Source of the DNA: an uncultured Planctomycetales bacterium
GTDB taxonomy: Bacteria > Omnitrophota > Gorgyraeia > Gygaellales > Profunditerraquicolaceae
DNA length: 64,000 bases
NCBI GenBank assembly: GCA_964467905.1
Contig: CAYXSY010000001.1
Coordinates: 17,226-81,225, forward strand
Direction: 5' to 3'
The notes under the pieces are model-generated. The model made no database searches, had not been told where the DNA came from, and saw nothing but the letters and a program-made list of their open reading frames with translations. Below, one piece after another: positions 1-64,000 of this stretch. Position 1 is the first letter of the stretch; each line of letters opens with the position of its first letter. A program made the translations under genes and the position numbers.

Positions 1-214
1 CCAGTTTTCCTATATCCGAGCCTTCAAAAAATAAAGGGCTGACGACGAAAGAATCAGTGGTAAAAGCTATTTTCTGCTTATAATCTATATAAGCGGCGTC
101 GGAAAGCGCGGAAAGTATAGGGTTATTAAGTTTAGGCAGAATCGTATCCTTAATTAAATTATGCATTAAAGAAGTTCCACTGCCGTAAGCAAGGGTTATT
201 TTATCCGTGTGCAT
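1..214 (-). CDS. hypE: Hydrogenase maturation protein HypE, N-terminal part (gene continues beyond left window edge)
   Basis: Not in the ORF track because there is no stop in the window. My minus-strand translation from ATG 214..212 gives MHTDKITLAYGSGTSLMHNLIKD...DAAYIDYKQKIAFTTDSFVVSPLFFEGSDIGKL. This matches the conserved HypE N-terminus (ITLAHGSGG ... FTTDSFVV.PLFF.GGDIGKL). Confidence 0.75.
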   Translation of the reverse strand, partial: MHTDKITLAYGSGTSLMHNLIKDTILPKLNNPILSALSDAAYIDYKQKIAFTTDSFVVSPLFFEGSDIGKL

Positions 215-238
215 TTGGTTTCCTTTTTTCAAATTAAA

Positions 239-892
239 TTACTGGCTTACTAACAAAGAAGATTCGGGCTGGGGCTCTATGCCTGCCTGGAGAAGGTCTC
301 TCTTAAGCTGCAGAAAGTCTTTAAAAATAAAGGCTCTCATACCTAAGGACTTAGCGACATCTATCAGTTCCGGACGGTCATCCGTATAGAATATCTCCTG
401 CGGTTTATTGCCTAATAAATCAATGACTTTTTTATAGATAGCGGGGTCTGGTTTCTTGAGTTTCAGTTCGAATGATGTAAATACGCGGCTAAAATCCGGC
501 AAGATGCTGTAATGCTCTTTTATATAATTAAAGTGCAAACAATTAATATTGGTCAACATGGCTAAGCTATATTTGCTTTTTAGGCTTATAGCCAGGGAAT
601 GCACCCGACTGTTATCATCAGTTACAAAGAATATTTCGTTCCAGACAGCAAGAAACTCATTATATTCTAGCCTGATCCCGAGCCTCTCCTTGACCTTAAG
701 GAAGAATTCCTGCGGGGAAACCTTGCCTTCTTCAAATTCAGCCGTCAGGTCGGAATCGAAAAAAAGATTATATATATCGGCCTCATCGCAATCGCTAGAT
801 TCCGCTATGCGCTTCGATGCTATCGAATGATCAAAGCTGATAAGCACCTTGCCTAAATCAAAAAGTATAGTTTTTATATTATTTGCTGCCAC
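239..892 (-). CDS. HAD-superfamily hydrolase
   Basis: 217-aa ORF. The N-terminal ILFDLGKVL resembles the HAD motif I variant (FDLGGVL type). The C-terminal FYTDDRPELIDVAKSLGM resembles the motif IV region. Confidence 0.7.
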   Translation of the reverse strand: MAANNIKTILFDLGKVLISFDHSIASKRIAESSDCDEADIYNLFFDSDLTAEFEEGKVSPQEFFLKVKERLGIRLEYNEFLAVWNEIFFVTDDNSRVHSLAISLKSKYSLAMLTNINCLHFNYIKEHYSILPDFSRVFTSFELKLKKPDPAIYKKVIDLLGNKPQEIFYTDDRPELIDVAKSLGMRAFIFKDFLQLKRDLLQAGIEPQPESSLLVSQ

Positions 893-895
893 CGC

Positions 896-1885
896 TTAAT
901 TTCCCTTACCCTTATCTTTCTTGAACAAATCAAGAAATCTGTCTTCATATTCCTTATAAACATTCCACTTATCAAGTTCATCTTTAAGTTCAGCTGCTTT
1001 GGCTATATCTTTCCTGGCTAAAGAAAATAATTTCTCTATCCTTTCCTTAACCGATATCGGCAGATGCGTCAGCTGGCCCAAGGCCTTCTTAATCTTTTCA
1101 ACATCCTCTTCTCCTATGGGGCCGCTTGTCTGGGAACCGATCTTTAAGTAATCAAGGAACCTGTTGATATCCTCCTCTATCGCCTGTGCCTGCGCGGCAA
1201 GAGTAGATAAGTCTATACTTATCTGTAATATCTTACAAAGCGTATCAAGAACTGCTAAAGAGGCTTTGGGATTCTCTATCTGTATTGTATACAGAGGAAT
1301 CTGCCCCAACAGACAAAAGCCATTAATCCCCTGTGACTTAGCTAAACCTATAAACAAACCGTTCATCCCGCTTATCTGGCCCTCATTAAAAAGATTAATG
1401 TTATATTTCTTAAGATTGGCCAATAGCTGCGGTGAAGTTGCGGCAAAATAAACCGAGCATTCCTGGGTATGGTCTACCGGCTGCGGCATAGCGGCAAAAG
1501 CTATAACCATCTTTACCTTACAACGCACAGCCAGCTTAATAATTCTTGAACAATAATCTTCGGCTTTGGCCAAATCAGGCTGCGCTTCGCTTATAAAAAT
1601 AATCAAGTCATTGCCTCGCGTCTTATTTTCGGCCTTACCTTGGTTATTCTTCCAATAGTAAAATTTACCCGTGGGCAGATTCGGGACTGACAATATACCG
1701 GAATCCACGTTACTGCCGGTAAGATAAAAGAACTCCTCCGAAGGAATCTGCGCAAACTCAACACATTTAAGATGTTCTACCAAATACTTAGCGGCCTTAA
1801 AAGCTACTTCGCCCATCCCGGGCCAAGCTACTATCAAATAAGGGTTTTTCAGCCTCGGAACTTTATTGACATTTATCCCTTCCAT
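896..1885 (-). CDS. PAC2-family protein (proteasome assembly chaperone 2-like) with charged coiled-coil C-terminal extension
   Basis: 329-aa ORF. The N-terminal LKNPYLIVAWPGMGEVAFKAAKYL and overall layout are recalled as typical of bacterial PAC2-family proteins. The last ~90 aa are a K/E-rich helical region. Confidence 0.55.
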   Translation of the reverse strand: MEGINVNKVPRLKNPYLIVAWPGMGEVAFKAAKYLVEHLKCVEFAQIPSEEFFYLTGSNVDSGILSVPNLPTGKFYYWKNNQGKAENKTRGNDLIIFISEAQPDLAKAEDYCSRIIKLAVRCKVKMVIAFAAMPQPVDHTQECSVYFAATSPQLLANLKKYNINLFNEGQISGMNGLFIGLAKSQGINGFCLLGQIPLYTIQIENPKASLAVLDTLCKILQISIDLSTLAAQAQAIEEDINRFLDYLKIGSQTSGPIGEEDVEKIKKALGQLTHLPISVKERIEKLFSLARKDIAKAAELKDELDKWNVYKEYEDRFLDLFKKDKGKGN

Positions 1886-1905
1886 AAAATATACTCCTGT
1901 GTTGT

Positions 1906-3033
1906 TTAGATTTTTCTATAATTAATAAGAAAATCTTCTAAGATCCTTGCTCCTTTATAAAGATTATCTACAGTTACGTACTCGTCTTTTGAATGGGCGC
2001 AGGCGCCTACTCCGAAGCCGGTTGCAATAGCAGGAATTTTTTTATCCTGAAAAAAAGTAATTACTGTAGCCCCCTCGGAACCGGTAATCTTATGTCTTGC
2101 CTTAAACTTACGCATGGACTTAGAAAGCGACCGCACCATATTATGATTATTGCAGATAGAATACGGTTTCTGTATGCCATCTATCTCTATTATAAACCTT
2201 CTTGCATGTTTGGCAACAATCTTTCTTAGGGTTTTTAATATGTCCTGCTGATGCATACCGGGGAGCGATCTGATATCCACTTCAAAAGAGCACCAATCAG
2301 CTACAATATTTACCTTATCCCCACCATGAATTGTCCCTATATTCACTGTAGGAGCCCGAAGATAATGATTTTTCTTATACCTAAACCTATGGCCCTGAAG
2401 CTCGCGGATAATGTCTACGGCTTTATTAATCGCGTTATCCCCCAAATGCGGGTAAGCTCCATGTGCTCTTTTTCCAAAAACCTTTACTCTTATATGCATA
2501 AGGCCTTTTTGAGCCACCACAATTGCGAAATCATCAGCGTCAAGAATCAAGGCCTCATCAACCTTAAGCAGCCCTTTTCTTAACAAGGGTATCAGCCCAA
2601 GCCCTGAACCGGTCTCTTCATCGGCACTGGCTGCAAAAACAAGATTATAGCCTAAGGTTTTTTTATCTTCGGTTATACTGTTTATCGCTTCTATGGCGCA
2701 GGCCAAATTGACCTTACAATCCGTAGCGCCTAAGCCGTATATTTTTCCGTCTCTGATAATACCTGAGAAAACCGGCACGCTCCAGAAACTGCCCGCGGGT
2801 ACCGTGTCCAGGTGCGGGCTTATCAACAAAGAATTCCCGTTGTTTGATGATTTTAATACAGCAATTATGTTAGAACGCCTGTTGCTGAATTCATATATTT
2901 TAGAACGGATACCTATTCTTTTTAAATAGCTGCCTACAAAAGAAGCTATTTCTCTCTCGTTGCTGCCTGGATTCTGCGAGTTGATACGGATTAAATCACG
3001 CAAAAGTTTTATAAGGCGTTTTTTATTAATCAT
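1906..3033 (-). CDS. M20-family metallopeptidase (ArgE/DapE-like deacylase)
   Basis: 375-aa ORF with SPHLDTVP, GATDCK and ADEETGS motifs typical of the ArgE/DapE/M20 family. It overlaps the upstream gene by 8 nt. Confidence 0.75.
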   Translation of the reverse strand: MINKKRLIKLLRDLIRINSQNPGSNEREIASFVGSYLKRIGIRSKIYEFSNRRSNIIAVLKSSNNGNSLLISPHLDTVPAGSFWSVPVFSGIIRDGKIYGLGATDCKVNLACAIEAINSITEDKKTLGYNLVFAASADEETGSGLGLIPLLRKGLLKVDEALILDADDFAIVVAQKGLMHIRVKVFGKRAHGAYPHLGDNAINKAVDIIRELQGHRFRYKKNHYLRAPTVNIGTIHGGDKVNIVADWCSFEVDIRSLPGMHQQDILKTLRKIVAKHARRFIIEIDGIQKPYSICNNHNMVRSLSKSMRKFKARHKITGSEGATVITFFQDKKIPAIATGFGVGACAHSKDEYVTVDNLYKGARILEDFLINYRKI

Positions 3034-3688
3034 TTTTTCTCCTAAGAAACTCGCTCAGTGGGCACAAAGAACACCTTGGCTTGTTTTTCAGGCAATAATC
3101 CTTGCCAAGCCGCACCAGAAGCGCGTGGTATTCGTTAAATAATTTTACATCTCTCTTTAAGTTGCGCATAAATATTTCTTGAATATCTGTATAGGTAGAA
3201 CCGTCTTTTGCTAATTTATGGCGCGCAAGAATCCTCTTTGTATAGGCATCGACCACAAATACCGGCTTATTTAGCGCATATAAAAGAATGGAATCAGCTG
3301 TTTCCTGCCCTATCCCGTTTACTTTAAGCAAATCCTGCCGCAGTACTAAAATATCCTTTTGGGGCATCTCGGCAATATTCATGCGGCAGTAATCGGAGAG
3401 AAATTTAAGAAAATACTTAATGCGCTTTGCCTTAACGTTATAATAACCTGCCGGCCTTATTAGTTTTGCCAATTTAACTAAAGGAATTTTATCCATCCTG
3501 CGTGGATCTAACAATCTCTGCTTCTTAAGATTGGCTATAGCCTTTTCTACATTCAGCCAGCTTGTATTTTGAGTCAGTATCGCCCCGAGCATAACCTCAA
3601 AAGCGCTATCTGCCGGCCACCATTTTTGAGCCCCGAAGAAAGTGAAAAGCTTGCTGTATATAGCGTAGAGTTTATGTGACTGGCTCAT
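3026..3688 (-). CDS. Endonuclease III-related HhH-GPD domain protein
   Basis: 220-aa ORF. It has LGAILTQNTSW, a helix-hairpin-helix LLKVNGIGQETAD followed by VVDAY, and the C-terminal Cys cluster CLKNKPRCSLCPL. Confidence 0.75.
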   Translation of the reverse strand: MSQSHKLYAIYSKLFTFFGAQKWWPADSAFEVMLGAILTQNTSWLNVEKAIANLKKQRLLDPRRMDKIPLVKLAKLIRPAGYYNVKAKRIKYFLKFLSDYCRMNIAEMPQKDILVLRQDLLKVNGIGQETADSILLYALNKPVFVVDAYTKRILARHKLAKDGSTYTDIQEIFMRNLKRDVKLFNEYHALLVRLGKDYCLKNKPRCSLCPLSEFLRRKND

Positions 3689-5637
3689 TCTTCTTTAAAT
3701 GCTAACGGGTTATAACGGCGATAAGCAAAAAATGCATAGGCACTGGCTGACAGAGAACCAGTCGAGCTGCCCTTAGGGGTAGACCAACCGTGCCCGGTAT
3801 CAACGAATTCCTCTGTTGCATAAGGCAGGCAGAAATCCCCCTGCCCCGAAGCAGAAGGGCTTGTAATTATCATGCTGCCCAGGCTATCCAGATAGTCATC
3901 CGCTAAAGTCTGGTAGGATTTTGCTTTGGATTGATTTTGTTTATGTTCCCAAAAATCCGCCATAATCTGATAAGAAATAACCATCTGTGCTGTCCACTCC
4001 GCAGAAACCACTTGTCCTCTTGCAAGGTGCCTTTGGGGAGCGAAATCAAAACCTTTTATCTTAACCTGTATTCCGTCCGGCCTTTTATACAAAACCTCCA
4101 CCGCCATATTATCCTGGGCAAAATTTATAATCTTATCCGGTGACATTGATAATTCCAAAAGCTTTTCCGGGCCTATTGCCGCAATTGACCAGGCATAGGT
4201 GTCGGTAGCAATTGTAGAATCTCCCTTACCGCGCTTTACGGGGACATCGGCTTTATCATATGTATGTTTTTCTATCCAAGACATGATCTTATCCCGAGAC
4301 TGGGAATAATCTTTATTATTTGTCAAAGAGTAAAGCATATTTAGAAAAGCATAGGCATCGAGATTATGCTCCGTAGAATACCAGCTAACCTGCGGTCCGC
4401 CGCGTAGCCCACCATCGCTATCCTGTTTTTGAAAAGCAATTATTTTATCTGCTATATCCTGCGCTAAAACCAAGTAAGAATTATCGCCGCTTTTCTTGGT
4501 ATATTGCATGGCTAATATGCCTATCCATATGTTCGGGCCGGTATGCACAATGCATTCGGCAGGAGAACCATCATCAAAATAATATGCGTTAAAAAACCAC
4601 CCCTGTGAGCGCTGGGCCTTATTCTTGAAGAAATCAAGCATCTTGCGCACGCGCCCAAAATCATTACCAAGCATATAAACCTGCCCTGCCAAAGACTGAT
4701 CATAAATAAAAGCCCAATCCCGAATATCATTATCCCCTTCAAAACTTAATACCAGCCCTGTACGAGGATTTTGATGTGCTGTTATCCAGCGGTAAACTCC
4801 CGCAAAATTACTCTTTTGAAGTTCTGCCTTTTCATTTCCCAAACGAGACAATTCTTCATTCAGGCTCTGCTGCGCCTGACCCAGGCTATCTAGCTGTGCC
4901 CTAAGCCTGTCTTTATCTTTAATCAGAAGATCAATCTGGGTATTAAGCTCTGCAATCTTCTTTGCTTTCTGTCTATTCTTTGCCTTCTCATTTTGAAGCA
5001 CCTGAAAACGAAGCTGCAAACCTTTTATTTGGTCTTGGAGCTTTTCTCTTCCCGATTCTATCTCTTTTAGATCTTTTCTTGCCGATAAATAATCTCGCCT
5101 GATTTGATTAAGCTGCTCTATCAAAACATTCTTCTGCGATGTTAAAATAACATTCTCTGAACTTAGAGTAATGTTTTCTCTGTGATTACCCCACAAAACT
5201 AAACCTAAAAATAGAAAAGCAGTCAAGGCAACCAAGGGCAGCAGCCTCTTTATATGCGCATACAGAATAATCCTGCTATTACTCTTAGCATCTATTTTTT
5301 CATACTCTACTCCGATGATATGCTTGTCAGGCGTTTTATTGTCTTGTGTTACCCATGACGGTATACCTAACGCAGATATAGGTTGAGAACTTACCGGCAT
5401 ATCAATAAGAAGAGAGAGTTTTACCTCTTTGTTCTTCAACATAAGCAATAACGGCTCAGGGATATTGTTGCCTACCAGACAAATCCCCCCCTTAGCTACA
5501 TTAGCGGTAAACCCCTGCATCCAATCGCAAACAAATTCACCGTTGGGAACTTTCAACATCCTGAATTGCACCGGGAACACGGAATTAAGACGGATATATT
5601 TACGCCTGTTTTTGGCTAAATTATCGCTCTGCTTCAT
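3685..5637 (-). CDS. PilZ domain - single TM - long coiled coil - C-terminal (alpha/alpha)6-like (six-hairpin glycosidase-like) domain protein
   Basis: 650-aa ORF. The N-terminus has the PilZ motifs RRKYIR (RxxxR) and TANVAKGG (D/NxSxxG-like). A hydrophobic helix LLPLVALTAFLFLGLVLWG follows, then ~150 aa of heptad-rich Q/K/L sequence. The remaining ~350 aa are rich in W/Y/D repeats (GLVLSFEG..DWAFIYDQSLA, WYSTEHNLDAYAF). It overlaps both neighbours by 4 nt. Confidence 0.6.
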   Translation of the reverse strand: MKQSDNLAKNRRKYIRLNSVFPVQFRMLKVPNGEFVCDWMQGFTANVAKGGICLVGNNIPEPLLLMLKNKEVKLSLLIDMPVSSQPISALGIPSWVTQDNKTPDKHIIGVEYEKIDAKSNSRIILYAHIKRLLPLVALTAFLFLGLVLWGNHRENITLSSENVILTSQKNVLIEQLNQIRRDYLSARKDLKEIESGREKLQDQIKGLQLRFQVLQNEKAKNRQKAKKIAELNTQIDLLIKDKDRLRAQLDSLGQAQQSLNEELSRLGNEKAELQKSNFAGVYRWITAHQNPRTGLVLSFEGDNDIRDWAFIYDQSLAGQVYMLGNDFGRVRKMLDFFKNKAQRSQGWFFNAYYFDDGSPAECIVHTGPNIWIGILAMQYTKKSGDNSYLVLAQDIADKIIAFQKQDSDGGLRGGPQVSWYSTEHNLDAYAFLNMLYSLTNNKDYSQSRDKIMSWIEKHTYDKADVPVKRGKGDSTIATDTYAWSIAAIGPEKLLELSMSPDKIINFAQDNMAVEVLYKRPDGIQVKIKGFDFAPQRHLARGQVVSAEWTAQMVISYQIMADFWEHKQNQSKAKSYQTLADDYLDSLGSMIITSPSASGQGDFCLPYATEEFVDTGHGWSTPKGSSTGSLSASAYAFFAYRRYNPLAFKEE

Positions 5638-8084
5638 TTAATCCTTTCTAATACAACTCTTTGTTTCACCTTCTTAGCCAACCCTTCGAACAAATGCTTG
5701 AAAGCGGGATAATCATTTTGCGTTATTATCCTTTTCTTTAATACTATTCTTTGGGTAAAGCGCAGTTTATTATTTTTAAAATCATACCTGAATATAAAAT
5801 TCATCCACGGGTTATCTTCTTCAACGCTGCCGGGCATATGCTTGACGGTAAAACCCTGCGGCAACTTAATTTCAACAATGTCTTCCTTGTCATATAAGAC
5901 CCCTGCATCAAGCGGATATTTACGGCTGTCTTTTGCTACAGAAGAAGTATCAAGCCCGCCTAATTGCGGCAGTATCCTCAAATTTCCTGCCTGCGTAAAA
6001 TACTCCGAACCGTAGAATGAATATTTCAAAATAACAGGCTTATTCAGATCATTTACATTTTCAGTGCTATATCCTTCAAGTTTAGCCCCTATGGATATCT
6101 TTTGTATGGCCTCTTTTAAAGCCTGCTCCACTAATTCCGGAGGAGTATATAAAAGCCAGAAGCGCTGAGATTGGTCATACCTGCCGTGGGTTGAGGCGGT
6201 CTTTGAAGCATTGATGCTTTCATCCTTATTCACATTGATATTAATAATCTGCTCTACCGAGTTATGCTCCGCGGGATAAAACGGAGTACGGGATATCAAA
6301 TAGCCGCTTTCTTTAAAGATTAATACTGATCTGTCCTGGTCCATCTGCGGCAGATCACCGAAAGAACAAGTCTGCGCCGTAGGATCAAGAAAAATCAAGT
6401 CACCGTTAAAATCTACGCAGGCTATGCAATGGTTAAAAAGCACTGCAGGGAAGCTCTCGTTTAAATTATAGTAATCATCTGTAGGAATAAGCACCAGGTA
6501 CGCCGAGAATCCGGCCTCTCTTAACATAGTTACCAAAAGAACGGCCTGATCTTTACAATCGCCGTATTTATTCCTGAAGATATCCTCTGCCCTGTGCGGC
6601 TCATAACCTGCCTGGCCATATTCAACAGCTACGTAACGTATATCTTTGGCGCAGAAATTATAAATTGCCCTTATCTGGTCTTCTGGTGGCTTTAACCCTT
6701 TAATCAAATCTTTCACTTTATCCTTTATCGCGTCACTAGGAGCGATCTTATCTCTAGCGAGAGTCCACCACCAGTTATAAATTTCCTGCCATGAATCAAA
6801 AGTAGAAATAAGCATAGTGGTATTAATCTCGGTGTCAGGCGGCATACTTGGCTCAGGGATTATCTGCGGGATATCGCTAAAATCCCATTTATATAATTTA
6901 TAACCGTTAATTTTCTCAACCTTCGGCTCCAAGGAAACCTTAAAACTGTTATACTCTTGGTTCAGGAAACGCATATTAATCTTTGTTTTATCAGGAATCT
7001 TAACTGTAAATCTTGCCCTGATAACCGGCTCTTGCGCCTGGACGGGGTAGCTAAGTACAAAATCTTTTTTATTAATCAACTGGTTCCTTTTTATTTTAAG
7101 CTTATACTCAATGCAAGAACCATCAGTAATCTCAGGAAAAGAAATAATAAAAACCCTGACATTGCTGTAAAGCGGAAAATTAAGATACTTGGAAACATTC
7201 CTGATATGCCGCGACCCGACATTTATTACTTCTCCGTCAGGTTTAATGGTGCGCGCATATTCCAACTCTACCTTTTCATAAGTAGAATCATATTCTATCT
7301 GTATTTCGGAGAAATCCTCCCTGCCCCTCTGGTTTAATATCTTTACCAAATAATGCATCTGGCTTATTTGGTTATATTCAGAATTAACCTCTATCTGTTC
7401 ATCGCAATACAAAATAAGCCCCCCCGCCTGAGGATAGTTTTCTGCTTTAGGAGCAGCAGAAATAATATTATATATATCGCTATCCACGTCCTTTATATAG
7501 GAGGCTAAGGTATCCTTCTCAATAATATCTAATCTCTGTTCAGCCAAAAATTTAAATTGCGGGACTTTTATATTTTTATATGTAGCCAGGGCGCGGTCAA
7601 AGAGATTAAGTTTTTCTTCAGTCAGGCCTTTATAATAGAGAGATTCTGCATCCTCTGTTTTCATCTTATCGAAAACCTCCAGGGCATCGGTAAACTGCCC
7701 GAGCCGATAATAAGAGATAGCGATGAACTTCTCGGCTTTCGGTTCTTTTGCTTTCTTTAAGACTGAGAGCGCATTTTCAAAATCACCGCGAGAATAATAA
7801 AGCATCCCTAAATCAAAATATGTTTTCGCGGAATTATCTGCCTTAGTAAGAAGCGTCTTATATTGCGCAACTGCCTGCTGGTAATAATAATCGGAACGCT
7901 CGGCATCTTTCTTAGCATTTGCGGAATCGTCCGGTTTTATACAACCATAAATAGAACATATAAAAATAACCGCCAGAAATGCAATAATAAAGTGCGCCTT
8001 TATAAACATGATTGCCTTACGCATAAGCCGATAACTTTGTAACTTATTTCTTATATCTATAATACGCATTGCATGCTCCTTCAT
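5634..8084 (-). CDS. TPR / DUF3857-like / transglutaminase-core / DUF3858-like lipoprotein
   Basis: 816-aa ORF with a lipobox (FICSIYGC), TPR-like repeats (YFDLGMLYYSRGDFENA..) and a transglutaminase Cys motif (YGDCKDQAVLLVTMLREAGF). The track start overlaps hypD by 41 nt. The internal start MRKAIMFIK.. at 8024 gives a cleaner signal peptide. Confidence 0.7.
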   Translation of the reverse strand: MKEHAMRIIDIRNKLQSYRLMRKAIMFIKAHFIIAFLAVIFICSIYGCIKPDDSANAKKDAERSDYYYQQAVAQYKTLLTKADNSAKTYFDLGMLYYSRGDFENALSVLKKAKEPKAEKFIAISYYRLGQFTDALEVFDKMKTEDAESLYYKGLTEEKLNLFDRALATYKNIKVPQFKFLAEQRLDIIEKDTLASYIKDVDSDIYNIISAAPKAENYPQAGGLILYCDEQIEVNSEYNQISQMHYLVKILNQRGREDFSEIQIEYDSTYEKVELEYARTIKPDGEVINVGSRHIRNVSKYLNFPLYSNVRVFIISFPEITDGSCIEYKLKIKRNQLINKKDFVLSYPVQAQEPVIRARFTVKIPDKTKINMRFLNQEYNSFKVSLEPKVEKINGYKLYKWDFSDIPQIIPEPSMPPDTEINTTMLISTFDSWQEIYNWWWTLARDKIAPSDAIKDKVKDLIKGLKPPEDQIRAIYNFCAKDIRYVAVEYGQAGYEPHRAEDIFRNKYGDCKDQAVLLVTMLREAGFSAYLVLIPTDDYYNLNESFPAVLFNHCIACVDFNGDLIFLDPTAQTCSFGDLPQMDQDRSVLIFKESGYLISRTPFYPAEHNSVEQIININVNKDESINASKTASTHGRYDQSQRFWLLYTPPELVEQALKEAIQKISIGAKLEGYSTENVNDLNKPVILKYSFYGSEYFTQAGNLRILPQLGGLDTSSVAKDSRKYPLDAGVLYDKEDIVEIKLPQGFTVKHMPGSVEEDNPWMNFIFRYDFKNNKLRFTQRIVLKKRIITQNDYPAFKHLFEGLAKKVKQRVVLERIK

Positions 8085-9162
8085 TTGAAATCATACACGG
8101 GCCGATTGGATTAATTGTGGTGCACACTTTAGCGAACAATGAACAATCGCTGGGATTGATTAACCCCTTTAAAACATCGCCACATCTGCATTTATCATAA
8201 ACTCTGCCTAATCGTTGATTCAAATATCCCTCTTTTAATGGCAATTGTTCCTCGGCGTCAAAATCACAGTACTGTTTCCTGGCTTTCAAGCCGCTCAAAG
8301 GCACTCTACCTAATCCGCGCCAATCGGCATCGGCAGGCATAAAGACCTGAGAAATAAGTTTTCTTGCCTGCGCATTTCCTGAAGCGCTGACTACCCTTGT
8401 GTATTGATTCTGGACTACAGCAGAATCTTTAGCTATCTGCTCAACAATAAAATATATCCCCTCTAATATATCCAAGGGTTCAAATCCGGCTATACAACAG
8501 GGAATTTTATACCTGCGCGGTATAAACTTGTACGCCTGCTCTCCGGTAACGACTGAAACGTGCCCGGGGCAAAGGAAACCGTCAACTTTTACCCGCTCAT
8601 CCCTGAGGAGATGCTCCATAACGGGAGGAATTAATTTCAACGAAGAAAAGAAAAACAGGTTATTTATCTTTTGTTTCTTTGCCAAAACTATGCTTATCGC
8701 TATCGTCGGTATGGTTGTCTCGAATCCCACCGCCAGAAATATTATATTCTTCGAAGGGTTGTCATTAGCAATTTTTAAACTATCGAGCGCAGAATACGCT
8801 ATCTTCACGTTAGAGAATCTTACACGCGCCTCCTCCAGAGTAGAAACCGAGCCCCTTACACGCAGCATATCTCCGAATGTAACGACAATATTTTCTTTCT
8901 CTTTGGCGTAAGCAATGGCCTTATCAATATAATCCCGTGGTGAAACACATACCGGGCACCCCGGACCGGAAATAAATCTTATATTATCCGGCAAAACCTT
9001 ATCCAGCCCAAAACGAAAAAAGTTATGGGTATGTGTACCGCAGACTTCCATAATATTTATCCTGCGCCCGGGAATAATAGACTTTATGACCCTGACTAAC
9101 TTATCAGCCAATTTCTTATTTCTGAAATCATCAACGTATTTCATCCCGTCAGAAATCTCCAT
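8044..9162 (-). CDS. hypD: Hydrogenase maturation protein HypD
   Basis: 372-aa ORF with CGTHTH, GPGCPVCV and GFETT motifs characteristic of HypD. Confidence 0.9.
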   Translation of the reverse strand: MEISDGMKYVDDFRNKKLADKLVRVIKSIIPGRRINIMEVCGTHTHNFFRFGLDKVLPDNIRFISGPGCPVCVSPRDYIDKAIAYAKEKENIVVTFGDMLRVRGSVSTLEEARVRFSNVKIAYSALDSLKIANDNPSKNIIFLAVGFETTIPTIAISIVLAKKQKINNLFFFSSLKLIPPVMEHLLRDERVKVDGFLCPGHVSVVTGEQAYKFIPRRYKIPCCIAGFEPLDILEGIYFIVEQIAKDSAVVQNQYTRVVSASGNAQARKLISQVFMPADADWRGLGRVPLSGLKARKQYCDFDAEEQLPLKEGYLNQRLGRVYDKCRCGDVLKGLINPSDCSLFAKVCTTINPIGPCMISNEGACNAYYRYKK

Positions 9163-9182
9163 TTGCCCGTATTGAAAAATTT

Positions 9183-9392
9183 CTAACGGGATTCATTAAT
9201 CATCCTTAAGGTTTCTTTGGCTTTGCGCGGATCGAGTTTCTCTATGGCAAACCCGGCATGAACAATAACATAATCGCCTATTTTTAAACCCTTTACCATA
9301 CGGATATTAATCGTACGTGTAAGGCCGCTGCTTTGTACGCTAGCAAACTCACCGTCTATCTTTCTTATCTTCATCGGCACAGCTAAACACAT
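9183..9392 (-). CDS. hypC: Hydrogenase maturation chaperone HypC/HupF
   Basis: 69-aa ORF starting MCLAVPMKI (essential Cys2). Size and OB-fold-like sequence are typical of HypC. Confidence 0.9.
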   Translation of the reverse strand: MCLAVPMKIRKIDGEFASVQSSGLTRTINIRMVKGLKIGDYVIVHAGFAIEKLDPRKAKETLRMINESR

Positions 9393-10519
9393 ATTTTTCC
9401 CCTGAAATTAGCTACTGCTGCCTGGCCAAGCGAAAGCGAGCTATCCGAAGCAGAAAGCTTATTGTGCGAATACACAGAAAATCCGTTCCCCCGTAAAAGG
9501 GCTTCCGCCATCGAAAATAAAAGCCTGTTTTGGAATACACCTCCGGACAAAACCACCTTTCTTATCCCGGTTTCTTCGCGCAAAATAATACTCATATTTT
9601 TTATTAATAAGGCTACGGCCTGATGAAAATAATACGCCATCTCTTCATGAGGCACTCCTTTTTTTATATCAATAAGCAGCGCCTTAAATAAACTCACTGG
9701 GTCTATTATATAACATCTGCCCCTTATTATATTTAATTTATAGCGCGGTCGTTTATCCTCTTTAAGCCCGGCCTGATAAGCCAAGGCTAATCTCTCAAGC
9801 CGCATTGGTAACTCACCCTCAAACCTAGAAAAAGAACATCGCATAATCAAAGCAGCAACCGCATCGAATAACCTGCCCATACTGCTTGCCGGATAGGAAT
9901 AAATATGTTTTTGATAAAGCTCTTCCAGATATTTGACTTTACGATAACCTATTTTTCTCATTATATAACTGATGCCCCCTTGCTTCATGATGCGTAACCA
10001 ATAGAATACAAGCCTTGCCGGCTCGAGGACGGCACTCTCTCCCCCCAAAAGCAGCACTTCCCTTACGTGCGCTCTCCTTGAGAACCCGGAGTAATCGCCA
10101 ACCAAAAATTCCCCTCCCCATATTTTACCATCAACACCTAATCCAGTGCCGTCAAAAGCTACACCTATTACCCGTTGATTTGTAAAAAAATTCTCGGCCA
10201 TGCAAGAAGCAATATGCGCATGGTGATGCTGTATGGGAGAAAGAACATATTTACGAGCGGAAAAAGCAACGGCATACTCGCTGGAATAATATCCCGGATG
10301 CAAATCATAAGCAAGTATTTTGGGATGTTTTTTAATAAGTTTTTTGGCTTCTTCTTCAAAGCTTAAGCGGTCTTGTGGATTATCCAGATCAGCCTTAACA
10401 GAACTTACAAAAGCCTTATCTTTCTCGATAAAACAGACGGTGTTCTTGGTTTGTGAGCCAAAAGCTAAGATCGGCTCTCTGGCCTTAAATGCCAGGTCAA
10501 TGCGGCAAAAATTCTTCAT
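9383..10519 (-). CDS. hypF: HypF-like protein consisting only of the C-terminal Kae1/ASKHA-like domain
   Basis: 378-aa ORF with AYDLHPGYYSSEYA, IQHHHAHIASCMAE and GVAFDGTGLGVDGKIWGGE, which match the C-terminal half of HypF. No acylphosphatase, Zn-finger or YrdC-like region precedes it, because the upstream ORF is an exonuclease. Confidence 0.75.
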   Translation of the reverse strand: MKNFCRIDLAFKAREPILAFGSQTKNTVCFIEKDKAFVSSVKADLDNPQDRLSFEEEAKKLIKKHPKILAYDLHPGYYSSEYAVAFSARKYVLSPIQHHHAHIASCMAENFFTNQRVIGVAFDGTGLGVDGKIWGGEFLVGDYSGFSRRAHVREVLLLGGESAVLEPARLVFYWLRIMKQGGISYIMRKIGYRKVKYLEELYQKHIYSYPASSMGRLFDAVAALIMRCSFSRFEGELPMRLERLALAYQAGLKEDKRPRYKLNIIRGRCYIIDPVSLFKALLIDIKKGVPHEEMAYYFHQAVALLIKNMSIILREETGIRKVVLSGGVFQNRLLFSMAEALLRGNGFSVYSHNKLSASDSSLSLGQAAVANFRGKICV

Positions 10520-11337
10520 AATATTTCCAAATGTAATATAGAATCTACCCTAAAAGTACGCTCATCCTTGCGTAAAGAGCAATAGCCTACCATATAAGAA
10601 TGGCCGCGCTCCCTGCGGATCTCCTTGGGCGTGATCTCTCTTTCAGTAAGCTCAGCACTCACGCTTGATAAATAGTTTATTTTAATCGAAGCCCCCAGGC
10701 CTATTGCCTCTTGAATCTTGGCTATTTTACTGTTATTCATATCTTCCAGGAGAGCCAGGTTAATCCCGAAAAGATTGACAAAATTGGAGAAACTAAATAT
10801 GCCTTTATGATAAAGCATATCCTTCAATTTATTAAAAACCTCCAGGGCAATCTGGGCGTCTGAAAAAGCCCGGTGCTCCTGCTGCATGTTCACCTGCATT
10901 TTCTGCGATACAAACCATAAAGCATATCTTTCCATCCCGGGGAGAAGCCTTTTGGCCATCTTCAGTATGTCTATAACAATAATATCATTTAATTTGCCTC
11001 TACCCGACAAAACAAGCTCATTCTCAATAAAACCCATATCAAACGCGGCATTATAAGAACAAAGACAGCTCCCCTTAATAAAATTCAGGAAGTTATCTAA
11101 TACCGCCTCCGGCGCAGGCGAATTTTCTAACATTTCTCTGGTTATATGGTTTACCGCAAAAGCAGCCGGAGAAATCTCTTTGGGAGAATTAATAAAACTG
11201 TGGAATTTGCCAAGAACCTTCTGCCCCTTAACCCTTAGTCCAGCAATTTCGACTATGCGATCCCCAGAATCAGGATTAAGCCCGGTGGTCTCTGTATCAA
11301 ATATGGTAAACTCTATATCGTCAATATATCTGTCCAT
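10516..11337 (-). CDS. DEDDh 3'-5' exonuclease (DnaQ/epsilon-like) fused to a C-terminal WYL-like domain
   Basis: 273-aa ORF with ExoI FDTETTGL, ExoII YNAAFDMGF and ExoIII HRAFSDAQ. The C-terminal ~70 aa (GHSYMVGYCSLRKDERTFRVDSILHLEIL) resemble a WYL domain. It overlaps hypF by 4 nt. Confidence 0.65.
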   Translation of the reverse strand: MDRYIDDIEFTIFDTETTGLNPDSGDRIVEIAGLRVKGQKVLGKFHSFINSPKEISPAAFAVNHITREMLENSPAPEAVLDNFLNFIKGSCLCSYNAAFDMGFIENELVLSGRGKLNDIIVIDILKMAKRLLPGMERYALWFVSQKMQVNMQQEHRAFSDAQIALEVFNKLKDMLYHKGIFSFSNFVNLFGINLALLEDMNNSKIAKIQEAIGLGASIKINYLSSVSAELTEREITPKEIRRERGHSYMVGYCSLRKDERTFRVDSILHLEIL

Positions 11338-11351
11338 GCTGTAATCTCAAG

Positions 11352-12245
11352 CTATTTTCTGGCTATAAAACTCTTAACAAGCTTAACCGGACGATAAGAA
11401 AGCTTAACTGACTTTAAATTGTCCAGCCCGGAATCATCCATAATATTTACGTATGTGCAATCTTTGACTTCAGAAACAAAACGGCTGAATATAAACTGCG
11501 CCAGACCCTTGATTGTTAAATCGGTTATTTCATAAAGTACGCAAAAAGTGTCATTATTGAGCTTGAAACCAAAAGTAAAAGCCTTTACTCTATCCTTTAT
11601 TCTTACAACTCTTCCCTGACAGGCTAATTTACGGTAATGCTTTAACAACACGCTGAGCGCATTAAAGCTATCGTCCATCATACCGCTATACACCTTATCC
11701 GCGTATTTTGCTTTTCTCTGTGAAGACCATAGCTTATATAAACTAAGGCATTCTTCTAAGAAACCATCCGAATACTCAAGCCACTCATAATCATACGATT
11801 TTATAAAACTATTGTAAGAAGAACGCTTGTGCTTATAAGCATTGCCGCTTAAAACGGCGATTGATTTGCTGCGGCACAAATAATCGCACGACTTAAAATC
11901 AACCCTTAAACCTGCCTCAAGGTATGTGCTTATGCTATCTTCTTCTATATTCTCAATACGCGATACTTCTGTGTTTACGTTAAACCCATCAAGAATCTTA
12001 AAGATTTCCCCCAGCAGTACAGGGCTAACTGTCTTTTTTGTAAGCGGAGGTAAATATAAAAACGCCCCTATCTTATCTTTAAAGAATATGCAGAGGGCAT
12101 CGTCAATTATATCCCAGCGCATATCAAAAAGTCCGCTCCATATAAAAATATTCTCGAAAGCATAAACCGAGAGATTATGTTTATTAACTGATAAATATTT
12201 AACAAAGATATTTTTATCTTTAATTGATAGTTTATTTAGCTGCAT
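11352..12245 (-). CDS. DUF2156 (MprF C-terminal / aminoacyl-tRNA transferase-like dupli-GNAT) domain protein
   Basis: 297-aa ORF. The N-terminal pattern LSVYAFENIFIWSGLFDMRW...ALCIFFKD is what I recall for stand-alone DUF2156 / LPG_synthase_C proteins. Confidence 0.55.
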   Translation of the reverse strand: MQLNKLSIKDKNIFVKYLSVNKHNLSVYAFENIFIWSGLFDMRWDIIDDALCIFFKDKIGAFLYLPPLTKKTVSPVLLGEIFKILDGFNVNTEVSRIENIEEDSISTYLEAGLRVDFKSCDYLCRSKSIAVLSGNAYKHKRSSYNSFIKSYDYEWLEYSDGFLEECLSLYKLWSSQRKAKYADKVYSGMMDDSFNALSVLLKHYRKLACQGRVVRIKDRVKAFTFGFKLNNDTFCVLYEITDLTIKGLAQFIFSRFVSEVKDCTYVNIMDDSGLDNLKSVKLSYRPVKLVKSFIARK

Positions 12246-12744
12246 TCCCGGGGTCTAGCTCTATAAGCTCGGTTACTTCTTCATAAGCCTGGAGAATATG
12301 GGGATTATCTTTTAGTATGCGCTTATAATCCGGAGTGTTTAACAGCTCGGTTAAATAAGCGGTATATTCCTTAAATTCGGATGAGTTTATTTTTTCTTTT
12401 GCATACGGACAGTTTAGATCAACTGTTAATAAAACTTTACCGGAACGCAAATTAAGTAAAAACGGATAAAGCTGACATTCAAAAGGACGCATTGAATAAA
12501 TCTGGCATTTGTTACTTTTTATATCAAGAAACGGGCAGATATAGCCCTGGCCTGATACGTCCTGCTTAAGCATAAGTTTTCTACCGGCAGATATGCAAGC
12601 AGATGGTATCTGTTTATCCAGAAGATCCTGTATCTCTTCATCCAACAGGCACGGGCTCCAGATAGATTCTGCTTCTCTAAAACGACAACATCCCTGGCAC
12701 TTTAAACATACATCTTCAGGCACAAACTGCTTAAAGTTCTTCAT
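12232..12744 (-). CDS. YkgJ-family cysteine-cluster (CxxCxxCC) protein
   Basis: 170-aa ORF with CLKCQGCCRF near the N-terminus and further Cys pairs (CPF...CQIY, CPY). It overlaps the downstream gene by 14 nt. Confidence 0.65.
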   Translation of the reverse strand: MKNFKQFVPEDVCLKCQGCCRFREAESIWSPCLLDEEIQDLLDKQIPSACISAGRKLMLKQDVSGQGYICPFLDIKSNKCQIYSMRPFECQLYPFLLNLRSGKVLLTVDLNCPYAKEKINSSEFKEYTAYLTELLNTPDYKRILKDNPHILQAYEEVTELIELDPGNAAK

Positions 12745-12808
12745 AGTTTAACCCCGCTGGCTATAAACTTAAGTGATACCGCACATCCTCCGGAAAATAC
12801 AAAAAGAA

Positions 12809-13129
12809 TCATTTAACAATACTCCCTAATTTAACATTCCTTGAGGGAGAAATAATGCAAATCCCCTCTTCATCCGAAGCAGCCAGAATCATCCCCTGAC
12901 TTTCTACTCCGCGTAGTACTGCCGGCTCAAGATTATCAACCAAAACAACCTGCTTACCTATCAAATCCTCTTTAGAATAAGACTTCTTTATCCCGGCAAC
13001 AACCTGTTTTGTTTTATCTCCGACATCAAGAGTTATTACGTAAAGTCTGTCGGCATCAGGATGATCCGCTACTTCTTTAATCTGGGCAATCTTAAAATCC
13101 AGCTTTTTAAAATCATCTATTGTCGCCAT
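12809..13129 (-). CDS. Free-standing tRNA-binding OB-fold protein (Trbp111/CsaA/EMAP-like)
   Basis: 106-aa ORF. KIAQIKEVADHPDADRLYVITLDVGD..QVVAGIK..Y..EDLIGKQVVLVDNLEPAVLRGVESQGMILAA is the classical tRNA_bind domain pattern. Confidence 0.8.
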   Translation of the reverse strand: MATIDDFKKLDFKIAQIKEVADHPDADRLYVITLDVGDKTKQVVAGIKKSYSKEDLIGKQVVLVDNLEPAVLRGVESQGMILAASDEEGICIISPSRNVKLGSIVK

Positions 13130-13148
13130 ACCCTCTCCTTATTTTTTT

Positions 13149-13308
13149 GCACCGTCTGCACTTGTAATCTCGCACCGTCTGCAGATTCAAGATTGTACCT
13201 GTCCCCCACCTCTATATAATAACGGCAAGAAGTGCCCTAAAAACCTACCGGGTGGCAGGTACAAGCACAAATTCGCAGACGGTGCGAGATTGAGTTTGCA
13301 GACGGTGC
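13149..13308. repeat. ~160-bp imperfect inverted repeat (long hairpin) with internal direct repeats of GCACCGTCTGC
   Basis: The left arm (13149..13210) and the reverse complement of the right arm (13251..13308) align over gcaccgtctgca / atctcgcaccgtctgc / tgtacctg / ccacc blocks. GCACCGTCTGC occurs twice in each arm. The element lies between the OMP stop (13319) and the SD of the tRNA-binding protein gene. Confidence 0.8.
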
Positions 13309-13318
13309 TCTTTTATTT

Positions 13319-14842
13319 TTAGAATGTTATCTCGAAAGCAAGTTCTAATTGATAGGCGCAATCAGCGTCCCCGTCTCCGCGCAAATAGGGACTTAATAAA
13401 CTTCCACCCGTATCATCACGCCTTTCTTTATAATATCCCCCGGGGATAAAATAACCCCCCAAAAAACTTATCAATATATTCTTATTTAGCTGATAATCAA
13501 CGATTAAATCCGTTTCATACCCTAATTCTCTGGATAAATATTTCGACCTACCCAGATACATGCCGACTGCCTTATTGAAAGATGATAAATAATAAAAATC
13601 AAATTGCACGCTTATCTTGGGGTTAACTTCTAAACCGAAACCAAAACATGGCATAAGCAGGTTTTCAAAATCTCCCGGGGAAAATGTTGTTGGGCGCGGG
13701 ACGCCATAACTCAAGCCGTATCCTGCCCCCATCGCAATAATAGGGAGCATGTCAACGTTGCTAGAAGTAACCGAATCCCCCAGGTTCTCGTTAAGGGGAG
13801 AAAAATAACTAAAAGCCCTGTTTTTTCCGCTAGTCAAAGTAGTCGCCCCTGACTGGGCCATTTCAGGAGTAACTTTATTACCTGAAGCCGCAAGAAACTT
13901 CAGATACGGAGTAAATTTACCTAAAAGAAGATCCGCCTCTCCATAAAGCAGATAACCGGTATGCTCTACGTCTTTAAAGTCGGAGTTAATGCTTACTGCT
14001 TTCCCAAAATTTCTTGCTGCCTCTGCCTTTAAAGATAGAATCTCATTGCTATAATCCCAGGCGACTCCAAAAGTTCCCAATATTTCTTTCTTTACAGGTG
14101 CACTAAAGATATTAAATCTTTTGCCCGGGGAAGTATAATCAGTAATCACTCCGATATAAGGCCAGAGACTATGTTTATCGAACTTAAATTTAGCATCCAG
14201 AGAAAAGAAGTTTGCGGCATTAGGTTCATAATACATGCCTTGTTCTTCTTCCTGCGAGATAACCGGTCCGCGGTGTATTTTATAGACTATATCCGGACGG
14301 CAATAGTAAAGACGCCAGGAGAAATCTCCGCTATCCTGGTATAAAGTTGCTCCGTAATTCTCATAGCTGCCGTTTAAACTAAAACCATTGCCTACTTCAT
14401 AAAGATAAAGCCCGGATCTAAATCTAGCGCTGCCTAAAAACGGAATATCCAGCCAAAACTCTTCGACCTGCGGCAGCAATTCTTTGTTACGGTACCTCTG
14501 AATTGCCCCGCCGTAAGTCATCAATGTATTCTCAATAAACAGCGGTGCGTCGTAATCATAAGGACCATTGCGTTCAAGCTTTACATAAAACTGCGGGCCA
14601 TCATTTTTAAACTCCAGATCAAAACCAAGACTGTAATCTATGCCCAGATAAGTAGTTTTATCATCGCTATTAGCGGAATCAAGCGTAACGACATTACGCC
14701 ATGTAACTACATCCGTCCTAAGATACGGCGTTATTGAAAATGCGAGATTCTGATTATCCAAGGCAAGAAAAGCATAGCAGGCATCCGCTAAAAGCGGAAC
14801 TATAACAAAGAACAATATAATAATTATTCTTAGGATAGGCAT
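13319..14842 (-). CDS. Putative outer-membrane beta-barrel protein
   Basis: 507-aa ORF with an N-terminal hydrophobic signal sequence, alternating aromatic/Gly-rich strands, and the C-terminal ...LELAFEITF (terminal Phe OMP signature). Confidence 0.55.
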   Translation of the reverse strand: MPILRIIIILFFVIVPLLADACYAFLALDNQNLAFSITPYLRTDVVTWRNVVTLDSANSDDKTTYLGIDYSLGFDLEFKNDGPQFYVKLERNGPYDYDAPLFIENTLMTYGGAIQRYRNKELLPQVEEFWLDIPFLGSARFRSGLYLYEVGNGFSLNGSYENYGATLYQDSGDFSWRLYYCRPDIVYKIHRGPVISQEEEQGMYYEPNAANFFSLDAKFKFDKHSLWPYIGVITDYTSPGKRFNIFSAPVKKEILGTFGVAWDYSNEILSLKAEAARNFGKAVSINSDFKDVEHTGYLLYGEADLLLGKFTPYLKFLAASGNKVTPEMAQSGATTLTSGKNRAFSYFSPLNENLGDSVTSSNVDMLPIIAMGAGYGLSYGVPRPTTFSPGDFENLLMPCFGFGLEVNPKISVQFDFYYLSSFNKAVGMYLGRSKYLSRELGYETDLIVDYQLNKNILISFLGGYFIPGGYYKERRDDTGGSLLSPYLRGDGDADCAYQLELAFEITF

Positions 14843-14855
14843 TTTAACTTATCAT

Positions 14856-14884
14856 ATTATATCAGATAAGAACGAGTTAATCAA
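14856..14884 (-). promoter_or_regulatory. Sigma70-like promoter TTGATT-17-TATAAT upstream of the OMP gene
   Basis: The minus strand reads ttgatt aactcgttcttatctga tataat atgataagttaaa ATG. The spacer is exactly 17 nt. The -10 ends only 13 nt before the start codon and no SD is visible. Confidence 0.4.
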
Positions 14885-14905
14885 TTTCCGCGGGGGGATA
14901 AAAGA

Positions 14906-15751
14906 TTATATTCTGGAATGTAAGTAATTGTCTGCCATATATGAACTGCGTACATACGCAGCGCTTTCGACATGCAAAAAACCCATTTTTCTGCCTTGTC
15001 GCGAATAAAACTCGAACCTTTCCGGCTCTATATATTCCTTAACCGGATAATGCCTCTTACTGGGCGCAAGATACTGGCCAAGGCTTAAGAAATCGCATCC
15101 ACAACTACGCAGGTCAGCCATAGACATCAAAACTTCTTCCTGAATTTCACCTAAGCCCAACATAATACCTGATTTGGTTTTTATCGCAGGAGAAATATTC
15201 TTTATCTGCCTCAACACCTCCAGCGAACGCCTGTAATCTGCTCTGCGGCGCACAAAGCTATAAAGCGATGGAACCGTTTCAATATTATGAGCGATTATAT
15301 CGGGGAAAGCACAGGCTACTTTGGCCAAGGCATCTATGGAAAGTTTAAAATCCGGTATCAAAATTTCAATAGTAATGCCGGGATTTCTTTTACGTATTTC
15401 TAAAACCGTATTAAAGAAACTATCCGAGCCTCCATCGGATAAGTCGTCTCTGGTGACACTAGTTACCACTACATGCTTTAATCCTAACTTCTCGACTGCC
15501 ATAGCAACGCGGCGCGGCTCATCAGGATCGACAACAGAAGGCCTGCCTTTTTGAATATTGCAAAAACTACACATACGGGTACAATATTTTCCCAGAATAA
15601 GAAATGTCGCCTGTTTCTGCTTAAAACATTCTCCGATATTCGGGCACATTGCCTGTTCGCATACGGTCTCTAAGCTAAACTCACGCAACAACTCCTTCAT
15701 TTGTGAGCATGATTTTAAATCTATCTTTTTACTCAGCCATGACGGCTTCAT
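14906..15751 (-). CDS. lipA: Lipoyl synthase
   Basis: 281-aa ORF with CPNIGEC and the radical-SAM motif CTRMCSFCNI, both typical of LipA. Confidence 0.9.
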   Translation of the reverse strand: MKPSWLSKKIDLKSCSQMKELLREFSLETVCEQAMCPNIGECFKQKQATFLILGKYCTRMCSFCNIQKGRPSVVDPDEPRRVAMAVEKLGLKHVVVTSVTRDDLSDGGSDSFFNTVLEIRKRNPGITIEILIPDFKLSIDALAKVACAFPDIIAHNIETVPSLYSFVRRRADYRRSLEVLRQIKNISPAIKTKSGIMLGLGEIQEEVLMSMADLRSCGCDFLSLGQYLAPSKRHYPVKEYIEPERFEFYSRQGRKMGFLHVESAAYVRSSYMADNYLHSRI

Positions 15752-16499
15752 ATAAATATGCTTCCTCCTCGCTAAATACTACCGCAAACTCATCGGCAAA
15801 GGCCTTAATCAGTTTTTCTTCTAAGGTGCTGCGCTCAAGTGAAAAGTTTAATTCCCGCGAAAGAAAAGTAGCCGAATCAGGTGCTCCCTCCGGGAAAGAC
15901 TTTAAATATTTACGGGCCATATCCCAATTAATACTAATCGGGACAGAGCCATGCTGAAATATCGCCTGACGGGCGCGCTTCTGGGCATTACCGCCTATTT
16001 TTCTGCGGTTAATTATAATATCGTATTTCTCAAAAGACGCGCTGCAAAACTCGCTAGGCGATTTTTTCTTGGAGAAATCTTTTGTTTCAAGCGCAAACTG
16101 CGCTTTTATCCCTAAGGACTCATAAAAACGTATGAGGAAAGCACATATAAGCCGATAAGAAACAAGTACTCCTTCTGGTTCTCCTATGTCTTCTTTAGAA
16201 CAAACAAAACTATAGGTTATTTCATTATCATGGAACAGGACTCCTCCACCGGTAATCCTTTGTGAAACTCCGATACCGTCAGTTGCGCAGGCAGGCAAAT
16301 TGATATATTCTCGGGCATCCTGAGAAACACCATAGGTAAATGACGGACTATTCCAGCTATATATACGTAGAACCGGGACCCTATCCTCAAGATACCTCTG
16401 GAATATCTTCCTATCCAAAGACATATTATATATAGCTTCTGAAGAAGCCGACCTGATAAGTTTAAATTTATTCATCCTGTTTTTGATTACGGTTGCCAC
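15729..16499 (-). CDS. Lipoate-protein ligase / octanoyltransferase family protein (BPL_LplA_LipB domain)
   Basis: 256-aa ORF with RITGGGVLFHDNEITYSF and RKIGGNAQKR motifs. It lies between gcvPB and lipA. Confidence 0.75.
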   Translation of the reverse strand: MATVIKNRMNKFKLIRSASSEAIYNMSLDRKIFQRYLEDRVPVLRIYSWNSPSFTYGVSQDAREYINLPACATDGIGVSQRITGGGVLFHDNEITYSFVCSKEDIGEPEGVLVSYRLICAFLIRFYESLGIKAQFALETKDFSKKKSPSEFCSASFEKYDIIINRRKIGGNAQKRARQAIFQHGSVPISINWDMARKYLKSFPEGAPDSATFLSRELNFSLERSTLEEKLIKAFADEFAVVFSEEEAYLYEAVMAE

Positions 16500-17935
16500 C
16501 GCAGATTAGGATTACGCGCAGCCATGGTTTCATCAAGACGCTTAACCGGCATATGAACCGGTGCTTCTTTTATAACAGCGGGGTTTTCTTCTGCTAGGCG
16601 GGCAATTTCAATCATAATCTCAATAAATTCATCTAAGGTTTCTTTTGACTCTGTCTCCGTCGGCTCAATCATCAGAGCTTCCTTGACTATCAAAGGGAAA
16701 TATATAGTAGGCGGATGATATCCTTTATCAATAAGATACTTGGCAATATCCAAAGCATGCACTCCCTTCTGCGCCTGCCGGGAAGCCGAGAAAACACATT
16801 CATGCATACACCTTTTATCAAAAGCAGCATCATAGTATTCTCTAAGTCTTGCCAGACAATAATTGGCATTTAATACCGCAATCTCTGCCGCTTTAATCAT
16901 GCCTTCCTTGCCAAGACGCAGCATATAAGCATAAGCCTTTAATATAACACCAAAGTTGCCGTAGAAAGGAGCGATATAACCTATAGTTTTATTGCGATGA
17001 TAATCGAGCGCAAATGTACCGTCGCTGCGGCGCACAACCCTGGGTATAGGCAAAAAATCAACCAGATGCTCTGCAACCCCAACCGGGCCTGCACCCGGAC
17101 CGCCGCCACCATGCGGAGTACCGAAAGTCTTATGTAAATTTATGTGCACAACATCAAAACCTAAATCTCCCGGACGGGCTTTACCTAAAAGCGCATTAAG
17201 ATTGGCTCCGTCATAATACATCAATGCCCCCACCTCATGCGCCATATCTGCAATTTTCTTAATATCAGGGTTAAAGATACCCAAGGTATCCGGGCAGGTC
17301 AACATTACCGCCGCAACCTCGCTGTTAAGCTTCTTCTTGTATTCATCCAAATCCATATAACCGTTTTTATCGGTTGGAATTACTATAACCTTATAACCTG
17401 CAATAGCCGCGCTTGCCGGATTAGTTCCGTGCGATGAATCAGGAATAATTACATATTTTCTCCTGGAACCCTTATCCTTATGATAAGCAGCAATAAGCAT
17501 TACGCCGGTGAGCTCTCCATGCGCACCTGCCAAAGGTTGCATAGTAAAAGCGCTCATTCCTGTAATCTCGGTAAGTAATTTCTTTGTTTCATACAGCACT
17601 GCCAATGCTCCCTGCGCAAGCATCCCGCCGCCTAAAAGCTGCGGTAATAAAGGGTGTATTTGCGAGAATCCTTCGAGTGAGGCAATTTTCTCGGTAAATT
17701 TCGGGTTATATTTCATGGTACATGAACCAAGCGGATAAAAATTTGTATCCACTGAAAAATTAAGCCGGGAAAGATTTGTATAATGACGTACAACATCAAG
17801 CTCACTCAAAGATGCAAGGCGCATACCTGAGTTACGAAGATATTTTTCTTCCAGAGGTTTTACGCCCGGCATATCAGGGGTAGCATAAGAAAAACCTCTT
17901 CTCCCTGCCTTATGTTTTTCAAAAACTAATTTCAT
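16487..17935 (-). CDS. gcvPB: Glycine dehydrogenase (decarboxylating) subunit 2
   Basis: 482-aa ORF with strong resemblance to GcvPB (NFYPLGSCTMKYNPK, PLP-lysine region HINLHKTF). Confidence 0.92.
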   Translation of the reverse strand: MKLVFEKHKAGRRGFSYATPDMPGVKPLEEKYLRNSGMRLASLSELDVVRHYTNLSRLNFSVDTNFYPLGSCTMKYNPKFTEKIASLEGFSQIHPLLPQLLGGGMLAQGALAVLYETKKLLTEITGMSAFTMQPLAGAHGELTGVMLIAAYHKDKGSRRKYVIIPDSSHGTNPASAAIAGYKVIVIPTDKNGYMDLDEYKKKLNSEVAAVMLTCPDTLGIFNPDIKKIADMAHEVGALMYYDGANLNALLGKARPGDLGFDVVHINLHKTFGTPHGGGGPGAGPVGVAEHLVDFLPIPRVVRRSDGTFALDYHRNKTIGYIAPFYGNFGVILKAYAYMLRLGKEGMIKAAEIAVLNANYCLARLREYYDAAFDKRCMHECVFSASRQAQKGVHALDIAKYLIDKGYHPPTIYFPLIVKEALMIEPTETESKETLDEFIEIMIEIARLAEENPAVIKEAPVHMPVKRLDETMAARNPNLRWQP

Positions 17936-19263
17936 AGCACTGCTCCTAAGCTGGCAGCCAGCGATTGAATTTCTTCTTTAGTCCTTTTCTCGGTAACGGC
18001 AATTAAAAGATAATTATCCATACCTTTATAAAACCTTCCCAGCGGGAACCCGCAGGCGAATCCTTTATCTATCATGCGATGCACAATCTCATCGGCAGGC
18101 CTGGGTAACATGACTGTAAACTCATTAAATGTTGATGAGCTGCGCTTTACCTCAACCCCACTGATACCAGAAAGCTTCTCTTTGGCGAATTCTGCCCTCT
18201 GATAATTATTCTGCGCCAACTCCCCAAGCCCATCCTTGCCTAAAAGGGCAACGAATATTGCGGCGCGCAAGGCGCAAAGGGCTTCATTAGAACAGATATT
18301 TGAAGTAGCTCTCTCCCGGCGGATATGCTGTTCACGGGTCTGAAGCGTAAGCACAAAACCCCTCTTTCCTTCGGAATCAACAGTAGCCCCTACAATTCTC
18401 CCGGGCATCTGGCGGACGAGTTCTTTTCTTGCCGACATAAAACCCAAATACGGGCCTCCGAATGATAACGGTATGCCTAGACTCTGGCCCTCTCCGGTTG
18501 CGATATCAAAGCCCATTTCACCCGGAGATTTTAACATGCCCAGTGATACCGGATAAACCGAAGCAATGGCAAGCGAACCGAATTTATGCACCCTCTCAAC
18601 CACATCGCTATAATCATCAACTACACCGAAAAAATTAGGATTTTGAATAATTACCGCTGCAGTCTTATCGTCTAAATGTTTAAACAACTCATCACGCGAA
18701 CTTTTTCCATGCACAACAGGAATCTCCACAAACTCAATGGAAAGATTTGAAGTATAGGTATAAAGCATAGTGCGGTAAATCAGGTTTACCCCACTATCCA
18801 TAATTATTTTGTTTCTGCCGGTCAGGCGTATAGCCATCATCGCAGCCTCATAAAGCGCGGTTCCGCCGTCATATAAAGAAGCATTGGAAACATCAAGCCC
18901 GGTCAACTCACAAACCATAGACTGATACTCATATATAGCCTGAAGCCAGCCCTGCGAACATTCCGGTTGATAAGGCGTATAGGCTGTATAGAATTCGGAG
19001 CGCGATGCTATGGCATCGACCGCTGCCGGAATAATATGGTCATAAAAACCGGCGCCCACAAAATTAACCAGCCCGGTAGCATTTTTGGTAGAAAGATGGC
19101 GCAATTTTTGAGTTACTTCAAATTCCGATTTTCCTGACGGGATATTAAATGATTTTGCCCGCAATGACTGCGGGATATCTCCAAAAAGCTCATCAATACT
19201 TGATACGCCGATTACCTCAAGCATCTGCTTTATTTCTTCATCTGTGTGGGGGACATAACTCAT
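17932..19263 (-). CDS. gcvPA: Glycine dehydrogenase (decarboxylating) subunit 1
   Basis: 443-aa ORF. Its N-terminus YVPHTDEEIKQMLEVIGV..ELF.DIP and the motif YTPYQPE are typical of GcvPA. Confidence 0.92.
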   Translation of the reverse strand: MSYVPHTDEEIKQMLEVIGVSSIDELFGDIPQSLRAKSFNIPSGKSEFEVTQKLRHLSTKNATGLVNFVGAGFYDHIIPAAVDAIASRSEFYTAYTPYQPECSQGWLQAIYEYQSMVCELTGLDVSNASLYDGGTALYEAAMMAIRLTGRNKIIMDSGVNLIYRTMLYTYTSNLSIEFVEIPVVHGKSSRDELFKHLDDKTAAVIIQNPNFFGVVDDYSDVVERVHKFGSLAIASVYPVSLGMLKSPGEMGFDIATGEGQSLGIPLSFGGPYLGFMSARKELVRQMPGRIVGATVDSEGKRGFVLTLQTREQHIRRERATSNICSNEALCALRAAIFVALLGKDGLGELAQNNYQRAEFAKEKLSGISGVEVKRSSSTFNEFTVMLPRPADEIVHRMIDKGFACGFPLGRFYKGMDNYLLIAVTEKRTKEEIQSLAASLGAVL

Positions 19264-19649
19264 TTGGAAAGCCCTTGGAGATAACGCTCGTAGGAAGCGG
19301 AATCCATAAGATTATTTTTTTCTGTCTCGTCTGAAAATTCCATTACAAAAAAATAGCCTTCCTGATATGCGGATTTGTTTATCAGCTCCGGATGAGCTGC
19401 TAATGCCTCATTGACGGCAATGACCTTTCCTGATAAAGGAGCATATACATCAGAAGCCGCCTTTACTGACTCAACGGTTGCGCAATATTCGCCTTGCTTT
19501 AAAACCTCGGATATCTTAGGCAGGCCGGCAAAAGTAATATCGCCTAAAGAGCCCTGCGCGTAATCGGTGATCCCGACATATGCGGTTTTGCCTTCTATGC
19601 GCGCCCACTCGTGGTCCTTAGTATAAAAAAGATCCTTTGGTATACTCAT
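19260..19649 (-). CDS. gcvH: Glycine cleavage system H protein
   Basis: 129-aa ORF with YTKDHEWARIEG...VGITDYAQ and the lipoyl-lysine motif ESVKAASDVYAPLSG. Confidence 0.92.
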   Translation of the reverse strand: MSIPKDLFYTKDHEWARIEGKTAYVGITDYAQGSLGDITFAGLPKISEVLKQGEYCATVESVKAASDVYAPLSGKVIAVNEALAAHPELINKSAYQEGYFFVMEFSDETEKNNLMDSASYERYLQGLSK

Positions 19650-19666
19650 TTTTAAAAAACCTCCGT

Positions 19667-20749
19667 CTAATGCGTTGCCTTATAAAAAGGTTTATTACTT
19701 ATTGCTACAGGAATTTCAATATTATTATCTTTAACCGCTAACGCCGTACCAATGCTATGCTCACCGCGGATATATCCCATGCCTATACCGACCGAGAGGC
19801 TGGGAGAAAACGAACCGCTGGTTACTTTACCGACACACTCATTGCCATTAAATAATGAAAAACCGCTGCGTGGCGAGCGGCGCGATGCGGATTTAAAACT
19901 TATCAAATATTCCTTAGGACCGGCTTTACGCTCATCTAAAAGCGCACCCTTACCGATAAAATCTTTTGAAAAATCTACGAATTTATCAAGACAGGCGGCA
20001 ATAGGAGTATGTGCGATATCAAGCTCATGCCCGTAAAGCGGATATCCCATCTCAAGACGCAAGGTATCCCTAGCGCCTAATCCGGCGGGCTTAACGCGTT
20101 TATCTTTTAAAACCCTGTTCCAGAGATTTATAATCTTATCAATAGAAACATACAATTCATAACCCAGCTCACCTGTGTAGCCGGTTCTACTTATTATACA
20201 ACTTTCTCCCTCAAAAGTAAAATCTCCGCAACTATAATAACGAAGCTCCTCTACCTTAGCGCCGAAAATGTCTTTTATTACCCCCAACGAATCTGGTCCT
20301 TGCACATCAAGCTTGCCCAATCTATCCGAGGCATTCTCAAAATGTACACCTGTAGATAACTGTTTCTTAAAATGCCCTGCATCACTGGAAATGGTAGCGG
20401 CATTAACTACAATCATCCATGAATCCTGCCCAAGCCGGTATATTATTAAATCATCAAGTATGCCTGCGGACTCATTAAGCATAAACCCATAGCGGCATGC
20501 ACCTATAGGCATAGATGCAATATCCTGGGTGACAATGCGGTCTAGCCCGCTTGAGACAGCGTCTCCTTTAATAAAAAACTCTCCCATGTGGCATATATCA
20601 AAAACAGAAACGCTACTTCTGGTATGAAAATGCTCAGCTATAATACCCTCATACTGAATTGGCATTAACCATCCGCCAAAAGGCGCCATTTTTGCGCCTA
20701 AAGCAACGTGAGATTCATAAAGCGGGGTTTTAAGCAAGGTATCGGGCAT
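19667..20749 (-). CDS. gcvT: Glycine cleavage system aminomethyltransferase T
   Basis: 360-aa ORF with TPLYESHVALGAKMAPFGGWLMPIQY and SRTGYTGELGYE motifs. Confidence 0.92.
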   Translation of the reverse strand: MPDTLLKTPLYESHVALGAKMAPFGGWLMPIQYEGIIAEHFHTRSSVSVFDICHMGEFFIKGDAVSSGLDRIVTQDIASMPIGACRYGFMLNESAGILDDLIIYRLGQDSWMIVVNAATISSDAGHFKKQLSTGVHFENASDRLGKLDVQGPDSLGVIKDIFGAKVEELRYYSCGDFTFEGESCIISRTGYTGELGYELYVSIDKIINLWNRVLKDKRVKPAGLGARDTLRLEMGYPLYGHELDIAHTPIAACLDKFVDFSKDFIGKGALLDERKAGPKEYLISFKSASRRSPRSGFSLFNGNECVGKVTSGSFSPSLSVGIGMGYIRGEHSIGTALAVKDNNIEIPVAISNKPFYKATH

Positions 20750-21088
20750 CTACTCTATCTCTAAGGAATCAATAATAAATTCCTGGTTATTGATAAGCTC
20801 GAAATCTTCCGCGCCGCATAGTGGACATGCATTAACAGGGGCGTTGATATCGCTGGAAACTTTACATTTATTGCATCTTATCGCTGCTTTATTCTTGCGT
20901 ATATTTAATGATACGTTCTTAATGCCGCTCTCTTCATTAAGCAACGCAAACGCCGAACGCAAACTCTGCTCGGTAACATGGGTAAACGGACCCAAGATAA
21001 CATTAACAGTCACTCTCTGATAACTAAAATCCGCTACCCTATCCTTGAGCAACTCAATTATCTTTTTGGCGAACATTATATCATGCAC
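20750..21088 (-). CDS. hypA: Hydrogenase nickel-incorporation protein HypA
   Basis: 112-aa ORF with an N-terminal MHD (MHE-type Ni site) and two CxxC pairs (CNKC...CPLC). Its stop abuts the gcvT start with no gap. Confidence 0.8.
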   Translation of the reverse strand: MHDIMFAKKIIELLKDRVADFSYQRVTVNVILGPFTHVTEQSLRSAFALLNEESGIKNVSLNIRKNKAAIRCNKCKVSSDINAPVNACPLCGAEDFELINNQEFIIDSLEIE

Positions 21089-21109
21089 CTTATCACCTAC
21101 TTTTAAAAG

Positions 21110-21847
21110 TTAACCTAATCTTGAAATACCCAGAGGCCTCTCTAAGCCGTTTGCTAAAAGTAATTCTTCATCTCCAAGTATATCTTTAGCCTTACCGTCT
21201 GCGCTAATCTTTCCGCGATGAATAATAATTACTCTTTCACAAAGATCCAGCGCCATATCCAAGTCGTGAGTAGCAATAATTTTTGTATGATGAAAAGTCT
21301 TTAACATCTCAATCAGGCGCCTGCGCGACCTGGGGTCTAAGCTAGAGCTTGGTTCATCCATTACTAATATATCCGGGGACATGGATAAAACAGTAGCGAT
21401 AGAAACTGCTCTCTTCTCTCCTTGAGAGAGCCTATATGGCGGACGCTTGGCTAAATGCCCGACTCCAACAGTATCAAGCGCCTTCTTAACAACCGCCCCC
21501 GCTTCTTCCTTGCTAAAACCCATATTCAAAGGCCCGAATGCTACATCATCAAACACTGTCGGCATAAATAACTGATCATCCGGGTTCTGAAAAACCATAC
21601 CTACGCTGCGACGCACAACATTGATATTTTTACTTGTCAGCTGGCAATCTCCGATCCTCACACCGCCTTTAGAAGCTAACAAATAGCCGTTTAAATGAAG
21701 CAGAAGTGTTGATTTTCCCGAACCATTCTCTCCTATTATCGCCACCGACTCTCCGTGTGATACGCGAAAAGATATCCCGCCCAAAGCAGGAGTTCCGTCG
21801 GGATAACTGTAATGCAAATCTGTTATCTCAACAATATGATGGCTCAT
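21110..21847 (-). CDS. cbiO: ECF/ABC transporter ATP-binding protein (CbiO/NikO type)
   Basis: 245-aa ORF with Walker A GENGSGKST, signature LSQGEKRAV and Walker B ILVMDEP. Confidence 0.85.
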   Translation of the reverse strand: MSHHIVEITDLHYSYPDGTPALGGISFRVSHGESVAIIGENGSGKSTLLLHLNGYLLASKGGVRIGDCQLTSKNINVVRRSVGMVFQNPDDQLFMPTVFDDVAFGPLNMGFSKEEAGAVVKKALDTVGVGHLAKRPPYRLSQGEKRAVSIATVLSMSPDILVMDEPSSSLDPRSRRRLIEMLKTFHHTKIIATHDLDMALDLCERVIIIHRGKISADGKAKDILGDEELLLANGLERPLGISRLG

Positions 21848-22656
21848 TTCAAGTGCCCCGTGACTAAATAGCCGAGGTATAAAGGAAAATTAAAAAACCT
21901 GAAGAATAAAAATAATCCTGCCCAGCCGACAATATAGCGGATCTCCCTGTAGGTTATTCTACCCTGTTTATGCGCATGCATATGCCCGTCAAACATGCGA
22001 CATGACATAGCGCAATAAATACGCTCTGCGCGGTCTAGGGTACGCAACAATAGATTCCCCACCAAGGGCACGAAAACCTTAAAACCTAAGACCGCCCTAA
22101 AAGACCCTCTGAATGAACTGGCGCGTACCATGCGCTCAGCCTCATCCGCTAATACAAATATATAGCGGTAGAAAAAAAGAAGTTGAGATACAAACACACG
22201 AGGCACGCCTAGGCTTAATAATGATTCGCAAATAGTATTAAAACCGGTTAAAGCCACCAGGCACATGGCTGATGTCACCGTTAATACAAAGCGCAGCATA
22301 ATCGATGCAAAAGAAACCCATCCTCCCGAAACACCAAGCGTTCCGAAATAAAATAATATTTGTTTATCTATGAGCGGGTTGAAAATCCCCAGTAAGATAG
22401 CAAACGGAGAAACCAATAATACTTTTCTCAATAAATAGCCTGCAGGAAGTCCGGCAGAAGCAATTAAAACGGCAGGATAGATAAAAAATGGCAATAGCCC
22501 CAGAACTTCATATTTACCGAAAGAAACAACCGTGACGATAAAAAATAAAGTAGTAATTATCTTAGCTCTCGGGGACAAGCTGTGTAATGGGCTATTTCCC
22601 GAAGCCAAAACATCCATATAACCTATATCGAATGAATTCCTGCCGATATTATTCAT
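21844..22656 (-). CDS. cbiQ: ECF transporter transmembrane (T) component CbiQ/NikQ
   Basis: 270-aa polytopic membrane ORF placed between the CbiM-like and CbiO-like genes. It has an ARG-containing coupling helix region (..RAERIYCAM..). Confidence 0.75.
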   Translation of the reverse strand: MNNIGRNSFDIGYMDVLASGNSPLHSLSPRAKIITTLFFIVTVVSFGKYEVLGLLPFFIYPAVLIASAGLPAGYLLRKVLLVSPFAILLGIFNPLIDKQILFYFGTLGVSGGWVSFASIMLRFVLTVTSAMCLVALTGFNTICESLLSLGVPRVFVSQLLFFYRYIFVLADEAERMVRASSFRGSFRAVLGFKVFVPLVGNLLLRTLDRAERIYCAMSCRMFDGHMHAHKQGRITYREIRYIVGWAGLFLFFRFFNFPLYLGYLVTGHLK

Positions 22657-22718
22657 AAATGAAGGCGAAATTAAAATAGAAACTTAGGGTTCTATTATAA
22701 ACCCTCGGCAGGAACTGG

Positions 22719-23750
22719 TCAAGCTGTAACCTTACGCCGCCTTAATAGCAGGCCCACTAAAACAACTATCAAAATAGTCAGAAGGCCTCCTGTAAAACCC
22801 GAAACAGATGTGCCGGCGTCAACAGCAGGCCAGGAAGATTGGTCTAGGGTAGCTTCTGCCTCCGTAACAGATTTCTTAAAACCATAGTCCGGTAAAAAAG
22901 CGGCCTTCTCTTGGAAGCCAGACAAAGAATCATAAATTCCACCTTGCGCCTCTAATTCTTCCTTGCCCGAAGTCTTAAACATCGCCCATTCAAGCCCGTC
23001 CGGATGACTGGATGCAAACCAACTCAACGCCCCTGCGGTAATGGCAGTTACAACCAACAACCCCGCGATAACTTTTTTTATATTAAGGTTACCTATTGGC
23101 GAAGATTGCTGTGCTAAAGATAGAATCTCCGGGCGCGCCTTCCAGACAAAAGTTACCACGGCTGCCGTAACCAGGCCTTCTACAATGCCTATAGCTAAAT
23201 GTATCGGCTGCATTAAAAGCACGAACGTATTAAATGGCAGCTCTGTCCTCCCCGAAAGTAGAGTTTCAACAACCACACCAAAAGCCCCAAGCTGTAATCC
23301 TATAACCGCAGCAACAATAGAACCTAGCATAATCTTACCCTGTGTAAGACTGCTGCCGACAATTTTACGGTAAACCAATGGATAAGCTATAAAACACGTA
23401 AAAAAACCTAAATTAAAAATATTACAACCCAAAGCCAGAATCCCGCCATCAGCAAAAAAGAGGGCCTGAACAACCAAAACTGATGCCATAACTATAAATG
23501 CCGCGTAGGGGCCTAATAAAATTGACAAAATCATCCCGCCGCCTAAATGTCCGCTTGAGCCGGTAGCAGGAATGCTGAAATTAATCATCTGCGCGGCAAA
23601 TATAAAAGCACCTAACACCCCCATTAATGGAATTTTACGGTCGGAGATCTCCTTTTGTACCTTTTTGCAGCTATAACCAAGTAAGCCGGCAGAAGCAGCC
23701 CACATTACTCCCCCTACAGCAGGTGATATCAAAGCATCAGCCATGTGCAT
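22719..23750 (-). CDS. cbiM: CbiM/NikM substrate component fused to a C-terminal PDGLE (CbiN/NikN-like) segment
   Basis: 343-aa ORF with the N-terminal MHMADALISP (metal-binding MH N-terminus of CbiM/NikM) and multiple TM helices. The C-terminal part contains SSHPDGLEWA and a final TM. Confidence 0.8.
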   Translation of the reverse strand: MHMADALISPAVGGVMWAASAGLLGYSCKKVQKEISDRKIPLMGVLGAFIFAAQMINFSIPATGSSGHLGGGMILSILLGPYAAFIVMASVLVVQALFFADGGILALGCNIFNLGFFTCFIAYPLVYRKIVGSSLTQGKIMLGSIVAAVIGLQLGAFGVVVETLLSGRTELPFNTFVLLMQPIHLAIGIVEGLVTAAVVTFVWKARPEILSLAQQSSPIGNLNIKKVIAGLLVVTAITAGALSWFASSHPDGLEWAMFKTSGKEELEAQGGIYDSLSGFQEKAAFLPDYGFKKSVTEAEATLDQSSWPAVDAGTSVSGFTGGLLTILIVVLVGLLLRRRKVTA

Positions 23751-23845
23751 AGTTTCCCTCCTTCGCAGTTAGCGAACATCGGCCGATCAGATTAGGCCAG
23801 ATGTTATCATTATATAATAAAAGCTTGCAACCGCAGAGCCGTTTT

Positions 23846-25201
23846 CTAAAAATCAATCTGCGTCCTCATACCACCCACAAATACCCCTGCAGTATCCCCT
23901 GTCACATCCTTACCAAAAGGATTCCAGATATACTGGAAGTCAGGGCTTATAGCCAAATGTTTATTGACCTGTATTCTATAATAAGCCTCCAGGTGCCCTT
24001 CATTTTTGGCATGCAGTCCGGGAATACTTTTCTTATAATCGTCCGAAGGAACAGCCTGACCTATGGCGAAAGCCAAAACATCATCTTCCCTGCCCCACGG
24101 CTTTCCGGTAACCTGTAAACCTGCGCTCCAGGAATGCTCCAGCGAATACACGGAACCGTCGCTGGCGGTAATATCCGGGTTGTAAACTTCCGGGTTTTGC
24201 CATCCGTAGCGCGCAAAAACCGTAATAAAATCGTTGGCTTTCTGATCCCAGCTCAAAGCAAAACCGTATGAACTTTCCTTTTCTTGAGTAGGAGCCAGCC
24301 ATTTAGTATGATAAGCATTACTGCTCCAGCCTAAGAAACGGTAATTACCTTCAAGGCCGAAGAATTTAGTCTTAAAATTGACCTGGCCGATATTGAACAG
24401 GTTATCGGCAATTTTCTCCCAGTCATTGTTGGAATCAAAAGTTCCGAAATTAAATTCCAGCCATTCATAAGGCACAAATGCCGCCCTGATGCCCACGGTA
24501 TTATCCGGAAATTCAATTACCGGATTATTGCGGAATATCCGGCCCAAAAATTGTGTAGTTTCGTCATTAGCAACTTCGCTATTATCGAAATATGCTGTGG
24601 GATCAAGCTTACCGAAAGTCAAAGCAATCTTATCCTTAAACATAAGCTGCTCATACCATAACTCTGTAATATGCACGCGGTCCTCATTATCTATATCACG
24701 GTTGACATTGCTATAAAGTATGAGATTGTCCTCTAGGCCATCACCCTGTCCGCCCTCAAGATGTAAAAATGCTCTCCCCGCCACTTCCTTAAATTCTTTA
24801 CCTATAGTAATATCGGCCGAATACGATCCGTCAGTCCGCCCTTCTTTCAAAGTCGCCCCTGCGTTGGTGTTATTTGTTCCCTGGACTATTAACGTACCTC
24901 CTGCTCCGATTTCAAGTCCTTCAGCAATAACCTGTGGCATACCCACCTGTCGATGCAGCTCTTGGTTAAAATTAGAGAATCTATCTTCGTATTCAGCTAT
25001 TTTCTTGTCTTGCGTAATATTACACTGCTCTTGCCTGATTATTTGTTTATCCTGCTCGGATATCTTTTGCTCTAGAGCAGCGATACGCCTCTCAAGGGCG
25101 GCAATTTTATCCTGGAGCGCTTTTTCATCAGCAAAAGCTATACCTGTATGAAACGTAAGAAAAGTAAAAACTAAAATCATTACCGAAATCCTTTTTTTCA
25201 T
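23846..25201 (-). CDS. OprB-like outer-membrane porin with N-terminal coiled coil
   Basis: 451-aa ORF with a signal peptide (..TGIAFADE) and a coiled coil (KIAALERRIAALEQKISEQDKQI). The beta-barrel-like remainder ends GGMRTQIDF (terminal Phe). Confidence 0.55.
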   Translation of the reverse strand: MKKRISVMILVFTFLTFHTGIAFADEKALQDKIAALERRIAALEQKISEQDKQIIRQEQCNITQDKKIAEYEDRFSNFNQELHRQVGMPQVIAEGLEIGAGGTLIVQGTNNTNAGATLKEGRTDGSYSADITIGKEFKEVAGRAFLHLEGGQGDGLEDNLILYSNVNRDIDNEDRVHITELWYEQLMFKDKIALTFGKLDPTAYFDNSEVANDETTQFLGRIFRNNPVIEFPDNTVGIRAAFVPYEWLEFNFGTFDSNNDWEKIADNLFNIGQVNFKTKFFGLEGNYRFLGWSSNAYHTKWLAPTQEKESSYGFALSWDQKANDFITVFARYGWQNPEVYNPDITASDGSVYSLEHSWSAGLQVTGKPWGREDDVLAFAIGQAVPSDDYKKSIPGLHAKNEGHLEAYYRIQVNKHLAISPDFQYIWNPFGKDVTGDTAGVFVGGMRTQIDF

Positions 25202-25219
25202 CTCTCCCCCTTTTATCTC

Positions 25220-25249
25220 GGTGTTACTAAAATAATGTTCGTGTTACTA
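25220..25249. promoter_or_regulatory. Two copies of GTGTTACTAA spaced exactly 20 bp (candidate NikR operator) upstream of the porin gene
   Basis: gtgttactaa occurs at 25220..25229 and again at 25240..25249, 19-48 nt upstream of the porin start codon (25201). It shares the GT(G/A)TTAC half-site with the nikR upstream repeat. Confidence 0.35.
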
Positions 25250-25271
25250 ATGAATAAAAAAATAATACCGC

Positions 25272-25685
25272 TTAGATCTCTCTGCCTGTAGTTGACATGC
25301 TTAATGAGCCGTGTTTTACGCCTTTTACCGAGCGTAGGCTGTCGGATAATCTCTGCACCTCTTTAGGCGAACCCTTGACTGCAATAATTTCAAGACAATT
25401 GTTGTGATCCAGGTGTATATGCTGACAGGAAATGATGCTCTTTCCGAAATCATGCTGGATATCCATAAGTTTATTGGTAAGTTCTCTTTTATGATGGTCG
25501 TAGATAAGGGTGATTGCTCCGGTAACCTCTCGGCCTTCCTGCCACTCTCTCTCGACAAGGGTGCTGCGGATTAAATCGCGGATTGCTTCAGAACGGTTAG
25601 TATAGTTCTTCCCTGATATACTCCTGTCAAAATTCTCCAGAAGCCTCTTCTCCAAAGAAACCCCAAAACGCACTAATGAAGCCAT
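25272..25685 (-). CDS. nikR: Nickel-responsive regulator NikR
   Basis: 137-aa ORF with an N-terminal ribbon-helix-helix (RFGVSLEKRLLENFD..NRSEAIRDLIR). The C-terminal ACT-like domain has His/Cys ligand positions (YDHHKRE..., CQHIHLDH). Confidence 0.85.
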   Translation of the reverse strand: MASLVRFGVSLEKRLLENFDRSISGKNYTNRSEAIRDLIRSTLVEREWQEGREVTGAITLIYDHHKRELTNKLMDIQHDFGKSIISCQHIHLDHNNCLEIIAVKGSPKEVQRLSDSLRSVKGVKHGSLSMSTTGREI

Positions 25686-25699
25686 AAAACTCTCCTTAT

Positions 25700-25726
25700 G
25701 TATTACGAATGTAAGAATTGTAACAC
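25700..25726. promoter_or_regulatory. Inverted repeat GTATTAC-N13-GTAACAC (candidate NikR autoregulatory operator)
   Basis: Half-sites at 25700..25706 and 25720..25726 are reverse complements apart from one A/G difference. They lie 15-41 nt upstream of the nikR start. A TTGACA -35 sits on the minus strand at 25744..25739. Confidence 0.4.
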
Positions 25727-25766
25727 CAATAAGTTATTTGTCAAGGAATTTTAAGCACTGCTTGGC

Positions 25767-26165
25767 TTAAAAAGTAACGGCCTTATCGCTCTCCTTAATA
25801 ATATCATACATATCTTTCATAGTATTTATGGGGCACACTTCTGTGGCTGCCTGATTACGCAATCTAATGCATGAACCACAGGCGTAAATTTTGCCACCTG
25901 AACGAATAAAGTCTATTGCTTGCTCAATGGTATTGAATTTATCGGTGCTTATATTCTGGTACTCAACTCCTTTACCCATAAAGAATATTTTGACCTCATC
26001 CTTCTGCCCGAGAGCGAAGTTCGCATACCTAAGTGCGTTCCAACAAGTCTCTGCATCATTATTCGAAATCAGAACGGCTATCTTCAACCGACCTCCTTTG
26101 TAATTCAAATAATCTTCAAGGCTCCGACCGGACAAACTTTCTGACATCCACGCAACCGGTCGCAT
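25767..26165 (-). CDS. DsrE/DsrF-like family protein (start uncertain)
   Basis: 132-aa ORF. The core KIAVLISNND..WNALRYANFAL....VKIFFMGKGV.......GGKIYACGSC resembles DsrE-like sulfur-relay fold proteins. The track start overlaps the ferredoxin gene by 61 nt, so the true start is probably further downstream. Confidence 0.45.
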   Translation of the reverse strand: MRPVAWMSESLSGRSLEDYLNYKGGRLKIAVLISNNDAETCWNALRYANFALGQKDEVKIFFMGKGVEYQNISTDKFNTIEQAIDFIRSGGKIYACGSCIRLRNQAATEVCPINTMKDMYDIIKESDKAVTF

Positions 26166-26293
26166 CTTGATTCATCGGTTACCCTGCACTTCCCGCTTTT
26201 TTCATCAATATATAGTATTTTATTAGGACACAGCGAAACGCATGCTCCGCAACCGATACATAAACCTTCGTCAATAATAACTATCTTATTCAT
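26105..26293 (-). CDS. Small 2x[4Fe-4S] ferredoxin
   Basis: 62-aa ORF with CIGCGACVSLCP and C..L..CQKVCP motifs. Confidence 0.85.
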   Translation of the reverse strand: MNKIVIIDEGLCIGCGACVSLCPNKILYIDEKSGKCRVTDESRCDRLRGCQKVCPVGALKII

Positions 26294-27000
26294 AACTCTA
26301 TTATATCTCCCTCCCTTGCTTCAATAAAACCATCTTTGAATACTGAACGTATAATTCCTGTAGCGCTTTTGCCCGTACAATGCAAAGGCATAATCTTCTT
26401 TACGCCAAGCTGCCGCAATTTCTCTATTATGTTCTGATTTACTTTATCCGTATTATCTTTTAAATGCATGCCGCCTAACAGTAAATATAAGCCTGTATGT
26501 AAATTTTCTTTGGCATATTGGACAATATTAACTATTCCTGGATGCGCGCAACCACAAACTAACGCCAGGCCATTATTTGTTCTAATGATAATGGATTGTT
26601 CGTATATTATGCGGCTACCGGATTTCCCATAAAGCTCTCCTGTAGTATAAACATTATCTTTAATCCGTAATGCATGATTAGATTCAACTAATTTAACTCC
26701 AAATGAAGCAATTCTAGACTTTATCTCTTGTTTAAATCGTGGACAGATATAAACGGTTATATCTTTACTCCCTCTTATTAAATACCACAACCCCGAGATA
26801 TGATCCCAGTCGTCGTGTGATAAAATTATATGTTTAATCTTCGATAAATCTACGCCAAACCTACGCATATTATTTAAAAAAACTTCCGGATCGCCAAATG
26901 TATCAAACAGTATATCCTCACCTATCAAAAATGAAACTCCCCATCTGCGGATAAAACGCTGCCATTTGGTTGATCCTACGGCTATAATCTTAATTTGCAT
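26290..27000 (-). CDS. MBL-fold metallo-hydrolase
   Basis: 236-aa ORF with ILSHDDWDHISG (HxHxDH-type motif variant) and a later CGCAHPG. Confidence 0.7.
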   Translation of the reverse strand: MQIKIIAVGSTKWQRFIRRWGVSFLIGEDILFDTFGDPEVFLNNMRRFGVDLSKIKHIILSHDDWDHISGLWYLIRGSKDITVYICPRFKQEIKSRIASFGVKLVESNHALRIKDNVYTTGELYGKSGSRIIYEQSIIIRTNNGLALVCGCAHPGIVNIVQYAKENLHTGLYLLLGGMHLKDNTDKVNQNIIEKLRQLGVKKIMPLHCTGKSATGIIRSVFKDGFIEAREGDIIEL

Positions 27001-27004
27001 AATC

Positions 27005-27379
27005 TTAATTTTTCAACAAATAGTCGGCTATCGCCCGATAAAGAGCGCTTACAGCCAATATTGAACAATGCAGATACCTTTTTGGCAGCCCTTTTAATTC
27101 CTGGATAATATCGCCTGCCGAAATTTCCAGCGCTTTATCAATGGTCTTGCCATATGCCAAATATGCTGCGGTTGCTGCTGCTGCCTTCGTGGATTCGCAC
27201 CCATCGCTATAATACCTGATATCCGTGATTTTATTATTCTCTATCACCAAGTAAAACTCCATGGCATCTCCGCACGGACCCCTTAAATATGAAGAGCTTG
27301 TAGGATCATTCATCCTGCCGAAAAACCTTTGCCCATCTAAAAAATCTGCAATTTTCTCAGGATATTTAGCGGGCTTCAT
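27005..27379 (-). CDS. IscU/NifU N-terminal-like Fe-S scaffold protein
   Basis: 124-aa ORF with the three scaffold Cys contexts GPCGDAMEFY, SDGCESTKAAA and LHCSILAV. Confidence 0.75.
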   Translation of the reverse strand: MKPAKYPEKIADFLDGQRFFGRMNDPTSSSYLRGPCGDAMEFYLVIENNKITDIRYYSDGCESTKAAAATAAYLAYGKTIDKALEISAGDIIQELKGLPKRYLHCSILAVSALYRAIADYLLKN

Positions 27380-27382
27380 AAT

Positions 27383-28234
27383 TTAATCCTCTAGTCGTTC
27401 CCATATCTCATAAATTTCATCTTGAACCGGGGTGCATTTATATTCCATAATAGTTTTGCCTTCTATCACTGCTTCGACAACTGCCTTATCGAAACTAATT
27501 TTCCCAATTAAATAAATGTTGTTTTCTCTACAATATTTTGCAATTTTTTCTGACATCACAGTATTTAAATCGTACTTGTTTATTATGAGCCTTACAGGAA
27601 TGCTGAAATGTTTAACTACATCTATAACCCTTATCGCATCATGCAACCCGGATAATGTCGGCTCAGTTACTACGACAGCAAAATCTATGCCGGAAAGCGA
27701 TGCTATCACCGGGCACCCTATCCCGGGAGCACCATCAATAATCACCCAATCGCAATTATGTTTCTCTGCCAGTTCTTTTGCCTGTTTACGCACCAAAGAA
27801 ACTAATTTCCCCGAATTCTCTTCGGCAATTCCAAGCTTAGCATGCACCATCGGCCCAAAACGAGTCTCCGAAATAAACCATTCTCCCGCAATGTTTTCTT
27901 TCATAGTAATGGCTCCGACAGGGCAAATATAGCTGCAAAAAGCGCACCCCTCGCAAGAAATATGGTCAACTACAAAACTATCGCTAATGGCGTTAAATCT
28001 ACAAGCTGATATACACTTACCACATTGCTGGCATATCTTTTTATCGATGACAGCACTTAAGCCGCTTCTAAAATCATGCCGTTCTTTTATTTCGGGCTGT
28101 AACAACAAATGCAAATCCGCCGCATCAACATCGCAATCGGCCATAACCTTATTCTTGGCTAATGCCGCAAACGAGCCGCTAATTATGGTTTTGCCCGTAC
28201 CACCTTTTCCACTAATAATTGCTATTTGTTTCAT
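27383..28234 (-). CDS. MinD/ParA-superfamily P-loop ATPase with inserted 2x[4Fe-4S] ferredoxin domain (COG1149 type)
   Basis: 283-aa ORF with the deviant Walker A GKGGTGKT and the ferredoxin motifs CQQCGKCISAC and CEGCAFCSYICP. Confidence 0.8.
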   Translation of the reverse strand: MKQIAIISGKGGTGKTIISGSFAALAKNKVMADCDVDAADLHLLLQPEIKERHDFRSGLSAVIDKKICQQCGKCISACRFNAISDSFVVDHISCEGCAFCSYICPVGAITMKENIAGEWFISETRFGPMVHAKLGIAEENSGKLVSLVRKQAKELAEKHNCDWVIIDGAPGIGCPVIASLSGIDFAVVVTEPTLSGLHDAIRVIDVVKHFSIPVRLIINKYDLNTVMSEKIAKYCRENNIYLIGKISFDKAVVEAVIEGKTIMEYKCTPVQDEIYEIWERLED

Positions 28235-29138
28235 TGCTAAGACCGCGAATGTTCAAATACAAATTAATAAATTTATCCCGGTAAGAATTATCTTTTTGCA
28301 CTATGGGCAGCCCCTCGGAATAGTTAACTGCTATCTCTCTATCAAAAGGAATCCGCATCAAAACCGGAATTTCTTCTTTGCTACAATAATCTTCTACTTT
28401 TTTATCTCCAACATCGCAACGGTTGATAACTACGCCGAAAGGGACCTTGAGCCTTCTTAACACCTCAACAGCCAGGATGAGATCATTAAGCCCAAAAGGA
28501 GTCGGCTCTGTTACCAGCACGCAGAAATCGCTTCCTTTAACCGCTGTAATCACCGGACAAGATGTCCCAGGCGGAGCATCAATAATCACCGTCCTTGTCG
28601 GATTAATATACTCTTTTACCTGACGAATTAGTGGCGGTGACATTGCCTCCCCTACATTAAGACACCCCTGGGCAAACTGTATGCCGCCCTTGATGCCAAT
28701 TGCTACAACACCGATATCTTTTTTTACTTCTTTAATCGCTTGCTGGGGGCAAAGCATACTACAAGCACCGCAACCATGACAAAGATGCGGGAAGACTAAG
28801 ACGCTTCCTTTTTTATCGTTATTAGCTGGCAATACGGCAATGGCATTATAAGCACAAACTCCGCGGCACCTACCACAATAGATGCATTTTTTCTCATCTA
28901 CTTCCGGAACTAAAATATAAGATTTAGTCTCTTCTTTTATATGGGGTTTAAGAAAAATATGGGCATTTGGCTCTTCCACATCACAATCAAGAAACTGTAC
29001 CCCATTAGAGATACCGTTCTCTTTACTCGGCAAACTATATTCTCTAACGGAGCTAATATTTTCTAGAGATAAAGCCAAATTAACTGCAACCGTAGTTTTG
29101 CCCGTGCCGCCCTTACCGCTTGCTATTGCAATTATCAT
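28212..29138 (-). CDS. MinD/ParA-superfamily P-loop ATPase with inserted 2x[4Fe-4S] ferredoxin domain (paralog)
   Basis: 308-aa ORF with GKGGTGKTT, CIYCGRCRGVC and CHGCGACSMLCP. It overlaps the downstream paralog by 23 nt. Confidence 0.8.
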   Translation of the reverse strand: MIIAIASGKGGTGKTTVAVNLALSLENISSVREYSLPSKENGISNGVQFLDCDVEEPNAHIFLKPHIKEETKSYILVPEVDEKKCIYCGRCRGVCAYNAIAVLPANNDKKGSVLVFPHLCHGCGACSMLCPQQAIKEVKKDIGVVAIGIKGGIQFAQGCLNVGEAMSPPLIRQVKEYINPTRTVIIDAPPGTSCPVITAVKGSDFCVLVTEPTPFGLNDLILAVEVLRRLKVPFGVVINRCDVGDKKVEDYCSKEEIPVLMRIPFDREIAVNYSEGLPIVQKDNSYRDKFINLYLNIRGLSNETNSNY

Positions 29139-29767
29139 ATCGATTGATGAGAGGCTATTAAAACTTCCTGGAATTTGCTGGCTACTTTAATGGTTTTAAA
29201 TCCTTTATCTCTTAAATATTCCTCGGCGTCCGCTAGCGTCGTCTTGCCAACATCATGCTTACCGCCTTCGCTGGCATGGATCTTATCCATTAATACAAGC
29301 CCTTCGCGATTAAAATCGCTGAAAATAATTTTTCCTCCATAAGATAGCACACGGATAAGCTCATCGATTACTCTGTATGGACGAATTAAATGATGCAGCG
29401 TGTTAACAGAAAAAATAACATCAAAACTTTTATCTTTGAAGCTCAAAGACTCACCGTCCTCAATACAAAAATCAACCTGTTTGTCTAATCCAAAATAACG
29501 TAAATTAAGCTTTGCGAAATTTTGTTCGGTTTCAGAAATATCAAAAGTGGTAAATTTATATCCTGCCTTGGCCAACTCAAGAGCAAAATGCCCTTTGCCT
29601 GTACCAGCTTCGAGGATATTCCCGTAAAGGGGGAGCGATTTTTCTAAAATAAAAACCCGTTCCCTGTCTACATCATAACCAAGGCTGCTATATAAAGCTT
29701 TGCGCTCCAGATAACGCTTGTGGTTTTCTAATGCTTCTTTATCCTGTTTATTATCCATGGCTAGCAC
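29135..29767 (-). CDS. Class I SAM-dependent methyltransferase
   Basis: 210-aa ORF with the SAM motif I ILEAGTGKGHFALELA, and FDVIFSVNTLHH. Confidence 0.8.
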   Translation of the reverse strand: MLAMDNKQDKEALENHKRYLERKALYSSLGYDVDRERVFILEKSLPLYGNILEAGTGKGHFALELAKAGYKFTTFDISETEQNFAKLNLRYFGLDKQVDFCIEDGESLSFKDKSFDVIFSVNTLHHLIRPYRVIDELIRVLSYGGKIIFSDFNREGLVLMDKIHASEGGKHDVGKTTLADAEEYLRDKGFKTIKVASKFQEVLIASHQSI

Positions 29768-30025
29768 CTAATCATGTTCTTCAAACATCTTATTCTGCGT
29801 TGGATCATTTTTTCTAATCCACTCCATAAGCATCGCCGCATGCTCTTTCTCTTCATTCATGTTATGCGCAAGAAGCTTCTTCAATGACTCATCGCTAGTA
29901 GCGTCTATTCTCTCTTGATAGAAATCGATTGCCTCAAGTTCTTCACGCATAGATTTGCGCGCTCTTTCTAAATCAACGTGTTTAGGGTCCATCTTCTCTA
30001 AAGACTCAAAAAATGGCATAGACAT
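29768..30025 (-). CDS. EncFtn-like (encapsulated-ferritin family) minimal ferritin lacking a targeting peptide
   Basis: 85-aa ORF. REELEAIDFYQERIDATSDESLKKLLAHNMNEEKEHAAMLMEWIRKND aligns closely with my recollection of Rhodospirillum rubrum EncFtn (EELEAVDWYDQRVDASTD..LAHNRDEEKEHAAMTLEWLRRND), including the ExxH iron site. Confidence 0.7.
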   Translation of the reverse strand: MSMPFFESLEKMDPKHVDLERARKSMREELEAIDFYQERIDATSDESLKKLLAHNMNEEKEHAAMLMEWIRKNDPTQNKMFEEHD

Positions 30026-30033
30026 CTCCTCTC

Positions 30034-30411
30034 TTAGTTGTTTTTACCGGGCATGCCGAACTTAGAACCCACACTAGGGCTATCAGTCGTTTTATATTGG
30101 TTGTTTTTATAACCGTCTATTGCTTCCTTTATTGTTCCGGAGACGCCGGTAAATACCTCTATTCCAGCTAACGATAAAACCTGATGTGCATTTGGCCCGA
30201 CATTTCCGGTAAGAACTGCCCTGGCGCCCTTGGCAGCTACCAATTGTCCGGATTGGATACCTGCTCCTCCCTGAAACTGCGCATTTGGGTTATCTTCTGC
30301 TTCGAATACCCCTGTATCAGTATCAAAGAAAATGAAATTCCGAGCTCGGCCAAAACGCTGGTCCACTTTAGAGTCCAGAGTTTTGCCTTCGGATGTAATA
30401 CATATCTTCAT
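30034..30411 (-). CDS. NifB/NifX-family (dinitrogenase FeMo-cofactor binding domain-like) protein
   Basis: 125-aa ORF. MKICITSEG..LDSKVDQRFGRA..FIFFD and GAGIQSGQLVAAKGARAVLTGNVGPNA are typical of the stand-alone NifX/NifB-C family. Confidence 0.75.
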   Translation of the reverse strand: MKICITSEGKTLDSKVDQRFGRARNFIFFDTDTGVFEAEDNPNAQFQGGAGIQSGQLVAAKGARAVLTGNVGPNAHQVLSLAGIEVFTGVSGTIKEAIDGYKNNQYKTTDSPSVGSKFGMPGKNN

Positions 30412-30426
30412 TCCTACCCCTTCCTT

Positions 30427-30801
30427 TTAATGACAACCACCATAGCCGTGGTCTTTACAAGCATCGAGCCCGCCTAAGGTGTTATTCATAAAATCATCGA
30501 GCGCCTTTTGCACGTTGCCGGAATAACCAAACACCTGAACCCCTGCCTGTGCAAATTTCTGCTGTGCCCCCATACCCATACCACCGGCAATAACATGGGT
30601 TATGTTATATTTTAATATCTCATCAACCGCAACGCATCCCCCCATACCATGCACTGCCGTATTAGGTACGATTTTTATGCTCGTAATTTTATTTTTATCC
30701 TTATCGATGTCTGCCAATAGGAAGAACTTACATTGGCCAAAATGCGCACAGACATCACCGTTTAAACCGCTTTCGTTTTCTAAGACTACTCCTACTTTCA
30801 T
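30427..30801 (-). CDS. NifB/NifX-family protein (second paralog)
   Basis: 124-aa ORF with HFGQCKFFLLADID and ITHVIAGGMGMGAQQKFAQAGVQVF, showing the same fold signature. Confidence 0.7.
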   Translation of the reverse strand: MKVGVVLENESGLNGDVCAHFGQCKFFLLADIDKDKNKITSIKIVPNTAVHGMGGCVAVDEILKYNITHVIAGGMGMGAQQKFAQAGVQVFGYSGNVQKALDDFMNNTLGGLDACKDHGYGGCH

Positions 30802-30819
30802 ACGGAATACTCCCCTTTC

Positions 30820-31146
30820 TTATTTAGACTCTAACTCTTTAACCCTCGACCTTAGCGCATCAAGTTCATTATTAAGACACTCTTCCTGGACCTTGAGCGC
30901 AGACAATTCGTCCTCTTTAGATAAAGTACGGCTAAACGCTCCAAATGAACGTATGCTACTCTGGGATCTCATCCAACCAGGCAACCCAGTAGCGTAAAAA
31001 CAATTCCGCCTTACTCTACCTCTTCCTCGATAACCACCTCTCCCAAACTGCTCACCCACTGCTCCAACGGGCATAGCACAATAACCTCTCCCGCCACCCG
31101 TCATCGATCCTTGCCCTCTTGGACCTGTACCGTCAAAACCTGGCAT
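30820..31146 (-). CDS. DUF5320-family protein
   Basis: MPGFDGTGPRGQGSMTGGGRGYC... is Gly/Arg-rich with a C-terminal coiled coil (EDELSALKVQEECLNNELDALRSRVKELE). The track starts at GTG 31155. ATG 31146 is preferred because GGAGAG lies 8 nt upstream. Confidence 0.7.
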   Translation of the reverse strand: MPGFDGTGPRGQGSMTGGGRGYCAMPVGAVGEQFGRGGYRGRGRVRRNCFYATGLPGWMRSQSSIRSFGAFSRTLSKEDELSALKVQEECLNNELDALRSRVKELESK

Positions 31147-31169
31147 AGCTACCACTCTCCTTCCTTATT

Positions 31170-31188
31170 GAAAATCATTTTCATTATT
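31170..31188 (-). promoter_or_regulatory. Fur box upstream of the DUF5320 operon
   Basis: The minus strand reads AATAATGAAAATGATTTTC, 15 of 19 matches by hand to the consensus GATAATGATAATCATTATC. It lies 24 nt upstream of ATG 31146. Confidence 0.55.
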
Positions 31189-31207
31189 AAACAAAAAAAT
31201 ATAGCGC

Positions 31208-31681
31208 TTATTTATTGCTACTGCATTCTTGACATAAACCATAAAATTGCAAAAGATGGTTGGTAATCTTAAATTTATATTTCTGCTCCAACCCCTTTTC
31301 GGTCTGGTTAAGCAATTCAACCTCATCATCGATAAAGTCCGTATAATCAATTATTTTATTACATTGGGTACAGACTAAATGATGGTGATGATGTGCGCCC
31401 TTGGGTCCTTCAGCAAGCTCATAACGGGCTCTTCCATCTCCAAAATCAAGCTTATAGACCATACCTAAATCCGATAGGACATCAAGTGTTCTATAGACGG
31501 TAGTTAACCCTACGCTGGGATACTTTGAGTGAATTTTCATATATATATCTTCGGCGCTTAAATGGCCTTCTGATCTAGATAAAATATCTAGGATGGCCTC
31601 GCGTCCTAATGTAAGCCTATAGCCGCACCCCTGGAACTTGCCGTGCCACCACCTTTGTCCATGACAATTACCTCTCGGCAT
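31208..31681 (-). CDS. fur: Fur-family metalloregulator
   Basis: 157-aa ORF with a winged helix (HLSAEDIYMKI....VGLTTVYRTLDVLSDLGMV), a His cluster HHHHHLVC, and CxxC pairs (CTQC, CQEC). Confidence 0.85.
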   Translation of the reverse strand: MPRGNCHGQRWWHGKFQGCGYRLTLGREAILDILSRSEGHLSAEDIYMKIHSKYPSVGLTTVYRTLDVLSDLGMVYKLDFGDGRARYELAEGPKGAHHHHHLVCTQCNKIIDYTDFIDDEVELLNQTEKGLEQKYKFKITNHLLQFYGLCQECSSNK

Positions 31682-31709
31682 TGCTATCTCCTGGATTACA
31701 GATTAATAT

Positions 31710-31728
31710 CTTAATGATAATGGTTTCC
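31710..31728. promoter_or_regulatory. Fur-box-like site upstream of fur
   Basis: The plus strand reads cTTAATGATAATGGTTTCC, 12 of 19 matches to the Fur consensus with a perfect TAATGATAAT half. It overlaps the palindrome AATGG-TTT-CCATT and lies 29 nt upstream of the fur start. Confidence 0.4.
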
Positions 31729-31831
31729 ATTAACAATTATATACTACGTAGGTTGGCCTGTCAAGATTTTATTTTAGGTAGGATAAACTTTATCGAGAAA
31801 AGTGCGCGGGGAATCCCTCCATAAAGTTTTA

Positions 31832-31914
31832 TGCGCGGGGAGGGAGTTGAACCCTCACAACCTTGCGGTCAATAGCCCCTCAAACTATCGCGTCTGCCAT
31901 TCCGCCACCCGCGC
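31832..31914 (-). tRNA. tRNA-Leu (anticodon GAG)
   Basis: Hand-folded cloverleaf: acceptor GCGCGGG/CCCGCGC, anticodon arm ATAGT-TTGAGGG-GCTAT, long variable arm, T arm GAGGG-TTCAACT-CCCTC. No encoded CCA. Confidence 0.85.
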
Positions 31915-31925
31915 GTTAATGCCAA

Positions 31926-31954
31926 ATTATATATCTACAATTTTATTGCTGCAA
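31926..31954 (-). promoter_or_regulatory. Sigma70-like promoter TTGCAG-17-TATAAT for tRNA-Leu(GAG)
   Basis: The minus strand reads ttgcag caataaaattgtagata tataat ttggcattaac, followed by the tRNA 5' end. Confidence 0.45.
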
Positions 31955-31965
31955 TAGAAAAGAAC

Positions 31966-32499
31966 TTACTTTATTTTATTACACCTCAAACCGTCTATTT
32001 TGCTCTGTACATACCAGGAAAAATATCCTTGATAGCGTCTTTGTAAACTTGGGATCTTCCAGTCATTGGTGGTTATTTTTCCTCTGCAGCCGCTGGAATT
32101 ACAAGCGCACCTAAAAGAATAATTGAAATCTGCGTCAGTCATCGCATAGTCATAGGTAATCTCTTCGCCTTTTTTAATGTCGCGCATAGCCACCATTAAA
32201 ATCTGCCCCTTTATGCCGGCGTTAGGATTACAGCTATGGTTAAAGAAATCATCGTCTTCTAAACCGCCTTTTTTACAGGAAACCATATAAAAACCCTCGG
32301 CGATTTTAGTTGCATAATCATCTATATTCTTAAAACCTCTCTTGGAAAGCTTATTAAACTCTTTATCCGTAATAATAAAGCCGCCCCAAACCGCGATAAT
32401 TTCATCTTTCTTTAACGCCGCGACAGCAAAGACTCCTCTTCTATTAATCCCCGAAGAGCGCACCTTAACTTTTTTAGTCAAATACGAATGCTTAATCAC
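31966..32499 (-). CDS. SET-domain protein (putative lysine/amine methyltransferase)
   Basis: 177-aa ORF with NHSCNPNA, EEITYDY and the post-SET Cys cluster CACNSSGCRG. Confidence 0.8.
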   Translation of the reverse strand: MIKHSYLTKKVKVRSSGINRRGVFAVAALKKDEIIAVWGGFIITDKEFNKLSKRGFKNIDDYATKIAEGFYMVSCKKGGLEDDDFFNHSCNPNAGIKGQILMVAMRDIKKGEEITYDYAMTDADFNYSFRCACNSSGCRGKITTNDWKIPSLQRRYQGYFSWYVQSKIDGLRCNKIK

Positions 32500-33502
32500 A
32501 GCTAATCTTTATCCCTTTCTTTCTAGTGTCTCTTAATAATCTATCAAATATAGCATCGTCTTTGGCTAATTCATCCAAGAATAAAAGCCCTTTTTGCCTT
32601 ATTGTTCCATCCATCACCAATCCGCCAACTGCCGCAGGGAAAGACGCGGTTATTTTCTGCATAGAATTTAATTCTTCGTCTTTCCTCGAATAACTTTTGA
32701 TTAACCAACGCTCTTTTTGGATTTTACCTATAATATCTACCCTGGCAAAAGTAATGTTAGTCTCTTTTCTTGATTCCAAAATAGTCTTTGTCATCATGAG
32801 ATTTTCTTTCTTCAAGAATCCCGCCTCTTGAATAAAGCCGAAGAAATCTCTAAAGCCCAACGGCCTAACGACGCGTACGATCAAATTATTCAGTTTCTTC
32901 TTATCCAATATGTTTTCAAAGCCGCTGGCGCAATAATAGCTTTCCGCATCTATGCCAAAATCTTTCTCTCTGCGATAACCGTCAAATACAGGGAATTTAT
33001 TTTTCTTGCCCGATACCACCTGCCATGAAGCTATCGTATGCTCAACGACAATATCCTCAAAACACCAAAGAAACGGATAAAAAAACTTCTTAGGAGATAA
33101 CGAACCTGCCTTAACTTCAATATCACAAATAGCTGAAAATTTATTAATCGCCCTGCCCAAAATAAAGTTCACCAGCCCCGGGCTAAAACCACACCCTGGG
33201 ATAACCAAGATTCCGCTTTTATTAATTTCTTTTTGTTTTTTTAAATATTCTGGGGGGTCAATATCGGAAATATCGATGAGGTTCTTTTTGTATTTTAATG
33301 CTAAGGCCAGACATTTTTTCCCGATTTCACCGGCAAGCGCACCTATAATAAGATCGCAATCGCGCGCCTGGCTGTCTTTTTGCAGGAAAGAAACCTCTTT
33401 TACAAAGCGATACTGTTTAAAATAATGCTTTACCGCGCGGGCTATGCGTCCGCAGCCGACAATCAGCACTTTATATTTTTTATTCATTTCTTCAGCTGCC
33501 AC
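32492..33502 (-). CDS. Saccharopine dehydrogenase-like NAD(P)-binding protein
   Basis: 336-aa ORF with the Rossmann motif VLIVGCGRIA and PGCGFSPGLVN, typical of the saccharopine/carboxynorspermidine dehydrogenase family. It overlaps speE by 19 nt. Confidence 0.6.
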   Translation of the reverse strand: MAAEEMNKKYKVLIVGCGRIARAVKHYFKQYRFVKEVSFLQKDSQARDCDLIIGALAGEIGKKCLALALKYKKNLIDISDIDPPEYLKKQKEINKSGILVIPGCGFSPGLVNFILGRAINKFSAICDIEVKAGSLSPKKFFYPFLWCFEDIVVEHTIASWQVVSGKKNKFPVFDGYRREKDFGIDAESYYCASGFENILDKKKLNNLIVRVVRPLGFRDFFGFIQEAGFLKKENLMMTKTILESRKETNITFARVDIIGKIQKERWLIKSYSRKDEELNSMQKITASFPAAVGGLVMDGTIRQKGLLFLDELAKDDAIFDRLLRDTRKKGIKISCD

Positions 33503-34374
33503 ATCTTGGGCATGACCATACTTGCCAGATGCATCTGGGGGGTATAATACTTAAGCATAGAGGCTTTATTCTTAAGCCGCGATTTTAATCTTTTGCTTAT
33601 CTGGCTTAATGCCACATTGGAAGGATCTGTTTTCTTAGAAGCGATTATAAAACAATACTCGCATCCGCAGCTATATGAAGGCATGGCAAGCCGCAGGGGC
33701 TTAACATGTTTGAATAGTTTGCCTAAGTTCGCGGCTATCCCCCTGATAATCAAATCAAAATCAAGAAACGGACCTATTTGGAAAACCGCTATCCCATCAT
33801 TTTTAAGGGCACGGTAGACAAGCCTATAGAAATCAAGCTTAAAAAGAACCTTCCCTGGCCCGACAGGATCGGTTGAATCAACGATAATCACATCATAATA
33901 GTTCTTCTTGGCCTGAATAAATTTCCTGCCGTCTTCAAAGAAAATTTTAACCCGCGGATTATCAAATGCGCCTTTAGATATAAAAGGAAGGTGTTTCTTG
34001 CTTAAGCGGACAACTTCTTTATCTATCTCGACAAAATGAATCTCTTCTAAAGGATATTTAAGTAACTCTCTTAAAACCCCGCCGTCACCTCCGCCTACAA
34101 CCAAAACCTTTTTAGGATTGCTATGTGAAATAAGCGCGGGATGCACAATCATCTCGTGATAAACAAATTCATCACTTTGGGAAAGCTGTATTATGCCGTC
34201 TAAGGCCAACATTTTTCCGAAGCCGGGGCTTTCAAAGACAAAAATATTCTGGAACTTACTTCTACCCTTAAATATCTCTTTATTTATTAAGAAACTGTCC
34301 CTTTTGCATCTTCTGACTCCGGGGAAAGATGTTTCTAAGAACCACTTTTTTCCTTTAATAAAATCGCTAGCCAC
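33484..34374 (-). CDS. speE: Spermidine synthase / polyamine aminopropyltransferase
   Basis: 296-aa ORF with QNIFVFES..GK.L.LDG, VLVVGGGDGGVLRE, VEID and IIVDSTDPVGP motifs. Confidence 0.88.
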   Translation of the reverse strand: MASDFIKGKKWFLETSFPGVRRCKRDSFLINKEIFKGRSKFQNIFVFESPGFGKMLALDGIIQLSQSDEFVYHEMIVHPALISHSNPKKVLVVGGGDGGVLRELLKYPLEEIHFVEIDKEVVRLSKKHLPFISKGAFDNPRVKIFFEDGRKFIQAKKNYYDVIIVDSTDPVGPGKVLFKLDFYRLVYRALKNDGIAVFQIGPFLDFDLIIRGIAANLGKLFKHVKPLRLAMPSYSCGCEYCFIIASKKTDPSNVALSQISKRLKSRLKNKASMLKYYTPQMHLASMVMPKMWQLKK

Positions 34375-34377
34375 TTT

Positions 34378-34752
34378 TTAACTGCCTCCTCTTTCAATAA
34401 ACTGCACTTTTACCTTTTTCGGGGAAAATGCTTTTTTAAGATATTTTAGTGCGTTATAAGGCTGGGTTTTTTTGCCGCAGGTAAAGATATCTACCGCGAT
34501 ATAATTATGTTCCGGCCAGGTATGTATAGCAATGTGGGATTCCGCTAATATAACCACTCCTGTAACACCCTGTACTGGGAATTTATAGACTGATGCCCTT
34601 AGCGGCGTATTATTAGCTGCCAAAGCAGCATCCCAGAGAATCCGTTTTATCCATTTCGGATCCTCAATAAACTTAGGCGCCCTAAAATCAGCTATTAGAT
34701 GTACAGACAAAGGATTTTGTTCCTTTTTCTTGTTCTTCTTCATATCTTTCAT
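34378..34752 (-). CDS. speH: S-adenosylmethionine decarboxylase proenzyme (small SpeH type)
   Basis: 124-aa ORF with the self-processing motif LAESHIAIHTWPE and DIFTCG. Confidence 0.85.
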   Translation of the reverse strand: MKDMKKNKKKEQNPLSVHLIADFRAPKFIEDPKWIKRILWDAALAANNTPLRASVYKFPVQGVTGVVILAESHIAIHTWPEHNYIAVDIFTCGKKTQPYNALKYLKKAFSPKKVKVQFIERGGS

Positions 34753-34819
34753 CTTAACACCTCAGCTTTCAAGCTTGTTTTTCCACCCCCCTTGGGAAAT
34801 ATAACTTTTGTTAGAATTT

Positions 34820-34863
34820 ATTCCTTAAAGGAATAATATACACGATATGAAACAAAATTGCAA
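34820..34863 (-). promoter_or_regulatory. Promoter TTGCAA-17-TATATT followed directly by the perfect palindrome ATTCCTT-A-AAGGAAT (candidate operator) for the speH operon
   Basis: The minus strand reads ttgcaa ttttgtttcatatcgtg tatatt attcctttaaggaat. The palindrome (34820..34834) abuts the -10 and so covers the expected transcription start. Confidence 0.45.
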
Positions 34864-34899
34864 CTATATATCTTATTTTTTTATTTTAACTAAACTTAG

Positions 34900-34970
34900 C
34901 TGCCCCGTGTGGACTCGAACCACAACACCCAGATCCAGAGTCTGGTGTCCTACCATTAGACGACAGGGCA
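34900..34970 (-). tRNA. tRNA-Gln (anticodon CUG)
   Basis: Hand-folded: acceptor TGCCCTG/CGGGGCA, D arm GTCT-AATGGTA-GGAC, anticodon arm CCAGA-CTCTGGA-TCTGG, T arm GTGG-TTCGAGT-CCAC. Confidence 0.85.
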
Positions 34971-34986
34971 AAAGTATTTTACCAAA

Positions 34987-35328
34987 TCACATTAATCCTG
35001 AATGCACTTTCCTGTGACAATTAGCGCATAAAATGGCGCACTTAGCGATCTCCCTCTTTATCCTTTCTATCCCCCATCCCCAGTTCTTTGCTAAAGCAAT
35101 ATTAAAATCTTTTTTGTGTTGTATGCGATGGTGAAAATCTAAACAGGCAGGAACTTTTTCTCCACATTTCTCACAGGAAAGGCTTGATTTATATTCCTCA
35201 AACCATTTGGCAATCTTTCTCTTCCGCTTATAAATTCGCTCCATCTCTCTTTCTTTATTCTGCGAGTAGAACTTTTTATTCCATCTTCTTTTATATTCTA
35301 ATTGTTTTCTTCTATCAGCGTATGGCAT
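34987..35328 (-). CDS. Small free-standing HNH endonuclease
   Basis: 113-aa basic ORF with C..CG.....LDFHH...........CANCH..H, an HNH/His-Me finger with two CxxC-type pairs. It sits between tRNA-Gln and a tRNA-Gln-like fragment. Confidence 0.75.
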   Translation of the reverse strand: MPYADRRKQLEYKRRWNKKFYSQNKEREMERIYKRKRKIAKWFEEYKSSLSCEKCGEKVPACLDFHHRIQHKKDFNIALAKNWGWGIERIKREIAKCAILCANCHRKVHSGLM

Positions 35329-35344
35329 ATGTAGATCTGAATAA

Positions 35345-35392
35345 GGCTTAGGGGATCCAAAGCCTAGTGGCCTGCCATTGCACTAGAGGGCA
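35345..35392 (-). pseudogene. Degenerate tRNA-Gln-like 5' half (UUG-type anticodon loop), no T arm or 3' acceptor
   Basis: The minus strand tgccctctagtgcaatggcaggccactaggctttggatcccc matches the first 39 nt of the intact tRNA-Gln at 29 positions by hand alignment. The D and anticodon stems no longer pair well, and no GGTTCGA or matching 3' acceptor follows. Confidence 0.5.
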
Positions 35393-35583
35393 ATATATTT
35401 TATTTTGCAACAATTATACCATCCATTTGCTAAAATGGTAGGGAATTTATTACTTATTTACTTCCCCAAAAAGGAGATAAGGCCCATTTTAAGATTAACT
35501 TTTGTTATATATAGACTTATGAAAATAAAATTCTTGACAATAAAAATATTGTATGATAACTTTAATGTCAAAGGGGGTGACAT

Positions 35584-35946
35584 ATGAAGAGAACAATCGG
35601 TCTTCTTTTGGTAATAACAATGGTGTTGGGATTCTGCTCTTTGGCTTATGCTAAAAGTCCTGCGGATAAGCTAGTTCGCGGAGCTGGCAACGTATTATCC
35701 TGCTGGTTAGAGATTCCTCAGACAATCGATGAAGAGTGGAAAGCAAGCAAGAACGCTGGAATAGGTATTTTCGCCGGTTTCTTTAAAGGCCTTGCCTTTA
35801 CTGGCGCTAGATTAGTGTCAGGAGTATGGGATATAATTACATTCCCGGCAGCAGCTCCAAGAAACTATGAACCTATATTCAAGCCAGATTACGTATTTGA
35901 CAAAGAACCTACTCCTTCAAACGTAACGCCTGCACCAGTTAAATAA
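35584..35946 (+). CDS. Small secreted protein of the exosortase-associated TIGR04073-like family
   Basis: This 120-aa ORF is the only convincing plus-strand gene. It has a signal peptide (..SLAYAKS), then KLVRGAGNVLSCWLEIPQTI and LVSGVWDIITFP, patterns I recall for TIGR04073. An SD GGGGGTG lies upstream and TTGACA lies at 35534..35539. Confidence 0.55.
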   Translation: MKRTIGLLLVITMVLGFCSLAYAKSPADKLVRGAGNVLSCWLEIPQTIDEEWKASKNAGIGIFAGFFKGLAFTGARLVSGVWDIITFPAAAPRNYEPIFKPDYVFDKEPTPSNVTPAPVK

Positions 35947-35965
35947 TATATTTTTTTAAGAAAAT

Positions 35966-35999
35966 AAAAAGGAGGGCAATTAATACTGCCCTCCTTTTT
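35966..35999. terminator. Bidirectional rho-independent terminator between convergent genes
   Basis: aaaaaggagggca-attaatac-tgccctccttttt is a GC-rich 8-bp core stem flanked by an A-run and a T-run. It lies between the + gene end (35946) and the - gene end (36021). Confidence 0.75.
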
Positions 36000-36020
36000 T
36001 CTTTACTCTAAAATAATAAA

Positions 36021-36470
36021 CTACATACCCTGCATAGCGTTTATTACGCTTTGAGATACCCCTTGGCCTTTCAGATAAGTTACATCCTCTGCGCTTAAAT
36101 TAAACTTGGAATTAGTTAATTTTATCTTGTCGATAATAACGTTCTCATTGACTCCCTGTTTGCTTAAATCAATAACCTGCTGCATAGTCATTTGATTGGG
36201 ATTGACTCCCTGTCCGGATGTAGTATCCTGCGGCTTTTTCATCTGGCTGCCCACCAATGCTCCTGTAAGCGCCCCAGCTGCAGCGCCGATACCGGCGCCT
36301 TCCAGGCCGTGGCCGCTTTGATGCCCGATAACTCCGCCTGCTGTAGCTCCCAATAAACCTCCGATTATTGCTCCTTCGGTAGTCTTATTTTCCGAGGTGC
36401 TCTGGCATGAAGCATTTATAAACATAAATACTGTGCAGAAAACAATAGTTAATATCTTCTTCATAATCAA
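36021..36470 (-). CDS. Glycine-zipper lipoprotein
   Basis: 149-aa ORF with a lipobox (FINASC) and a Gly-zipper (GAIIGGLLGATAGGVIGHQSGHGLEGAGIGAAAGALTGALVG). The C-terminus has a repeated GV..SVI motif. Confidence 0.6.
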   Translation of the reverse strand: MIMKKILTIVFCTVFMFINASCQSTSENKTTEGAIIGGLLGATAGGVIGHQSGHGLEGAGIGAAAGALTGALVGSQMKKPQDTTSGQGVNPNQMTMQQVIDLSKQGVNENVIIDKIKLTNSKFNLSAEDVTYLKGQGVSQSVINAMQGM

Positions 36471-36488
36471 CTCCTTTTATAAAAAACC

Positions 36489-36653
36489 CTACCACATATT
36501 ATCTTTTATCCAGCTATCGATATTCTTTAACCCTGCTAAGTCCTTCTTGGCCCCCTCTACCATGCCCACGCCCATGCCGCCAATGGTATTACATCCTGCA
36601 AGCGTAACTAAAAAACCGGACAGAATGAATAAAGCAAGCCACTTTTTTGCCAT
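36489..36653 (-). CDS. Entericidin-like small lipoprotein
   Basis: MAKKWLALFILSGFLVTLAGCNTIGGMGVGM.. has the lipobox LAGC. ATG 36653 has AAGGAG 6 nt upstream, whereas the track start at 36674 is less likely. Confidence 0.55.
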   Translation of the reverse strand: MAKKWLALFILSGFLVTLAGCNTIGGMGVGMVEGAKKDLAGLKNIDSWIKDNMW

Positions 36654-36704
36654 CTTTAGCTCCTTTTTTAGCATTAAGAATCTAAAAACCTTTTGCCTTA
36701 ACGG

Positions 36705-38009
36705 CTATTGTTTTACCCAATGCCTAAGCCTATCTATGGTGCGCTCTTTACCTAAATAATGCATTACTTCAAATAACCCCGGGCCCACGGTCTTGCCCGT
36801 AAGCGCGACCCTGATAGGATGGATAAGCTCGCGCGATTGAATAGATAAATCATTTATCAATCTGCGAAACTCTTCCTCAATGCTGATTATATCAAATTTA
36901 TCTAATTTTTCCAGTCTTTCAATAAAAAGACTGAATTCTCTTGATAGATCTTTAGACAAATATTTGTCCTGTGCCTGCTTCTCGATTTTAGGCTCTTTCA
37001 AAAAGAAAAAATCAGCCCAATCAACGAAATCTGCTAAGGTAGGCAAACGTGCCTGAAATAATTTTATCAAAGAAATAATATAATTTCTATCAAAATTATC
37101 CTTATCCACGTAACCCCTGTTTATAAGTTCGGGGAGAATTTCTTCTAAAGCAATCTCGGGGTTCATGTTTTTTATATACTGGTTATTTATCCAGTCTAAT
37201 TTCTTTAAATCAAACGTTGCGGCTGTTTTATTTACATTCTTTATATCAAACAAGCCTACTGCCTCATTTATATCTATTAATTCCCTGTTCTCTCCCGGAG
37301 ACCAGCTTAAAAGCAAGAGATAATTAACCAGCGCCTGCGGCAAATATCCCATATTCCGATAATCGCTTATTGCCGTAGCGCCTGTCCTTTTAGATAACCT
37401 TCCGCCTTCCATCCCCATAATAAGCGGCAGGTGCGCGAACTCAGGTACGCTTAAGCCCAACGCCTGGTAGATAAGAATCTGCTTCGGCGTATTAGAAATA
37501 TGATCGTCTCCTCTGATTATATGAGTTATCTTCATATCAGCATCATCGACAACACAGGCAAAGTTATACGTAGGCGTTCCGTCTGACTTAATTAAAACCT
37601 GATCCTTAATGACAGAAGAATCAAAGACTATTTCTGCGCGGATTAAATCATTAATCTCTATCTTCTGCTGCGGTACCTTAAAAATTATGGCCTCTCCCTG
37701 CCTATCCGGAGATCTTTCGGTATAAGCCTTGCCTTCTTTTAATAATTTCTCCGCCATCGCCCTGTACAAATCGAATCTCTGACTCTGATAATAAAGCTCA
37801 TCCCAATTAAAACCCAGCCATTTAAGACTATTTAATATTTCATCAACAAACTCCTGCTTCGATCTTGCTGCATCGGTATCTTCTATGCGCAAGACAAATT
37901 TCCCATTTTTAGCCTTGGCATACAGCCAATTAAATAAAGACGTGCGTGCGCCACCTATATGCAAGAATCCCGTGGGGCTTGGTGCGAATCTAACTCTAAC
38001 CTGACTCAT
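36705..38009 (-). CDS. gltX: Glutamate--tRNA ligase
   Basis: 434-aa ORF with RVRFAPSPTGFLHIGGARTSLFNW (HIGH) and LSKRTG (KMSKS variant). Confidence 0.9.
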   Translation of the reverse strand: MSQVRVRFAPSPTGFLHIGGARTSLFNWLYAKAKNGKFVLRIEDTDAARSKQEFVDEILNSLKWLGFNWDELYYQSQRFDLYRAMAEKLLKEGKAYTERSPDRQGEAIIFKVPQQKIEINDLIRAEIVFDSSVIKDQVLIKSDGTPTYNFACVVDDADMKITHIIRGDDHISNTPKQILIYQALGLSVPEFAHLPLIMGMEGGRLSKRTGATAISDYRNMGYLPQALVNYLLLLSWSPGENRELIDINEAVGLFDIKNVNKTAATFDLKKLDWINNQYIKNMNPEIALEEILPELINRGYVDKDNFDRNYIISLIKLFQARLPTLADFVDWADFFFLKEPKIEKQAQDKYLSKDLSREFSLFIERLEKLDKFDIISIEEEFRRLINDLSIQSRELIHPIRVALTGKTVGPGLFEVMHYLGKERTIDRLRHWVKQ

Positions 38010-38554
38010 GCTTTATTACCTTTCGTTAACAACCGCTCTCCCATTTCAAAAGCTTTAATATTAATATCAACAAGCCTCTGCCCGCGGCCGCGGCCGATAT
38101 TCTTTATAGCCTCCAGCACTGTCTTATGACTGCATATATCGGTATACTTCACAAGCATCCCTAACGCTACCATATTGGCTATTTTTATATTACCTAATTC
38201 GCAGGCGACTTGCGTAAATGGAGCGCTAACTACATTCTTAGAGCTTATATTTGCTGTCCTGACGAGAGAATCATTAATAAACAAAACTCCGTGTCCGGCT
38301 ATCTTATGTTTAAATTTATTCCATGATGGCTCATTCATTACAATCAAGAAGTCTGCTTTATCGACGCACGGCGAGCCTATGTCTTCATCAGAGATTATAA
38401 CCGAACAATGTGCGGTTCCGCCGCGGACCTCAGCACCATATGCCGGCAGCCACGTAACATTCTTATTCTCCCGCATTGCCGCAATAGCTAAAACCTTGCC
38501 TAAAAGCATTATTCCTTGGCCGCCTGCGCCGGCAATAATTATGCGTTTAATCAT
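38006..38554 (-). CDS. 2-oxoacid:ferredoxin oxidoreductase gamma subunit
   Basis: 182-aa ORF starting IIIAGAGGQGIMLLGKVLA, typical of the gamma subunit. Confidence 0.85.
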   Translation of the reverse strand: MIKRIIIAGAGGQGIMLLGKVLAIAAMRENKNVTWLPAYGAEVRGGTAHCSVIISDEDIGSPCVDKADFLIVMNEPSWNKFKHKIAGHGVLFINDSLVRTANISSKNVVSAPFTQVACELGNIKIANMVALGMLVKYTDICSHKTVLEAIKNIGRGRGQRLVDINIKAFEMGERLLTKGNKA

Positions 38555-38620
38555 AAAACTTTCATCCTTTAAATTGCATTAATCAAAGCACCTTATGAAA
38601 CTTCATATAACATTACGTAA

Positions 38621-39349
38621 CTATTTTATTCTACCTAACGGAAACTCCTTACTCATCTCATCCTTTATCCAAATCATAGCCTCGCGAGGAGTCTTTCCCC
38701 AATATGTCGGGCACGGAGAGAGAACTTCTACCAACGAAAAACCTACACTATTTATCTGATTTAAAAATGCCTGTTTAATCGCTTTCTTTGTCTTGATTAT
38801 CTCCTGCGGGCTATATACGGATGTCCTTTCCACATATTTAACAGCAGGCAGGCTCGATAAAATCTCGGATATTTTAAGCGGATACCCGTGTAAAGAAACA
38901 TTCCTGCCGCCGGGGGTAGTAGAAGTCTTCTGATTCACCAAAGTAGTAGGAGCCATCTGCCCGCCGGTCATGCCATATACGGCATTATTAACAAATATAA
39001 CAGTAAGATTCTCGCCTCTATTAGCAGCATGGATTGTCTCATTAGTCCCTATGGCGGCTAAATCTCCATCGCCTTGGTAAGTAAAAACGATATTCTGTGG
39101 TCTCACTCTTTTTATGGCGGTAGCAACAGCAAGTGCCCTGCCGTGAGCAGCCTCAGAACAGTCAAAATCCCAATAATCGTAGGCAATAACTGCGCATCCT
39201 ACAGGGGCTACAGCAATTACCTTTTCTCTTATGCCTAAATCATCAACTGCCTCAGCAACTAACCTGTGGATTAAACCATGCCCGCAACCCGGACAATAGT
39301 GGGTTGAGACATTACGCAATGATTTAGGATGACTATATATCTTTTCCAT
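38621..39349 (-). CDS. 2-oxoacid:ferredoxin oxidoreductase beta (TPP-binding) subunit
   Basis: 242-aa ORF with CPGCGHG and the TPP motif GDGD...NN..YGMTGGQ. Confidence 0.88.
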   Translation of the reverse strand: MEKIYSHPKSLRNVSTHYCPGCGHGLIHRLVAEAVDDLGIREKVIAVAPVGCAVIAYDYWDFDCSEAAHGRALAVATAIKRVRPQNIVFTYQGDGDLAAIGTNETIHAANRGENLTVIFVNNAVYGMTGGQMAPTTLVNQKTSTTPGGRNVSLHGYPLKISEILSSLPAVKYVERTSVYSPQEIIKTKKAIKQAFLNQINSVGFSLVEVLSPCPTYWGKTPREAMIWIKDEMSKEFPLGRIK

Positions 39350-39359
39350 ATCTATAGAC

Positions 39360-40412
39360 CTAACGTATTAATGACTTTATTTTCTTGGTTATTTCTTCTA
39401 CCGTCGGGATCCCCCCACCGGTCCTGCCTAAGAAATCCACCTTCGATTTTCCTGAAACAGCCAGACGCACGTCATCGAGCATCTGCCCGGAAGACATCTC
39501 CAACACCAGATAGCCTGCTTTCGGCATTAGCTTTTTAAAAATCTTATCTGGAAAAGGCCACAATTTTACAGGGCGTACCAAGCCTACGCGCATGCTTTTT
39601 TTCCTTAAATCCTGTACGATACTTTTGGCTATCCTGTACATCGTCCCGTAAGCAACCAATATTATTTTTGCGTCATCTACAAAGAGATTTTCGTATTCCT
39701 GTTCTTTCTCCCGGATTAATTTATATTTATCATGTAAAATAAGGTTGAATTTCTCAAGGTCTCCTTCGGCAATATAGAATGATTTCACTACATTTGGTTT
39801 CCTACCCTTGCACCCGGTCAGTGCCCACGGTTTTTTATAATTTTTAATTCTTGATTTTTGATTCTTGATTTTTATCGGCTCCATCATCTGACCCAAGATA
39901 CCGTCACCTAAAACTATTACCGGATTGCGGTAGGCATCAGCCAACTGAAATGCCTTATACATAAAATCATATGCTTCCTGTACAGTAGAAGGCGCCATAA
40001 CTATGCAACGGTAATCACCGTGTCCTCCGCCGCGAGTCGCCTGGAAATAATCCGACTGGGCCGGGGCTATATTACCTAGTCCGGGACCGCCGCGCATAAT
40101 ATTAACTATAACAGCGGGAAGTTGGGCTCCGGCTATATAAGATATGCCTTCTTGTTTCAAACTTATTCCCGGGCTGGAAGACGAAGTCATTGCCCTTTTA
40201 CCCGCAGCAGAAGCCCCGAAAACCATATTAATAGCGGAGATTTCGGATTCCGCCTGTATAAATACCCTGTCTCTTGCAGGCATATGCTCTGCCATATATG
40301 CAGTCAATTCATTTTGCGGAGTAATGGGATAACCGGCATAGAATGTGCAACCGGCGTCAATTGCGCCTTGAGCTATAGCTTCATTCCCGCTGATTAATAT
40401 CTTTTCTGTCAT
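39360..40412 (-). CDS. 2-oxoacid:ferredoxin oxidoreductase alpha subunit
   Basis: 350-aa ORF with the N-terminus ISGNEAIAQGAIDAGCTFYAGYPITPQNE. Confidence 0.88.
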   Translation of the reverse strand: MTEKILISGNEAIAQGAIDAGCTFYAGYPITPQNELTAYMAEHMPARDRVFIQAESEISAINMVFGASAAGKRAMTSSSSPGISLKQEGISYIAGAQLPAVIVNIMRGGPGLGNIAPAQSDYFQATRGGGHGDYRCIVMAPSTVQEAYDFMYKAFQLADAYRNPVIVLGDGILGQMMEPIKIKNQKSRIKNYKKPWALTGCKGRKPNVVKSFYIAEGDLEKFNLILHDKYKLIREKEQEYENLFVDDAKIILVAYGTMYRIAKSIVQDLRKKSMRVGLVRPVKLWPFPDKIFKKLMPKAGYLVLEMSSGQMLDDVRLAVSGKSKVDFLGRTGGGIPTVEEITKKIKSLIR

Positions 40413-40612
40413 TTATATACCTCTATACAACAATCCGGACAAATTAATGCGCACATAGAACAACCAATACAACCTTCGCTATTCTCAAATCCCACATAGT
40501 TAAAACCGCGTTTATTTAAACGCGGCGCTTTCTTAATCTTGCCTTTTGGGCATACGCTTATGCATAAGAAGCAGCCTTTACATTTCTCTTTATCTATTTT
40601 TATCTTCGCCAT
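40409..40612 (-). CDS. 2-oxoacid:ferredoxin oxidoreductase delta subunit (2x[4Fe-4S])
   Basis: 67-aa ORF with CKGCFLCISVCP and CIGCSMCALICP. Confidence 0.85.
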   Translation of the reverse strand: MAKIKIDKEKCKGCFLCISVCPKGKIKKAPRLNKRGFNYVGFENSEGCIGCSMCALICPDCCIEVYK

Positions 40613-40613
40613 T

Positions 40614-42482
40614 TTATTGGTGCCCCTTAAAGTCTTCTTGAATCTTTTTAGCTATTAAAGCGGGAGTTAAACCATATTTCTCCAATAATATTTCCCTCTT
40701 ACCGTGAGTGATAAATTCACAAGGTAACCCTATCTTTGTAACAGATAAGCCGAGCGTATCAGCAAGGGCGCTGCCAAACCCACCATCTATTATACCCTCC
40801 TCAACACTAAAAATACACTTCACTTTTGAAGAATACGATTTTAATAAATCTTTATCGAGCGGCTTTATAAACCTGGCATTTATAACAGCCGCATCCAGGC
40901 CTTGTCTCTGCAATATCTCTGCTGCCTCCAAAGAAGGATAAACCATGCTTCCGACAGCAACAATCATAATATCCCTGCCATCCTTAAGAAGCTGGGCCGA
41001 GCTTATTTTGATAGGCTGTTTGTCTGAAGGTATTTGCGGATGCGGCACGTTCCCTTTCGGGTATCTTATAGCAACCGGACAATTTAGCCCTACCGCGAAA
41101 GAAAGCATATCTTCCAACTCTATGGCATCTTTAGGCGCCATCAAGACCATATTAGGCACTGTATGCATAAAAGCAATATCAAAAATACCCTGGTGCGTTG
41201 GTCCATCCTCACCCACAATCCCACAGCGGTCTAAAATAAAAACTACACCTAAATCCTGCAAGGCCACATCAATAATTATCTGATCATATGCTCTCTGGAT
41301 AAATGTGGAATATATAGCTACTACCGGCTTAAGCCCTCCTTTGGCTAACCCACCGGAAAAACAAACCGCGTGTTCCTCGGCTATGCCAACATCAAAAAAT
41401 CTATCCGGATAAGCATCGCGGAATTTATCCAAACCCGTTCCCTCCGGCATAGCAGCAGTAACAGCTACTATCTTTTTATTATTTTGCGCCAATTCAAGCA
41501 ATTTATCGCTAAAAACCTTGGTATAGCTTCTGGCATCATTATCAACTATCGTCGCTGGCTTGCCGGTTTTGATATCAAAAGGTCCCGTGCTATGGAACTT
41601 AACCGGCTCTTTCTCTGTTACCTCGCAGCCCTTACCTTTTTTGGTAACAATGTGCAACAGGCGAGGTCCTTTTATAGTAAGTAAATTTTTAATGGTGGGA
41701 ATCAAAACACTCAAATCATGTCCGTTAAGGGGGCCGAAATAACGAAACCCCATCTCCTCAAAGAATAACCCCGGGATAAATAAGCCCTTAAGTCCTTCTT
41801 CAAATTTATTCGCCAGTTTTATAATTCTGCTGCCTTTGGGGATACGCGATTTCACCAGGCCTTCTAAAGAATCGCGGAAACGATTATATATGGGCAGAGA
41901 AATTACTTTATTAATATAAGTACTTATTGCCCCCGCGTTAGGCGCAATGCTTAGTTCGTTAGTATTCAAAACAACTATTATGTCTTTCTTAAGATGCCCG
42001 GCGTTATTTAAACCTTCAAAACATAAGCCACCGCTTAAAGAACCGTCGCCGATAACCGCAGCTACCCTAAAATAATCTTCTGCGGATAGGCTATCCCTTG
42101 CGCAAACAAGGCCCAAAGCCAAAGATACCGCACTTGAGCTGTGCCCAGTCGTAAATGTATCGTATATTGACTCCTTGTGATTCGGAAAACCACTAATACC
42201 GTTATACTGCCTTAGGGTATGAAAGTTTTTGCTTCTGCCGGTGAGGATCTTATGTGCATAGGCCTGATGGCCTACATCCCAGATAATTTTATCTTTAGGG
42301 GTATCCAAACAATAATGCAAAGCAATGGCAATTTCTACCGCACCAAGACTTGAAGCAATATGTCCCCCCTGGCAAGAGCCCACTTCTATAATCCTTGAAC
42401 GGATCTCTTCGGCTAAATTAGGCAGTTTCTCCAAACTCAATCCCCTAAGATCACCGGCTTCTTTTATCTTTTCCAAAAACAC
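40614..42482 (-). CDS. dxs: 1-deoxy-D-xylulose-5-phosphate synthase
   Basis: 622-aa ORF with GGHIASSLGAVE, WDVGHQAY.HK, GDGSLSGG and IAEEHAV motifs. Confidence 0.92.
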   Translation of the reverse strand: MFLEKIKEAGDLRGLSLEKLPNLAEEIRSRIIEVGSCQGGHIASSLGAVEIAIALHYCLDTPKDKIIWDVGHQAYAHKILTGRSKNFHTLRQYNGISGFPNHKESIYDTFTTGHSSSAVSLALGLVCARDSLSAEDYFRVAAVIGDGSLSGGLCFEGLNNAGHLKKDIIVVLNTNELSIAPNAGAISTYINKVISLPIYNRFRDSLEGLVKSRIPKGSRIIKLANKFEEGLKGLFIPGLFFEEMGFRYFGPLNGHDLSVLIPTIKNLLTIKGPRLLHIVTKKGKGCEVTEKEPVKFHSTGPFDIKTGKPATIVDNDARSYTKVFSDKLLELAQNNKKIVAVTAAMPEGTGLDKFRDAYPDRFFDVGIAEEHAVCFSGGLAKGGLKPVVAIYSTFIQRAYDQIIIDVALQDLGVVFILDRCGIVGEDGPTHQGIFDIAFMHTVPNMVLMAPKDAIELEDMLSFAVGLNCPVAIRYPKGNVPHPQIPSDKQPIKISSAQLLKDGRDIMIVAVGSMVYPSLEAAEILQRQGLDAAVINARFIKPLDKDLLKSYSSKVKCIFSVEEGIIDGGFGSALADTLGLSVTKIGLPCEFITHGKREILLEKYGLTPALIAKKIQEDFKGHQ

Positions 42483-42489
42483 GTCTTGC

Positions 42490-42726
42490 CTATTCTCCTA
42501 TCTGTGACTCATCGAGCGGCTTTAACTCAAATTCGCCCTTTTTGTTTTTCATCAATACATCTATCTTCTTCTTAGCTGCGTCAAGCCTGACAGAACACTG
42601 CCTGGAAAGCTCGATGCCTTCCTGATACTTTTTTAATGCCTCATCCAAAGATAAATCGCCTTTTTCAAGCTCATCAACTATCTTCTCTAATTTTTTAAGT
42701 GCTTCCTCAAATTTTATTTCTGCCAT
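42490..42726 (-). CDS. xseB: Exodeoxyribonuclease VII small subunit
   Basis: 78-aa ORF with FEEALKKLEKIVDELEKGDLSLDEALKKYQEGIELSRQC. Confidence 0.9.
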   Translation of the reverse strand: MAEIKFEEALKKLEKIVDELEKGDLSLDEALKKYQEGIELSRQCSVRLDAAKKKIDVLMKNKKGEFELKPLDESQIGE

Positions 42727-42875
42727 ATTTTCAAACCTCCGTATAAAATTTTCGTCAACCGCCCGGCCTCACTGGCTCGGCCGGCGCGCTAAACGGCGCT
42801 CCTTATTCGTCGCGCCAGCGCCCTCAAATTTTATTTCTGCCATATTTTCAAACCTCCGTATAAAATTTTCGTCAA
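42705..42875. repeat. Perfect 54-bp direct repeat pair (42705..42758 and 42822..42875) flanking a 63-bp GC-rich insert
   Basis: Both copies read cctcaaattttatttctgccatattttcaaacctccgtataaaattttcgtcaa and were checked base by base. Each copy contains the xseA stop context, the SD and the first 7 codons of xseB. The insert 42759..42821 contains the hairpin ccggcc-N10-ggccgg. Confidence 0.9.
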
Positions 42876-44203
42876 ATAACTTTATTGATTACCCTGCTTA
42901 TTATTTCTCCGTTATGAAGCTTGGTTTTGATAATATCTTCTGCGTCTACGGACTTGGCATCTTTGATGACGCCCCCCGACTCCGAGAAAGTAATGCTGTA
43001 GCCGCGGGAAAGAATATTGAGTGGGCTTAAAGCACAGAGCCTACTGGCTGCATTCTTAAAGCCAGCTTGTCTAATTTCCAGAAAATGGCTAGTGCAGAAA
43101 CGCAAGCGCTTTGCCAAGTCGTCTATCTTCAAAAGGTGCTGATTAATTTCATTAGCAGGATTAAGCAATACAAGCTTCTTTGTAAGTGCTCCCAGATTAC
43201 TTATATTCAAATCCACAATATGAGCAGAATTTAACATCAACCTGTGAGTAAAGTTACCTATCCTTTCCGCAAAAGAGTTGCAGATTTCAGCAAAAGAACG
43301 CTTAAGGTCCGAAGTGCTATTCTGCAAATCTATTTCTAAGTCTTCTTTCCTAGGGATAACCATCTCAGCAGCTGCCGATGGAGTAGAAGCTCTGACATCG
43401 GCCACTAAGTCCGATAAAGTAATATCCCTTTCGTGACCGACTGCTGAAATTACCGGTATTTTTGACTTGTATATTGAACGCGCTACTATCTCTTCGTTAA
43501 AAGCCCAGAGGTCCTCTATGCTGCCGCCTCCTCTGCCTACAATTAAGACCTCTATTCTTCTATCAGCAGACAGGCCTTCGTTAAGCAGATTAAAATCATC
43601 AATAGCTTCTGCTATCTGATTCTTAGCATTATCACCCTGCACCTGCACCGGCCTTATCGCTATATGCACCCCTCTGAATCTTCTATCTAAAACCTTTAAA
43701 ATATCTTTTATCGCCGCCCCTTGTAAAGAAGTAACTACTCCTACTCTCTGCGGCAGATAGGGTATCGGCCTTTTGTGTTCAGCGGAAAATAACCCTTCTT
43801 TATCAAGCCTATTCTTCAGCTGCTCTAAAGCAAGCTGCAGCGCCCCCAGCCCCTTAGGTTCGATTCTCTCAACTATAAGCTGATACTTTCCATGAGGAGG
43901 ATAGACCTCTATATTACCGAAACATAAAACCTTAAGCCCGTCTTCTAACTTAAACTTGGTTGATGCGGCTATGCGGCTAAAAACAACTGCCTGCAGAACT
44001 GCTTTTTCATCTTTTAAAGAAAAATACTGATGTGCCGAAGATGATACGCGGACATTGGAAAGTTCGCCCTCAATCCATACCCCTTCGAAAGTATTCTCAA
44101 GTATTATTTTTATATCCTGAGTAATCTCGGAAACTTTATAGACTCGGTCAGATTTTGAAGAAGGGGAAAGCGGAGCGAAAAGATCTGTTTCTTTTTTTCT
44201 CAT
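42872..44203 (-). CDS. xseA: Exodeoxyribonuclease VII large subunit
   Basis: 443-aa ORF with an OB-fold N-terminus (VWIEGELSNV....SGH.YFSLKD) and VIVGRGGGSIEDLW.FN. Confidence 0.9.
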   Translation of the reverse strand: MRKKETDLFAPLSPSSKSDRVYKVSEITQDIKIILENTFEGVWIEGELSNVRVSSSAHQYFSLKDEKAVLQAVVFSRIAASTKFKLEDGLKVLCFGNIEVYPPHGKYQLIVERIEPKGLGALQLALEQLKNRLDKEGLFSAEHKRPIPYLPQRVGVVTSLQGAAIKDILKVLDRRFRGVHIAIRPVQVQGDNAKNQIAEAIDDFNLLNEGLSADRRIEVLIVGRGGGSIEDLWAFNEEIVARSIYKSKIPVISAVGHERDITLSDLVADVRASTPSAAAEMVIPRKEDLEIDLQNSTSDLKRSFAEICNSFAERIGNFTHRLMLNSAHIVDLNISNLGALTKKLVLLNPANEINQHLLKIDDLAKRLRFCTSHFLEIRQAGFKNAASRLCALSPLNILSRGYSITFSESGGVIKDAKSVDAEDIIKTKLHNGEIISRVINKVI

Positions 44204-44247
44204 ATCAACCTATCTCTTGCCAAACTTCATTCGTGCAAAATAATTAA

Positions 44248-45978
44248 TTATTTTCCCGCGGTGTCATCGGGCTTCTTTTCCAATACTATCATCTGTACGG
44301 AATACGGAGCTAACGATAAATCTTCTTCGTATGAGCCGACCAAAGAAACATCCTTGCTCTCATTGGCCTTAAAATCGGCTATCTTAAAATGAGCGTCGTC
44401 GATGATATACTTTTTGTAGCTATACTCACCTTTTATATTCTTTATACTAACTTTTGCCATACGTTTATCGACAGCGGCTGATTTTGCCCGCATATTTGAT
44501 TCTTGCGCTTTTTTAAGAAAGCTCTTTAATTTTGCGCTGATTCGCATAGAATCAGGCTCTGATTCTTTAGTTAATATCTTATCGATCTGATCCGACTTTA
44601 TTAACGAAAGAAGCGACTTCCTATCCTTAGGATTCAAGCTCGATATATTACGTGATATATAGTTCCTGCCGGCATCCGGGTCAATATAATTATAGGCTAT
44701 CAAAGCTATATTATCCTGTGCTTTAGTGGCTAGAACTCCAGCAAAATCATCTTCCACATTATCTTGCTTAACGATTAAATAGTTATTAAGCATCGACAGC
44801 ATCCTGAAGATATTATATGTCGCCTTGGCCCCTCCTTTATAACCAGAGGAGGCAGGATCAAACCAAAATACACCGACATTACGGCTTATGTCTTGTTCTC
44901 TATTGCAAAAATCTTCCAATGCAAACAAAACTTGGTAATCCAATCCTGCTTCGTACATATTTTTCATGCGCGCGATCATAAAACTGGAAGCGATATATGC
45001 CTTATCCCCTCTTTCCTGGGCGATATTAGATCCGCGGTCATAGTTCCACTCCGTAACTATCAAAGGGATATTTTTATTCATATTAAAATAAGAAAGCCAG
45101 TCTCTTATTAAAGTAACGCTCTTTTTATTGTATATGGTTATTTCTTTATCTGCTTTGGGGTCAGTAGAATATGCATGCCAACTGATAAAATCGAGCGGAA
45201 GCTTATAGCGCGAACAGAACCTGATAAGTTCGTAGATAAGACTTTTTTCCGGGCGTACTATTGTATTGGCGTCCAGGTTTTGAAACCACCAACTCACCGA
45301 TGGCCCGCCCACGGGAATATAAAGCTTGGTTTCATCGCGAAGCTCCAATATAACCTGGGCTACTGTCCGGTAAAGGTTAAGATAATCCTGTTTTCTGCCT
45401 AAAAAGAAACCATCGAGATCCGGAGCGCTCCAAATCTCATACCATATATTATATTTTTTCTTACAGCTTAACTCCCTTATATGCGCTTTGATAAAATTCT
45501 TAAATGCCTTTAAATTCACAGGGGCGCTGATTTTATCCAAAGCCCTGCCCATACCGGCAGGAGTACCGAATATATCCAGTATAACAAATCCCCCAGAATC
45601 ACTTATTGTTTTAATCAAACGCTCATAATTATCTAACAGTTTCTTTTGCTCCTCTTTATTATGGCTAAGCTGGGAAATCTCCCATAGATTATACTGGATG
45701 CGATATGGCCCTCTGAATCCTATTTCTTTCTGCCATGTATCTACCGGTTCGGGCGCAGACAAATTCTGCGGGTAGGTGGTGTCTTTATAAAAACCTCTTC
45801 CGCTTACGTCTATTGACGGCTTAAAAATATTAGGCAAAATAACAGTATTGCCTTTTATGTCTATATTAAATTCTATTGTCGGCATCTGGATTTCTGCAGA
45901 ATAGACTGAAGGAATCCTGGATAAAAATAAAATACCTACCGCTAATAAAATATTTATAAACACCGTTTTGAATTTCAT
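44248..45978 (-). CDS. Secreted TIM-barrel glycoside-hydrolase-like protein (GH39/GH5-like), function unknown
   Basis: 576-aa ORF with a signal peptide. It has WYEIWSAPD (acid/base-like NEP/EIW context) and LIVTEWNYD (nucleophile-like TEW context). The assignment rests on motif resemblance only. Confidence 0.4.
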   Translation of the reverse strand: MKFKTVFINILLAVGILFLSRIPSVYSAEIQMPTIEFNIDIKGNTVILPNIFKPSIDVSGRGFYKDTTYPQNLSAPEPVDTWQKEIGFRGPYRIQYNLWEISQLSHNKEEQKKLLDNYERLIKTISDSGGFVILDIFGTPAGMGRALDKISAPVNLKAFKNFIKAHIRELSCKKKYNIWYEIWSAPDLDGFFLGRKQDYLNLYRTVAQVILELRDETKLYIPVGGPSVSWWFQNLDANTIVRPEKSLIYELIRFCSRYKLPLDFISWHAYSTDPKADKEITIYNKKSVTLIRDWLSYFNMNKNIPLIVTEWNYDRGSNIAQERGDKAYIASSFMIARMKNMYEAGLDYQVLFALEDFCNREQDISRNVGVFWFDPASSGYKGGAKATYNIFRMLSMLNNYLIVKQDNVEDDFAGVLATKAQDNIALIAYNYIDPDAGRNYISRNISSLNPKDRKSLLSLIKSDQIDKILTKESEPDSMRISAKLKSFLKKAQESNMRAKSAAVDKRMAKVSIKNIKGEYSYKKYIIDDAHFKIADFKANESKDVSLVGSYEEDLSLAPYSVQMIVLEKKPDDTAGK

Positions 45979-46760
45979 TACTGTATCTTCCTCTGTATTC
46001 TGGTAATCGACCTGGCTTTACCGCTAACTTCATCTACATCGACGACAACACCATGCAGCTGTATATTACTTTCGGCAACTTCAAATTTCACAGGCATGGA
46101 TGTTAGAAATCGCTCCAGGACATGCTCTACTTTTCTGCCTATAACCGAATCATAAGGCCCTGTCATGCCGGCATCTGTGATATAAGCAGAGCCTGCAGGC
46201 AATATTTTATCATCCGCGGTTTGTATATGCGTGTGGGTACCTAAAACCGCCGAGACTTTTCCATCAAGATACCAGCCGAGTGCCACTTTTTCGGATGTAG
46301 CCTCTGCATGCATATCAACAATAATAATTTTTGTATCTTTTTGTAAGGCTTCGTACGCTTTGTCTGCTACCCTAAAGGGACAATCTAGCGCTTCCATAAA
46401 TACGCGCCCCTGGATATTGATTACCCCGACTTTCACGCCTGTGGCAGTATTAAACACATTGTAACCTCTACCAGGAGAACTTTCTGGAAAGTTTGCCGGC
46501 CTCATAATTCTAGGATCGCTCTTTATAACCTCTACTATCTCTTTCTTTTTCCATATATGGTCTCCGGAAGTCAACACATCCACTCCGGAATCAAACAATT
46601 CATAAGCTATTTTCTGCGTTATTCCGGAGCCTCCGGCGGCGTTCTCGGCGTTAGCGATAACAAATCCTAAACCAAACTCTTTCTTTAGCTCAGGCAAAAG
46701 CTTCCTTACCGCTTCCCTCCCGGGCAAACCTACTATGTCGCCGATGAATAATATATTCAT
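45978..46760 (-). CDS. ymdB: YmdB-family metallophosphoesterase (TIGR00282)
   Basis: 260-aa ORF with MNILFIGDIVG, NAENAAGG.GIT and DMHAEATSEK. It lies downstream of rny, as in Bacillus. Confidence 0.85.
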   Translation of the reverse strand: MNILFIGDIVGLPGREAVRKLLPELKKEFGLGFVIANAENAAGGSGITQKIAYELFDSGVDVLTSGDHIWKKKEIVEVIKSDPRIMRPANFPESSPGRGYNVFNTATGVKVGVINIQGRVFMEALDCPFRVADKAYEALQKDTKIIIVDMHAEATSEKVALGWYLDGKVSAVLGTHTHIQTADDKILPAGSAYITDAGMTGPYDSVIGRKVEHVLERFLTSMPVKFEVAESNIQLHGVVVDVDEVSGKARSITRIQRKIQ

Positions 46761-46774
46761 AAAAATACCTTTTA

Positions 46775-46869
46775 CGTAACTCGTACGCTCGTAACTAGTA
46801 ACTCGTAATTTAAAAATTTGCCCTATCTTTAAAAATTACTAGTTATGAGTTACTAGTTTACTAGTTACG
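46775..46869. repeat. ~95-bp imperfect hairpin built from GTAACT(A/C)GTA-type short repeats, between rny and ymdB
   Basis: The left arm cgtaactcgtacgctcgtaactagtaactcgtaattt pairs with the reverse complement of the right arm at 30 of 37 positions by hand. The 3' arm ends 14 nt before the ymdB ATG, just upstream of its SD. Confidence 0.8.
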
Positions 46870-46872
46870 AAT

Positions 46873-48429
46873 TTATTTTGCGTATTCAATCGCCCTGGTC
46901 TCTCTGATAACCGTGACTTTAATCTGGCCAGGATATTCCATACCCTCTTCTATCTTCTTGCGTATTTCTCTGGACAGGTTGATTGCCTCCGGATCAGAGA
47001 TTTTCTCCGGCTGGACAATAACCCGAATTTCGCGCCCGGCCTGTATGGCAAAAGATTTTTCGACTCCCTTAAAAACATTGGCTATGGACTCTAATTTCTC
47101 AAGTCGTTTAACGTAGGTCTCTAAGGTTTCTCTCCTGGCTCCCGGCCTAGTAGCGCTTATTGCATCGGCCGCTATCGCCAAAACAGAGTAAAAGCTCTTC
47201 GGCTCTATTTCTTCGTGATGCGCCTCTATCGCAATCTGCACTTCCTGCGGCTCGCCGAATTTACGGGCGAGATCAGCACCAAGTTTTGCATGGGTGCCTT
47301 CTACCTGATGGTCTATAGCCTTGCCAATATCATGCAAAAGACCAATACGCCTTGCAAGCTTAAAATCCAGCCCCATCTCGGAAGCCATAACACCTAAAAG
47401 AAAAGCTACTTCTTTGGAGTGCTGCAATGCATTTTGGCCAAAGCTCGTACGATACTTAAGCCTGCCAAGCAGCTTTATTAATTCTGGGTGCATTCCTGTT
47501 ATGCCTGCATCAAAAGCTGCCCGCTCGCCCTCTTCACGGATTTTTTCGTCCATTTCTTTCTTAGTCTTTTCTACTATCTCCTCTATCCTGCCCGGGTGTA
47601 TCCTTCCGTCGCTGATAAGCTTTTCAAGACTAAGCCTGGCGATTTCCCTACGCACCGTATCAAAAGCTGATAAGGTAACTGCTTCAGGAGTATCATCAAT
47701 GATAACATCTACTCCGGTTGCCATCTCCAAGGCCCGGATATTTCTTCCTTCTCTGCCAATAACGCGCCCCTTCATTTCATCATTCGGCAAGTTTACTACA
47801 CTCACGGTGGATTCAACGGTGTGCTCGGCAGCGCATCTTTGAATCGCAAGACTTATAATCTCTTTGGCTTTTTTATCAGAGGAAGTACGGACCTCTTCTT
47901 CTTCTCTCTTGATTAAAATCGCTTTTTCATTATTAAGCTCTTCATTTAGGCGGCTAAGCAATATCTGCTTGGCTTCTTCCGCGGAAAGAGAAGATATCTT
48001 TTGTAATCTTTCCTTCTCTTCGGCAATCAAAGAATGCAACTGGGCATCTTTAGCTTTTATAGTTTCTTCCTGCTTATGCGCATTCTCTAATTTCAGCTCT
48101 ATTTCCTTTTCCTTCTTCTCCAAAAGATCAAGCCTTCTGTCAATATTCTCTTCTTTTTGCGCCAGCCGCTTCTCGGAATTAGCTATTTCCTGACGCCTAT
48201 CCTGCGTCGAACGATCAAAATCCTGGCGCATACGATAAAGCAAATCTTTAGCCTCAAGCTCAGCTTCTTTCTTTATATCCAAAGATCCTTTTTTGGCCTC
48301 TTCGATGATAGCTTTGGCTTTGCTTTCAGCGTCCTGTACTTTCTTCTCGGCTACATGCCTACGCAGTAAATACCCGACGTAAAGCGCCACCAATGCAGAG
48401 ACAAAACCAACAATGATAGTAAACAACAT
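46873..48429 (-). CDS. rny: Ribonuclease Y
   Basis: 518-aa ORF with an N-terminal TM, a long coiled coil, a KH domain ([15 protein letters not shown]) and an HD domain (LLHDIGKA). Confidence 0.92.
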
Positions 48430-48478
48430 ATCAGCCTCCTTAAAGGTGCTAGATTTTTAAATTGCGTGTTAATTAAAA

Positions 48479-49033
48479 TCAGGCAAAGAGTACTTTAGAA
48501 ACTTCTTTATCGCGTTTATTGGTGGGGACAAGAGGTAGAATTTGGAAATCAAAGGCTAAACCAAAGGAAGGCGTGTCTGCAGGCAGCTGTTTAAGAAATA
48601 TATCGTAACAACCCTTGCCGCGCCCAAGACGATTTCCTTCCTTATCAAAAGCTATCCCGGGGACAATTACAAGATCTAACTTTTCGGGGCTAAGGCCTAT
48701 CATACGTGCTGGCTCAGAAACGCCATACGGGCCCTTTTTAAGCATCGCCCCATCATATAACAAACAAGGCTGTATCAATCCTCTGCTATTGCATGCCGGA
48801 ACTGCTATTATTTTGCCTATTTTTTTAGCTGCTTTTATCATTCCCTCTGTATTTACCTCGCCTCTAAACGAAATATAAAACATTACTATCTTTGCCTTCT
48901 TGAAAATATAGTTTGTAAAAAGCTTCTTTTTAATTATACTGCTTTTACGTTTACGCTCTTCCTCCTTCTGAGTTTTTAGCTTAAGAAGTATTTTACTACG
49001 TATTTGTTTTTTTGTCAATTCTACAGAACCCAT
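48479..49033 (-). CDS. 5-formyltetrahydrofolate cyclo-ligase
   Basis: 184-aa ORF with the typical N-terminus K..IR..IL......EE...KS..I...L and C-terminal PG.AFD..G.RLGRGKGCYD. Confidence 0.8.
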   Translation of the reverse strand: MGSVELTKKQIRSKILLKLKTQKEEERKRKSSIIKKKLFTNYIFKKAKIVMFYISFRGEVNTEGMIKAAKKIGKIIAVPACNSRGLIQPCLLYDGAMLKKGPYGVSEPARMIGLSPEKLDLVIVPGIAFDKEGNRLGRGKGCYDIFLKQLPADTPSFGLAFDFQILPLVPTNKRDKEVSKVLFA

Positions 49034-49072
49034 AACTTATTGAATTTATCCCTTCCGAGACCCGTTTTTAGC

Positions 49073-49723
49073 TTATTTAACTGTGATTTTATGCGGCTTA
49101 AGGCTTTTTTTATAGTCTCTCGGCGGCATTATGTCCTTTAAACCAGAGAGCTTATCTCTCTTTTCTAATTCCTGATAGATAAGCACCCACACACAGTCTT
49201 TATCCTTATCCACCTCACATTTACCCTTATTCATGCCTCCGCACGGACCATTCAACAGCCCTTTTGGACAAAGCGTAACCGGACAGATACCCGCAGTTAC
49301 GCCCAAGACGCAATCGCCGCACATAGAGCATTTTTCAATAAAATCACCTTTCGCGTCAACCACGGCACCAAAAACTGTATTACAAGCAGGCATAACAACT
49401 AAAGATGTGCGGTCATTGTCTTTTACCGACTGTACACCCAGCCCACAGGCAAGAACAAGGATTGCTTCAGAATCTCGTAACGCCTTTATATTCTTGGCAA
49501 ATTCGGTTTTCACCTGAGCAGCAATACATGGTGCGCTTGGTATGCAAAAACCCGTAACCACTTTACCTGCCTTAGTAAGCTCTTCTTTTATCTTTATGAC
49601 TTCCGGCTGGCCACCTGTCTTACAGGTTGTTGCGCACTCTCCACAACCAACCAAGAATATCTTAGTGTAGCATTTTAAGCTATCTATAATCTCTGCAAAG
49701 GTTTTTTGTTCTGTAATAATCAT
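49073..49723 (-). CDS. Methylenetetrahydrofolate reductase C-terminal-domain-like Cys-rich protein
   Basis: 216-aa ORF with CGECATTC, CSMCGDCV, GICPVTLCPKGLLNGPCGG and KCEV motifs, as recalled for the MTHFR_C / MetV-like family. Confidence 0.6.
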   Translation of the reverse strand: MIITEQKTFAEIIDSLKCYTKIFLVGCGECATTCKTGGQPEVIKIKEELTKAGKVVTGFCIPSAPCIAAQVKTEFAKNIKALRDSEAILVLACGLGVQSVKDNDRTSLVVMPACNTVFGAVVDAKGDFIEKCSMCGDCVLGVTAGICPVTLCPKGLLNGPCGGMNKGKCEVDKDKDCVWVLIYQELEKRDKLSGLKDIMPPRDYKKSLKPHKITVK

Positions 49724-49778
49724 AAATATATATTACCATGCGGCTAAAATAAGGACAAGCCTAAAAGTGCTGAAGCTG

Positions 49779-51089
49779 CTATTCTTGCGCCTGAAGCTTT
49801 TCCATCCGCTGCTTAATCTTGGCCTCATGGCCTATATCTGTCGGCTCGTAATATTTGACTTTCTTACGCGTATATTTCTGTTTTACATAATGTCCCTGAT
49901 AATCATGGGCGTATTTGTAATTTGCACCGTGGCCGAGCTCCTCTGCCCCCCGGTAAGATGCATCTTTCAGGTGATCCGGGACCTCCTGCACTCTTTTATT
50001 TTCAATATCACCATAAGCCTTATCAATTGCTAGATAGCTGGCATTAGATTTAGGCGCACAGGCAACATAAATAGCTGCCTGCGCCAAAGGAATACGTGCC
50101 TCAGGCATACCTATAAATTCAGAAATCTGCAAAGCCGCGTTTGCCAAAACCAAGGCTAGGGGGTCGGCATTCCCGACATCCTCGGCAGCACATATGCAAA
50201 TTCTGCGTGCGATAAAACGCGGGTCTTCTCCGGCATAAAGCATTTTAGCCATCCAGTATATAGCGGCGTCTGGATCTGAACCGCGCATAGACTTTATAAA
50301 AGCAGATGCAGTATCATAGTGAGCATCTTCATCTTTATCATAGAGCACGGGTTTTTTCTGTATCGATTCTACTGCTACCTCTAAAGTAAAATTTATAACT
50401 CCTTCTTTGGATTTTGCAGTAGTTAAAACGCCGACCTCAAGGGCATTTAGTGCCCTGCGTGCATCTCCTTCGCAGGCTTTAGCGATAAAATCGATTGCCT
50501 TTTTATCGATTTTAATCTTTAAACCACCGAAGCCTTTATCTTTATTTTTGACAGCAGCCTCTAATATCTCCGATATCTGCTTCTGATCCAGAGCCTTTAA
50601 TTCGCATACCAATGAACGTGATAAAAGCGGGGCAGCGATAGAAAAATACGGGTTATGAACCGTGGCTCCGATTAAAATAATGTTCCCATCCTCAACGTCG
50701 GGAAGCAAAACATCCTGCTGGGCCTTATTAAAACGATGAATCTCATCAAGAAAGAGTATCGTCTTTTGCCCGGTAGTACTTATACGATTCTTGGCCGAAG
50801 AAATAATCTTTCTTAATTCATCGACGTTGGAGGTAGTTGCGTTTATCGAAACAAAACTTGATTGGGTTACTGCAGCGACACACCAGGCAAGCGAAGTCTT
50901 GCCGCATCCGGGCGGTCCATACAAAATTAGAGAACTAAGTTTATCCGCTTCGATTGAACGGCGCAAAAGCTTACCTGATCCCAAAAGATGCCCCTGCCCG
51001 AAAAAATCATTTAAATTAACCGGGCGCATGCGTACGGCAAGAGGCAGATTCTTAAAGTTTTCTTTTTTGGGTTCGTTAAAGAGGTCCAT
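49779..51089 (-). CDS. rarA: Replication-associated recombination protein A (AAA+ ATPase)
   Basis: 436-aa ORF with PLAVRMRP.NL.DF.GQ.HLLG, Walker A GPPGCGKTS and Walker B LFLDEIHRFNK. Confidence 0.9.
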   Translation of the reverse strand: MDLFNEPKKENFKNLPLAVRMRPVNLNDFFGQGHLLGSGKLLRRSIEADKLSSLILYGPPGCGKTSLAWCVAAVTQSSFVSINATTSNVDELRKIISSAKNRISTTGQKTILFLDEIHRFNKAQQDVLLPDVEDGNIILIGATVHNPYFSIAAPLLSRSLVCELKALDQKQISEILEAAVKNKDKGFGGLKIKIDKKAIDFIAKACEGDARRALNALEVGVLTTAKSKEGVINFTLEVAVESIQKKPVLYDKDEDAHYDTASAFIKSMRGSDPDAAIYWMAKMLYAGEDPRFIARRICICAAEDVGNADPLALVLANAALQISEFIGMPEARIPLAQAAIYVACAPKSNASYLAIDKAYGDIENKRVQEVPDHLKDASYRGAEELGHGANYKYAHDYQGHYVKQKYTRKKVKYYEPTDIGHEAKIKQRMEKLQAQE

Positions 51090-51101
51090 GACTATTTTGC
51101 T

Positions 51102-51206
51102 ATCCCGCTCTTTTTGGCTTTATTTAGCCGAAGCTAACAATAACCAAAAGAGCGGGATTATTTCGGCCAAACAATTTACGATCATTCCGTTCCGTAAATT
51201 GTGGCC
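51102..51206 (-). other. Two consecutive strong hairpins in the rarA 5' leader, one capped by a nested UUCG tetraloop
   Basis: Hairpin A pairs atcccgctctttttgg (51102..51117) with ccaaaagagcgggat (51144..51158) and has an inner ttagc-ttcg-gctaa. Hairpin B pairs ggccaaacaatttacg (51165..51180) with cgtaaattgtggcc (51193..51206). Confidence 0.7.
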
Positions 51207-51211
51207 TCAAT

Positions 51212-51390
51212 AAAAAAATCCCCGCATTGTGCCGTTGAGCTTAGATGGGCTAAACCTTTTGGGTTCAGGTGGGTGCCCTATCCCTAACACCGCAGTGTTA
51301 AGAAACTCTGGGCTCCCTTAGTTATTCTGTTGGTTCACCATACATCCTTTAGCCAACGCGCACCGCAGGGATTATTTAAGAGCAACTTTC
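51212..51390 (-). ncRNA. Candidate ~179-nt structured small RNA (6S-RNA-like in size and architecture; identity unverified)
   Basis: It lies in the largest non-coding gap of the window. A near-consensus promoter sits upstream. The 5' end AAUCCCUGCGGUG pairs with the 3' end CACAAUGCGGGGAUU, followed by U7. Internal helices include GGCUAAA/UUUAGCC, CGUUG/CAACG and CUUAACAC-UGCG-GUGUUAGG. Confidence 0.45.
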
Positions 51391-51396
51391 ATTAAA

Positions 51397-51425
51397 AGTA
51401 TAGCACATATCATTAAACAAATCAA
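51397..51425 (-). promoter_or_regulatory. Sigma70-like promoter TTGATT-17-TATACT for the candidate sRNA
   Basis: The minus strand reads ttgatt tgtttaatgatatgtgc tatact, starting 2 nt after the pheT stop codon. Confidence 0.45.
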
Positions 51426-51427
51426 CT

Positions 51428-53473
51428 CTAACGCAGCTTAACGCCTAATTTATCAATTAGTATGCTGGTAATCTGAGTATTTAAAGGGTTAACCTCTGAT
51501 TCGGTCAGCGTGCGCTCAAAAGAACGGTAAACGCATGATATAGTAAGCCCCTTAAAACCATTGGGGATTTGTTTGCCTTTATAATAATCGCTTACATTAG
51601 CGCTTTCAAGCAAATCTGCTCCATTTTGTTTGACTATGCGCAATATATCTTCAACTTTAATGCTATTTTTGACAACAAAACTGATGTCACGGGTTATCGC
51701 AGGATAAACCGGCAGCGGTTTAAATACTTTTTTATCCTGGGCACAAGAAAAAATATCGTCTAATTTTACCTGCGCTACAAAAACATCCCTATTTTTTACA
51801 TCCAGTTTTTCTAATGACCGCTTGCCTAAACCTGCCATAAACCCGCATTCGCTGTTGCCAAGTTTTATAATAATTTGCCCGTGGGCTCTATCTTCCTCAA
51901 AGCAATAGTTATCTATCCCAAAATAAGAACATATCTTGCTTATTATTCCTTTGACATGCAAAAGCCCCATAGTTTCTTTGGCAAGCCCGCCTTCAGACAA
52001 CCTTTTCCTTTCGCCCGAGATGGCGATTGCCAAAACCAGATCCTCTTTAATAGAGTTACTTCGAGAAAAAACTCTGGATATCTCAAAAACATTAACTAAA
52101 TCCTGTTTTTGATTAAAATTGTATGCAACGCACTTGGCTATGCTAGGAATTACTGTCTGTCTTAAAACTGCCTGGTCTTTGCTTAAAGGATTAGCAACCC
52201 TGACCATACTGCCCTCTATTGTCGCTGCCGTTGTGTCTGTAATACTGGCGTAATCTTCCGGGACAAGGGTATGAGTAATGACTTCATTGAGGCCCAGTCC
52301 GGATAGAAGCCCTCTCAACGAAGCCAGCATATTTATTTCTCTGGAATCTTCCGGGGCCGGCTTAATTGACGGTAAACTAACCGGTATTTTATCATAACCG
52401 AACACCCTGGCGATTTCTTCAACTAAATCGATTTCATGATTAACATCCTGGCGAAAAGGCGGGATAACAACACCGAATGCAGCCCCGCTATTCTTGATTT
52501 TAAAACCGAGGTTATTTAATATGGCTTTAATCTTGGCTTCGGGAATATCCACCCCCAATATAGCGGCTGCTGTTTTTGCTTTTAAATTAATAACTTTTGG
52601 CTTCATGGATACGCTGCCGCAAGACAAGCCCAAGACAAGCTTTCCGGAAGTTAAATTATTGATTAAATCCGCGGCCCTATAAGATGCATTTATCACCGTT
52701 TCGGAATCTATGCCCCTCTCAAACCTATAGCTGGACTCCGTCTGCAAACCCAGCTTCTGTCTGCAACGGCGGATAAGCACAGGGTCAAAAATAGCCGCTT
52801 CAAGAAGAATGTTTTTAGTGCGCTCGTCAACTTCGCTATCCCAGCCTCCCATAATACCGGCTGCTGCAAGCGGTTTTTTCTCATCGGCAATGACCAAAAT
52901 GTCTTTGTCTATCTGTCTTTCTTTACCGTCTAATGTCAGCAACTTCTCTGTGCCGAGTCCGCGGCGCACTATTATTTTATCACCCGGTATTTTATCCAGG
53001 TCAAACGCATGCAACGGTTCTCCCGTCTCAAATAAAACATAGTTTGTAATATCAACTATATTATTTATGCTGCGGCAACCGACGGCCTCGAGTCTATTTT
53101 TCATCCATTGCGGCGATGGCCCGACTTTGACTCCTTGAATAATTTTAGCCGTATATAACGGGCAGTCTTTCTTATTTTCTATCTCTATTTTTAATAGACG
53201 TGAATCTCGTGTTTTGTTGCTGATTTTCTGTTGTATCTTTGACTTTTGCAGTTTGATTTTTGATTTTGTAATTGCCGCGACCTCACGTGCGATCCCAGAA
53301 ACGCTAAGCCAGTCCGGACGGTTAGAAGTAATTTCTATCTCAAAAACAAAATCTCCTTCTCTATTTTCCAAAGAAACCACCTCAAGCCCCGCCATAGTAA
53401 GCCTGTCCGCCAGCTCTTGAGGCGCTATCTTAATATCTACAAAATCCCTTAACCAATTGTAAGTTACCTTCAC
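51428..53473 (-). CDS. pheT: Phenylalanine--tRNA ligase beta subunit, lacking the B2 tRNA-binding OB domain
   Basis: 681-aa ORF with a GTG start. It has YNWLRDFV, then MAGLEV followed after only ~22 aa by SNRPDWLSVSGIAREVAA, and B3/4, B5 and FDX-ACB-like regions are present. Confidence 0.9.
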   Translation of the reverse strand: MKVTYNWLRDFVDIKIAPQELADRLTMAGLEVVSLENREGDFVFEIEITSNRPDWLSVSGIAREVAAITKSKIKLQKSKIQQKISNKTRDSRLLKIEIENKKDCPLYTAKIIQGVKVGPSPQWMKNRLEAVGCRSINNIVDITNYVLFETGEPLHAFDLDKIPGDKIIVRRGLGTEKLLTLDGKERQIDKDILVIADEKKPLAAAGIMGGWDSEVDERTKNILLEAAIFDPVLIRRCRQKLGLQTESSYRFERGIDSETVINASYRAADLINNLTSGKLVLGLSCGSVSMKPKVINLKAKTAAAILGVDIPEAKIKAILNNLGFKIKNSGAAFGVVIPPFRQDVNHEIDLVEEIARVFGYDKIPVSLPSIKPAPEDSREINMLASLRGLLSGLGLNEVITHTLVPEDYASITDTTAATIEGSMVRVANPLSKDQAVLRQTVIPSIAKCVAYNFNQKQDLVNVFEISRVFSRSNSIKEDLVLAIAISGERKRLSEGGLAKETMGLLHVKGIISKICSYFGIDNYCFEEDRAHGQIIIKLGNSECGFMAGLGKRSLEKLDVKNRDVFVAQVKLDDIFSCAQDKKVFKPLPVYPAITRDISFVVKNSIKVEDILRIVKQNGADLLESANVSDYYKGKQIPNGFKGLTISCVYRSFERTLTESEVNPLNTQITSILIDKLGVKLR

Positions 53474-53591
53474 CCCGTTACAAACCTCCTACTCTTCCCC
53501 TCATAATATAGTTTGTAACGGGGTTCACCCAAAACCGTTACAAACCTCCTATCTTGCCCCCGCCACAAAATATTTTGTAACGGGATTCATC
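53474..53591 (-). repeat. Two tandem ~55-60-nt hairpin units between pheS and pheT, each carrying UAGGAGG in its loop side
   Basis: Unit 1 pairs ccccgttacaaac with gtttgtaacgggg (53474..53523). Unit 2 pairs ccgttacaaa with tttgtaacgg (53535..53584). Both contain ccgttacaaacctcct. The 3' arm of the proximal unit runs into the pheT GTG. Confidence 0.8.
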
Positions 53592-54635
53592 TTAAAACTG
53601 CTCCAAAAACCTAAGGTCATTCTCCAAAAATAAGCGTATGTCATTAATCCGATATTTAAGCATGGCTATCCGGTCAACCCCCATGCCAAAAGCAAACCCA
53701 GTATACTTTTTCGGATCGTAACCTACGTGCTTGAAAACATTGGGGTGGATCATGCCTGAACCTAAGATTTCAAGCCACCCCTTTTTCCCACACGAAGAAC
53801 AACCTTTACCTTTGCACATGATACAGGATATATCCATTTCTGCAGAAGGCTCTGTAAAAGGAAAAAAGTGCGGCCTAAAACGCATCTTTATATCTTTACC
53901 GAATACTGCCTTGGCAAAAGCTTCCAAGATGCCCTTTAAATCTGAAAATTTTATATTAGTATCAATCATAAAACCTTCTATCTGATGGAACATCGAAGAG
54001 TGGCTTGCGTCTGTGGCGTCGGGACGGTAAACTTTACCCGGGACAACAACAGCTAATGGCGGCTTGCGCGATTTCATCACCCTGATCTGCGCCGGAGAAG
54101 TATGACTACGCAATAATAATTTCCCTTCCTTAGAATTAGGGGCTGCAAGACTAAGATTGTCTAAATAAAAAGTGTCGAATGCATCTCTCGATGGATGTTC
54201 CAGCGGAATGTTCAAGCCGGTAAAATTATTAAATTCTGTTTCTATTTCCGGGCCTTCGGCAATAGAGAATCCCATTGCCTTAAAAATACTGCAAATTTCC
54301 TTTGAGACCTGGGTCAAAGGATGTACCCTGCCTATATCCTGCGCTATCCCCGGTAAGTCTAAAACGGTCTCGCTAAACTGTTGTGCACCAGAAGAAAAAT
54401 CGGAAAATATATTTTCTTTCTGTTTTATAATAGCGTTAACCTTGTTCTTAAGTTCATTAACCCTGCGGCCAAATTCAGAACGCCTGGCAGGCTCTATACT
54501 TGGAAAAGATCCGGTTAATTGCGCAACAACTCCCTTCCTCCCCAAATATTTAACACGGAATTCTTCGAGCGATGCTAAAGAATTTATATTTTGCGCTTCG
54601 GAATCTAATTCTTTTTCAATAAGCTCAATATCCAT
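53592..54635 (-). CDS. pheS: Phenylalanine--tRNA ligase alpha subunit
   Basis: 347-aa ORF with HPL....EI..IF...GF, LRSHTSP.QIR and class II motifs (FRPHFFPFTEPS, GFAFGMGVDRIAM). Confidence 0.92.
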   Translation of the reverse strand: MDIELIEKELDSEAQNINSLASLEEFRVKYLGRKGVVAQLTGSFPSIEPARRSEFGRRVNELKNKVNAIIKQKENIFSDFSSGAQQFSETVLDLPGIAQDIGRVHPLTQVSKEICSIFKAMGFSIAEGPEIETEFNNFTGLNIPLEHPSRDAFDTFYLDNLSLAAPNSKEGKLLLRSHTSPAQIRVMKSRKPPLAVVVPGKVYRPDATDASHSSMFHQIEGFMIDTNIKFSDLKGILEAFAKAVFGKDIKMRFRPHFFPFTEPSAEMDISCIMCKGKGCSSCGKKGWLEILGSGMIHPNVFKHVGYDPKKYTGFAFGMGVDRIAMLKYRINDIRLFLENDLRFLEQF

Positions 54636-55093
54636 AAGAAAATTACTACTCCCAATAAAATTAAGGTTAAAACTACCTTATCTGTGTTAAGGCGCTCTTT
54701 AATATCCCTGCCGGCATTAATTCTGCGCACGGTCTGTGCGTGGATATCCAAATCTCCACCATGAGCAGAGCAGGCCCGATTAAAAATACCGGTTACCTCC
54801 AAAATATCGCCTTTTGATTTATAGCTCCCGCTGTATTCTATAATCTTGGAATCATCAGCGCTCATCCATATACCTATTGCATTAGAACCATCGTTTAAAT
54901 TAACCCATGCGGAAGCCCCTCTAATCATAACGTCACCAATAACCTCGCCCTTATAAAATATTTCCTTGCCATCATAGACCTTGGCGTTACTCAATAACTC
55001 GGAGCTAGAGACTACCGGTTGCGCTAAACATAAAGATGTAGATAAACATAAGAATAACAATATGATTAATATTGAGATCGTTGACTTAATCAT
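54605..55093 (-). CDS. Membrane-anchored secreted protein with OB-fold-like core (signal peptide plus C-terminal TM), function unknown
   Basis: The track ORF extends to 55225 inside trkH. The internal ATG 55093 gives MIKSTISILIILLFLCLSTSLCLAQP.. and overlaps the trkH stop by 4 nt. The C-terminal helix is VVLTLILLGVVIFLWILSLL. The 3' end overlaps the pheS start by 31 nt. Confidence 0.5.
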   Translation of the reverse strand: MIKSTISILIILLFLCLSTSLCLAQPVVSSSELLSNAKVYDGKEIFYKGEVIGDVMIRGASAWVNLNDGSNAIGIWMSADDSKIIEYSGSYKSKGDILEVTGIFNRACSAHGGDLDIHAQTVRRINAGRDIKERLNTDKVVLTLILLGVVIFLWILSLLKKN

Positions 55094-56592
55094 TTTCCCC
55101 TCACCACTGCCACGAAAACCCCTAGCAAGGTAAATATAGACATAAATTCCAGACGCCCTGCCCACATTTGTATTATATAAACTATCTTTAGAACGTCCGG
55201 CATGGATGTATTCGTTATCCCGCAAGACAATCCGACATTTGCTGCTGCAGAAGTAGATTCAAATAATGCGCTTAAGAATGGGTACCCTAACCATACAGCT
55301 ACTATGGCGCCTAAAAAATATAATCCTATATATAGCAAGCTCATGGTTGCTGCTGAACGCACCTGCGCATCCTCCAAAATCGTGTCTTTTATATGATGAA
55401 ACTTCTGGACGATTATTGCTCTCTCCGGCAACATTATTTTCTTTACATCCTGAACCAGCGCCTTAAAAATAATACTTATACGCAACATTTTTATAGCACC
55501 GGTAGTAGAACAAATGCTCCCCCCCAAAGCCATAGCACAAATAATACCGAACACAGATAAAACACTCCATTCGTTCATAAACTGTAGGGAGTAAATTGTC
55601 TGATAACCCGTGCCTGTTTGGGCTGATATGAACTGATAAAATCCCTTTCTGAATAAAATCACTGCTCCGGGATAAACCTGAAATTTAAAAAGGCCCAAAC
55701 AAACCACAAAGAATGTTATAAGAATGGCGATAAAAAAAGTGCGTGTTTCTAAATTCCTGAAGATCTCCCTACGATTCCCCATCCATAAATGATAGTGCAG
55801 CTTAAAATTAATTGCGCCTAAAATCATCAAGATTACGGTTACGGTCTCAAATAGAAAGCTATGATAATAAAGAATGCTTTGGGAGTTAGGGGTAAAACCT
55901 CCAGTATCAAAGGCAGCCATAAAAATACATGCCCCATGGAAAAAAGCACTACTTAATTTCTGGCCATCAACAATGCCTATTAACCCAAGAATCAGAGTCC
56001 CCAAAACCAGATAAACGACACTAACGAGCCATATAAATCTGGAGGTGTCTATTACATTAGGCATGATTCTTTCCTCGCGCGCCTCTCCTACATACATCTT
56101 AAAGGCCCCCGAAAAACCCTTAACAAAAAAAGACAAAGCGACTATAACTATGCCTTGTCCACCTATAAACATAGTTAGATGTCTCCAAATATTGTGGGCA
56201 AATGATAAGTGGTCTAAATCCTGTACCAGCGCCAGGCCTGTCGTGGCAAAACCAGACATAGCGTCAAAACAGGCATCTAGATAGCCTGCCCAATGTCCGC
56301 TAAGATATAAAGGAATGGCGCCCAGCAAAGCGGCAACTACCCATGATAAAGAAACAACCACCATGCCATGCATCCAGTTAAGGTCTCTGTCGGTATAACA
56401 AAGTTTTCTTAAGATAAGAGAAAAGATGAAGGCTACTTCTATGGCGATGATAAAATCCAACACAGGATTTATTTCCCAATAAGCAAGGCCAATAAGAATA
56501 GGCACAATCATGGTAATACCTAAACCAAAAATGATTTTGCTTAAGTAATATCCTACTATTTTAGCATCTTCTAGGCGGGGTTTAAGAATCAT
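55090..56592 (-). CDS. trkH: TrkH/KtrB-family potassium transporter membrane subunit
   Basis: 500-aa polytopic ORF with repeated selectivity-filter-like motifs (SGFATTGL, FDTGGF, AQTGTGY, ANVGLS). Confidence 0.88.
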   Translation of the reverse strand: MILKPRLEDAKIVGYYLSKIIFGLGITMIVPILIGLAYWEINPVLDFIIAIEVAFIFSLILRKLCYTDRDLNWMHGMVVVSLSWVVAALLGAIPLYLSGHWAGYLDACFDAMSGFATTGLALVQDLDHLSFAHNIWRHLTMFIGGQGIVIVALSFFVKGFSGAFKMYVGEAREERIMPNVIDTSRFIWLVSVVYLVLGTLILGLIGIVDGQKLSSAFFHGACIFMAAFDTGGFTPNSQSILYYHSFLFETVTVILMILGAINFKLHYHLWMGNRREIFRNLETRTFFIAILITFFVVCLGLFKFQVYPGAVILFRKGFYQFISAQTGTGYQTIYSLQFMNEWSVLSVFGIICAMALGGSICSTTGAIKMLRISIIFKALVQDVKKIMLPERAIIVQKFHHIKDTILEDAQVRSAATMSLLYIGLYFLGAIVAVWLGYPFLSALFESTSAAANVGLSCGITNTSMPDVLKIVYIIQMWAGRLEFMSIFTLLGVFVAVVRGK

Positions 56593-56705
56593 ATCTTAAA
56601 TGAGATGACCAGGCAAATCAGAAAGGCTGCCAGCATTATCGATAAAGCATAAATAAGCTCAACCATGATGCCTGTAGTTATATTAAAGACGGTTTTTGTT
56701 TTCAT
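56589..56705 (-). CDS. Unannotated 38-codon hydrophobic small ORF between trkA and trkH
   Basis: My translation is MKTKTVFNITTGIMVELIYALSIMLAAFLICLVISFKI. Its ATG overlaps the trkA TGA (ATGA) and its TGA overlaps the trkH ATG (ATATGA), filling the whole gap. It is below the 60-aa cut-off of the ORF track. Confidence 0.45.
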   Translation of the reverse strand: MKTKTVFNITTGIMVELIYALSIMLAAFLICLVISFKI

Positions 56706-57364
56706 ATCTTACCGATTAATATATTCAACAATTGCTGTTCGTTGCCGACAACAGTCAGGGCTACTATATCATCCCCTGATTTCAAAACAGTGTTACCTTT
56801 AGGAACGATAACTTCTTCTCCGCGGACTATTGAAACCAACACAGAATCTTCCGGCAAGCGTATTTGATATATTTGCTTATTAATTACGGGGGAGTCTTCC
56901 GGAAGATCCACGCGCACAATGGCTAATTTTCCCCGCTTAAAGCTCATCAGATTAACAAAGTCCGAAAACGAAACTTCTTCTTCTATAATCTTGGATATTA
57001 TGGTGGTAGAGTTAACCGGGATATCAACCCCTAATTCGGCAAATGTTCTTTCGTTATCCGGGTTATTCACCCTGCCGACCGTCCGGCGTACATTGAACTT
57101 CTCTTTGGCTAACTGACAGATTATTAAGTTATCCTCGTCTTCACCAGTAACCGAAGCTAAAACATCGGCTTTTTCTATTCCTGCTTCTTCTAGAATGCGC
57201 GGCTCACAGGCATCTCCGTTAATCACTAAAGCTTCTATTTCCTTAGCGACCTCCTCGCAAAGCACTCTATCTTTATCTATTATGGCCACGGAATGCTTAT
57301 TCTGGCAAAGCCTCTTAGCTAAAGAAAACCCTACTTTCCCAGCCCCTACAACTATAATATACAT
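56702..57364 (-). CDS. trkA: Trk system NAD-binding subunit TrkA (RCK N+C domains)
   Basis: MYIIVVGAGKVGFSLAKRL (Rossmann GxGxxG) with a TrkA-C region. ATG 57364 has GGAGA 6 nt upstream. The track start at 57400 is a TTG. Confidence 0.88.
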   Translation of the reverse strand: MYIIVVGAGKVGFSLAKRLCQNKHSVAIIDKDRVLCEEVAKEIEALVINGDACEPRILEEAGIEKADVLASVTGEDEDNLIICQLAKEKFNVRRTVGRVNNPDNERTFAELGVDIPVNSTTIISKIIEEEVSFSDFVNLMSFKRGKLAIVRVDLPEDSPVINKQIYQIRLPEDSVLVSIVRGEEVIVPKGNTVLKSGDDIVALTVVGNEQQLLNILIGKI

Positions 57365-57418
57365 ATCAGTTCTCCGGTTAACCTTATGTGTATAAGGCAA
57401 AAATAAACCGCAAAAATA

Positions 57419-58066
57419 TCATTGCAAATCAAAACGCTCTTTAATTTGTTTTAAGCTAGCCACCTTCACAACGGCCATTAAAGTATCTTTGGGATTTAAA
57501 ATAGTGGAGGCCTCCGGGAGAATAACCCCCTCCATACTTCTTATAGCCACGACCAAAAGCTCACCCGGAACATTAACCTCCTGTACGCTCTTGCCTGCCA
57601 ACTGTTCTTTAACTTCTATTTCGATAACTCCCAGTTCGCGGGTCTCAATCAGATAACTGGAAAAACGGCTTTCTATAATCTTGTCTCTTAGCATTGACGC
57701 AAAAAGAATTGTCCCGCTGATAATATCTAATCCTAAAGCAGTATAAATATACGCCCTTTGAGGATCATAAATGCGCGCTATTACTTTCGGGACATTAAAT
57801 ATCTTCTTGGCCACCTGAGCGGAAATAAGGTTTGTGTTATCTCCGTTGGTGACAGCGCAAAAAGCATCGGCTTTTTCTATTCCTGCCTGTTTAAGCAATC
57901 CCAAATCAAAACTATTGCCCACTAAGGTCAGGCCGTTAAAGGTATTGCCCAGCCGGTCGAAAGCGCTGTGATTTCTATCAATAATCACCACATTATGGCC
58001 TTCTGCAGACAAAAGCTTTGCCAATTCCGAACCCACCCTGCCGCAACCGACTATAATTACATACAT
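57419..58066 (-). CDS. trkA: Trk system NAD-binding subunit TrkA (second paralog)
   Basis: 215-aa ORF starting MYVIIVGCGRVGSELAKLL, with a TrkA-C region. Confidence 0.88.
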   Translation of the reverse strand: MYVIIVGCGRVGSELAKLLSAEGHNVVIIDRNHSAFDRLGNTFNGLTLVGNSFDLGLLKQAGIEKADAFCAVTNGDNTNLISAQVAKKIFNVPKVIARIYDPQRAYIYTALGLDIISGTILFASMLRDKIIESRFSSYLIETRELGVIEIEVKEQLAGKSVQEVNVPGELLVVAIRSMEGVILPEASTILNPKDTLMAVVKVASLKQIKERFDLQ

Positions 58067-58083
58067 ATATAGCTCCTCTTAAG

Positions 58084-58187
58084 CCCTAAATTCTAAACTC
58101 TAAATCCTAAACAAATCCAAAACTATAAATCCAAAACCCAAGATAGAAGTTTCGAATTTTGGATTTTGAGTTTGTTTAGAGTTTAGG
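58084..58187. repeat. ~100-bp imperfect hairpin built from CTAAA/CCAAAA short repeats, between rplT and trkA
   Basis: ctaaactctaaa (58093..58104) is exactly complementary to tttagagtttag (58175..58186). Flanking aaatccaaaa / ttttggattt blocks extend the pairing. The element ends ~17 nt before the trkA ATG next to its SD. Confidence 0.75.
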
Positions 58188-58189
58188 TT

Positions 58190-58537
58190 TTATCCTTTGG
58201 CTATCTCTACCAGTCTTTTAAATGCTGCATTATCATTTACTGCCAGATCCGCCAATATTTTTCTATCCAGAACTACCTTGGCTTTCTTTAAGCCATTAAT
58301 GAATTTGCTGTAAGTCAGGCCTTCCTCTCTGCATGCGGCGTTTAAGCGCACTATCCAGAGACTACGTATACTTCTTTTTTTATTACGCCTATCCCGATAA
58401 GCATATTCCATAGCATGCATAAGAGCCCTGCGTGCCTGCTGATATTGCTTACTACGATCGCCCCAATAACCCTTGGTTTTCTTTAATAACCGTTTTTTTC
58501 TTCTTCTTGTAGCTACACTATGTTTAATCTTTGCCAT
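58190..58537 (-). CDS. rplT: 50S ribosomal protein L20
   Basis: 115-aa ORF with [28 protein letters not shown]...A......A..YAYRDRR.KKR. Confidence 0.95.
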
Positions 58538-58568
58538 ATGTTATACGCCTCCTTAAAATTGCTTCTTT

Positions 58569-58766
58569 TTATCCGTAAGGCAACATTCTCTTAAGATACT
58601 TCTCCTGTGTGCCTTCAATTACCGCACCCTTACGTAAACGCCTTAATCTCTCCGGCTCCTTGCTGGAAAGAAGATGGCTTTTCCCGGCAGGTGCGTATTT
58701 AATTTTCCCTTTTTTGCTTAATTTGAATCTTTTAGTGACGCCCTTCTTAGTTTTTAATTTTGGCAT
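58569..58766 (-). CDS. rpmI: 50S ribosomal protein L35
   Basis: 65-aa ORF with MPKLKTKKGVTKRFKLSKKGKIKY...GKSHLL..K. Confidence 0.95.
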   Translation of the reverse strand: MPKLKTKKGVTKRFKLSKKGKIKYAPAGKSHLLSSKEPERLRRLRKGAVIEGTQEKYLKRMLPYG

Positions 58767-58872
58767 TTTAATATGGCCGCAAAGTTTTGTCGCGGCAATT
58801 TGTCCGTAATTTAAACGGAGTATCGGTTAATAATATTGTGTTGCAGGCAACGGCACAAAAATACGGCTTCGC

Positions 58873-59379
58873 TTATTTAGGGATCACAACAAAAGAGATA
58901 ACCCTGCCTTCTAATGTCGGCTCTTTCTCTATCTGTCCGTGATTTTGCAGATCGATAATGAATTTATCCAGTATTTTTCTACCTAAATCCATATGCTCCA
59001 TCTGCCTGCCCCTAAAGAAAAGATTGATTTTAACTTTATCCTTTCTCTCCAAAAAAGATGCAGCTTGCTTGACTTTTATTTCATAGTCATGCGTATCTAT
59101 GTTCGGCTTAAGGCGTATTTCTTTTAAACGTCCGTGTTTGTGATGCTTCTTTGATTCCCTTTCCTTTTTCTCTTGATCATATTTAAACTTGCTAAAGTCT
59201 ATTATACGACAAACAGGTGGGCTGGCCTGAGGAGCGACCTCGACTAAATCCAATTCATGCTGATCAGCAATCTCCAGCGCCTTCTGCGTCGGCATCACGC
59301 CTAATTGCGCGCCATCCGGACCCACAAGCCTAACCTCAGGCACGCGTATTCTCTCGTTAATTCGTATAAACTTGTTTAT
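58873..59379 (-). CDS. infC: Translation initiation factor IF-3 (probable non-canonical ATA start)
   Basis: INKFIRINERIRVPEVRLVGPDG..., plus the conserved C-domain. The track start GTG 59388 directly abuts AGGAGG, whereas ATA 59379..59377 lies 8 nt after it. Confidence 0.88.
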   Translation of the reverse strand: MNKFIRINERIRVPEVRLVGPDGAQLGVMPTQKALEIADQHELDLVEVAPQASPPVCRIIDFSKFKYDQEKKERESKKHHKHGRLKEIRLKPNIDTHDYEIKVKQAASFLERKDKVKINLFFRGRQMEHMDLGRKILDKFIIDLQNHGQIEKEPTLEGRVISFVVIPK

Positions 59380-59451
59380 CGTAACCACCTCCTGTTAAAT
59401 TGTTGCATACCGAATACCGCGCAATACGATAATCTGTATGCAAACATGGTT

Positions 59452-61179
59452 TTATTTATAAAGAGCTACCTGTTCTTTTACCTGTGTAATAAATTCGTCC
59501 AGACTGTTACTTACTACCTTATTGCTGCCTCTTTTCCTTACAGAGACACTGCCGGTTTTTAATTCCCTTTCGCCTACAACCAGACAATATGGTATTTTGT
59601 TAAGCTCTGCTTGCCTGATTTTTTTATCAAGCGTTTCGTTACGATCATCAATCTGCACCCTAATCGCATTGTTTTCCAATTTATTCTTTAAATCTAAGCT
59701 GCTATCTCTGAGTGATTCTTTTATCGGAATAATTGCCACTTGAACTGGGGCCAACCAGAGAGGAAAATCGCCTTTATAATGCTCGACCAGCGCCCCGATA
59801 AATCTCTCCAGGCTCCCAAGAAGAACTCTATGCAGCATAATCGGCTGCTTCTCTTTTCCATCGGAATCAACGTAAGAGAGGCCGAATCTCTTAGGCAAAG
59901 CAAAGTCGCATTGGATAGTAGCGCACTGCCACAGCCTTTTTAAAGCATCCTTTAATTTAATATCTATTTTCGGGCCGTAAAAAGCACCTTCGCCCACACT
60001 AATATTATACGCTAAGCCTTTTTCTTTTAAAGAAGTTTCCAGGGCTTGGGTTGCCATCTGCCAATCTTCATCACTGCCTATGGATTTCTCCGGCCGCGTG
60101 CTTAATTCAATATCCACATCCTGAAAGCCGAATATTTTCATGGTGTCAAAAACAAAATCTATAACTCCTTTTATTTCGTCTTTTAACTGCGAAGGCAGAC
60201 AAAATATATGCGCGTCATCCTGAGTAAAGCCACGTACCCTCAATAGCCCATGCAAAACTCCTGCCTTCTCCTGGCGGTATACCGTCCCCAACTCAAATAA
60301 TCTAAGAGGCATGTCCCGGTAGCTGTGAATTTTAGATTTATAAATCAATATATGCCCGGGGCAATTCATCGGCTTTAAAACAAACTCCTTATCTTCTACT
60401 TGAATAGTATACATATTCTCTTTGTAATAATCATAATGCCCGGACGTCTTCCAAAGAGATGCCTCCATAATATGCGGAGTAATTACCATCTGGTATCCGC
60501 GTTTTAAATGTTCCTGCTTTTCGTAATTCTCAATCAGCATTCTCAAAACGGCGCCTTTAGGATGATAAAAAACCAGCCCTGCGCCTGCACCCTGTTGATA
60601 AATATCAAAGAGCTCTAAAGCCGGGCCTAATTTTCTGTGGTCACGCTTTTTTGCTTCCTCTATATTCTTAAGATATTCTTCTAATTCTTCCCGGCTCCGA
60701 AAACAGGTACCATATATTCTCTGTAGCATGGGATTTGTTTCAATGCCATGCCAGTAGGCCCCGGCCACAGAAAGCAGTTTAAATGCTTTAATCTGCGAGG
60801 TCGATTTGATATGCGGACCGCGGCATAAATCTAGGAAGCTATCTCCGGTTTTATAGATAGTGACCTTCTCATCGGATATCTGATTTATCAGGTCTATTTT
60901 ATAATCTTCTTTTAAACCGCCGAATAAAGCCCTTGCCTGATGCTTAGTAAGCTCTTCTTTTACAAAAGGGATGTCTTTTTTGATTATCTGGTTCATCCGT
61001 TCCTGAATTTTTTCCAGATCATCTTCGCTAAAAGGCTCTTTTTTGTCAAAGTCATAATAGAACCCGTCCTCTATTGAAGGGCCTATCCCAAGCTTAACAT
61101 CCGGCCATAGCTCTTTAACTGCCTGCGCCATGACATGAGAACAGCTATGCCTTAAAATGTCTAAATCGTTATTGCTCAT
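59452..61179 (-). CDS. thrS: Threonine--tRNA ligase lacking the N-terminal TGS domain
   Basis: 575-aa ORF beginning at the editing domain (LRHSCSHVMAQAVKELWP = E. coli IRHSCAHLLGHAIKQLWP at ~residue 70). Class II motifs are present (MNCPGH, RVRGFTQDDAHIF, GEGAFYGPKID). Confidence 0.92.
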   Translation of the reverse strand: MSNNDLDILRHSCSHVMAQAVKELWPDVKLGIGPSIEDGFYYDFDKKEPFSEDDLEKIQERMNQIIKKDIPFVKEELTKHQARALFGGLKEDYKIDLINQISDEKVTIYKTGDSFLDLCRGPHIKSTSQIKAFKLLSVAGAYWHGIETNPMLQRIYGTCFRSREELEEYLKNIEEAKKRDHRKLGPALELFDIYQQGAGAGLVFYHPKGAVLRMLIENYEKQEHLKRGYQMVITPHIMEASLWKTSGHYDYYKENMYTIQVEDKEFVLKPMNCPGHILIYKSKIHSYRDMPLRLFELGTVYRQEKAGVLHGLLRVRGFTQDDAHIFCLPSQLKDEIKGVIDFVFDTMKIFGFQDVDIELSTRPEKSIGSDEDWQMATQALETSLKEKGLAYNISVGEGAFYGPKIDIKLKDALKRLWQCATIQCDFALPKRFGLSYVDSDGKEKQPIMLHRVLLGSLERFIGALVEHYKGDFPLWLAPVQVAIIPIKESLRDSSLDLKNKLENNAIRVQIDDRNETLDKKIRQAELNKIPYCLVVGERELKTGSVSVRKRGSNKVVSNSLDEFITQVKEQVALYK

Positions 61180-62248
61180 TTACGAATACGTTGTCTGCCA
61201 AAAGCCCCATCTGTTGGAATTTCTGGAAAAATAAAGGATAAAATTTGATTGATGGCTTTAATTTTCCCACAACCGTTCCGTCTTCTGCAATTTTCTCAAA
61301 ACGGAATGTAAATAAATCATTCAACACTATCTCTTCCCTATCCAATCCGCGTACTTCGGTAATATGGGTTACCTTACGCGTCCCGTCACGCAAACGCTCT
61401 ATATGCACTATCACGTTTATGGTAGAGGCAATAACTTTTCTCACCTCTCCCAGCGGTAAATTAATTCCGGACATCATTACCATTGTCTCCAGGCGCGCAA
61501 GTACGTCTTTCGGAGAATTGCCGTGGACAATACCTATTGTCCCGGTGTGTCCTGTAGCCATAGCCTGAAGCATATCAATTGCCTCTTCTCCCCTGACCTC
61601 CCCGACTATCAGGCGATCCGGAGCCATACGCAGGGCATTACGTATCAAATCACGCAAGGATACGCCCCCTTTACCGTCGGCATCCGGAGTCCGGGTCTCT
61701 AAAGAAATGGTGTTTACTCTCTCTATCTTTAATTCTGCGGCATCTTCAATAGTAATAATACGCTCGTCTTCGGCAAAGAAATATGACAATAGCTGCAAAA
61801 GCGTAGTTTTTCCTACAGCCGTACCGCCAGAAAAAATAATATTAATCTTACCCTTGATGCAGGCAATAATAAGATCTGCTGCTTTCTGTGTCAGTGTGCC
61901 GTTTTTTATTAAATCATCGAGATACTTTATATTCTTAGCAAATTTACGAAACGTTACAGATACGCCGAAACGGGCAAGCGGCGGGATGATTACGTTAACG
62001 CGAGTACCATCTTCCAAGCATACATCGGCAAAGGGCACATCTTTGGCTACACGCTTCCCGTTTGCAGCATAAATATTTTCTACAAACTTAAAAAGATCTT
62101 CCTCGTTCTTAAACTTGACATCAGTAAGTATTTTTTTGCCTTTTTTTTCGGCAAAAACCTTCTGAGAACCGTTAATCATTATTTCGGAAACTTCCGGATC
62201 ATCGATGAGCTTCTGAATAGGACCTAAGCTTATTGCTTCTTTGGTCAT
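61169..62248 (-). CDS. CpaF/TadA/VirB11-family secretion ATPase (orphan)
   Basis: 359-aa ORF with EIMINGSQKVF, Walker A GGTAVGKTT, Asp box IITIEDAAEL and His box. Its 3' end overlaps the thrS start by 11 nt. Confidence 0.8.
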   Translation of the reverse strand: MTKEAISLGPIQKLIDDPEVSEIMINGSQKVFAEKKGKKILTDVKFKNEEDLFKFVENIYAANGKRVAKDVPFADVCLEDGTRVNVIIPPLARFGVSVTFRKFAKNIKYLDDLIKNGTLTQKAADLIIACIKGKINIIFSGGTAVGKTTLLQLLSYFFAEDERIITIEDAAELKIERVNTISLETRTPDADGKGGVSLRDLIRNALRMAPDRLIVGEVRGEEAIDMLQAMATGHTGTIGIVHGNSPKDVLARLETMVMMSGINLPLGEVRKVIASTINVIVHIERLRDGTRKVTHITEVRGLDREEIVLNDLFTFRFEKIAEDGTVVGKLKPSIKFYPLFFQKFQQMGLLADNVFVNEQ

Positions 62249-62283
62249 TTTTAGCTCCTCATTTTAGAAAAATATTTAAAAAA

Positions 62284-62357
62284 TGGGCGGTACAGGACTC
62301 GAACCTGTGACCCTCACAATGTCAATGTGATACTCTAACCAACTGAGCTAACCGCCC
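62284..62357 (-). tRNA. tRNA-Val (anticodon GAC)
   Basis: Hand-folded: acceptor GGGCGGT/ACCGCCC, D arm GCTC-AGTTGGTTA-GAGT, anticodon arm TCACA-TTGACAT-TGTGA, T arm ACAGG-TTCGAGT-CCTGT. Confidence 0.88.
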
Positions 62358-62499
62358 GATATTCTTTTCAAATCTAAGGTTAGCGAACTCCTTTTAACCA
62401 ACGACGAGGAATACTTTTGTATTCCGAGGAGTGCCCGCTTGCTTTTTGCGGGCCTGAGCTAACCGCCCGATATTCTTTTCAAATCTAAGGTTAGCGAAC
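62343..62499. repeat. Perfect 46-bp direct repeat pair (62343..62388 and 62454..62499) flanking a 65-bp two-hairpin insert, duplicating the 5' end of tRNA-Val
   Basis: Both copies read ctgagctaaccgcccgatattcttttcaaatctaaggttagcgaac and were checked base by base. Copy 1 includes the first 15 nt of tRNA-Val plus 31 nt upstream. The insert contains ggaatac-N4-gtattcc and gcccgc-N9-gcgggc. Confidence 0.9.
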
Positions 62500-62544
62500 C
62501 CCTTTCTCTATCGGCCTTGCCAGCCAATTACGTTCGCTCAAGTG

Positions 62545-62579
62545 CCATTTGATTTTTCCTTATCGGAAAAATCAAATGG
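62545..62579 (-). other. Perfect 15-bp-stem hairpin immediately trailing tRNA-Leu(UAA)
   Basis: ccatttgatttttcc-ttatc-ggaaaaatcaaatgg. On the transcript the 5' arm starts with the last CC of the acceptor stem plus the discriminator A. Confidence 0.8.
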
Positions 62580-62659
62580 GCAAGGAGGGAGTTGAACCCT
62601 CACGACCTTACGGCCAACAGATTTTAAGTCTGTCGTGTATGCCATTCCACCACTTGCCC
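62577..62659 (-). tRNA. tRNA-Leu (anticodon UAA)
   Basis: Hand-folded: acceptor GGGCAAG/CTTGCCC, anticodon arm ACAGA-CTTAAAA-TCTGT, long variable arm, T arm GAGGG-TTCAACT-CCCTC. Confidence 0.88.
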
Positions 62660-62726
62660 GAAACTTACCTTCTGAGATACTGCGCTCGCTCACTCGGCTT
62701 GTCGCCTCGTGATACTCGCACAGTAT

Positions 62727-62761
62727 CCATTAAAATTTTCCGACAAGGAAAATTTTAATGG
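62727..62761 (-). other. Perfect 15-bp-stem hairpin immediately trailing tRNA-Cys, same design as the tRNA-Leu trailer
   Basis: ccattaaaattttcc-gacaa-ggaaaattttaatgg. On the transcript the 5' arm starts with the encoded CCA end of tRNA-Cys. Confidence 0.8.
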
Positions 62762-62834
62762 AGGCGACGAGCGGATTCGAACCGCTGCAATAGCTCTTTT
62801 GCAGAGAGCTGCCTTACCACTTGGCTACGTCGCC
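62759..62834 (-). tRNA. tRNA-Cys (anticodon GCA), CCA encoded
   Basis: Hand-folded: acceptor GGCGACG/CGTCGCC, anticodon arm GCTCT-CTGCAAA-AGAGC, T arm AGCGG-TTCGAAT-CCGCT, 3' TCCA. Confidence 0.88.
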
Positions 62835-62844
62835 AAACAAAATA

Positions 62845-63384
62845 TCAAATAATATGCTCTACTTCTTTAATAATTGTTTCTACTTCGGCTAAGCAGCCCA
62901 CCCCTACTTGCCCGCATGCTAAATCACCCCTGCGCGGTTCGATAAATCTATATTTTAAGTCTTTTAATTTTTTAATATTGGCCTGTGTAATTTTATTTTT
63001 ATACATATTTTCATTCATCGCCGGGCAGAAAACAACTGGGGCTTCTGTTGCAGATATCAAGCAAGTCAATAAGTCGTCACATATCCCGGAGGAAACCTTG
63101 GCTATAATATTAGCTGTAGCAGGCGCCACTAAAACCAAATCCGCTTTTTTAGCCAATGCCACATGTTCTATTTCCCATGCCTGAGGTGTTTCAAATAGAC
63201 CGCGATAAACTTTACCCCCTGATAAGCTCTGGAAAACAATGGGCCTGATTAACTCCTCGGCTTCCTTGGTCATAACCACAGTAACCAAAAAACCTTTTTT
63301 TATAAGCCTGCGCAAAATATCGCATGCCTTATAAATACTTATACTTGCCGTAACCCCTAGAATAATATTTTTTTTATCCTGCAT
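62845..63384 (-). CDS. coaC: Phosphopantothenoylcysteine decarboxylase (stand-alone CoaC flavoprotein domain)
   Basis: 179-aa ORF with ILGVTASISIYKA, PATANIIAK...GICDDLL and PAMN..M motifs. No CoaB domain follows, because the next feature is tRNA-Cys. Confidence 0.85.
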   Translation of the reverse strand: MQDKKNIILGVTASISIYKACDILRRLIKKGFLVTVVMTKEAEELIRPIVFQSLSGGKVYRGLFETPQAWEIEHVALAKKADLVLVAPATANIIAKVSSGICDDLLTCLISATEAPVVFCPAMNENMYKNKITQANIKKLKDLKYRFIEPRRGDLACGQVGVGCLAEVETIIKEVEHII

Positions 63385-63585
63385 TTATTGTATCTTTTTA
63401 AACTCTATTTTCCCTGCGCCAATCTCTTTTAATGCTATCGCCGAAGGCTTGAGGGTCGGATCCGCTTCAACTAATTTTGGCTGCCCTTCAGCGATCTCCA
63501 GCCCCCTCTTTGCTGCTAAAACTACAAGCTTATAAACAGAACCGTTTGTCTTATTAAGAAAATTTTCTAACGCAACGTAAGCCAT
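63385..63585 (-). CDS. rpoZ: DNA-directed RNA polymerase omega subunit
   Basis: 66-aa ORF with NGSVYKLVVLAAKRGLEIAEG. Confidence 0.85.
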   Translation of the reverse strand: MAYVALENFLNKTNGSVYKLVVLAAKRGLEIAEGQPKLVEADPTLKPSAIALKEIGAGKIEFKKIQ

Positions 63586-64000
63586 TACGCCTCCTGATGT
63601 TGGATTATTTCTGCTAAGATAATTTCTTTGAGCTTCTTGACAGCCTGCCTTAAATCTTTATTCACCACACAATGGTCGTATCTTCTGCAGTAAAAGACCT
63701 CTTTACGGGCCATTTCAAGGCGTTTCTTTACCTCATCATCTTTGGTTTTACTGCAGCGCTTTTTAATCCTGGCAGCTAACATTCTTAAAGAAGGCGGCAT
63801 GACAAATACGGTGATTGTATTATCAGGATAAAGCCTTTTGACCTGTAAGGCCCCTTTATAATCCAGGCATAATGCAATATTTCTTAATTTATGCCTCTGC
63901 TTCTTAAAGAAGTCCTTGGGTGTCCCGTAATAATATCCTAAATATCTTGTCCATTCAAGAATTTTCTTGGTTTGAAGAAGCTTTTTAAACTTTGTATTAT
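63585..64000 (-). CDS. gmk: Guanylate kinase, C-terminal part (gene starts beyond right window edge)
   Basis: The reading frame stays open upstream of the track ORF to the window end. My translation is ...EWTRYLGYYYGTPKDFFKKQRHKLRNIALCLDYKGALQVKRLYPDNTITVFVMPPSLRMLAARIKKR..., showing the YGTPK and I.PPS....RL..R patterns. Confidence 0.8.
   Translation of the reverse strand, partial: NTKFKKLLQTKKILEWTRYLGYYYGTPKDFFKKQRHKLRNIALCLDYKGALQVKRLYPDNTITVFVMPPSLRMLAARIKKRCSKTKDDEVKKRLEMARKEVFYCRRYDHCVVNKDLRQAVKKLKEIILAEIIQHQEA

Follow-up and report, generated by a model that had tools for sequence, protein, structure and literature searches.

Most PilZ receptors known act on partners in the cytoplasm or within the membrane, for instance on flagellar motors, synthases and transcription. 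In Pseudomonas aeruginosa, the eponymous PilZ protein does not bind c-di-GMP and has a protein-interaction or anchoring role. In the bacterial cellulose synthase one protein, BcsA, comprises both PilZ and the GT2 synthase, and BcsZ, a periplasmic GH8 (alpha/alpha)6 glycanase, is a separate soluble protein. [quoted passage not shown] To our knowledge, a link between PilZ and a periplasmic domain is exemplified chiefly by Alg44. In this alginate co-polymerase of P. aeruginosa, a cytoplasmic PilZ domain, which carries the motifs RxxxR and DxSxxG, is followed by one transmembrane helix and a periplasmic membrane-fusion domain (PMC12564702).

Protein A, the subject of this report, is a real but uncharacterised membrane protein of the Omnitrophota. 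It resembles Alg44 in its N-terminal, cytoplasmic PilZ domain, its one membrane span and its largely helical, predicted periplasmic part, and we propose that in A, as in Alg44 (PMC12564702), cytoplasmic c-di-GMP controls a process in the periplasm or envelope. Whereas Alg44 has a membrane-fusion (HlyD-like) domain as its periplasmic part and is encoded in the alginate operon, A terminates in an (alpha/alpha)6 barrel, membrane-fusion beta-domains were not detected in it, and its gene is surrounded by housekeeping genes. The first-pass annotation had considered it unusual that a PilZ protein should pass its signal to a domain outside the membrane; for the principle there is the precedent of Alg44 (PMC12564702), and what is new is the output domain. 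The family of A would be a second solution, structurally unlike that of Alg44: one membrane helix and a coiled coil would link PilZ rigidly to an enzyme-like barrel on the outside. With BcsA and BcsZ it has in common the combination of a PilZ c-di-GMP receptor with an (alpha/alpha)6 barrel of the type of the periplasmic glycanase, and paralogues of the barrel that are fused to GT2 synthase-like domains; in contrast to Bcs, A has PilZ and the barrel in one polypeptide, no synthase is encoded nearby and there is no match to GH8 (Pfam, Foldseek).

Gene A and its distribution

The window, by which we mean the whole stretch of 64 kb that was analysed, contains gene A with the following features and its downstream neighbour:

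3685..5637 (stop codon included), minus strand: gene A, 650 aa, PilZ / transmembrane / coiled-coil / (alpha/alpha)6 protein (ORF call)
5266..5610, minus strand: PilZ domain, aa 10-124 (Pfam, PDB profile alignment, motif conservation, AlphaFold2 beta-barrel)
5182..5241, minus strand: predicted single transmembrane helix, aa ~133-152, continuous with the last PilZ helix, aa 117-132 (AlphaFold2, orthologue lengths, charges)
4789..5181, minus strand: predicted coiled-coil stalk, aa 153-283 (helical in the AlphaFold2 model; hydrophobic periodicity)
3688..4788, minus strand: (alpha/alpha)6-barrel domain, aa 284-650, ~365 aa (Foldseek against the PDB; Pfam GH76 sub-threshold)
3026..3688, minus strand: HhH-GPD (endonuclease III-like) gene, downstream of A (Pfam HhH-GPD, 5.5e-18)

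The ATG of gene A is preceded by a Shine-Dalgarno-like stretch, GAAAGGA. Both A and the upstream gene B, which the first-pass annotation had drawn as a pair, are real and lie on the minus strand, A with 650 aa and B with a longest ORF of 816 aa; the domain order read from A, with PilZ, one transmembrane helix, a coiled coil and a six-hairpin-like domain, was recovered with Pfam, AlphaFold2 and Foldseek. There are more than 1300 homologues of gene A, the best 120 of which are full length and 50-55% identical, and every source name given for them is Omnitrophota. Relatives with the same architecture were found in at least 341 GTDB species-representative genomes, labelled nearly all as Omnitrophota. 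A is among the more conserved and widespread proteins of this large uncultured phylum, some members of which are believed to be parasitic or predatory nanobacteria. Homologues whose barrel is only 28-40% identical still have the PilZ domain, which speaks for the stability of the fusion. A literature search found no description of the family, and a search for surveys of PilZ architectures brought up nothing specific. The isolated domains of A are small and look soluble, so that their biochemistry should be accessible in vitro though the organisms are not.

The explanation that we favour, and to which we give about an even chance, is that A is an inner-membrane receptor-enzyme with N-in/C-out topology and a signature protein of the Omnitrophota. 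Its cytoplasmic PilZ domain would bind c-di-GMP; the last PilZ helix would run into the transmembrane helix and then into a heptad-periodic coiled-coil stalk; and the barrel would most likely cut, transfer or otherwise process an endogenous envelope or secreted glycan. Since the helix appears to be continuous from PilZ through the membrane into the stalk, a nucleotide-induced change or a c-di-GMP-driven oligomerisation could pass mechanically to the periplasmic barrel.

From the PilZ domain to the coiled-coil stalk

The two c-di-GMP motifs, RRKYIR and NVAKGG, are located where they had been annotated, as R11-R12-K-Y-I-R16 and N46-V-A-K-G50-G51, so that RxxxR spans aa 12-16 and N-x-A-x-x-G spans aa 46-51. 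Among 82 orthologues R12, R16 and G51 are each conserved in 82/82, and 81/82 have N or D at position 46; position 48, the Ser of the second motif, is S in 44, G in 34 and A in 3, and is Ala in A itself. The motifs RxxxR and (D/N)xSxxG are therefore present across the orthologues, with the Ser position variable. The Pfam PilZ model (PF07238) gives A's copy 18.8 bits, which is below the cut-off of 22.5; it matches 38/41 members of the family (best 9.3e-11), and divergent homologues score 28-32 bits. A profile search against the PDB found the PilZ protein YpfA of B. subtilis (5vx6), with which both motifs align, and the AlphaFold2 model has a beta-barrel over aa 22-115. From the intact RxxxR and (N/D)x(S/G/A)xxG motifs we infer that A binds c-di-GMP.

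Two of these findings count against the favoured explanation, the Ala or Gly in place of Ser and the sub-threshold Pfam score. Together with the lack of a diguanylate cyclase gene in the 64-kb window they would fit a PilZ domain that has lost c-di-GMP binding (Ala in A, Gly in 34/82 orthologues) and now acts as a protein-interaction or anchoring module, in which case A would simply be a membrane-anchored periplasmic enzyme. We consider this quite unlikely, as the invariance of R12, R16 and G51 and the near invariance of N/D46 are hard to explain without nucleotide binding, as the canonical Ser is found in 44/82 orthologues, and as GGDEF domains have been reported in giant proteins of Omnitrophota (bioRxiv 10.1101/2023.11.21.568195).

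In the AlphaFold2 model one unbroken helix of A runs from aa 117 onward. The hydrophobic transmembrane segment has a length of 20 residues in 82/82 orthologues; on average the 15 residues preceding it carry a net charge of +3.9, against +1.3 after it. The hydrophobic positions of the stalk show a strong 3.5- and 7-residue periodicity, which neither the PilZ nor the barrel region has; the coiled coil that had been annotated is thus borne out, but with a length of about 130 rather than ~150 aa. In the 82 orthologues the stalk lengths cluster at about 125, 132, 139 and 146 residues, which are steps of one heptad.

The AlphaFold2 monomer has the stalk folded as a hairpin of helices 117-220 and 225-287, a point against the favoured explanation. 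This uncertain hairpin, if real, would put the barrel back at the membrane and not 20 nm away from it. We read the variation of the stalk in whole heptads as favouring a continuous parallel coiled coil over this hairpin. Such a coiled coil, when extended, would hold the barrel ~20 nm from the membrane.

The (alpha/alpha)6 barrel and its paralogues

The C-terminal domain of A is modelled by AlphaFold2 as alternating helices (pLDDT of the barrel helices 85-97). Foldseek against the PDB matched it to (alpha/alpha)6 enzymes with E of about 1e-7 and probability 1.00, at target-normalised TM scores of 0.45-0.67 and identities of 8-15%; the families reaching probability 1.00 are GH76, GH88, GH126 and the AGE-family epimerases. 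There were 144 PDB matches at E<=1e-3, and the 50 listed are almost all of the (alpha/alpha)6 glycosidase or epimerase type. The model and the matches together describe a twelve-helix (alpha/alpha)6 barrel. The earlier impression of a ~350-aa domain with a six-hairpin glycosidase fold is hence upheld at the level of the fold only; membership of a known glycosidase family could not be demonstrated, GH76 scoring sub-threshold and its Asp-Asp being replaced by Gly367-Pro368. One paralogue, P0179, exceeds the Pfam cut-offs for GH76, GH88 and GlcNAc 2-epimerase simultaneously, which indicates that the similarity of the barrel is at the level of the superfamily.

With Pfam GH76, A's copy scores 23.3 bits (cut-off 25.9) and 23/41 family members match, and a PDB profile search of A against GH76 chains gave E values of 0.02-0.7. 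The endo-alpha-1,6-mannanases of GH76 (among them BT3792, BcAman6 and ShGH76) share with A the (alpha/alpha)6 fold and a local similarity at the N-x-W helix start and the next hairpin. Their catalytic pair consists of two adjacent aspartates, D136/D137 in ShGH76 and D124/D125 in BcGH76. In HMM alignments, which are weak and anchored by N-x-W, the D-N-(I/V)-W of 6u4z and 4mu9 stands opposite P368-N369-I370-W371 of A; with P368 opposite Asp, the position of the GH76 Asp-Asp corresponds to the invariant G367-P368, and identity (11-15%) and target-normalised TM score (0.45-0.64) to the GH76 enzymes are low. An identity of the barrel as a GH76 mannanase was rejected on account of the sub-threshold scores and of Gly-Pro in place of the catalytic Asp-Asp; both also weigh against the favoured explanation.

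The barrel is the best conserved part of A (0.76 versus 0.50-0.64 elsewhere), with a mean column identity of 80% among orthologues. Invariant across paralogous barrels that are 25-49% identical are S298, Y312, D313, G367, E423, N425, D479, G529, F532, E547 and Y606. By predicted secondary structure, invariant residues lie at, or immediately beside, the N-termini of the helices beginning at 311, 366, 422, 478 and 546, and the carboxylates D313, E423, D479 and E547 stand where every second helix starts, on what would be the face that usually holds the active site. As part of the favoured explanation, and with the same even chance, the barrel would belong to the six-hairpin glycosidase/epimerase superfamily as a branch not classified before, with its own invariant carboxylates.

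The missing GH76 dyad could also mean that the barrel only binds a nascent glycan. A would then, like Alg44, bind c-di-GMP and act as co-polymerase or scaffold in a synthase-dependent machine for polysaccharide secretion whose genes lie elsewhere. This we regard as unlikely, although A follows the N-terminal logic of Alg44 (PilZ, transmembrane helix, helical periplasmic part), barrel paralogues are fused to GT2 synthase-like domains, and the modelled stalk hairpin resembles the alpha-hairpin of membrane-fusion proteins. Catalysis fits better than binding alone to the four carboxylates and several aromatics that are invariant in paralogues of 25-49% identity, on what the models suggest is the canonical active-site face. 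Moreover, neither HlyD nor another membrane-fusion beta-domain was found, the NCBIfam HlyD match covering only the coiled coil (E 0.066), and the conserved neighbourhood of A contains no synthase gene.

For the favoured receptor-enzyme, the paralogues of the barrel point to the side of the membrane and to the type of substrate. The stand-alone paralogues examined begin with a hydrophobic, signal-peptide-like segment or a possible lipobox. In P0217, P0213 and P0198 a transmembrane segment lies 15-35 residues ahead of the barrel, and in P0217 and P0213 it is preceded by cytoplasmic radical-SAM modules. That the C-terminal domain lies outside the membrane, as the first-pass annotation had it, agrees with these Sec and lipoprotein signals and with the transmembrane segment dividing the barrel from the radical-SAM domains. 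P0213 and P0217 also combine the barrel with GT2 domains (Glyco_trans_2_3, Glucan_synthase-like) in one polypeptide. Signals and fusions support an extracytoplasmic, glycan-related role of the barrel; that the GT2-fused paralogues have an identity of only about 30% counts against the favoured explanation. Of the suggested module for exopolysaccharide or envelope remodelling there remains the connection to glycans through these two paralogues; polysaccharide-synthesis genes were not found nearby.

The barrel recurs in giant Omnitrophota proteins just after a transmembrane segment, alongside GT2 domains in two of those examined. A preprint on the giant genes of the phylum describes only small pilZ genes and, in one giant protein, a cellobiose-2-epimerase-like fold (bioRxiv 10.1101/2023.11.21.568195).

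Gene B and the neighbourhood of A

Gene B, directly upstream of A, has the following features (816-aa numbering):

5634..8069, minus strand: gene B, lipoprotein, probable start ATG 8069 (811 aa), longest ORF from 8084 (816 aa) (ORF, Pfam, orthologues)
7941..8069, minus strand: putative signal peptide and lipobox, I-Y-G-C48 (sequence, orthologue N-termini)
7650..7916, minus strand: TPR repeats, aa ~57-145 (several Pfam TPR models, 1e-8 to 1e-5)
6864..7361, minus strand: DUF3857, aa 242-407 (Pfam PF12969, 1.5e-31)
6384..6716, minus strand: transglutaminase-like core with the triad Cys510, His552, Asp567 (Pfam PF01841, 4.4e-11)
5661..5927, minus strand: DUF3858, aa 720-808 (Pfam PF12970, 1.4e-6)

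DUF3857 (110.2 bits, cut-off 24.6), Transglut_core (43.4, cut-off 23) and DUF3858 (28.8, cut-off 27) all score above threshold, and the triad C510, H552, D567 is kept in 50/50 orthologues of B. A lipobox-type signal peptide, with a hydrophobic stretch followed by Cys, mostly as (L/I/F)-x-(G/A)-C, is present in 42/50; in this copy it reads ...FLAVIFICSIYG-C48, a lipoprotein pattern with an atypical Tyr at position -2. The annotation of B as a lipoprotein with TPR, DUF3857-like and transglutaminase-core domains therefore stands. B carries the full domain set of the DUF3857/DUF3858 transglutaminase-like proteins with an intact triad and differs from them by its additional N-terminal lipoprotein signal and TPR repeats. 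We know of no tested function in this family. In the favoured explanation, here again with an even chance, B would be a periplasmic lipoprotein whose transglutaminase/cysteine-peptidase triad looks active from its sequence.

A and B share a 4-nt ATGA overlap. B lies directly upstream of A in 50/66 informative loci, with a spacing of -14 to +17 nt in 58 loci; throughout two clades and in three single lineages, the locus has A but no B. The most constant neighbour of A is the HhH-GPD gene, which adjoins it in 72/75 loci without an evident functional relation; it overlaps the stop of A by 4 nt just as A overlaps B, and this junction measures -4 nt in 32/76 loci. Of the translationally coupled pair that had been proposed, the overlap and the pairing in other genomes hold; the argument for coupling is weak and B is missing in clades. 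The 4-nt overlap was rejected as proof of functional coupling, since the A-HhH-GPD junction is the same and better conserved and since the genes of this window, closely spaced on one strand, overlap as a rule. With B absent in clades and the HhH-GPD gene more constant, the pairing of A and B owes no less to backbone synteny than to function. B would accordingly be, at the even chance given to the explanation as a whole, usually co-transcribed with A and a dispensable neighbour, not an obligate partner.

Near A, among housekeeping genes, no gene for polysaccharide synthesis, a glycosyltransferase, export or a diguanylate cyclase was found, and no GGDEF motif in the 64-kb window; the absence of glycan-export and c-di-GMP-making genes speaks against the favoured explanation. 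The lone match to an 'EAL' pattern in the window, from the motif search for diguanylate cyclases and phosphodiesterases, is spurious and lies within a HypF-like ORF. Scans of 800-13400 for promoters (28 promoter-like sites, 32.8 expected) and terminators (12 terminator-like sites, 11.6 expected) were uninformative.

The adjacency of A and B recalls LapD/LapG, where a transmembrane c-di-GMP receptor likewise adjoins a periplasmic transglutaminase-fold enzyme with Cys, His and Asp. By the same logic, the barrel of A could be mainly a docking surface that binds and sequesters, or releases, the cysteine peptidase B, as an inside-out switch that governs how a protein of the envelope or surface is cleaved or cross-linked. 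The predicted periplasmic location of B, its invariant triad, its TPR protein-interaction repeats and its position next to A in 50 of the 66 loci, with junctions of -14 to +17 nt, would suit such a switch. We think it distinctly improbable, both for the sequestration of B and for the control of proteolysis, because A persists without adjacent B in the two clades and three other lineages, because tight junctions are general in this genome, and because the catalytic-looking invariant carboxylates are kept in barrel paralogues that have no PilZ domain. The systems also differ in their parts: the receptor of one is a degenerate EAL/GGDEF-HAMP protein and that of the other a PilZ protein, LapG is of the LapG family and B of Transglut_core/DUF3857, and the partner gene B is not always present. 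Neither domain set of LapD/LapG was detected in A and B with Pfam and NCBIfam (no PF06035, LapG family, in B; no HAMP, GGDEF or EAL in A).

A more far-reaching idea, to which we give little credence, is that A and B are a PilZ-based counterpart of LapD/LapG. PilZ would sense cytoplasmic c-di-GMP, and the signal, transmitted along a ~20-nm, heptad-quantised coiled-coil 'ruler', would position or gate a new class of periplasmic (alpha/alpha)6 enzyme and at once control a transglutaminase-fold lipoprotein at the level of the peptidoglycan or outer membrane. The barrel is used again in the giant proteins of the Omnitrophota, which are probably extracellular and for which others have proposed a link to predation. 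If true, the phylum would have its own catalytic unit for remodelling the envelope or the wall of prey under second-messenger control.

The start of B is probably ATG 8069 and not 8084, so that the protein would have 811 aa instead of the 816 first annotated. This assignment follows from AAGGAG, which sits 6 nt upstream of ATG 8069, and from the N-termini of orthologues, several of which have the equivalent Met as the sole one before the signal peptide; a start at 8024 was dropped for 8069 on the same grounds. With a start at 8069, B would share 26 nt with the HypD gene, whose stop is at 8044.

Architecture of protein A: PilZ domain, membrane helix and stalk

Protein A is encoded between the gene for lipoprotein B and an endonuclease III-like gene (HhH-GPD):

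3685..5637, minus strand: gene A, ORF of 650 aa (PilZ domain, transmembrane helix, coiled-coil stalk, C-terminal barrel)
5634..8084, minus strand: gene B, longest ORF, 816 aa
3026..3688, minus strand: HhH-GPD gene

In the databases A is named only 'PilZ domain-containing protein' or 'hypothetical', and a literature search on the family found no paper. The Pfam PilZ model gives the window copy 18.8 bits, slightly under the threshold of 22.5, but recovers 38 of the 41 orthologues aligned (best 9e-11); the domain is still detected in homologues whose C-terminal domain is at just 28–40% identity. The family profile aligns in both motifs with the PilZ protein YpfA of B. subtilis (5vx6; E 0.006). 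In 82 orthologues R12, R16 and G51 are invariant and position 46 is N or D (81/82); the Ser position of the second motif is occupied by S in 44, G in 34 and A in 3, the window copy having Ala. That the N-terminal domain of A is a degenerate PilZ domain is quite improbable.

The AlphaFold2 model of A (mean pLDDT 80, pTM 0.67) places a beta-barrel at residues 22–115, a single unbroken helix at 117–220 that includes the hydrophobic segment 133–152, and a second helix at 225–287. The hydrophobic segment comprises 20 residues in all 82 orthologues, and net charge averages +3.9 over the 15 residues preceding it vs. +1.3 following it, which fits an N-in orientation. The stalk (153–283) has a strong hydrophobic periodicity of 3.5 and 7 residues, absent from the PilZ and barrel regions, and in the orthologues its length groups around 125, 132, 139 and 146 residues, each class a heptad longer than the last. 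Because the length varies by heptads, we favor a continuous coiled coil, roughly 20 nm long and probably a parallel oligomer, to the hairpin of the AlphaFold2 monomer as the likelier form.

The C-terminal barrel and its wider family

The first-pass annotation had guessed at a six-hairpin glycosidase fold, which holds at the level of the superfamily only. With the end of the stalk helix included, the C-terminal domain is modeled as twelve helices in the alternating (alpha/alpha)6 pattern. Foldseek against the PDB returned 144 matches to the A model at E ≤ 1e-3 (best E about 1e-7, target-normalized TM 0.45–0.67, rmsd 6–8 Å, identity 8–15%), of which the 50 listed are nearly all (alpha/alpha)6 enzymes. 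Among the matches listed are AGE-family epimerases/isomerases, GH76 mannanases, the GH126 protein CPF_2247, a GH88-type unsaturated glucuronyl hydrolase and a polysaccharide lyase.

The sole recurrent signal at the sequence level is GH76: the Pfam model matches 23 of 41 family members at E ≤ 0.01, and a PDB profile search found GH76 chains at E 0.02–0.7. GH76 enzymes employ an adjacent aspartate pair for catalysis, D136/D137 in ShGH76, with W140 three residues further (PMC9213526). HMM alignments set P368-N369-I370-W371 of A opposite D-N-(I/V)-W in 6u4z and 4mu9, and the position of the Asp-Asp pair is taken by G367-P368, invariant among the orthologues. With the dyad thus replaced and the window copy below the Pfam cut-off (23.3 vs. 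25.9 bits), A is ruled out as a GH76 enzyme.

The barrel is the best conserved part of A (mean column identity 0.76 vs. 0.50–0.64 elsewhere); among the 14 orthologues 61–65% identical to the window copy its column identity is 80%. Across barrel paralogues of 25–49% identity S298, Y312, D313, G367, I395, E423, N425, L435, G470, D479, G529, F532, E547 and Y606 never vary. Active sites of (alpha/alpha)6 enzymes lie on the face formed by the N-terminal helix ends. In the AlphaFold2 model D313, G367, E423/N425, D479 and E547 are located at or beside the N-terminal ends of the helices starting at 311, 366, 422, 478 and 546, so that, judged by the predicted helix starts, invariant residues of A are placed on the usual active-site face.

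An exhaustive phmmer search with residues 283–650 of A, clustered at 50% identity, yielded 764 clusters at E ≤ 1e-3, 362 at ≤ 1e-10 and 103 at ≤ 1e-30. The barrel occurs fused to PilZ (595–709 aa), as a stand-alone protein (370–450 aa) and in very large proteins (2,000–7,900 aa). Where matches were looked up, the named sources are Omnitrophota, save for one Deltaproteobacteria label and one cluster member labeled Thermoplasmata archaeon. Very large proteins carrying the barrel include the following, from Omnitrophota wherever the source is named:

P0213: 3011 aa
P0217: 2179 aa
P0187: 3817 aa
P0206: 7886 aa
P0223: 5959 aa, 6 matched stretches
P0267
P0270 (NCBI name: L,D-transpeptidase family protein)

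Two independent arguments suggest that the barrel works outside the cytoplasmic membrane. The seven stand-alone proteins examined have a hydrophobic, signal-peptide-like N-terminus, in one of them possibly a lipobox instead; and in P0217, P0213 and P0198 a hydrophobic segment precedes the barrel by 15–35 residues, which in the first two divides it from B12-binding radical-SAM modules that must be cytoplasmic. The polypeptides of P0213 and P0217 also include GT2-type glycosyltransferase domains (Glyco_trans_2_3; Glucan_synthase-like), ahead of the radical-SAM module, the transmembrane segment and the barrel. These domain fusions hint that the barrel acts on a glycan that a processive synthase produces. 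For one giant protein, a preprint on giant genes of Omnitrophota describes an extracellular stretch with a fold like that of cellobiose-2-epimerase (10.1101/2023.11.21.568195), which may be the same module.

The domain layout of A, its fold class, its conservation, its phyletic spread and its synteny counts are observed; its ligand, orientation, catalytic role and class of substrate are inferred, in a proposal that in our judgment has an even chance of being right. A would be an N-in/C-out receptor-enzyme, in which c-di-GMP would bind to the PilZ domain, the signal would be relayed via a continuous rod of PilZ helix, transmembrane helix and coiled coil or through an altered oligomeric state, and the relayed signal would govern a periplasmic, glycan-active barrel forming a new branch of the six-hairpin superfamily. 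A shares with Alg44 the principle of a PilZ domain joined across the membrane to a periplasmic domain, and echoes the combination of PilZ and (alpha/alpha)6 glycanase in BcsA plus BcsZ, but lacks the defining features of either family. An Alg44-like, non-catalytic scaffold is unlikely.

Protein B and the gene neighborhood

Protein B was annotated at first as a TPR/DUF3857/transglutaminase lipoprotein, and this is borne out. Pfam finds DUF3857 (1.5e-31), Transglut_core (4.4e-11), DUF3858 (1.4e-6) and several TPR models; Cys510, His552 and Asp567 are kept in 50/50 orthologues; and 42 of the 50 have a hydrophobic signal sequence followed by a nearby Cys, which is usually part of (L/I/F)-x-(G/A)-C (I-Y-G-C in the window). 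B is thus a lipoprotein of the periplasm whose transglutaminase or cysteine-peptidase center is apparently active.

Read as the longest ORF (start 8084), B overlaps the HypD gene by 41 nt. Its second ATG, 8069, has AAGGAG 6 nt 5' of it, and the equivalent Met is the sole one ahead of the signal peptide in several orthologues; B therefore more likely starts at 8069, with 811 aa and a HypD overlap of 26 nt. The B-frame peptide 5' of the signal peptide (KE-x-A-M-R-I-I-D; 8044–8084, minus strand) appears conserved in orthologues, also at loci L006, L019, L024, L025, L048 and L075. It falls, in a different frame, within the conserved 3' end of HypD (…NEGACNAYYRY…), which also provides the AAGGAG ribosome-binding site of B, and the apparent conservation most probably just reflects that of HypD. 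A plus-strand ORF nested in B (6957..7337) was dismissed as being without support.

The ORFs of A and B overlap by 4 nt (ATGA), with GAAAGGA immediately 5' of the ATG of A, and the stop of A overlaps the HhH-GPD gene by 4 nt in the same manner. When a single genome from each GTDB species was scanned by pattern, at least 341 genomes carried a relative of A; this clean, testable architecture is widespread in an uncultured phylum. The 80 genomes retrieved are Omnitrophota MAGs/SAGs, with a minority labeled Planctomycetales, Deltaproteobacteria or Margulisiibacteriota, which we take to be mislabeled. At 82 loci (these 80 and two contigs with the homologue P0114) the gene immediately upstream of A is B in 50 of the 66 whose flank is long enough (junction −14 to +17 nt), and HhH-GPD lies directly downstream in 72 of 75, with a junction of −4 nt in 32 of 76. 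On the sequence tree of A the loci lacking B form two clades and three single lineages; in one clade HypD abuts A, in the other an RNase_T-WYL gene.

In the window (1–14842) and at loci L001, L065 and L073 the order runs from an unannotated ORF of 504–507 aa through tRNA_bind, CxxCxxCC, LPG_synthase_C and RNase_T-WYL to a variable slot (HypF', HypD or PabB-like genes, and usually B), then to A and HhH-GPD, which a hexokinase gene follows in some loci, and ends with M20 peptidase, PAC2 and HAD; it is kept between genomes whose A proteins are just about 50% identical. The neighborhood is a phylum-wide backbone of functionally unrelated housekeeping genes; the window contains neither a GGDEF motif nor genes for making or exporting polysaccharides. 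Adjacency and overlap therefore reveal little about function, B is a frequent yet dispensable neighbor, and the case for a translationally coupled functional pair is weaker than first proposed.

The B-less clades also bear on a LapD/LapG-like switch, in which A would control B. LapG is a transglutaminase-fold cysteine protease, likewise periplasmic and under a transmembrane c-di-GMP receptor, which makes the reading attractive; yet B can be missing from the locus, and the barrel retains catalytic-looking conservation in paralogues without PilZ, so that such a switch is very unlikely.

Strand layout and other reading frames

Overlaps of the A/B type are many in the window, which is coded on one strand: all ORFs of at least 150 aa in 1–64000 are on the minus strand, except those nested antisense in longer minus-strand ORFs, and GC skew is negative in all 32 segments of 2 kb. 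For AT skew there is a single outlier (+0.21 at 22001–24000), spanning genes for hydrophobic membrane proteins.

Full-length HypF has acylphosphatase, zinc-finger and YrdC-like parts. The 378-aa ORF at 9383–10519 (minus strand), upstream of the intact HypD gene with a gap of 220 nt (9163–9382), has matches to the two Kae1-like domains at the C-terminus (HypF_C 4e-25, HypF_C_2 4e-66) and to none of these other parts at E ≤ 1e-4; HypF may here be truncated or split. The 507-aa ORF at 13319–14842 (minus strand), which has no Pfam match at E ≤ 1e-4, begins with a hydrophobic, signal-like segment and ends in ...AFEITF, and may encode an outer-membrane beta-barrel; L065 and L073 have a 504-aa ORF in the same position. 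The ORF at 10516–11337 (minus strand) joins an RNase_T domain (DEDD exonuclease) to a WYL domain at the C-terminus, as does one in L001, and L073 has an ORF of similar size at the same position.

Follow-up and report, generated by a model that had tools for sequence, protein, structure and literature searches.

A Fur-family regulator gene heads a block of twelve minus-strand genes in the 64,000-nucleotide window (the whole stretch of DNA analyzed here), and the best reading of this block is an operon for the assembly and trafficking of Fe-S or other metal clusters that would be switched on at iron scarcity. With moderate confidence, we propose an autoregulated, Fur-type-repressed operon in which an ORP-like set of metal-cluster carriers is combined with an IscU-type scaffold of its own. 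The cluster is a variation on the known orange-protein (ORP) system of Desulfovibrio. With ORP relatives, an Fe-S scaffold, and several uncharacterized proteins all placed behind a Fur-type repressor of their own, a role linked to iron is suggested that can be tested.

Gene content and organization

All twelve genes are real, and Pfam agrees with every domain assignment (12/12) made in the sequence-only reading. In the order of transcription, the minus-strand genes are fur (positions 31208 to 31681; PF01475, E value of 1e-33); the DUF5320 gene (30820 to 31146; PF17253), starting at ATG 31146; the gene for NifXa (30427 to 30801; PF02579), a Nitro_FeMo-Co domain with Cys and His residues; that for NifXb (30034 to 30411), a Nitro_FeMo-Co domain of the orange-protein type; an EncFtn-like mini-ferritin gene (29768 to 30025; PF22277); a class I SAM methyltransferase gene (29135 to 29767; Methyltransf_11), the probable start of which is ATG 29758; the gene for MinD1 (28212 to 29138; CbiA/ParA and Fer4), a deviant-Walker-A ATPase with an inserted 2x[4Fe-4S] ferredoxin domain; that for its paralogue MinD2 (27383 to 28234; CbiA/ParA-type and Fer4 in Pfam); the gene for an IscU/NifU_N-type scaffold (27005 to 27379; PF01592); an MBL-fold protein gene (26290 to 27000; Lactamase_B) of the TM1679/2P4Z type; a small ferredoxin gene (26105 to 26293; 62 amino acids, Fer4, eight cysteines); and, as the last gene of the unit, the gene for a DsrE-like protein (25767 to 26087; PF02635). 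The DsrE start was revised from the DNA to TTG 26087, which is preceded by an AAGGAGG ribosome-binding site and gives a 106-amino-acid product without overlap of the ferredoxin gene.

The genes are tightly packed and co-directional. The gaps are 18 nt (DUF5320 to NifXa), 15 nt (NifXa to NifXb), 8 nt (NifXb to EncFtn-like), 0 to 9 nt (EncFtn-like to methyltransferase), -4 nt (methyltransferase to MinD1), -23 nt (MinD1 to MinD2), 3 nt (MinD2 to IscU-like), 4 nt (IscU-like to MBL), -4 nt (MBL to ferredoxin), and 17 nt (ferredoxin to DsrE). The earlier description of gaps of 0 to 20 nt or overlaps held for all of these (-23 to +18 nt) but not for the 61 nt between fur and DUF5320. Scanning the DNA of the block revealed no convincing terminator or second promoter dividing it, in line with the single transcription unit suggested before, and we infer that fur is cotranscribed with the rest. 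The nikR gene, 81 nt downstream, has its own promoter (25700 to 25744, minus strand; TTGACA-16-TACAAT) that overlaps a NikR box, GTGTTAC-N13-GTAATAC (published consensus, GTGTTAC-N13/14-GTAACAC [PMC545781]), and the unit therefore ends at the DsrE-like gene.

Conservation in related loci

The cluster is conserved in ~90 loci of uncultured anaerobes (Omnitrophota and Nitrospirota). These retain the order fur, DUF5320, two NifX-like genes, and two MinD-plus-ferredoxin genes, together with both operators described below, and the methyltransferase, IscU-like, and MBL genes are usually also present. Conserved synteny, which the sequence-only reading had left to be checked, extends across phyla: the order is kept in 12 loci from genomes or long contigs of Omnitrophota, Nitrospirota/Thermodesulfovibrionales, and a Planctomycetales-labeled metagenome-assembled genome. 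All relatives with the cluster are uncultured. Eighty metagenome loci were retrieved by the Fur subfamily sequence alone; among those with enough sequence, fur is followed by a DUF5320-type gene in 59 of 67, by NifX-like genes in 37 of 43, and by MinD-plus-Fer4 genes in 21 of 23.

Promoter and operators

The fur gene is preceded by a sigma-70 promoter, P1 (31736 to 31764, minus strand; TTGACA-17-TATAAT), that matches the consensus at 12 of 12 positions, and the pattern TTGAC[AT]-N16-18-TAnnnT is found at the same place in 52 of 59 nonredundant related loci. A Fur-type palindromic operator, O1 (TTAATGGAAACCATTATCATTAA; 31711 to 31733), begins 2 nt past the -10 hexamer. A second Fur-type operator, O2 (ATAATGAAAATGATTTTCAATAA; 31165 to 31187), lies between fur and DUF5320; neither operator is assigned a strand. 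Both Fur-like sites noted earlier were recovered as 15/19 matches to the Fur consensus, one at 31170 to 31188, within O2 and 23 nt ahead of the DUF5320 ATG, and the other at 31716 to 31734, ahead of fur. The window contains three sites with at most four mismatches to the Escherichia coli 19-mer (0.52 expected). Scoring with a 23-bp matrix built from the relatives' sites only gave 31.3 bits for O2 and 29.7 bits for O1, far above the runner-up in the 64 kb (7.2 bits) and the top score across 200 Markov simulations (20.5 bits), and O1 and O2 are the sole strong Fur-like sites in the window.

O1 is kept at the same position in the genome loci. Of the metagenome loci, 70 extend far enough upstream; a script counted O1 in 58 of them, and the number rises to ~67 once sites scripted as "other" are reassigned. 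O2 is kept in all fur-bearing genome loci and, among metagenome loci, in 56 of 70. The operators occur twice per locus at fixed places and are almost absent elsewhere in ~640 kb of related sequence. They match the deltaproteobacterial Fur box WTGAAAATNATTTTCAW, and their core, TGAAAATnATTTTCA, is identical to that of this dFUR box, which precedes feoAB and fur in five deltaproteobacterial genomes (PMC545781). The cluster shares with the dFUR regulons the palindrome core, fur autoregulation, and an operator overlapping the promoter, but its regulator has a distinctive N-terminal extension and is physically linked to a single operon, a further operator lying past its own gene. The dFUR regulon comprises feoAB along with porin, flavodoxin, and comparable genes, and no ORP-like genes are listed for it (Rodionov et al. 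2004, PMC545781). The window contains neither feoAB nor a further operator site. In one relative (L027), feoAB closes the same gene string.

A conserved T-run, TATATTTTTTT (31193 to 31203, minus strand), directly follows the fur stop codon, and 54 of 59 loci have a run of at least six T residues ahead of O2. No second promoter is evident ahead of DUF5320, which together with the T-run counts against the proposed single transcript. With the 61-nt gap, and given that a few related loci (L002, L013, and L026) have a hairpin in front of it, the T-run could mean that fur is a stand-alone housekeeping regulator beside unrelated genes, as could the variation of the EncFtn, ferredoxin, DsrE, and methyltransferase genes between lineages. 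However, the RNA upstream of the T-run generally has no more structure than controls, and the gaps downstream of DUF5320 are short or negative. Of the loci found by Fur sequence alone, ~90% carry the same cluster behind fur, with O2 directly before DUF5320 in nearly all of them. Synteny largely refutes the stand-alone reading, which retains hardly any probability.

The Fur-family regulator

The fur product carries a subfamily-specific N-terminal extension, MPxxxxxGxxWWHGKFxGCGYR, that is conserved among orthologues. Judged by profile and structure-database matches, the regulator is nearest to genuine Fur proteins. Its top NCBIfam match is Bacillus-type Fur (142.7 bits, below the cutoff of 220, versus 91 for PerR and 42 for Zur), and its best PDB match is Fur 9IRE (121 bits, versus 86.7 for PerR). 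D104 of PerR governs peroxide sensitivity. At the position of Bacillus subtilis PerR D104, the window protein and most orthologues have Asp, in contrast to the Glu of the aligned Fur proteins. Glu also occurs in two orthologues, and Asn in one.

The regulator could instead be PerR-like, sensing peroxide or redox state, or a Zn- or Mn-responsive Fur-family member, the operon then being an Fe-S repair set for oxidative or metal stress. Besides the Asp residue, this is consistent with a 1-Cys peroxiredoxin gene that separates the two NifX genes in L006, L043, and L049, a thioredoxin gene in L026, ZIP transporter genes in five loci (L002, L041, L045, L049, and L090), the weak rubrerythrin-family similarity of the EncFtn-like protein in Pfam, the redox-controlled ORP expression of Desulfovibrio (PMC8359166), and the similarity of a published Geobacter sulfurreducens Zur site to O1-type sites. 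We consider it unlikely, however: besides the Fur similarity and the Glu and Asn variants, the operator half-site TGAAAAT has the G/C of Fur boxes, unlike the TTATAAT of the PerR box in B. subtilis, the operator equals the box before feoAB, and feoAB is joined to the cluster in L027. The PerR-type Asp and the resemblance to the Zur site nevertheless run counter to an Fe2+-responsive repressor.

Similarity to the Desulfovibrio ORP complex

The sequence-only reading knew of no assigned system for this gene combination. That does not hold for the core, two single-domain NifX-like proteins and two MinD-type ATPases with 2x[4Fe-4S] inserts, the predicted architecture of which is that of the Desulfovibrio ORP complex (PMC6345978). 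Among proteins of solved structure, NifXb is closest to the Mo-Cu-cluster-binding orange protein (top PDB match, 2WFB of Desulfovibrio gigas ORP; E value of 1.8e-18); its RFGR, GGAGIQ, and TGNVGPNA motifs are conserved, and it has no conserved Cys ligands. The Cys-bearing NifXa (motifs AHFGQC and CKDH) matches positions 273 to 365, the Di-Nase domain, of the MrpORP profile (E value of 7.5e-13), and its H20 and C24 are kept in 97 to 100% of 34 orthologues. The two form a single fused protein in L010.

MinD1 and MinD2 each contain two CxxCxxCxxxC(P) motifs. In MinD1, the eight ferredoxin cysteines and C52, C194, and C252 are present in at least 98% of 42 orthologues, and PDB comparison found no full-length solved relative. 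MinD2, 32% identical to MinD1, conserves its eight ferredoxin cysteines and C34, C174, and C235 and is always paired with MinD1 in relatives. Orp3 and Orp4 likewise have two [4Fe-4S] ferredoxin motifs each, in addition to a MinD-like amphipathic C-terminal helix; they take up Fe-S clusters and copurify with Orp8 (PMC6345978). MinD1 and MinD2 are likened to them by architecture only. The hosts of both systems are anaerobes, and several relatives here have standalone genes for Mrp/NUBPL-type carriers. The Desulfovibrio system differs in being controlled by sigma-54, OrpR, and IHF and in comprising two divergent operons, in contrast to the single co-directional operon with a Fur-family repressor and two operators found here. 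No sigma-54 promoter or OrpR site was found at the cluster and no Mrp-DiNase fusion in the window, and DUF5320, the methyltransferase, the IscU-like scaffold, and the MBL-fold protein are extra conserved partners.

Purified orange protein bears a Mo/W-Cu-S heterometal cluster (PMC6345978), and orpR mutants have morphological defects. A cell-division role was proposed for the ORP complex (PMC8359166). By analogy, and given the orange-protein-like NifXb and the MinD-type ATPases, the cluster could serve MinD-like positioning or cell division or carry such a heterometal cluster, iron being a regulatory input only. This is very improbable. The division role is itself a hypothesis (PMC8359166) and hard to square with Fur control, neither the window cluster nor the identified genes of its relatives include any for Mo/W or Cu transport or regulation, and an IscU scaffold and Mrp/NUBPL-type Fe-S carriers make up the conserved partners.

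The DUF5320 protein and a possible iron-sulfur store

The DUF5320 protein has a conserved N-terminal module, MPxxDGTGPxGxGxxTGxGxGYC, and its Gly/Arg-rich N-terminal part (26% Gly, pI 11.4) is predicted to be disordered (AlphaFold2 pLDDT of ~40 over residues 1 to 72) and to be followed by a C-terminal helix (residues 77 to 107). Cys23 is invariant in the alignment and Cys49 is present in most sequences. In the loci examined, the gene always adjoins the NifX-like genes.

In Pyrococcus furiosus, iron and sulfur are stored as thioferrate by IssA. This protein consists of an IPR003731 (NifX-type) domain followed by a tail that is cationic, rich in Gly and aromatic residues, and has a single Cys and a pI of 10.7, and it is made at abundant iron and sulfide (PMC5524996). 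DUF5320 and the NifX-like proteins could accordingly be a split IssA holding an anionic thioferrate-like Fe-S polymer, with Fe3+ provided by the EncFtn-like ferroxidase and the ATPases loading or unloading the store. The DUF5320 N-terminal part has the same composition as the IssA tail (in L011, fractions of 0.27 Gly, 0.11 cationic, 0.24 aromatic, and 0.14 Pro, with one Cys and a pI of 10.7), and its predicted disorder and constant place beside a NifX-type domain also fit. However, the likeness is one of composition, not homology. Here, the NifX-type domain and the cationic segment belong to different proteins, and DUF5320 adds the N-terminal module and the C-terminal helix. Among the best 150 of 3,789 representative matches, DUF5320-NifX fusions are absent and long DUF5320 matches merely repeat the N-terminal module. 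In addition, the EncFtn-like gene occurs in only ~4 of the 13 best-sampled loci, and the predicted regulation is opposite, with the operators predicting repression by abundant metal. Such a store is improbable, and the storage role proposed earlier for the apparatus is doubtful.

Predicted function

Because the operators lie on and past a consensus promoter, repression at plentiful co-repressor metal is expected, and a response to scarcity therefore fits better than storage. In our preferred reading of an iron-scarcity operon, plentiful co-repressor, most likely Fe2+, would lead the Fur paralogue to occupy O1, covering the transcription start, and O2, and the two sites bound together would silence fur and the eleven following genes. 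A drop in iron would empty both. Derepression would yield the IscU-type scaffold; a pair of NifX-like proteins that bind clusters, NifXa with its Cys/His ligands and the orange-protein-type NifXb; the cationic DUF5320 protein; and a probably heterodimeric MinD1/MinD2 ATPase with two [4Fe-4S] clusters and three more conserved cysteines per subunit. Lineage-variable helpers would be the methyltransferase, the MBL-fold protein, the ferredoxin, the DsrE-like protein, and the EncFtn-like ferroxidase. Jointly, these products may assemble Fe-S or related clusters, keep them bound, and pass them on under iron scarcity; assembly on the scaffold with ATP-driven hand-off, as suggested before, is a reasonable though tentative reading.

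The E. coli suf operon is a Fur-repressed, stress-type Fe-S assembly operon with a scaffold and an ATPase that is derepressed at low iron. The resemblance is an analogy of regulatory logic only: SufBCD, SufS, and SufE homologues are absent, and the components are unrelated except for the U-type scaffold fold. A possible experimental parallel is offered by Methanococcus voltae, in which IssA-clade NifX-like proteins, as well as FeoAB and DtxR, are upregulated on FeS2, from which the authors inferred sensed Fe(II) limitation (PMC9431491). The operon products are themselves iron-rich, which is odd for a low-iron response and counts against the scarcity reading.

Scaffold and lineage-variable proteins

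The IscU-like scaffold scores under the TIGR03419 cutoff, retains the CGD motif, and has C36, C61, H104, and C105 invariant across 18 orthologues; the operon contains no cysteine desulfurase gene, which counts against the proposed cluster-assembly role. The MBL-fold protein is annotated as a [quoted passage not shown] type, with conserved SHDxWDH, GCAHPG, and HC motifs. The methyltransferase, which has generic NCBIfam and PDB matches only, is present in Omnitrophota-type loci and missing from several Nitrospirota loci.

The EncFtn-like protein, small ferredoxin, and DsrE-like protein are accessory parts. The first matches only positions 1 to 80 of the 114 in TIGR04535, and its top PDB matches are NE0167 (3K6C) and Rhodospirillum rubrum EncFtn (5DA5). 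It shares with these the short two-helix family and retains EELEA and EEKEH at the expected EncFtn ferroxidase ligand positions but, unlike R. rubrum EncFtn, lacks the C-terminal targeting peptide in comparison with TIGR04535. No encapsulin gene was identified beside it in the window or the related loci examined. The small ferredoxin is found in the closest relatives only. DsrE is present in ~3 of the 13 best-sampled loci; PDB comparison gave no solved relative by sequence, and its ACGSC and CP cysteines are conserved, with C96, C99, and C111 invariant in six orthologues.

Organization and boundaries of the operon

Judged from its sequence, the operon is a cluster resembling the Desulfovibrio orange protein (ORP) complex, placed under a predicted dedicated repressor of a Fur subfamily, and its two-operator layout is conserved. 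It runs on the minus strand from 31764 to 25767 as a promoter, fur, and then eleven more genes. All of the domain assignments made from the sequence alone were borne out by Pfam: a FUR domain (PF01475) in the first product; DUF5320 in the second; two Nitro_FeMo-Co (NifX-like) proteins, here called NifXa and NifXb; an EncFtn-like protein; a class I SAM methyltransferase; two CbiA/ParA-type ATPases, MinD1 and MinD2, each with an inserted CxxCxxCxxxC pair; an IscU-like scaffold (NifU_N, PF01592; E value, 2e-23); a metallo-beta-lactamase-fold (MBL-fold) protein; a 62-aa ferredoxin; and, last in the operon, a DsrE-like protein. The gene list thus stood, but three gene starts had to be revised from the DNA. 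The DUF5320 gene starts at ATG 31146, with a GGAGA ribosome-binding site nine nucleotides before it, the methyltransferase gene probably starts at ATG 29758, and the DsrE gene starts at TTG 26087, preceded by AAGGAGG, which gives a product of 106 aa and no overlap with the ferredoxin gene. After this revision, the gap between fur and the DUF5320 gene is 61 nt, and the later gaps are, in order, 18, 15, 8, 0 to 9, -4, -23, 3, 4, -4, and 17 nt.

The end of the unit is marked by the downstream gene nikR, which is served by a near-consensus promoter of its own; a NikR box (GTGTTAC-N13-GTAATAC; 25700 to 25726, minus strand) overlaps this promoter. Internal promoters and terminators were looked for, and neither a strong terminator nor a second promoter was predicted inside the block, in agreement with the single, unsplit unit proposed earlier. 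The search for riboswitches and other known RNA families at 22 to 36 kb of the window returned only two tRNAs. A tRNA-Leu gene adjoins the fur promoter on the upstream side.

Comparison with the ORP complex

The sequence-only reading could name no assigned pathway for the combination of families. However, the core of the operon matches the architecture of the Desulfovibrio vulgaris ORP complex. In that complex, the paralogues Orp3 and Orp4 each combine a pair of [4Fe-4S] ferredoxin motifs with a MinD-like helix at the C terminus; the orange protein itself, Orp8, binds a Mo-Cu-S cluster non-covalently through its Nitro_FeMo-Co domain; and Orp9 (MrpORP), a fusion of Mrp and Nitro_FeMo-Co domains with CxHFGHC and CDH motifs, passes Fe-S clusters to Orp3-Orp4-Orp8 (PMC6345978). 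What ORP does is still described as unclear, and a connection to cell division is considered possible (PMC8359166).

MinD1 and MinD2 are of the Orp3/Orp4 type in that CbiA/ParA and Fer4 domains are found in both, the match being one of architecture only. The two share 32% identity, and the eight ferredoxin cysteines are invariant in 42 and 34 orthologues of the two ATPases. The top PDB match of NifXb is the Desulfovibrio gigas ORP (2WFB; E value, 1.8e-18; residues 2 to 109), and NifXb has no conserved cysteine, in line with non-covalent binding of a cluster as in the orange protein. NifXa contains CAHFGQC and CKDH...CH and matches positions 273 to 365 of the MrpORP profile (the Di-Nase region); H20 and C24 alone are near-invariant, and the other cysteines are present in 56 to 71% of the orthologues. 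In a Thermodesulfovibrionales MAG, NifXa-like and NifXb-like domains occur in one 254-aa protein (L010, 1752 to 2516; L-numbers denote related loci in other genomes or metagenome contigs), suggesting that they act jointly. Together with the overlapping genes, this fusion gives indirect support for a putative physical complex of the products.

There are also differences from ORP. The Mrp-Di-Nase fusion (Orp9) is absent from the window, where weak Mrp matches were obtained to MinD1 only; standalone Mrp/NUBPL genes are present in L003, L006, L009, L011, L013, and L026. The operon includes extra conserved partners, and its control is of another kind: Desulfovibrio ORP uses sigma-54 and OrpR, whereas here we found a sigma-70 consensus promoter with Fur-type operators and, upstream of the cluster, neither an ORP-type sigma-54 promoter nor the OrpR palindrome GGGCGYRTTTTGCGCCC. 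Literature searches returned no published account of an ORP-like cluster under Fur, mentions of DUF5320 only in 2 papers on other subjects, no mention of COG1149, and nothing relevant on Fur together with the NifX-like family.

Conservation across genomes

The genome collection was scanned with MinD1 as the query, and matches were obtained in Omnitrophota, Nitrospirota/Thermodesulfovibrionales, Planctomycetales-labelled, Dehalococcoidia, and other MAGs, the nearest genome locus being that of an Omnitrophota MAG. Ten of these genome loci, together with two long metagenome contigs, contain fur, and the order fur, DUF5320, NifX-like genes, MinD1, MinD2 is kept in all of the fur-bearing loci (12/12), so that the order of these core genes proved to be conserved. 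In L002, the complete set of twelve genes is arranged as in the window. Among the related loci, the methyltransferase, IscU-like, and MBL-fold genes are frequent, and those for the EncFtn-like protein, the small ferredoxin, and DsrE are occasional. The relatives also carry inserts that are not in the window, namely, genes for a TrmO-like protein between the ATPases, standalone Mrp/NUBPL, ARMT1/DUF89, radical SAM proteins, a small Arg/Gly-rich zinc-ribbon protein, a 1-Cys peroxiredoxin, ZIP transporters, HypA, and DnaJ. In L027, feoAB is attached to the cluster, from which it is absent in the window. In one Omnitrophota-type cluster, the MinD2 and IscU-like genes are separated by a gene for a protein of the DUF2099 family, for which Pfam notes conservation in archaea (L006, 12947 to 13885).

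A reverse scan, in which metagenome contigs were searched with the Fur-subfamily alignment alone, returned 80 loci. A DUF5320-type gene comes directly after fur in 59 of the 67 loci for which 400 bp or more of downstream sequence was available; for NifX-like genes, the count is 37 of the 43 loci with 1.5 kb or more, and for MinD+Fer4 genes, it is 21 of the 23 with 4 kb or more, indicating that the Fur subfamily and the cluster belong together. The Dehalococcoidia locus L014 has no fur and instead has a DUF134 protein upstream; with OrpR in Desulfovibrio, this indicates that the core module is coupled to different regulators by lineage.

The system is abundant among anaerobes that have not been cultured: at E values of 1e-20 or lower, Fur-family matches fell into more than 2,500 clusters at 90% identity. 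The cluster of the window Fur comprises 426 sequences, the named members of which are labelled Omnitrophota or simply "bacterium"; with the nearest genome locus, this assigns the window to a Candidatus Omnitrophota genome. No cultured host was found among the best 120 matches to the subfamily, all of which were from MAGs or metagenomes. For DUF5320, 3,789 representative clusters were recovered when 1.84 billion representatives were searched with a profile.

Promoter and operators

Both of the 15/19 matches to the Escherichia coli Fur consensus reported from the sequence alone are present. At this stringency, the window has three sites, compared to 0.52 expected, and this count alone is modest evidence for Fur sites. 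Strong evidence comes from comparison: a 23-bp palindrome (consensus, TTAATGAAAATSATTTTCATTAA) recurs at two fixed positions of the related loci. The first operator (O1; 31711 to 31733 in the window) starts 1 to 4 nt past the -10 hexamer of the TTGACA-N17-TATAAT promoter ahead of fur, and the second (O2; 31165 to 31187) lies after the fur stop codon and ahead of the DUF5320 ribosome-binding site. When the window was scored with a 23-bp weight matrix derived from the relatives alone, O2 reached 31.3 bits and O1 29.7 bits, the third-best site in the 64 kb scoring 7.2. The top matrix score in 200 Markov simulations was 20.5, and the Fur boxes thus exceed the background. Among 59 non-redundant locus pairs, the consensus promoter precedes O1 in 52 and a T-run precedes O2 in 54, and the distance between O1 and O2 is 509 to 555 bp. 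Further operator sites are almost absent from ~640 kb of related sequence, and neither feoAB nor any third operator site was found in the window.

The 7-1-7 core TGAAAATnATTTTCA is that of the dFUR box WTGAAAATNATTTTCAW, which was derived from Desulfovibrio, Geobacter, and Desulfuromonas sequences located ahead of feoAB and fur (Rodionov et al., PMC545781). As in Fur sensu stricto, O1 and O2 provide a 7-1-7 palindromic operator overlapping the promoter and a layout for predicted autoregulation. O1 lies on the transcription start of the consensus promoter and O2 in the path to the downstream genes, a geometry that predicts repression with the co-repressor bound and, consequently, expression when the metal is scarce.

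The T-run (7 to 9 T, often TATATTTTTTT; 31193 to 31203 in the window) is located after the fur stop codon and before O2. It was rejected as a fur terminator because stable RNA structure is generally missing upstream: the RNA ahead of it has a folding energy of -5.5 kcal/mol versus -6.5 kcal/mol in controls, and a hairpin is found in a subset only. A second sigma-70 promoter before the DUF5320 gene was also rejected, as there is no -35 element and there are only TATATT-like hexamers. With the hairpin missing in most loci, the T-run is neither a clear terminator nor a clear promoter element. The fur gene may be transcribed together with the later genes, or O2 may cover a weak promoter. In L004 (about 7800 to 7910) and L011 (about 1140 to 1250), REP-like inverted repeats of ~100 nt are inserted past O2, so that the spacing of O2 to fur is kept and that to DUF5320 is not. 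In Thermodesulfovibrionales, a CGGC-domain gene lies between O1 and fur (L010, 74 to 499; L011, 124 to 492; L015, 12011 to 12385) and is therefore the first gene of the unit there.

The regulator

Against the NCBIfam models, the window Fur scored 142.7 bits for Bacillus-type Fur (a score that does not reach the model cut-off of 220), 91 bits for PerR, and 42 bits for Zur. Its top solved relative is Fur 9IRE (121 bits, versus 86.7 bits for Bacillus subtilis PerR). Within the FUR domain, both CxxC pairs for structural zinc, including C150/C153, and the HHHH motif (in the context HHHH-L-x-C-x2-C) are invariant. The residue at the position of B. subtilis PerR D104 is a determinant of peroxide sensitivity, and Glu versus Asp at this position separates Fur from PerR. 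Asp is found at the corresponding position, five residues past the first CxxC, in the window protein and most orthologues, whereas the aligned Furs, like the L004 and L006 proteins, have Glu; L013 has Asn. The window Fur thus differs here from iron-responsive Fur sensu stricto. In addition, a published Geobacter sulfurreducens Zur site resembles the O1-type sites. Given this Asp and the Zur-site resemblance, iron is the best-supported, rather than a proven, effector metal.

The protein also has an N-terminal extension of 23 residues (MPxxxxxGxxWWHGKFxGCGYR), in which W11, C19, G20, and Y21 are invariant. The AlphaFold2 model (mean pLDDT, 62.6; below 50 at residues 1 to 23) is uninformative on its folding. 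In the Thermodesulfovibrionales orthologues, the extension begins MPWRDGTGPP and resembles the starts of DUF5320 (MPGFDGTGP) and of the zinc-ribbon protein (MPRGDGTGP). The MP-x-x-D-G-T-G-P module accordingly heads DUF5320, the small Arg/Gly-rich C4 zinc-ribbon protein, which has no Pfam family (L004, 9143 to 9379; L010, 2513 to 2806; L011, 2543 to 2830), and some Fur orthologues (L004, L010, L011, and L015), and it is tandemly duplicated in some DUF5320 proteins (P0099, P0124, and P0212).

DUF5320 and a possible role in Fe-S storage

DUF5320 consists of an invariant N-terminal module (MPGFDGTGPxGQGxMTGGGRGYC), an Arg/Gly-rich middle part ending in NCFYATGLPGWMR, and a C-terminal amphipathic helix; AlphaFold2 gave a pLDDT of ~40 at residues 1 to 72 and a confident helix at residues 77 to 107. 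The composition of the N-terminal part is near that of the published IssA tail, especially in the Thermodesulfovibrionales versions. For the L011 protein and the IssA tail, respectively, the values are 0.27 and 0.21 for Gly, 0.11 and 0.10 for cationic residues, 0.24 and 0.20 for aromatic residues, and 0.14 and 0.16 for Pro, with one Cys and a pI of 10.7 in both (PMC5524996). Since the IssA tail binds thioferrate, this motivates the alternative of a "split IssA," in which DUF5320 and the NifX-like proteins would together store Fe-S. The resemblance is, however, compositional only. In IssA, an IPR003731 domain is joined on one polypeptide to a long tail that is cationic and rich in Gly and aromatic residues, whereas here the NifXb tail past the Nitro_FeMo-Co domain has only ~20 residues and the IssA-like composition is on the separate DUF5320 protein. 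No DUF5320-NifX fusion was found among the best 150 of the 3,789 representative matches; the long DUF5320 matches merely duplicate the N-terminal module, and Pfam detects DUF5320 alone in them. Furthermore, cells produce IssA under abundant iron and sulfide (PMC5524996), but the operator geometry predicts expression at scarcity. Bulk storage thus fits the O1/O2 repression geometry less well.

The invariant Trp, Cys, and Tyr in the Fur extension raise another possibility, which we consider improbable: that Fur senses the cargo of the operon and not free Fe2+, the extension either binding an Fe-S species or docking onto a DUF5320/NifX carrier. If true, this would place a feedback loop around an unrecognised split-IssA-like machine for Fe-S buffering and delivery, widespread in uncultured anaerobes, and would reveal the purpose of the orange protein complex.

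Conserved residues and enzymatic functions

Besides the eight ferredoxin cysteines, MinD1 and MinD2 each have three further near-invariant cysteines, located in a DCDV motif past the Walker A loop, in GxxCPV past Walker B, and near the C terminus. By analogy to NifH, CooC, and Mrp/Nbp35, which hold a transferable cluster or metal at the dimer interface, these residues could do the same here. The paralogues are always paired and their genes overlap by 23 nt, which suggests a MinD1/MinD2 heterodimer.

In the IscU-like protein, C36, C61, H104, and C105 are invariant and CGD is kept, so the ligands of a scaffold are present; its scores fall short of the NCBIfam equivalog cut-offs. Neither the cluster nor the set of genes identified in relatives includes a cysteine desulfurase (aminotransferase class V). 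The DsrE-like protein keeps ACGSC and a third cysteine and has no solved relative by sequence. The MBL-fold protein belongs to the TM1679/2P4Z group and keeps its Cys/His motifs. For the EncFtn-like protein, the profile match ends at position 80 of 114 and the protein at residue 85; a C-terminal encapsulin-targeting peptide is absent, and neither the window cluster nor the related loci that were examined yielded an encapsulin.

The methyltransferase gave generic matches only, solved relatives included. In the window, this class I enzyme is encoded upstream of the ATPases, and there is no TrmO_N gene between them; a TrmO_N-domain gene lies between the ATPases in L005, L006, L007, L009, L011, L012, and L013 and is also present in L002 (9866 to 10402). 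The recurrence of two unrelated SAM-dependent folds in the cluster hints that methyl transfer may be part of its chemistry.

Two other functions were considered and rejected. For nitrogenase cofactor maturation, nifHDK, nifEN, and NifB are absent from the window, and none of the radical SAM genes of the relatives was identified as NifB. Magnetosome and ferrosome genes, considered because of the phyla, had no Pfam match among the 12 products or their nearest neighbours.

Predicted role

The role of the operon would be Fe-S cluster assembly and trafficking under iron scarcity. The Fur-repressed suf operon of E. coli offers an analogue for scarcity-induced Fe-S assembly, and the attachment of feoAB in L027 fits such a role. 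It also fits the response of Methanococcus voltae, in which IssA-clade NifX-like proteins rise with FeoAB and DtxR (PMC9431491). The observation behind the sequence-only reading is confirmed and has been strengthened, and its interpretation, an iron-responsive apparatus that stores iron, assembles clusters, and hands them off through ATP-driven carriers, is partly right.

More than a decade of work has not settled what the ORP complex does, and in the present operon its core comes with an IscU scaffold and a predicted Fur-type iron switch. This arrangement is conserved in hundreds of environmental genomes, and these features together lead to the hypothesis of assembly and trafficking under iron scarcity. 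DUF5320 gains a defined set of genomic partners, a Fur subfamily with a fixed two-operator design is newly defined, and knowledge of metal homeostasis is extended for Omnitrophota and Nitrospirota, phyla with few cultured members or none.

Genomic neighbourhood

Directly downstream of the operon is a nickel unit on the minus strand (20753 to 25744) with the order nikR, OprB-family porin, cbiM-PDGLE, cbiQ, ABC ATPase, hypA. The recurrence of an OprB-type porin gene after nikR in L026 makes the porin a candidate outer-membrane channel for nickel. The stretch at 14.9 to 20.7 kb encodes the glycine cleavage system, a lipoate ligase, and a radical SAM protein. Upstream of the tRNA, a polyamine cluster on the minus strand (31966 to 34752) encodes SAM decarboxylase, spermidine synthase, and a saccharopine-dehydrogenase-like protein and ends with an overlapping gene for a SET-domain protein of 177 aa, a protein type not usually encoded with polyamine genes in bacteria. 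All gene-like ORFs of at least 130 aa in the window (1 to 64000) are on the minus strand, and the GC skew is negative throughout.
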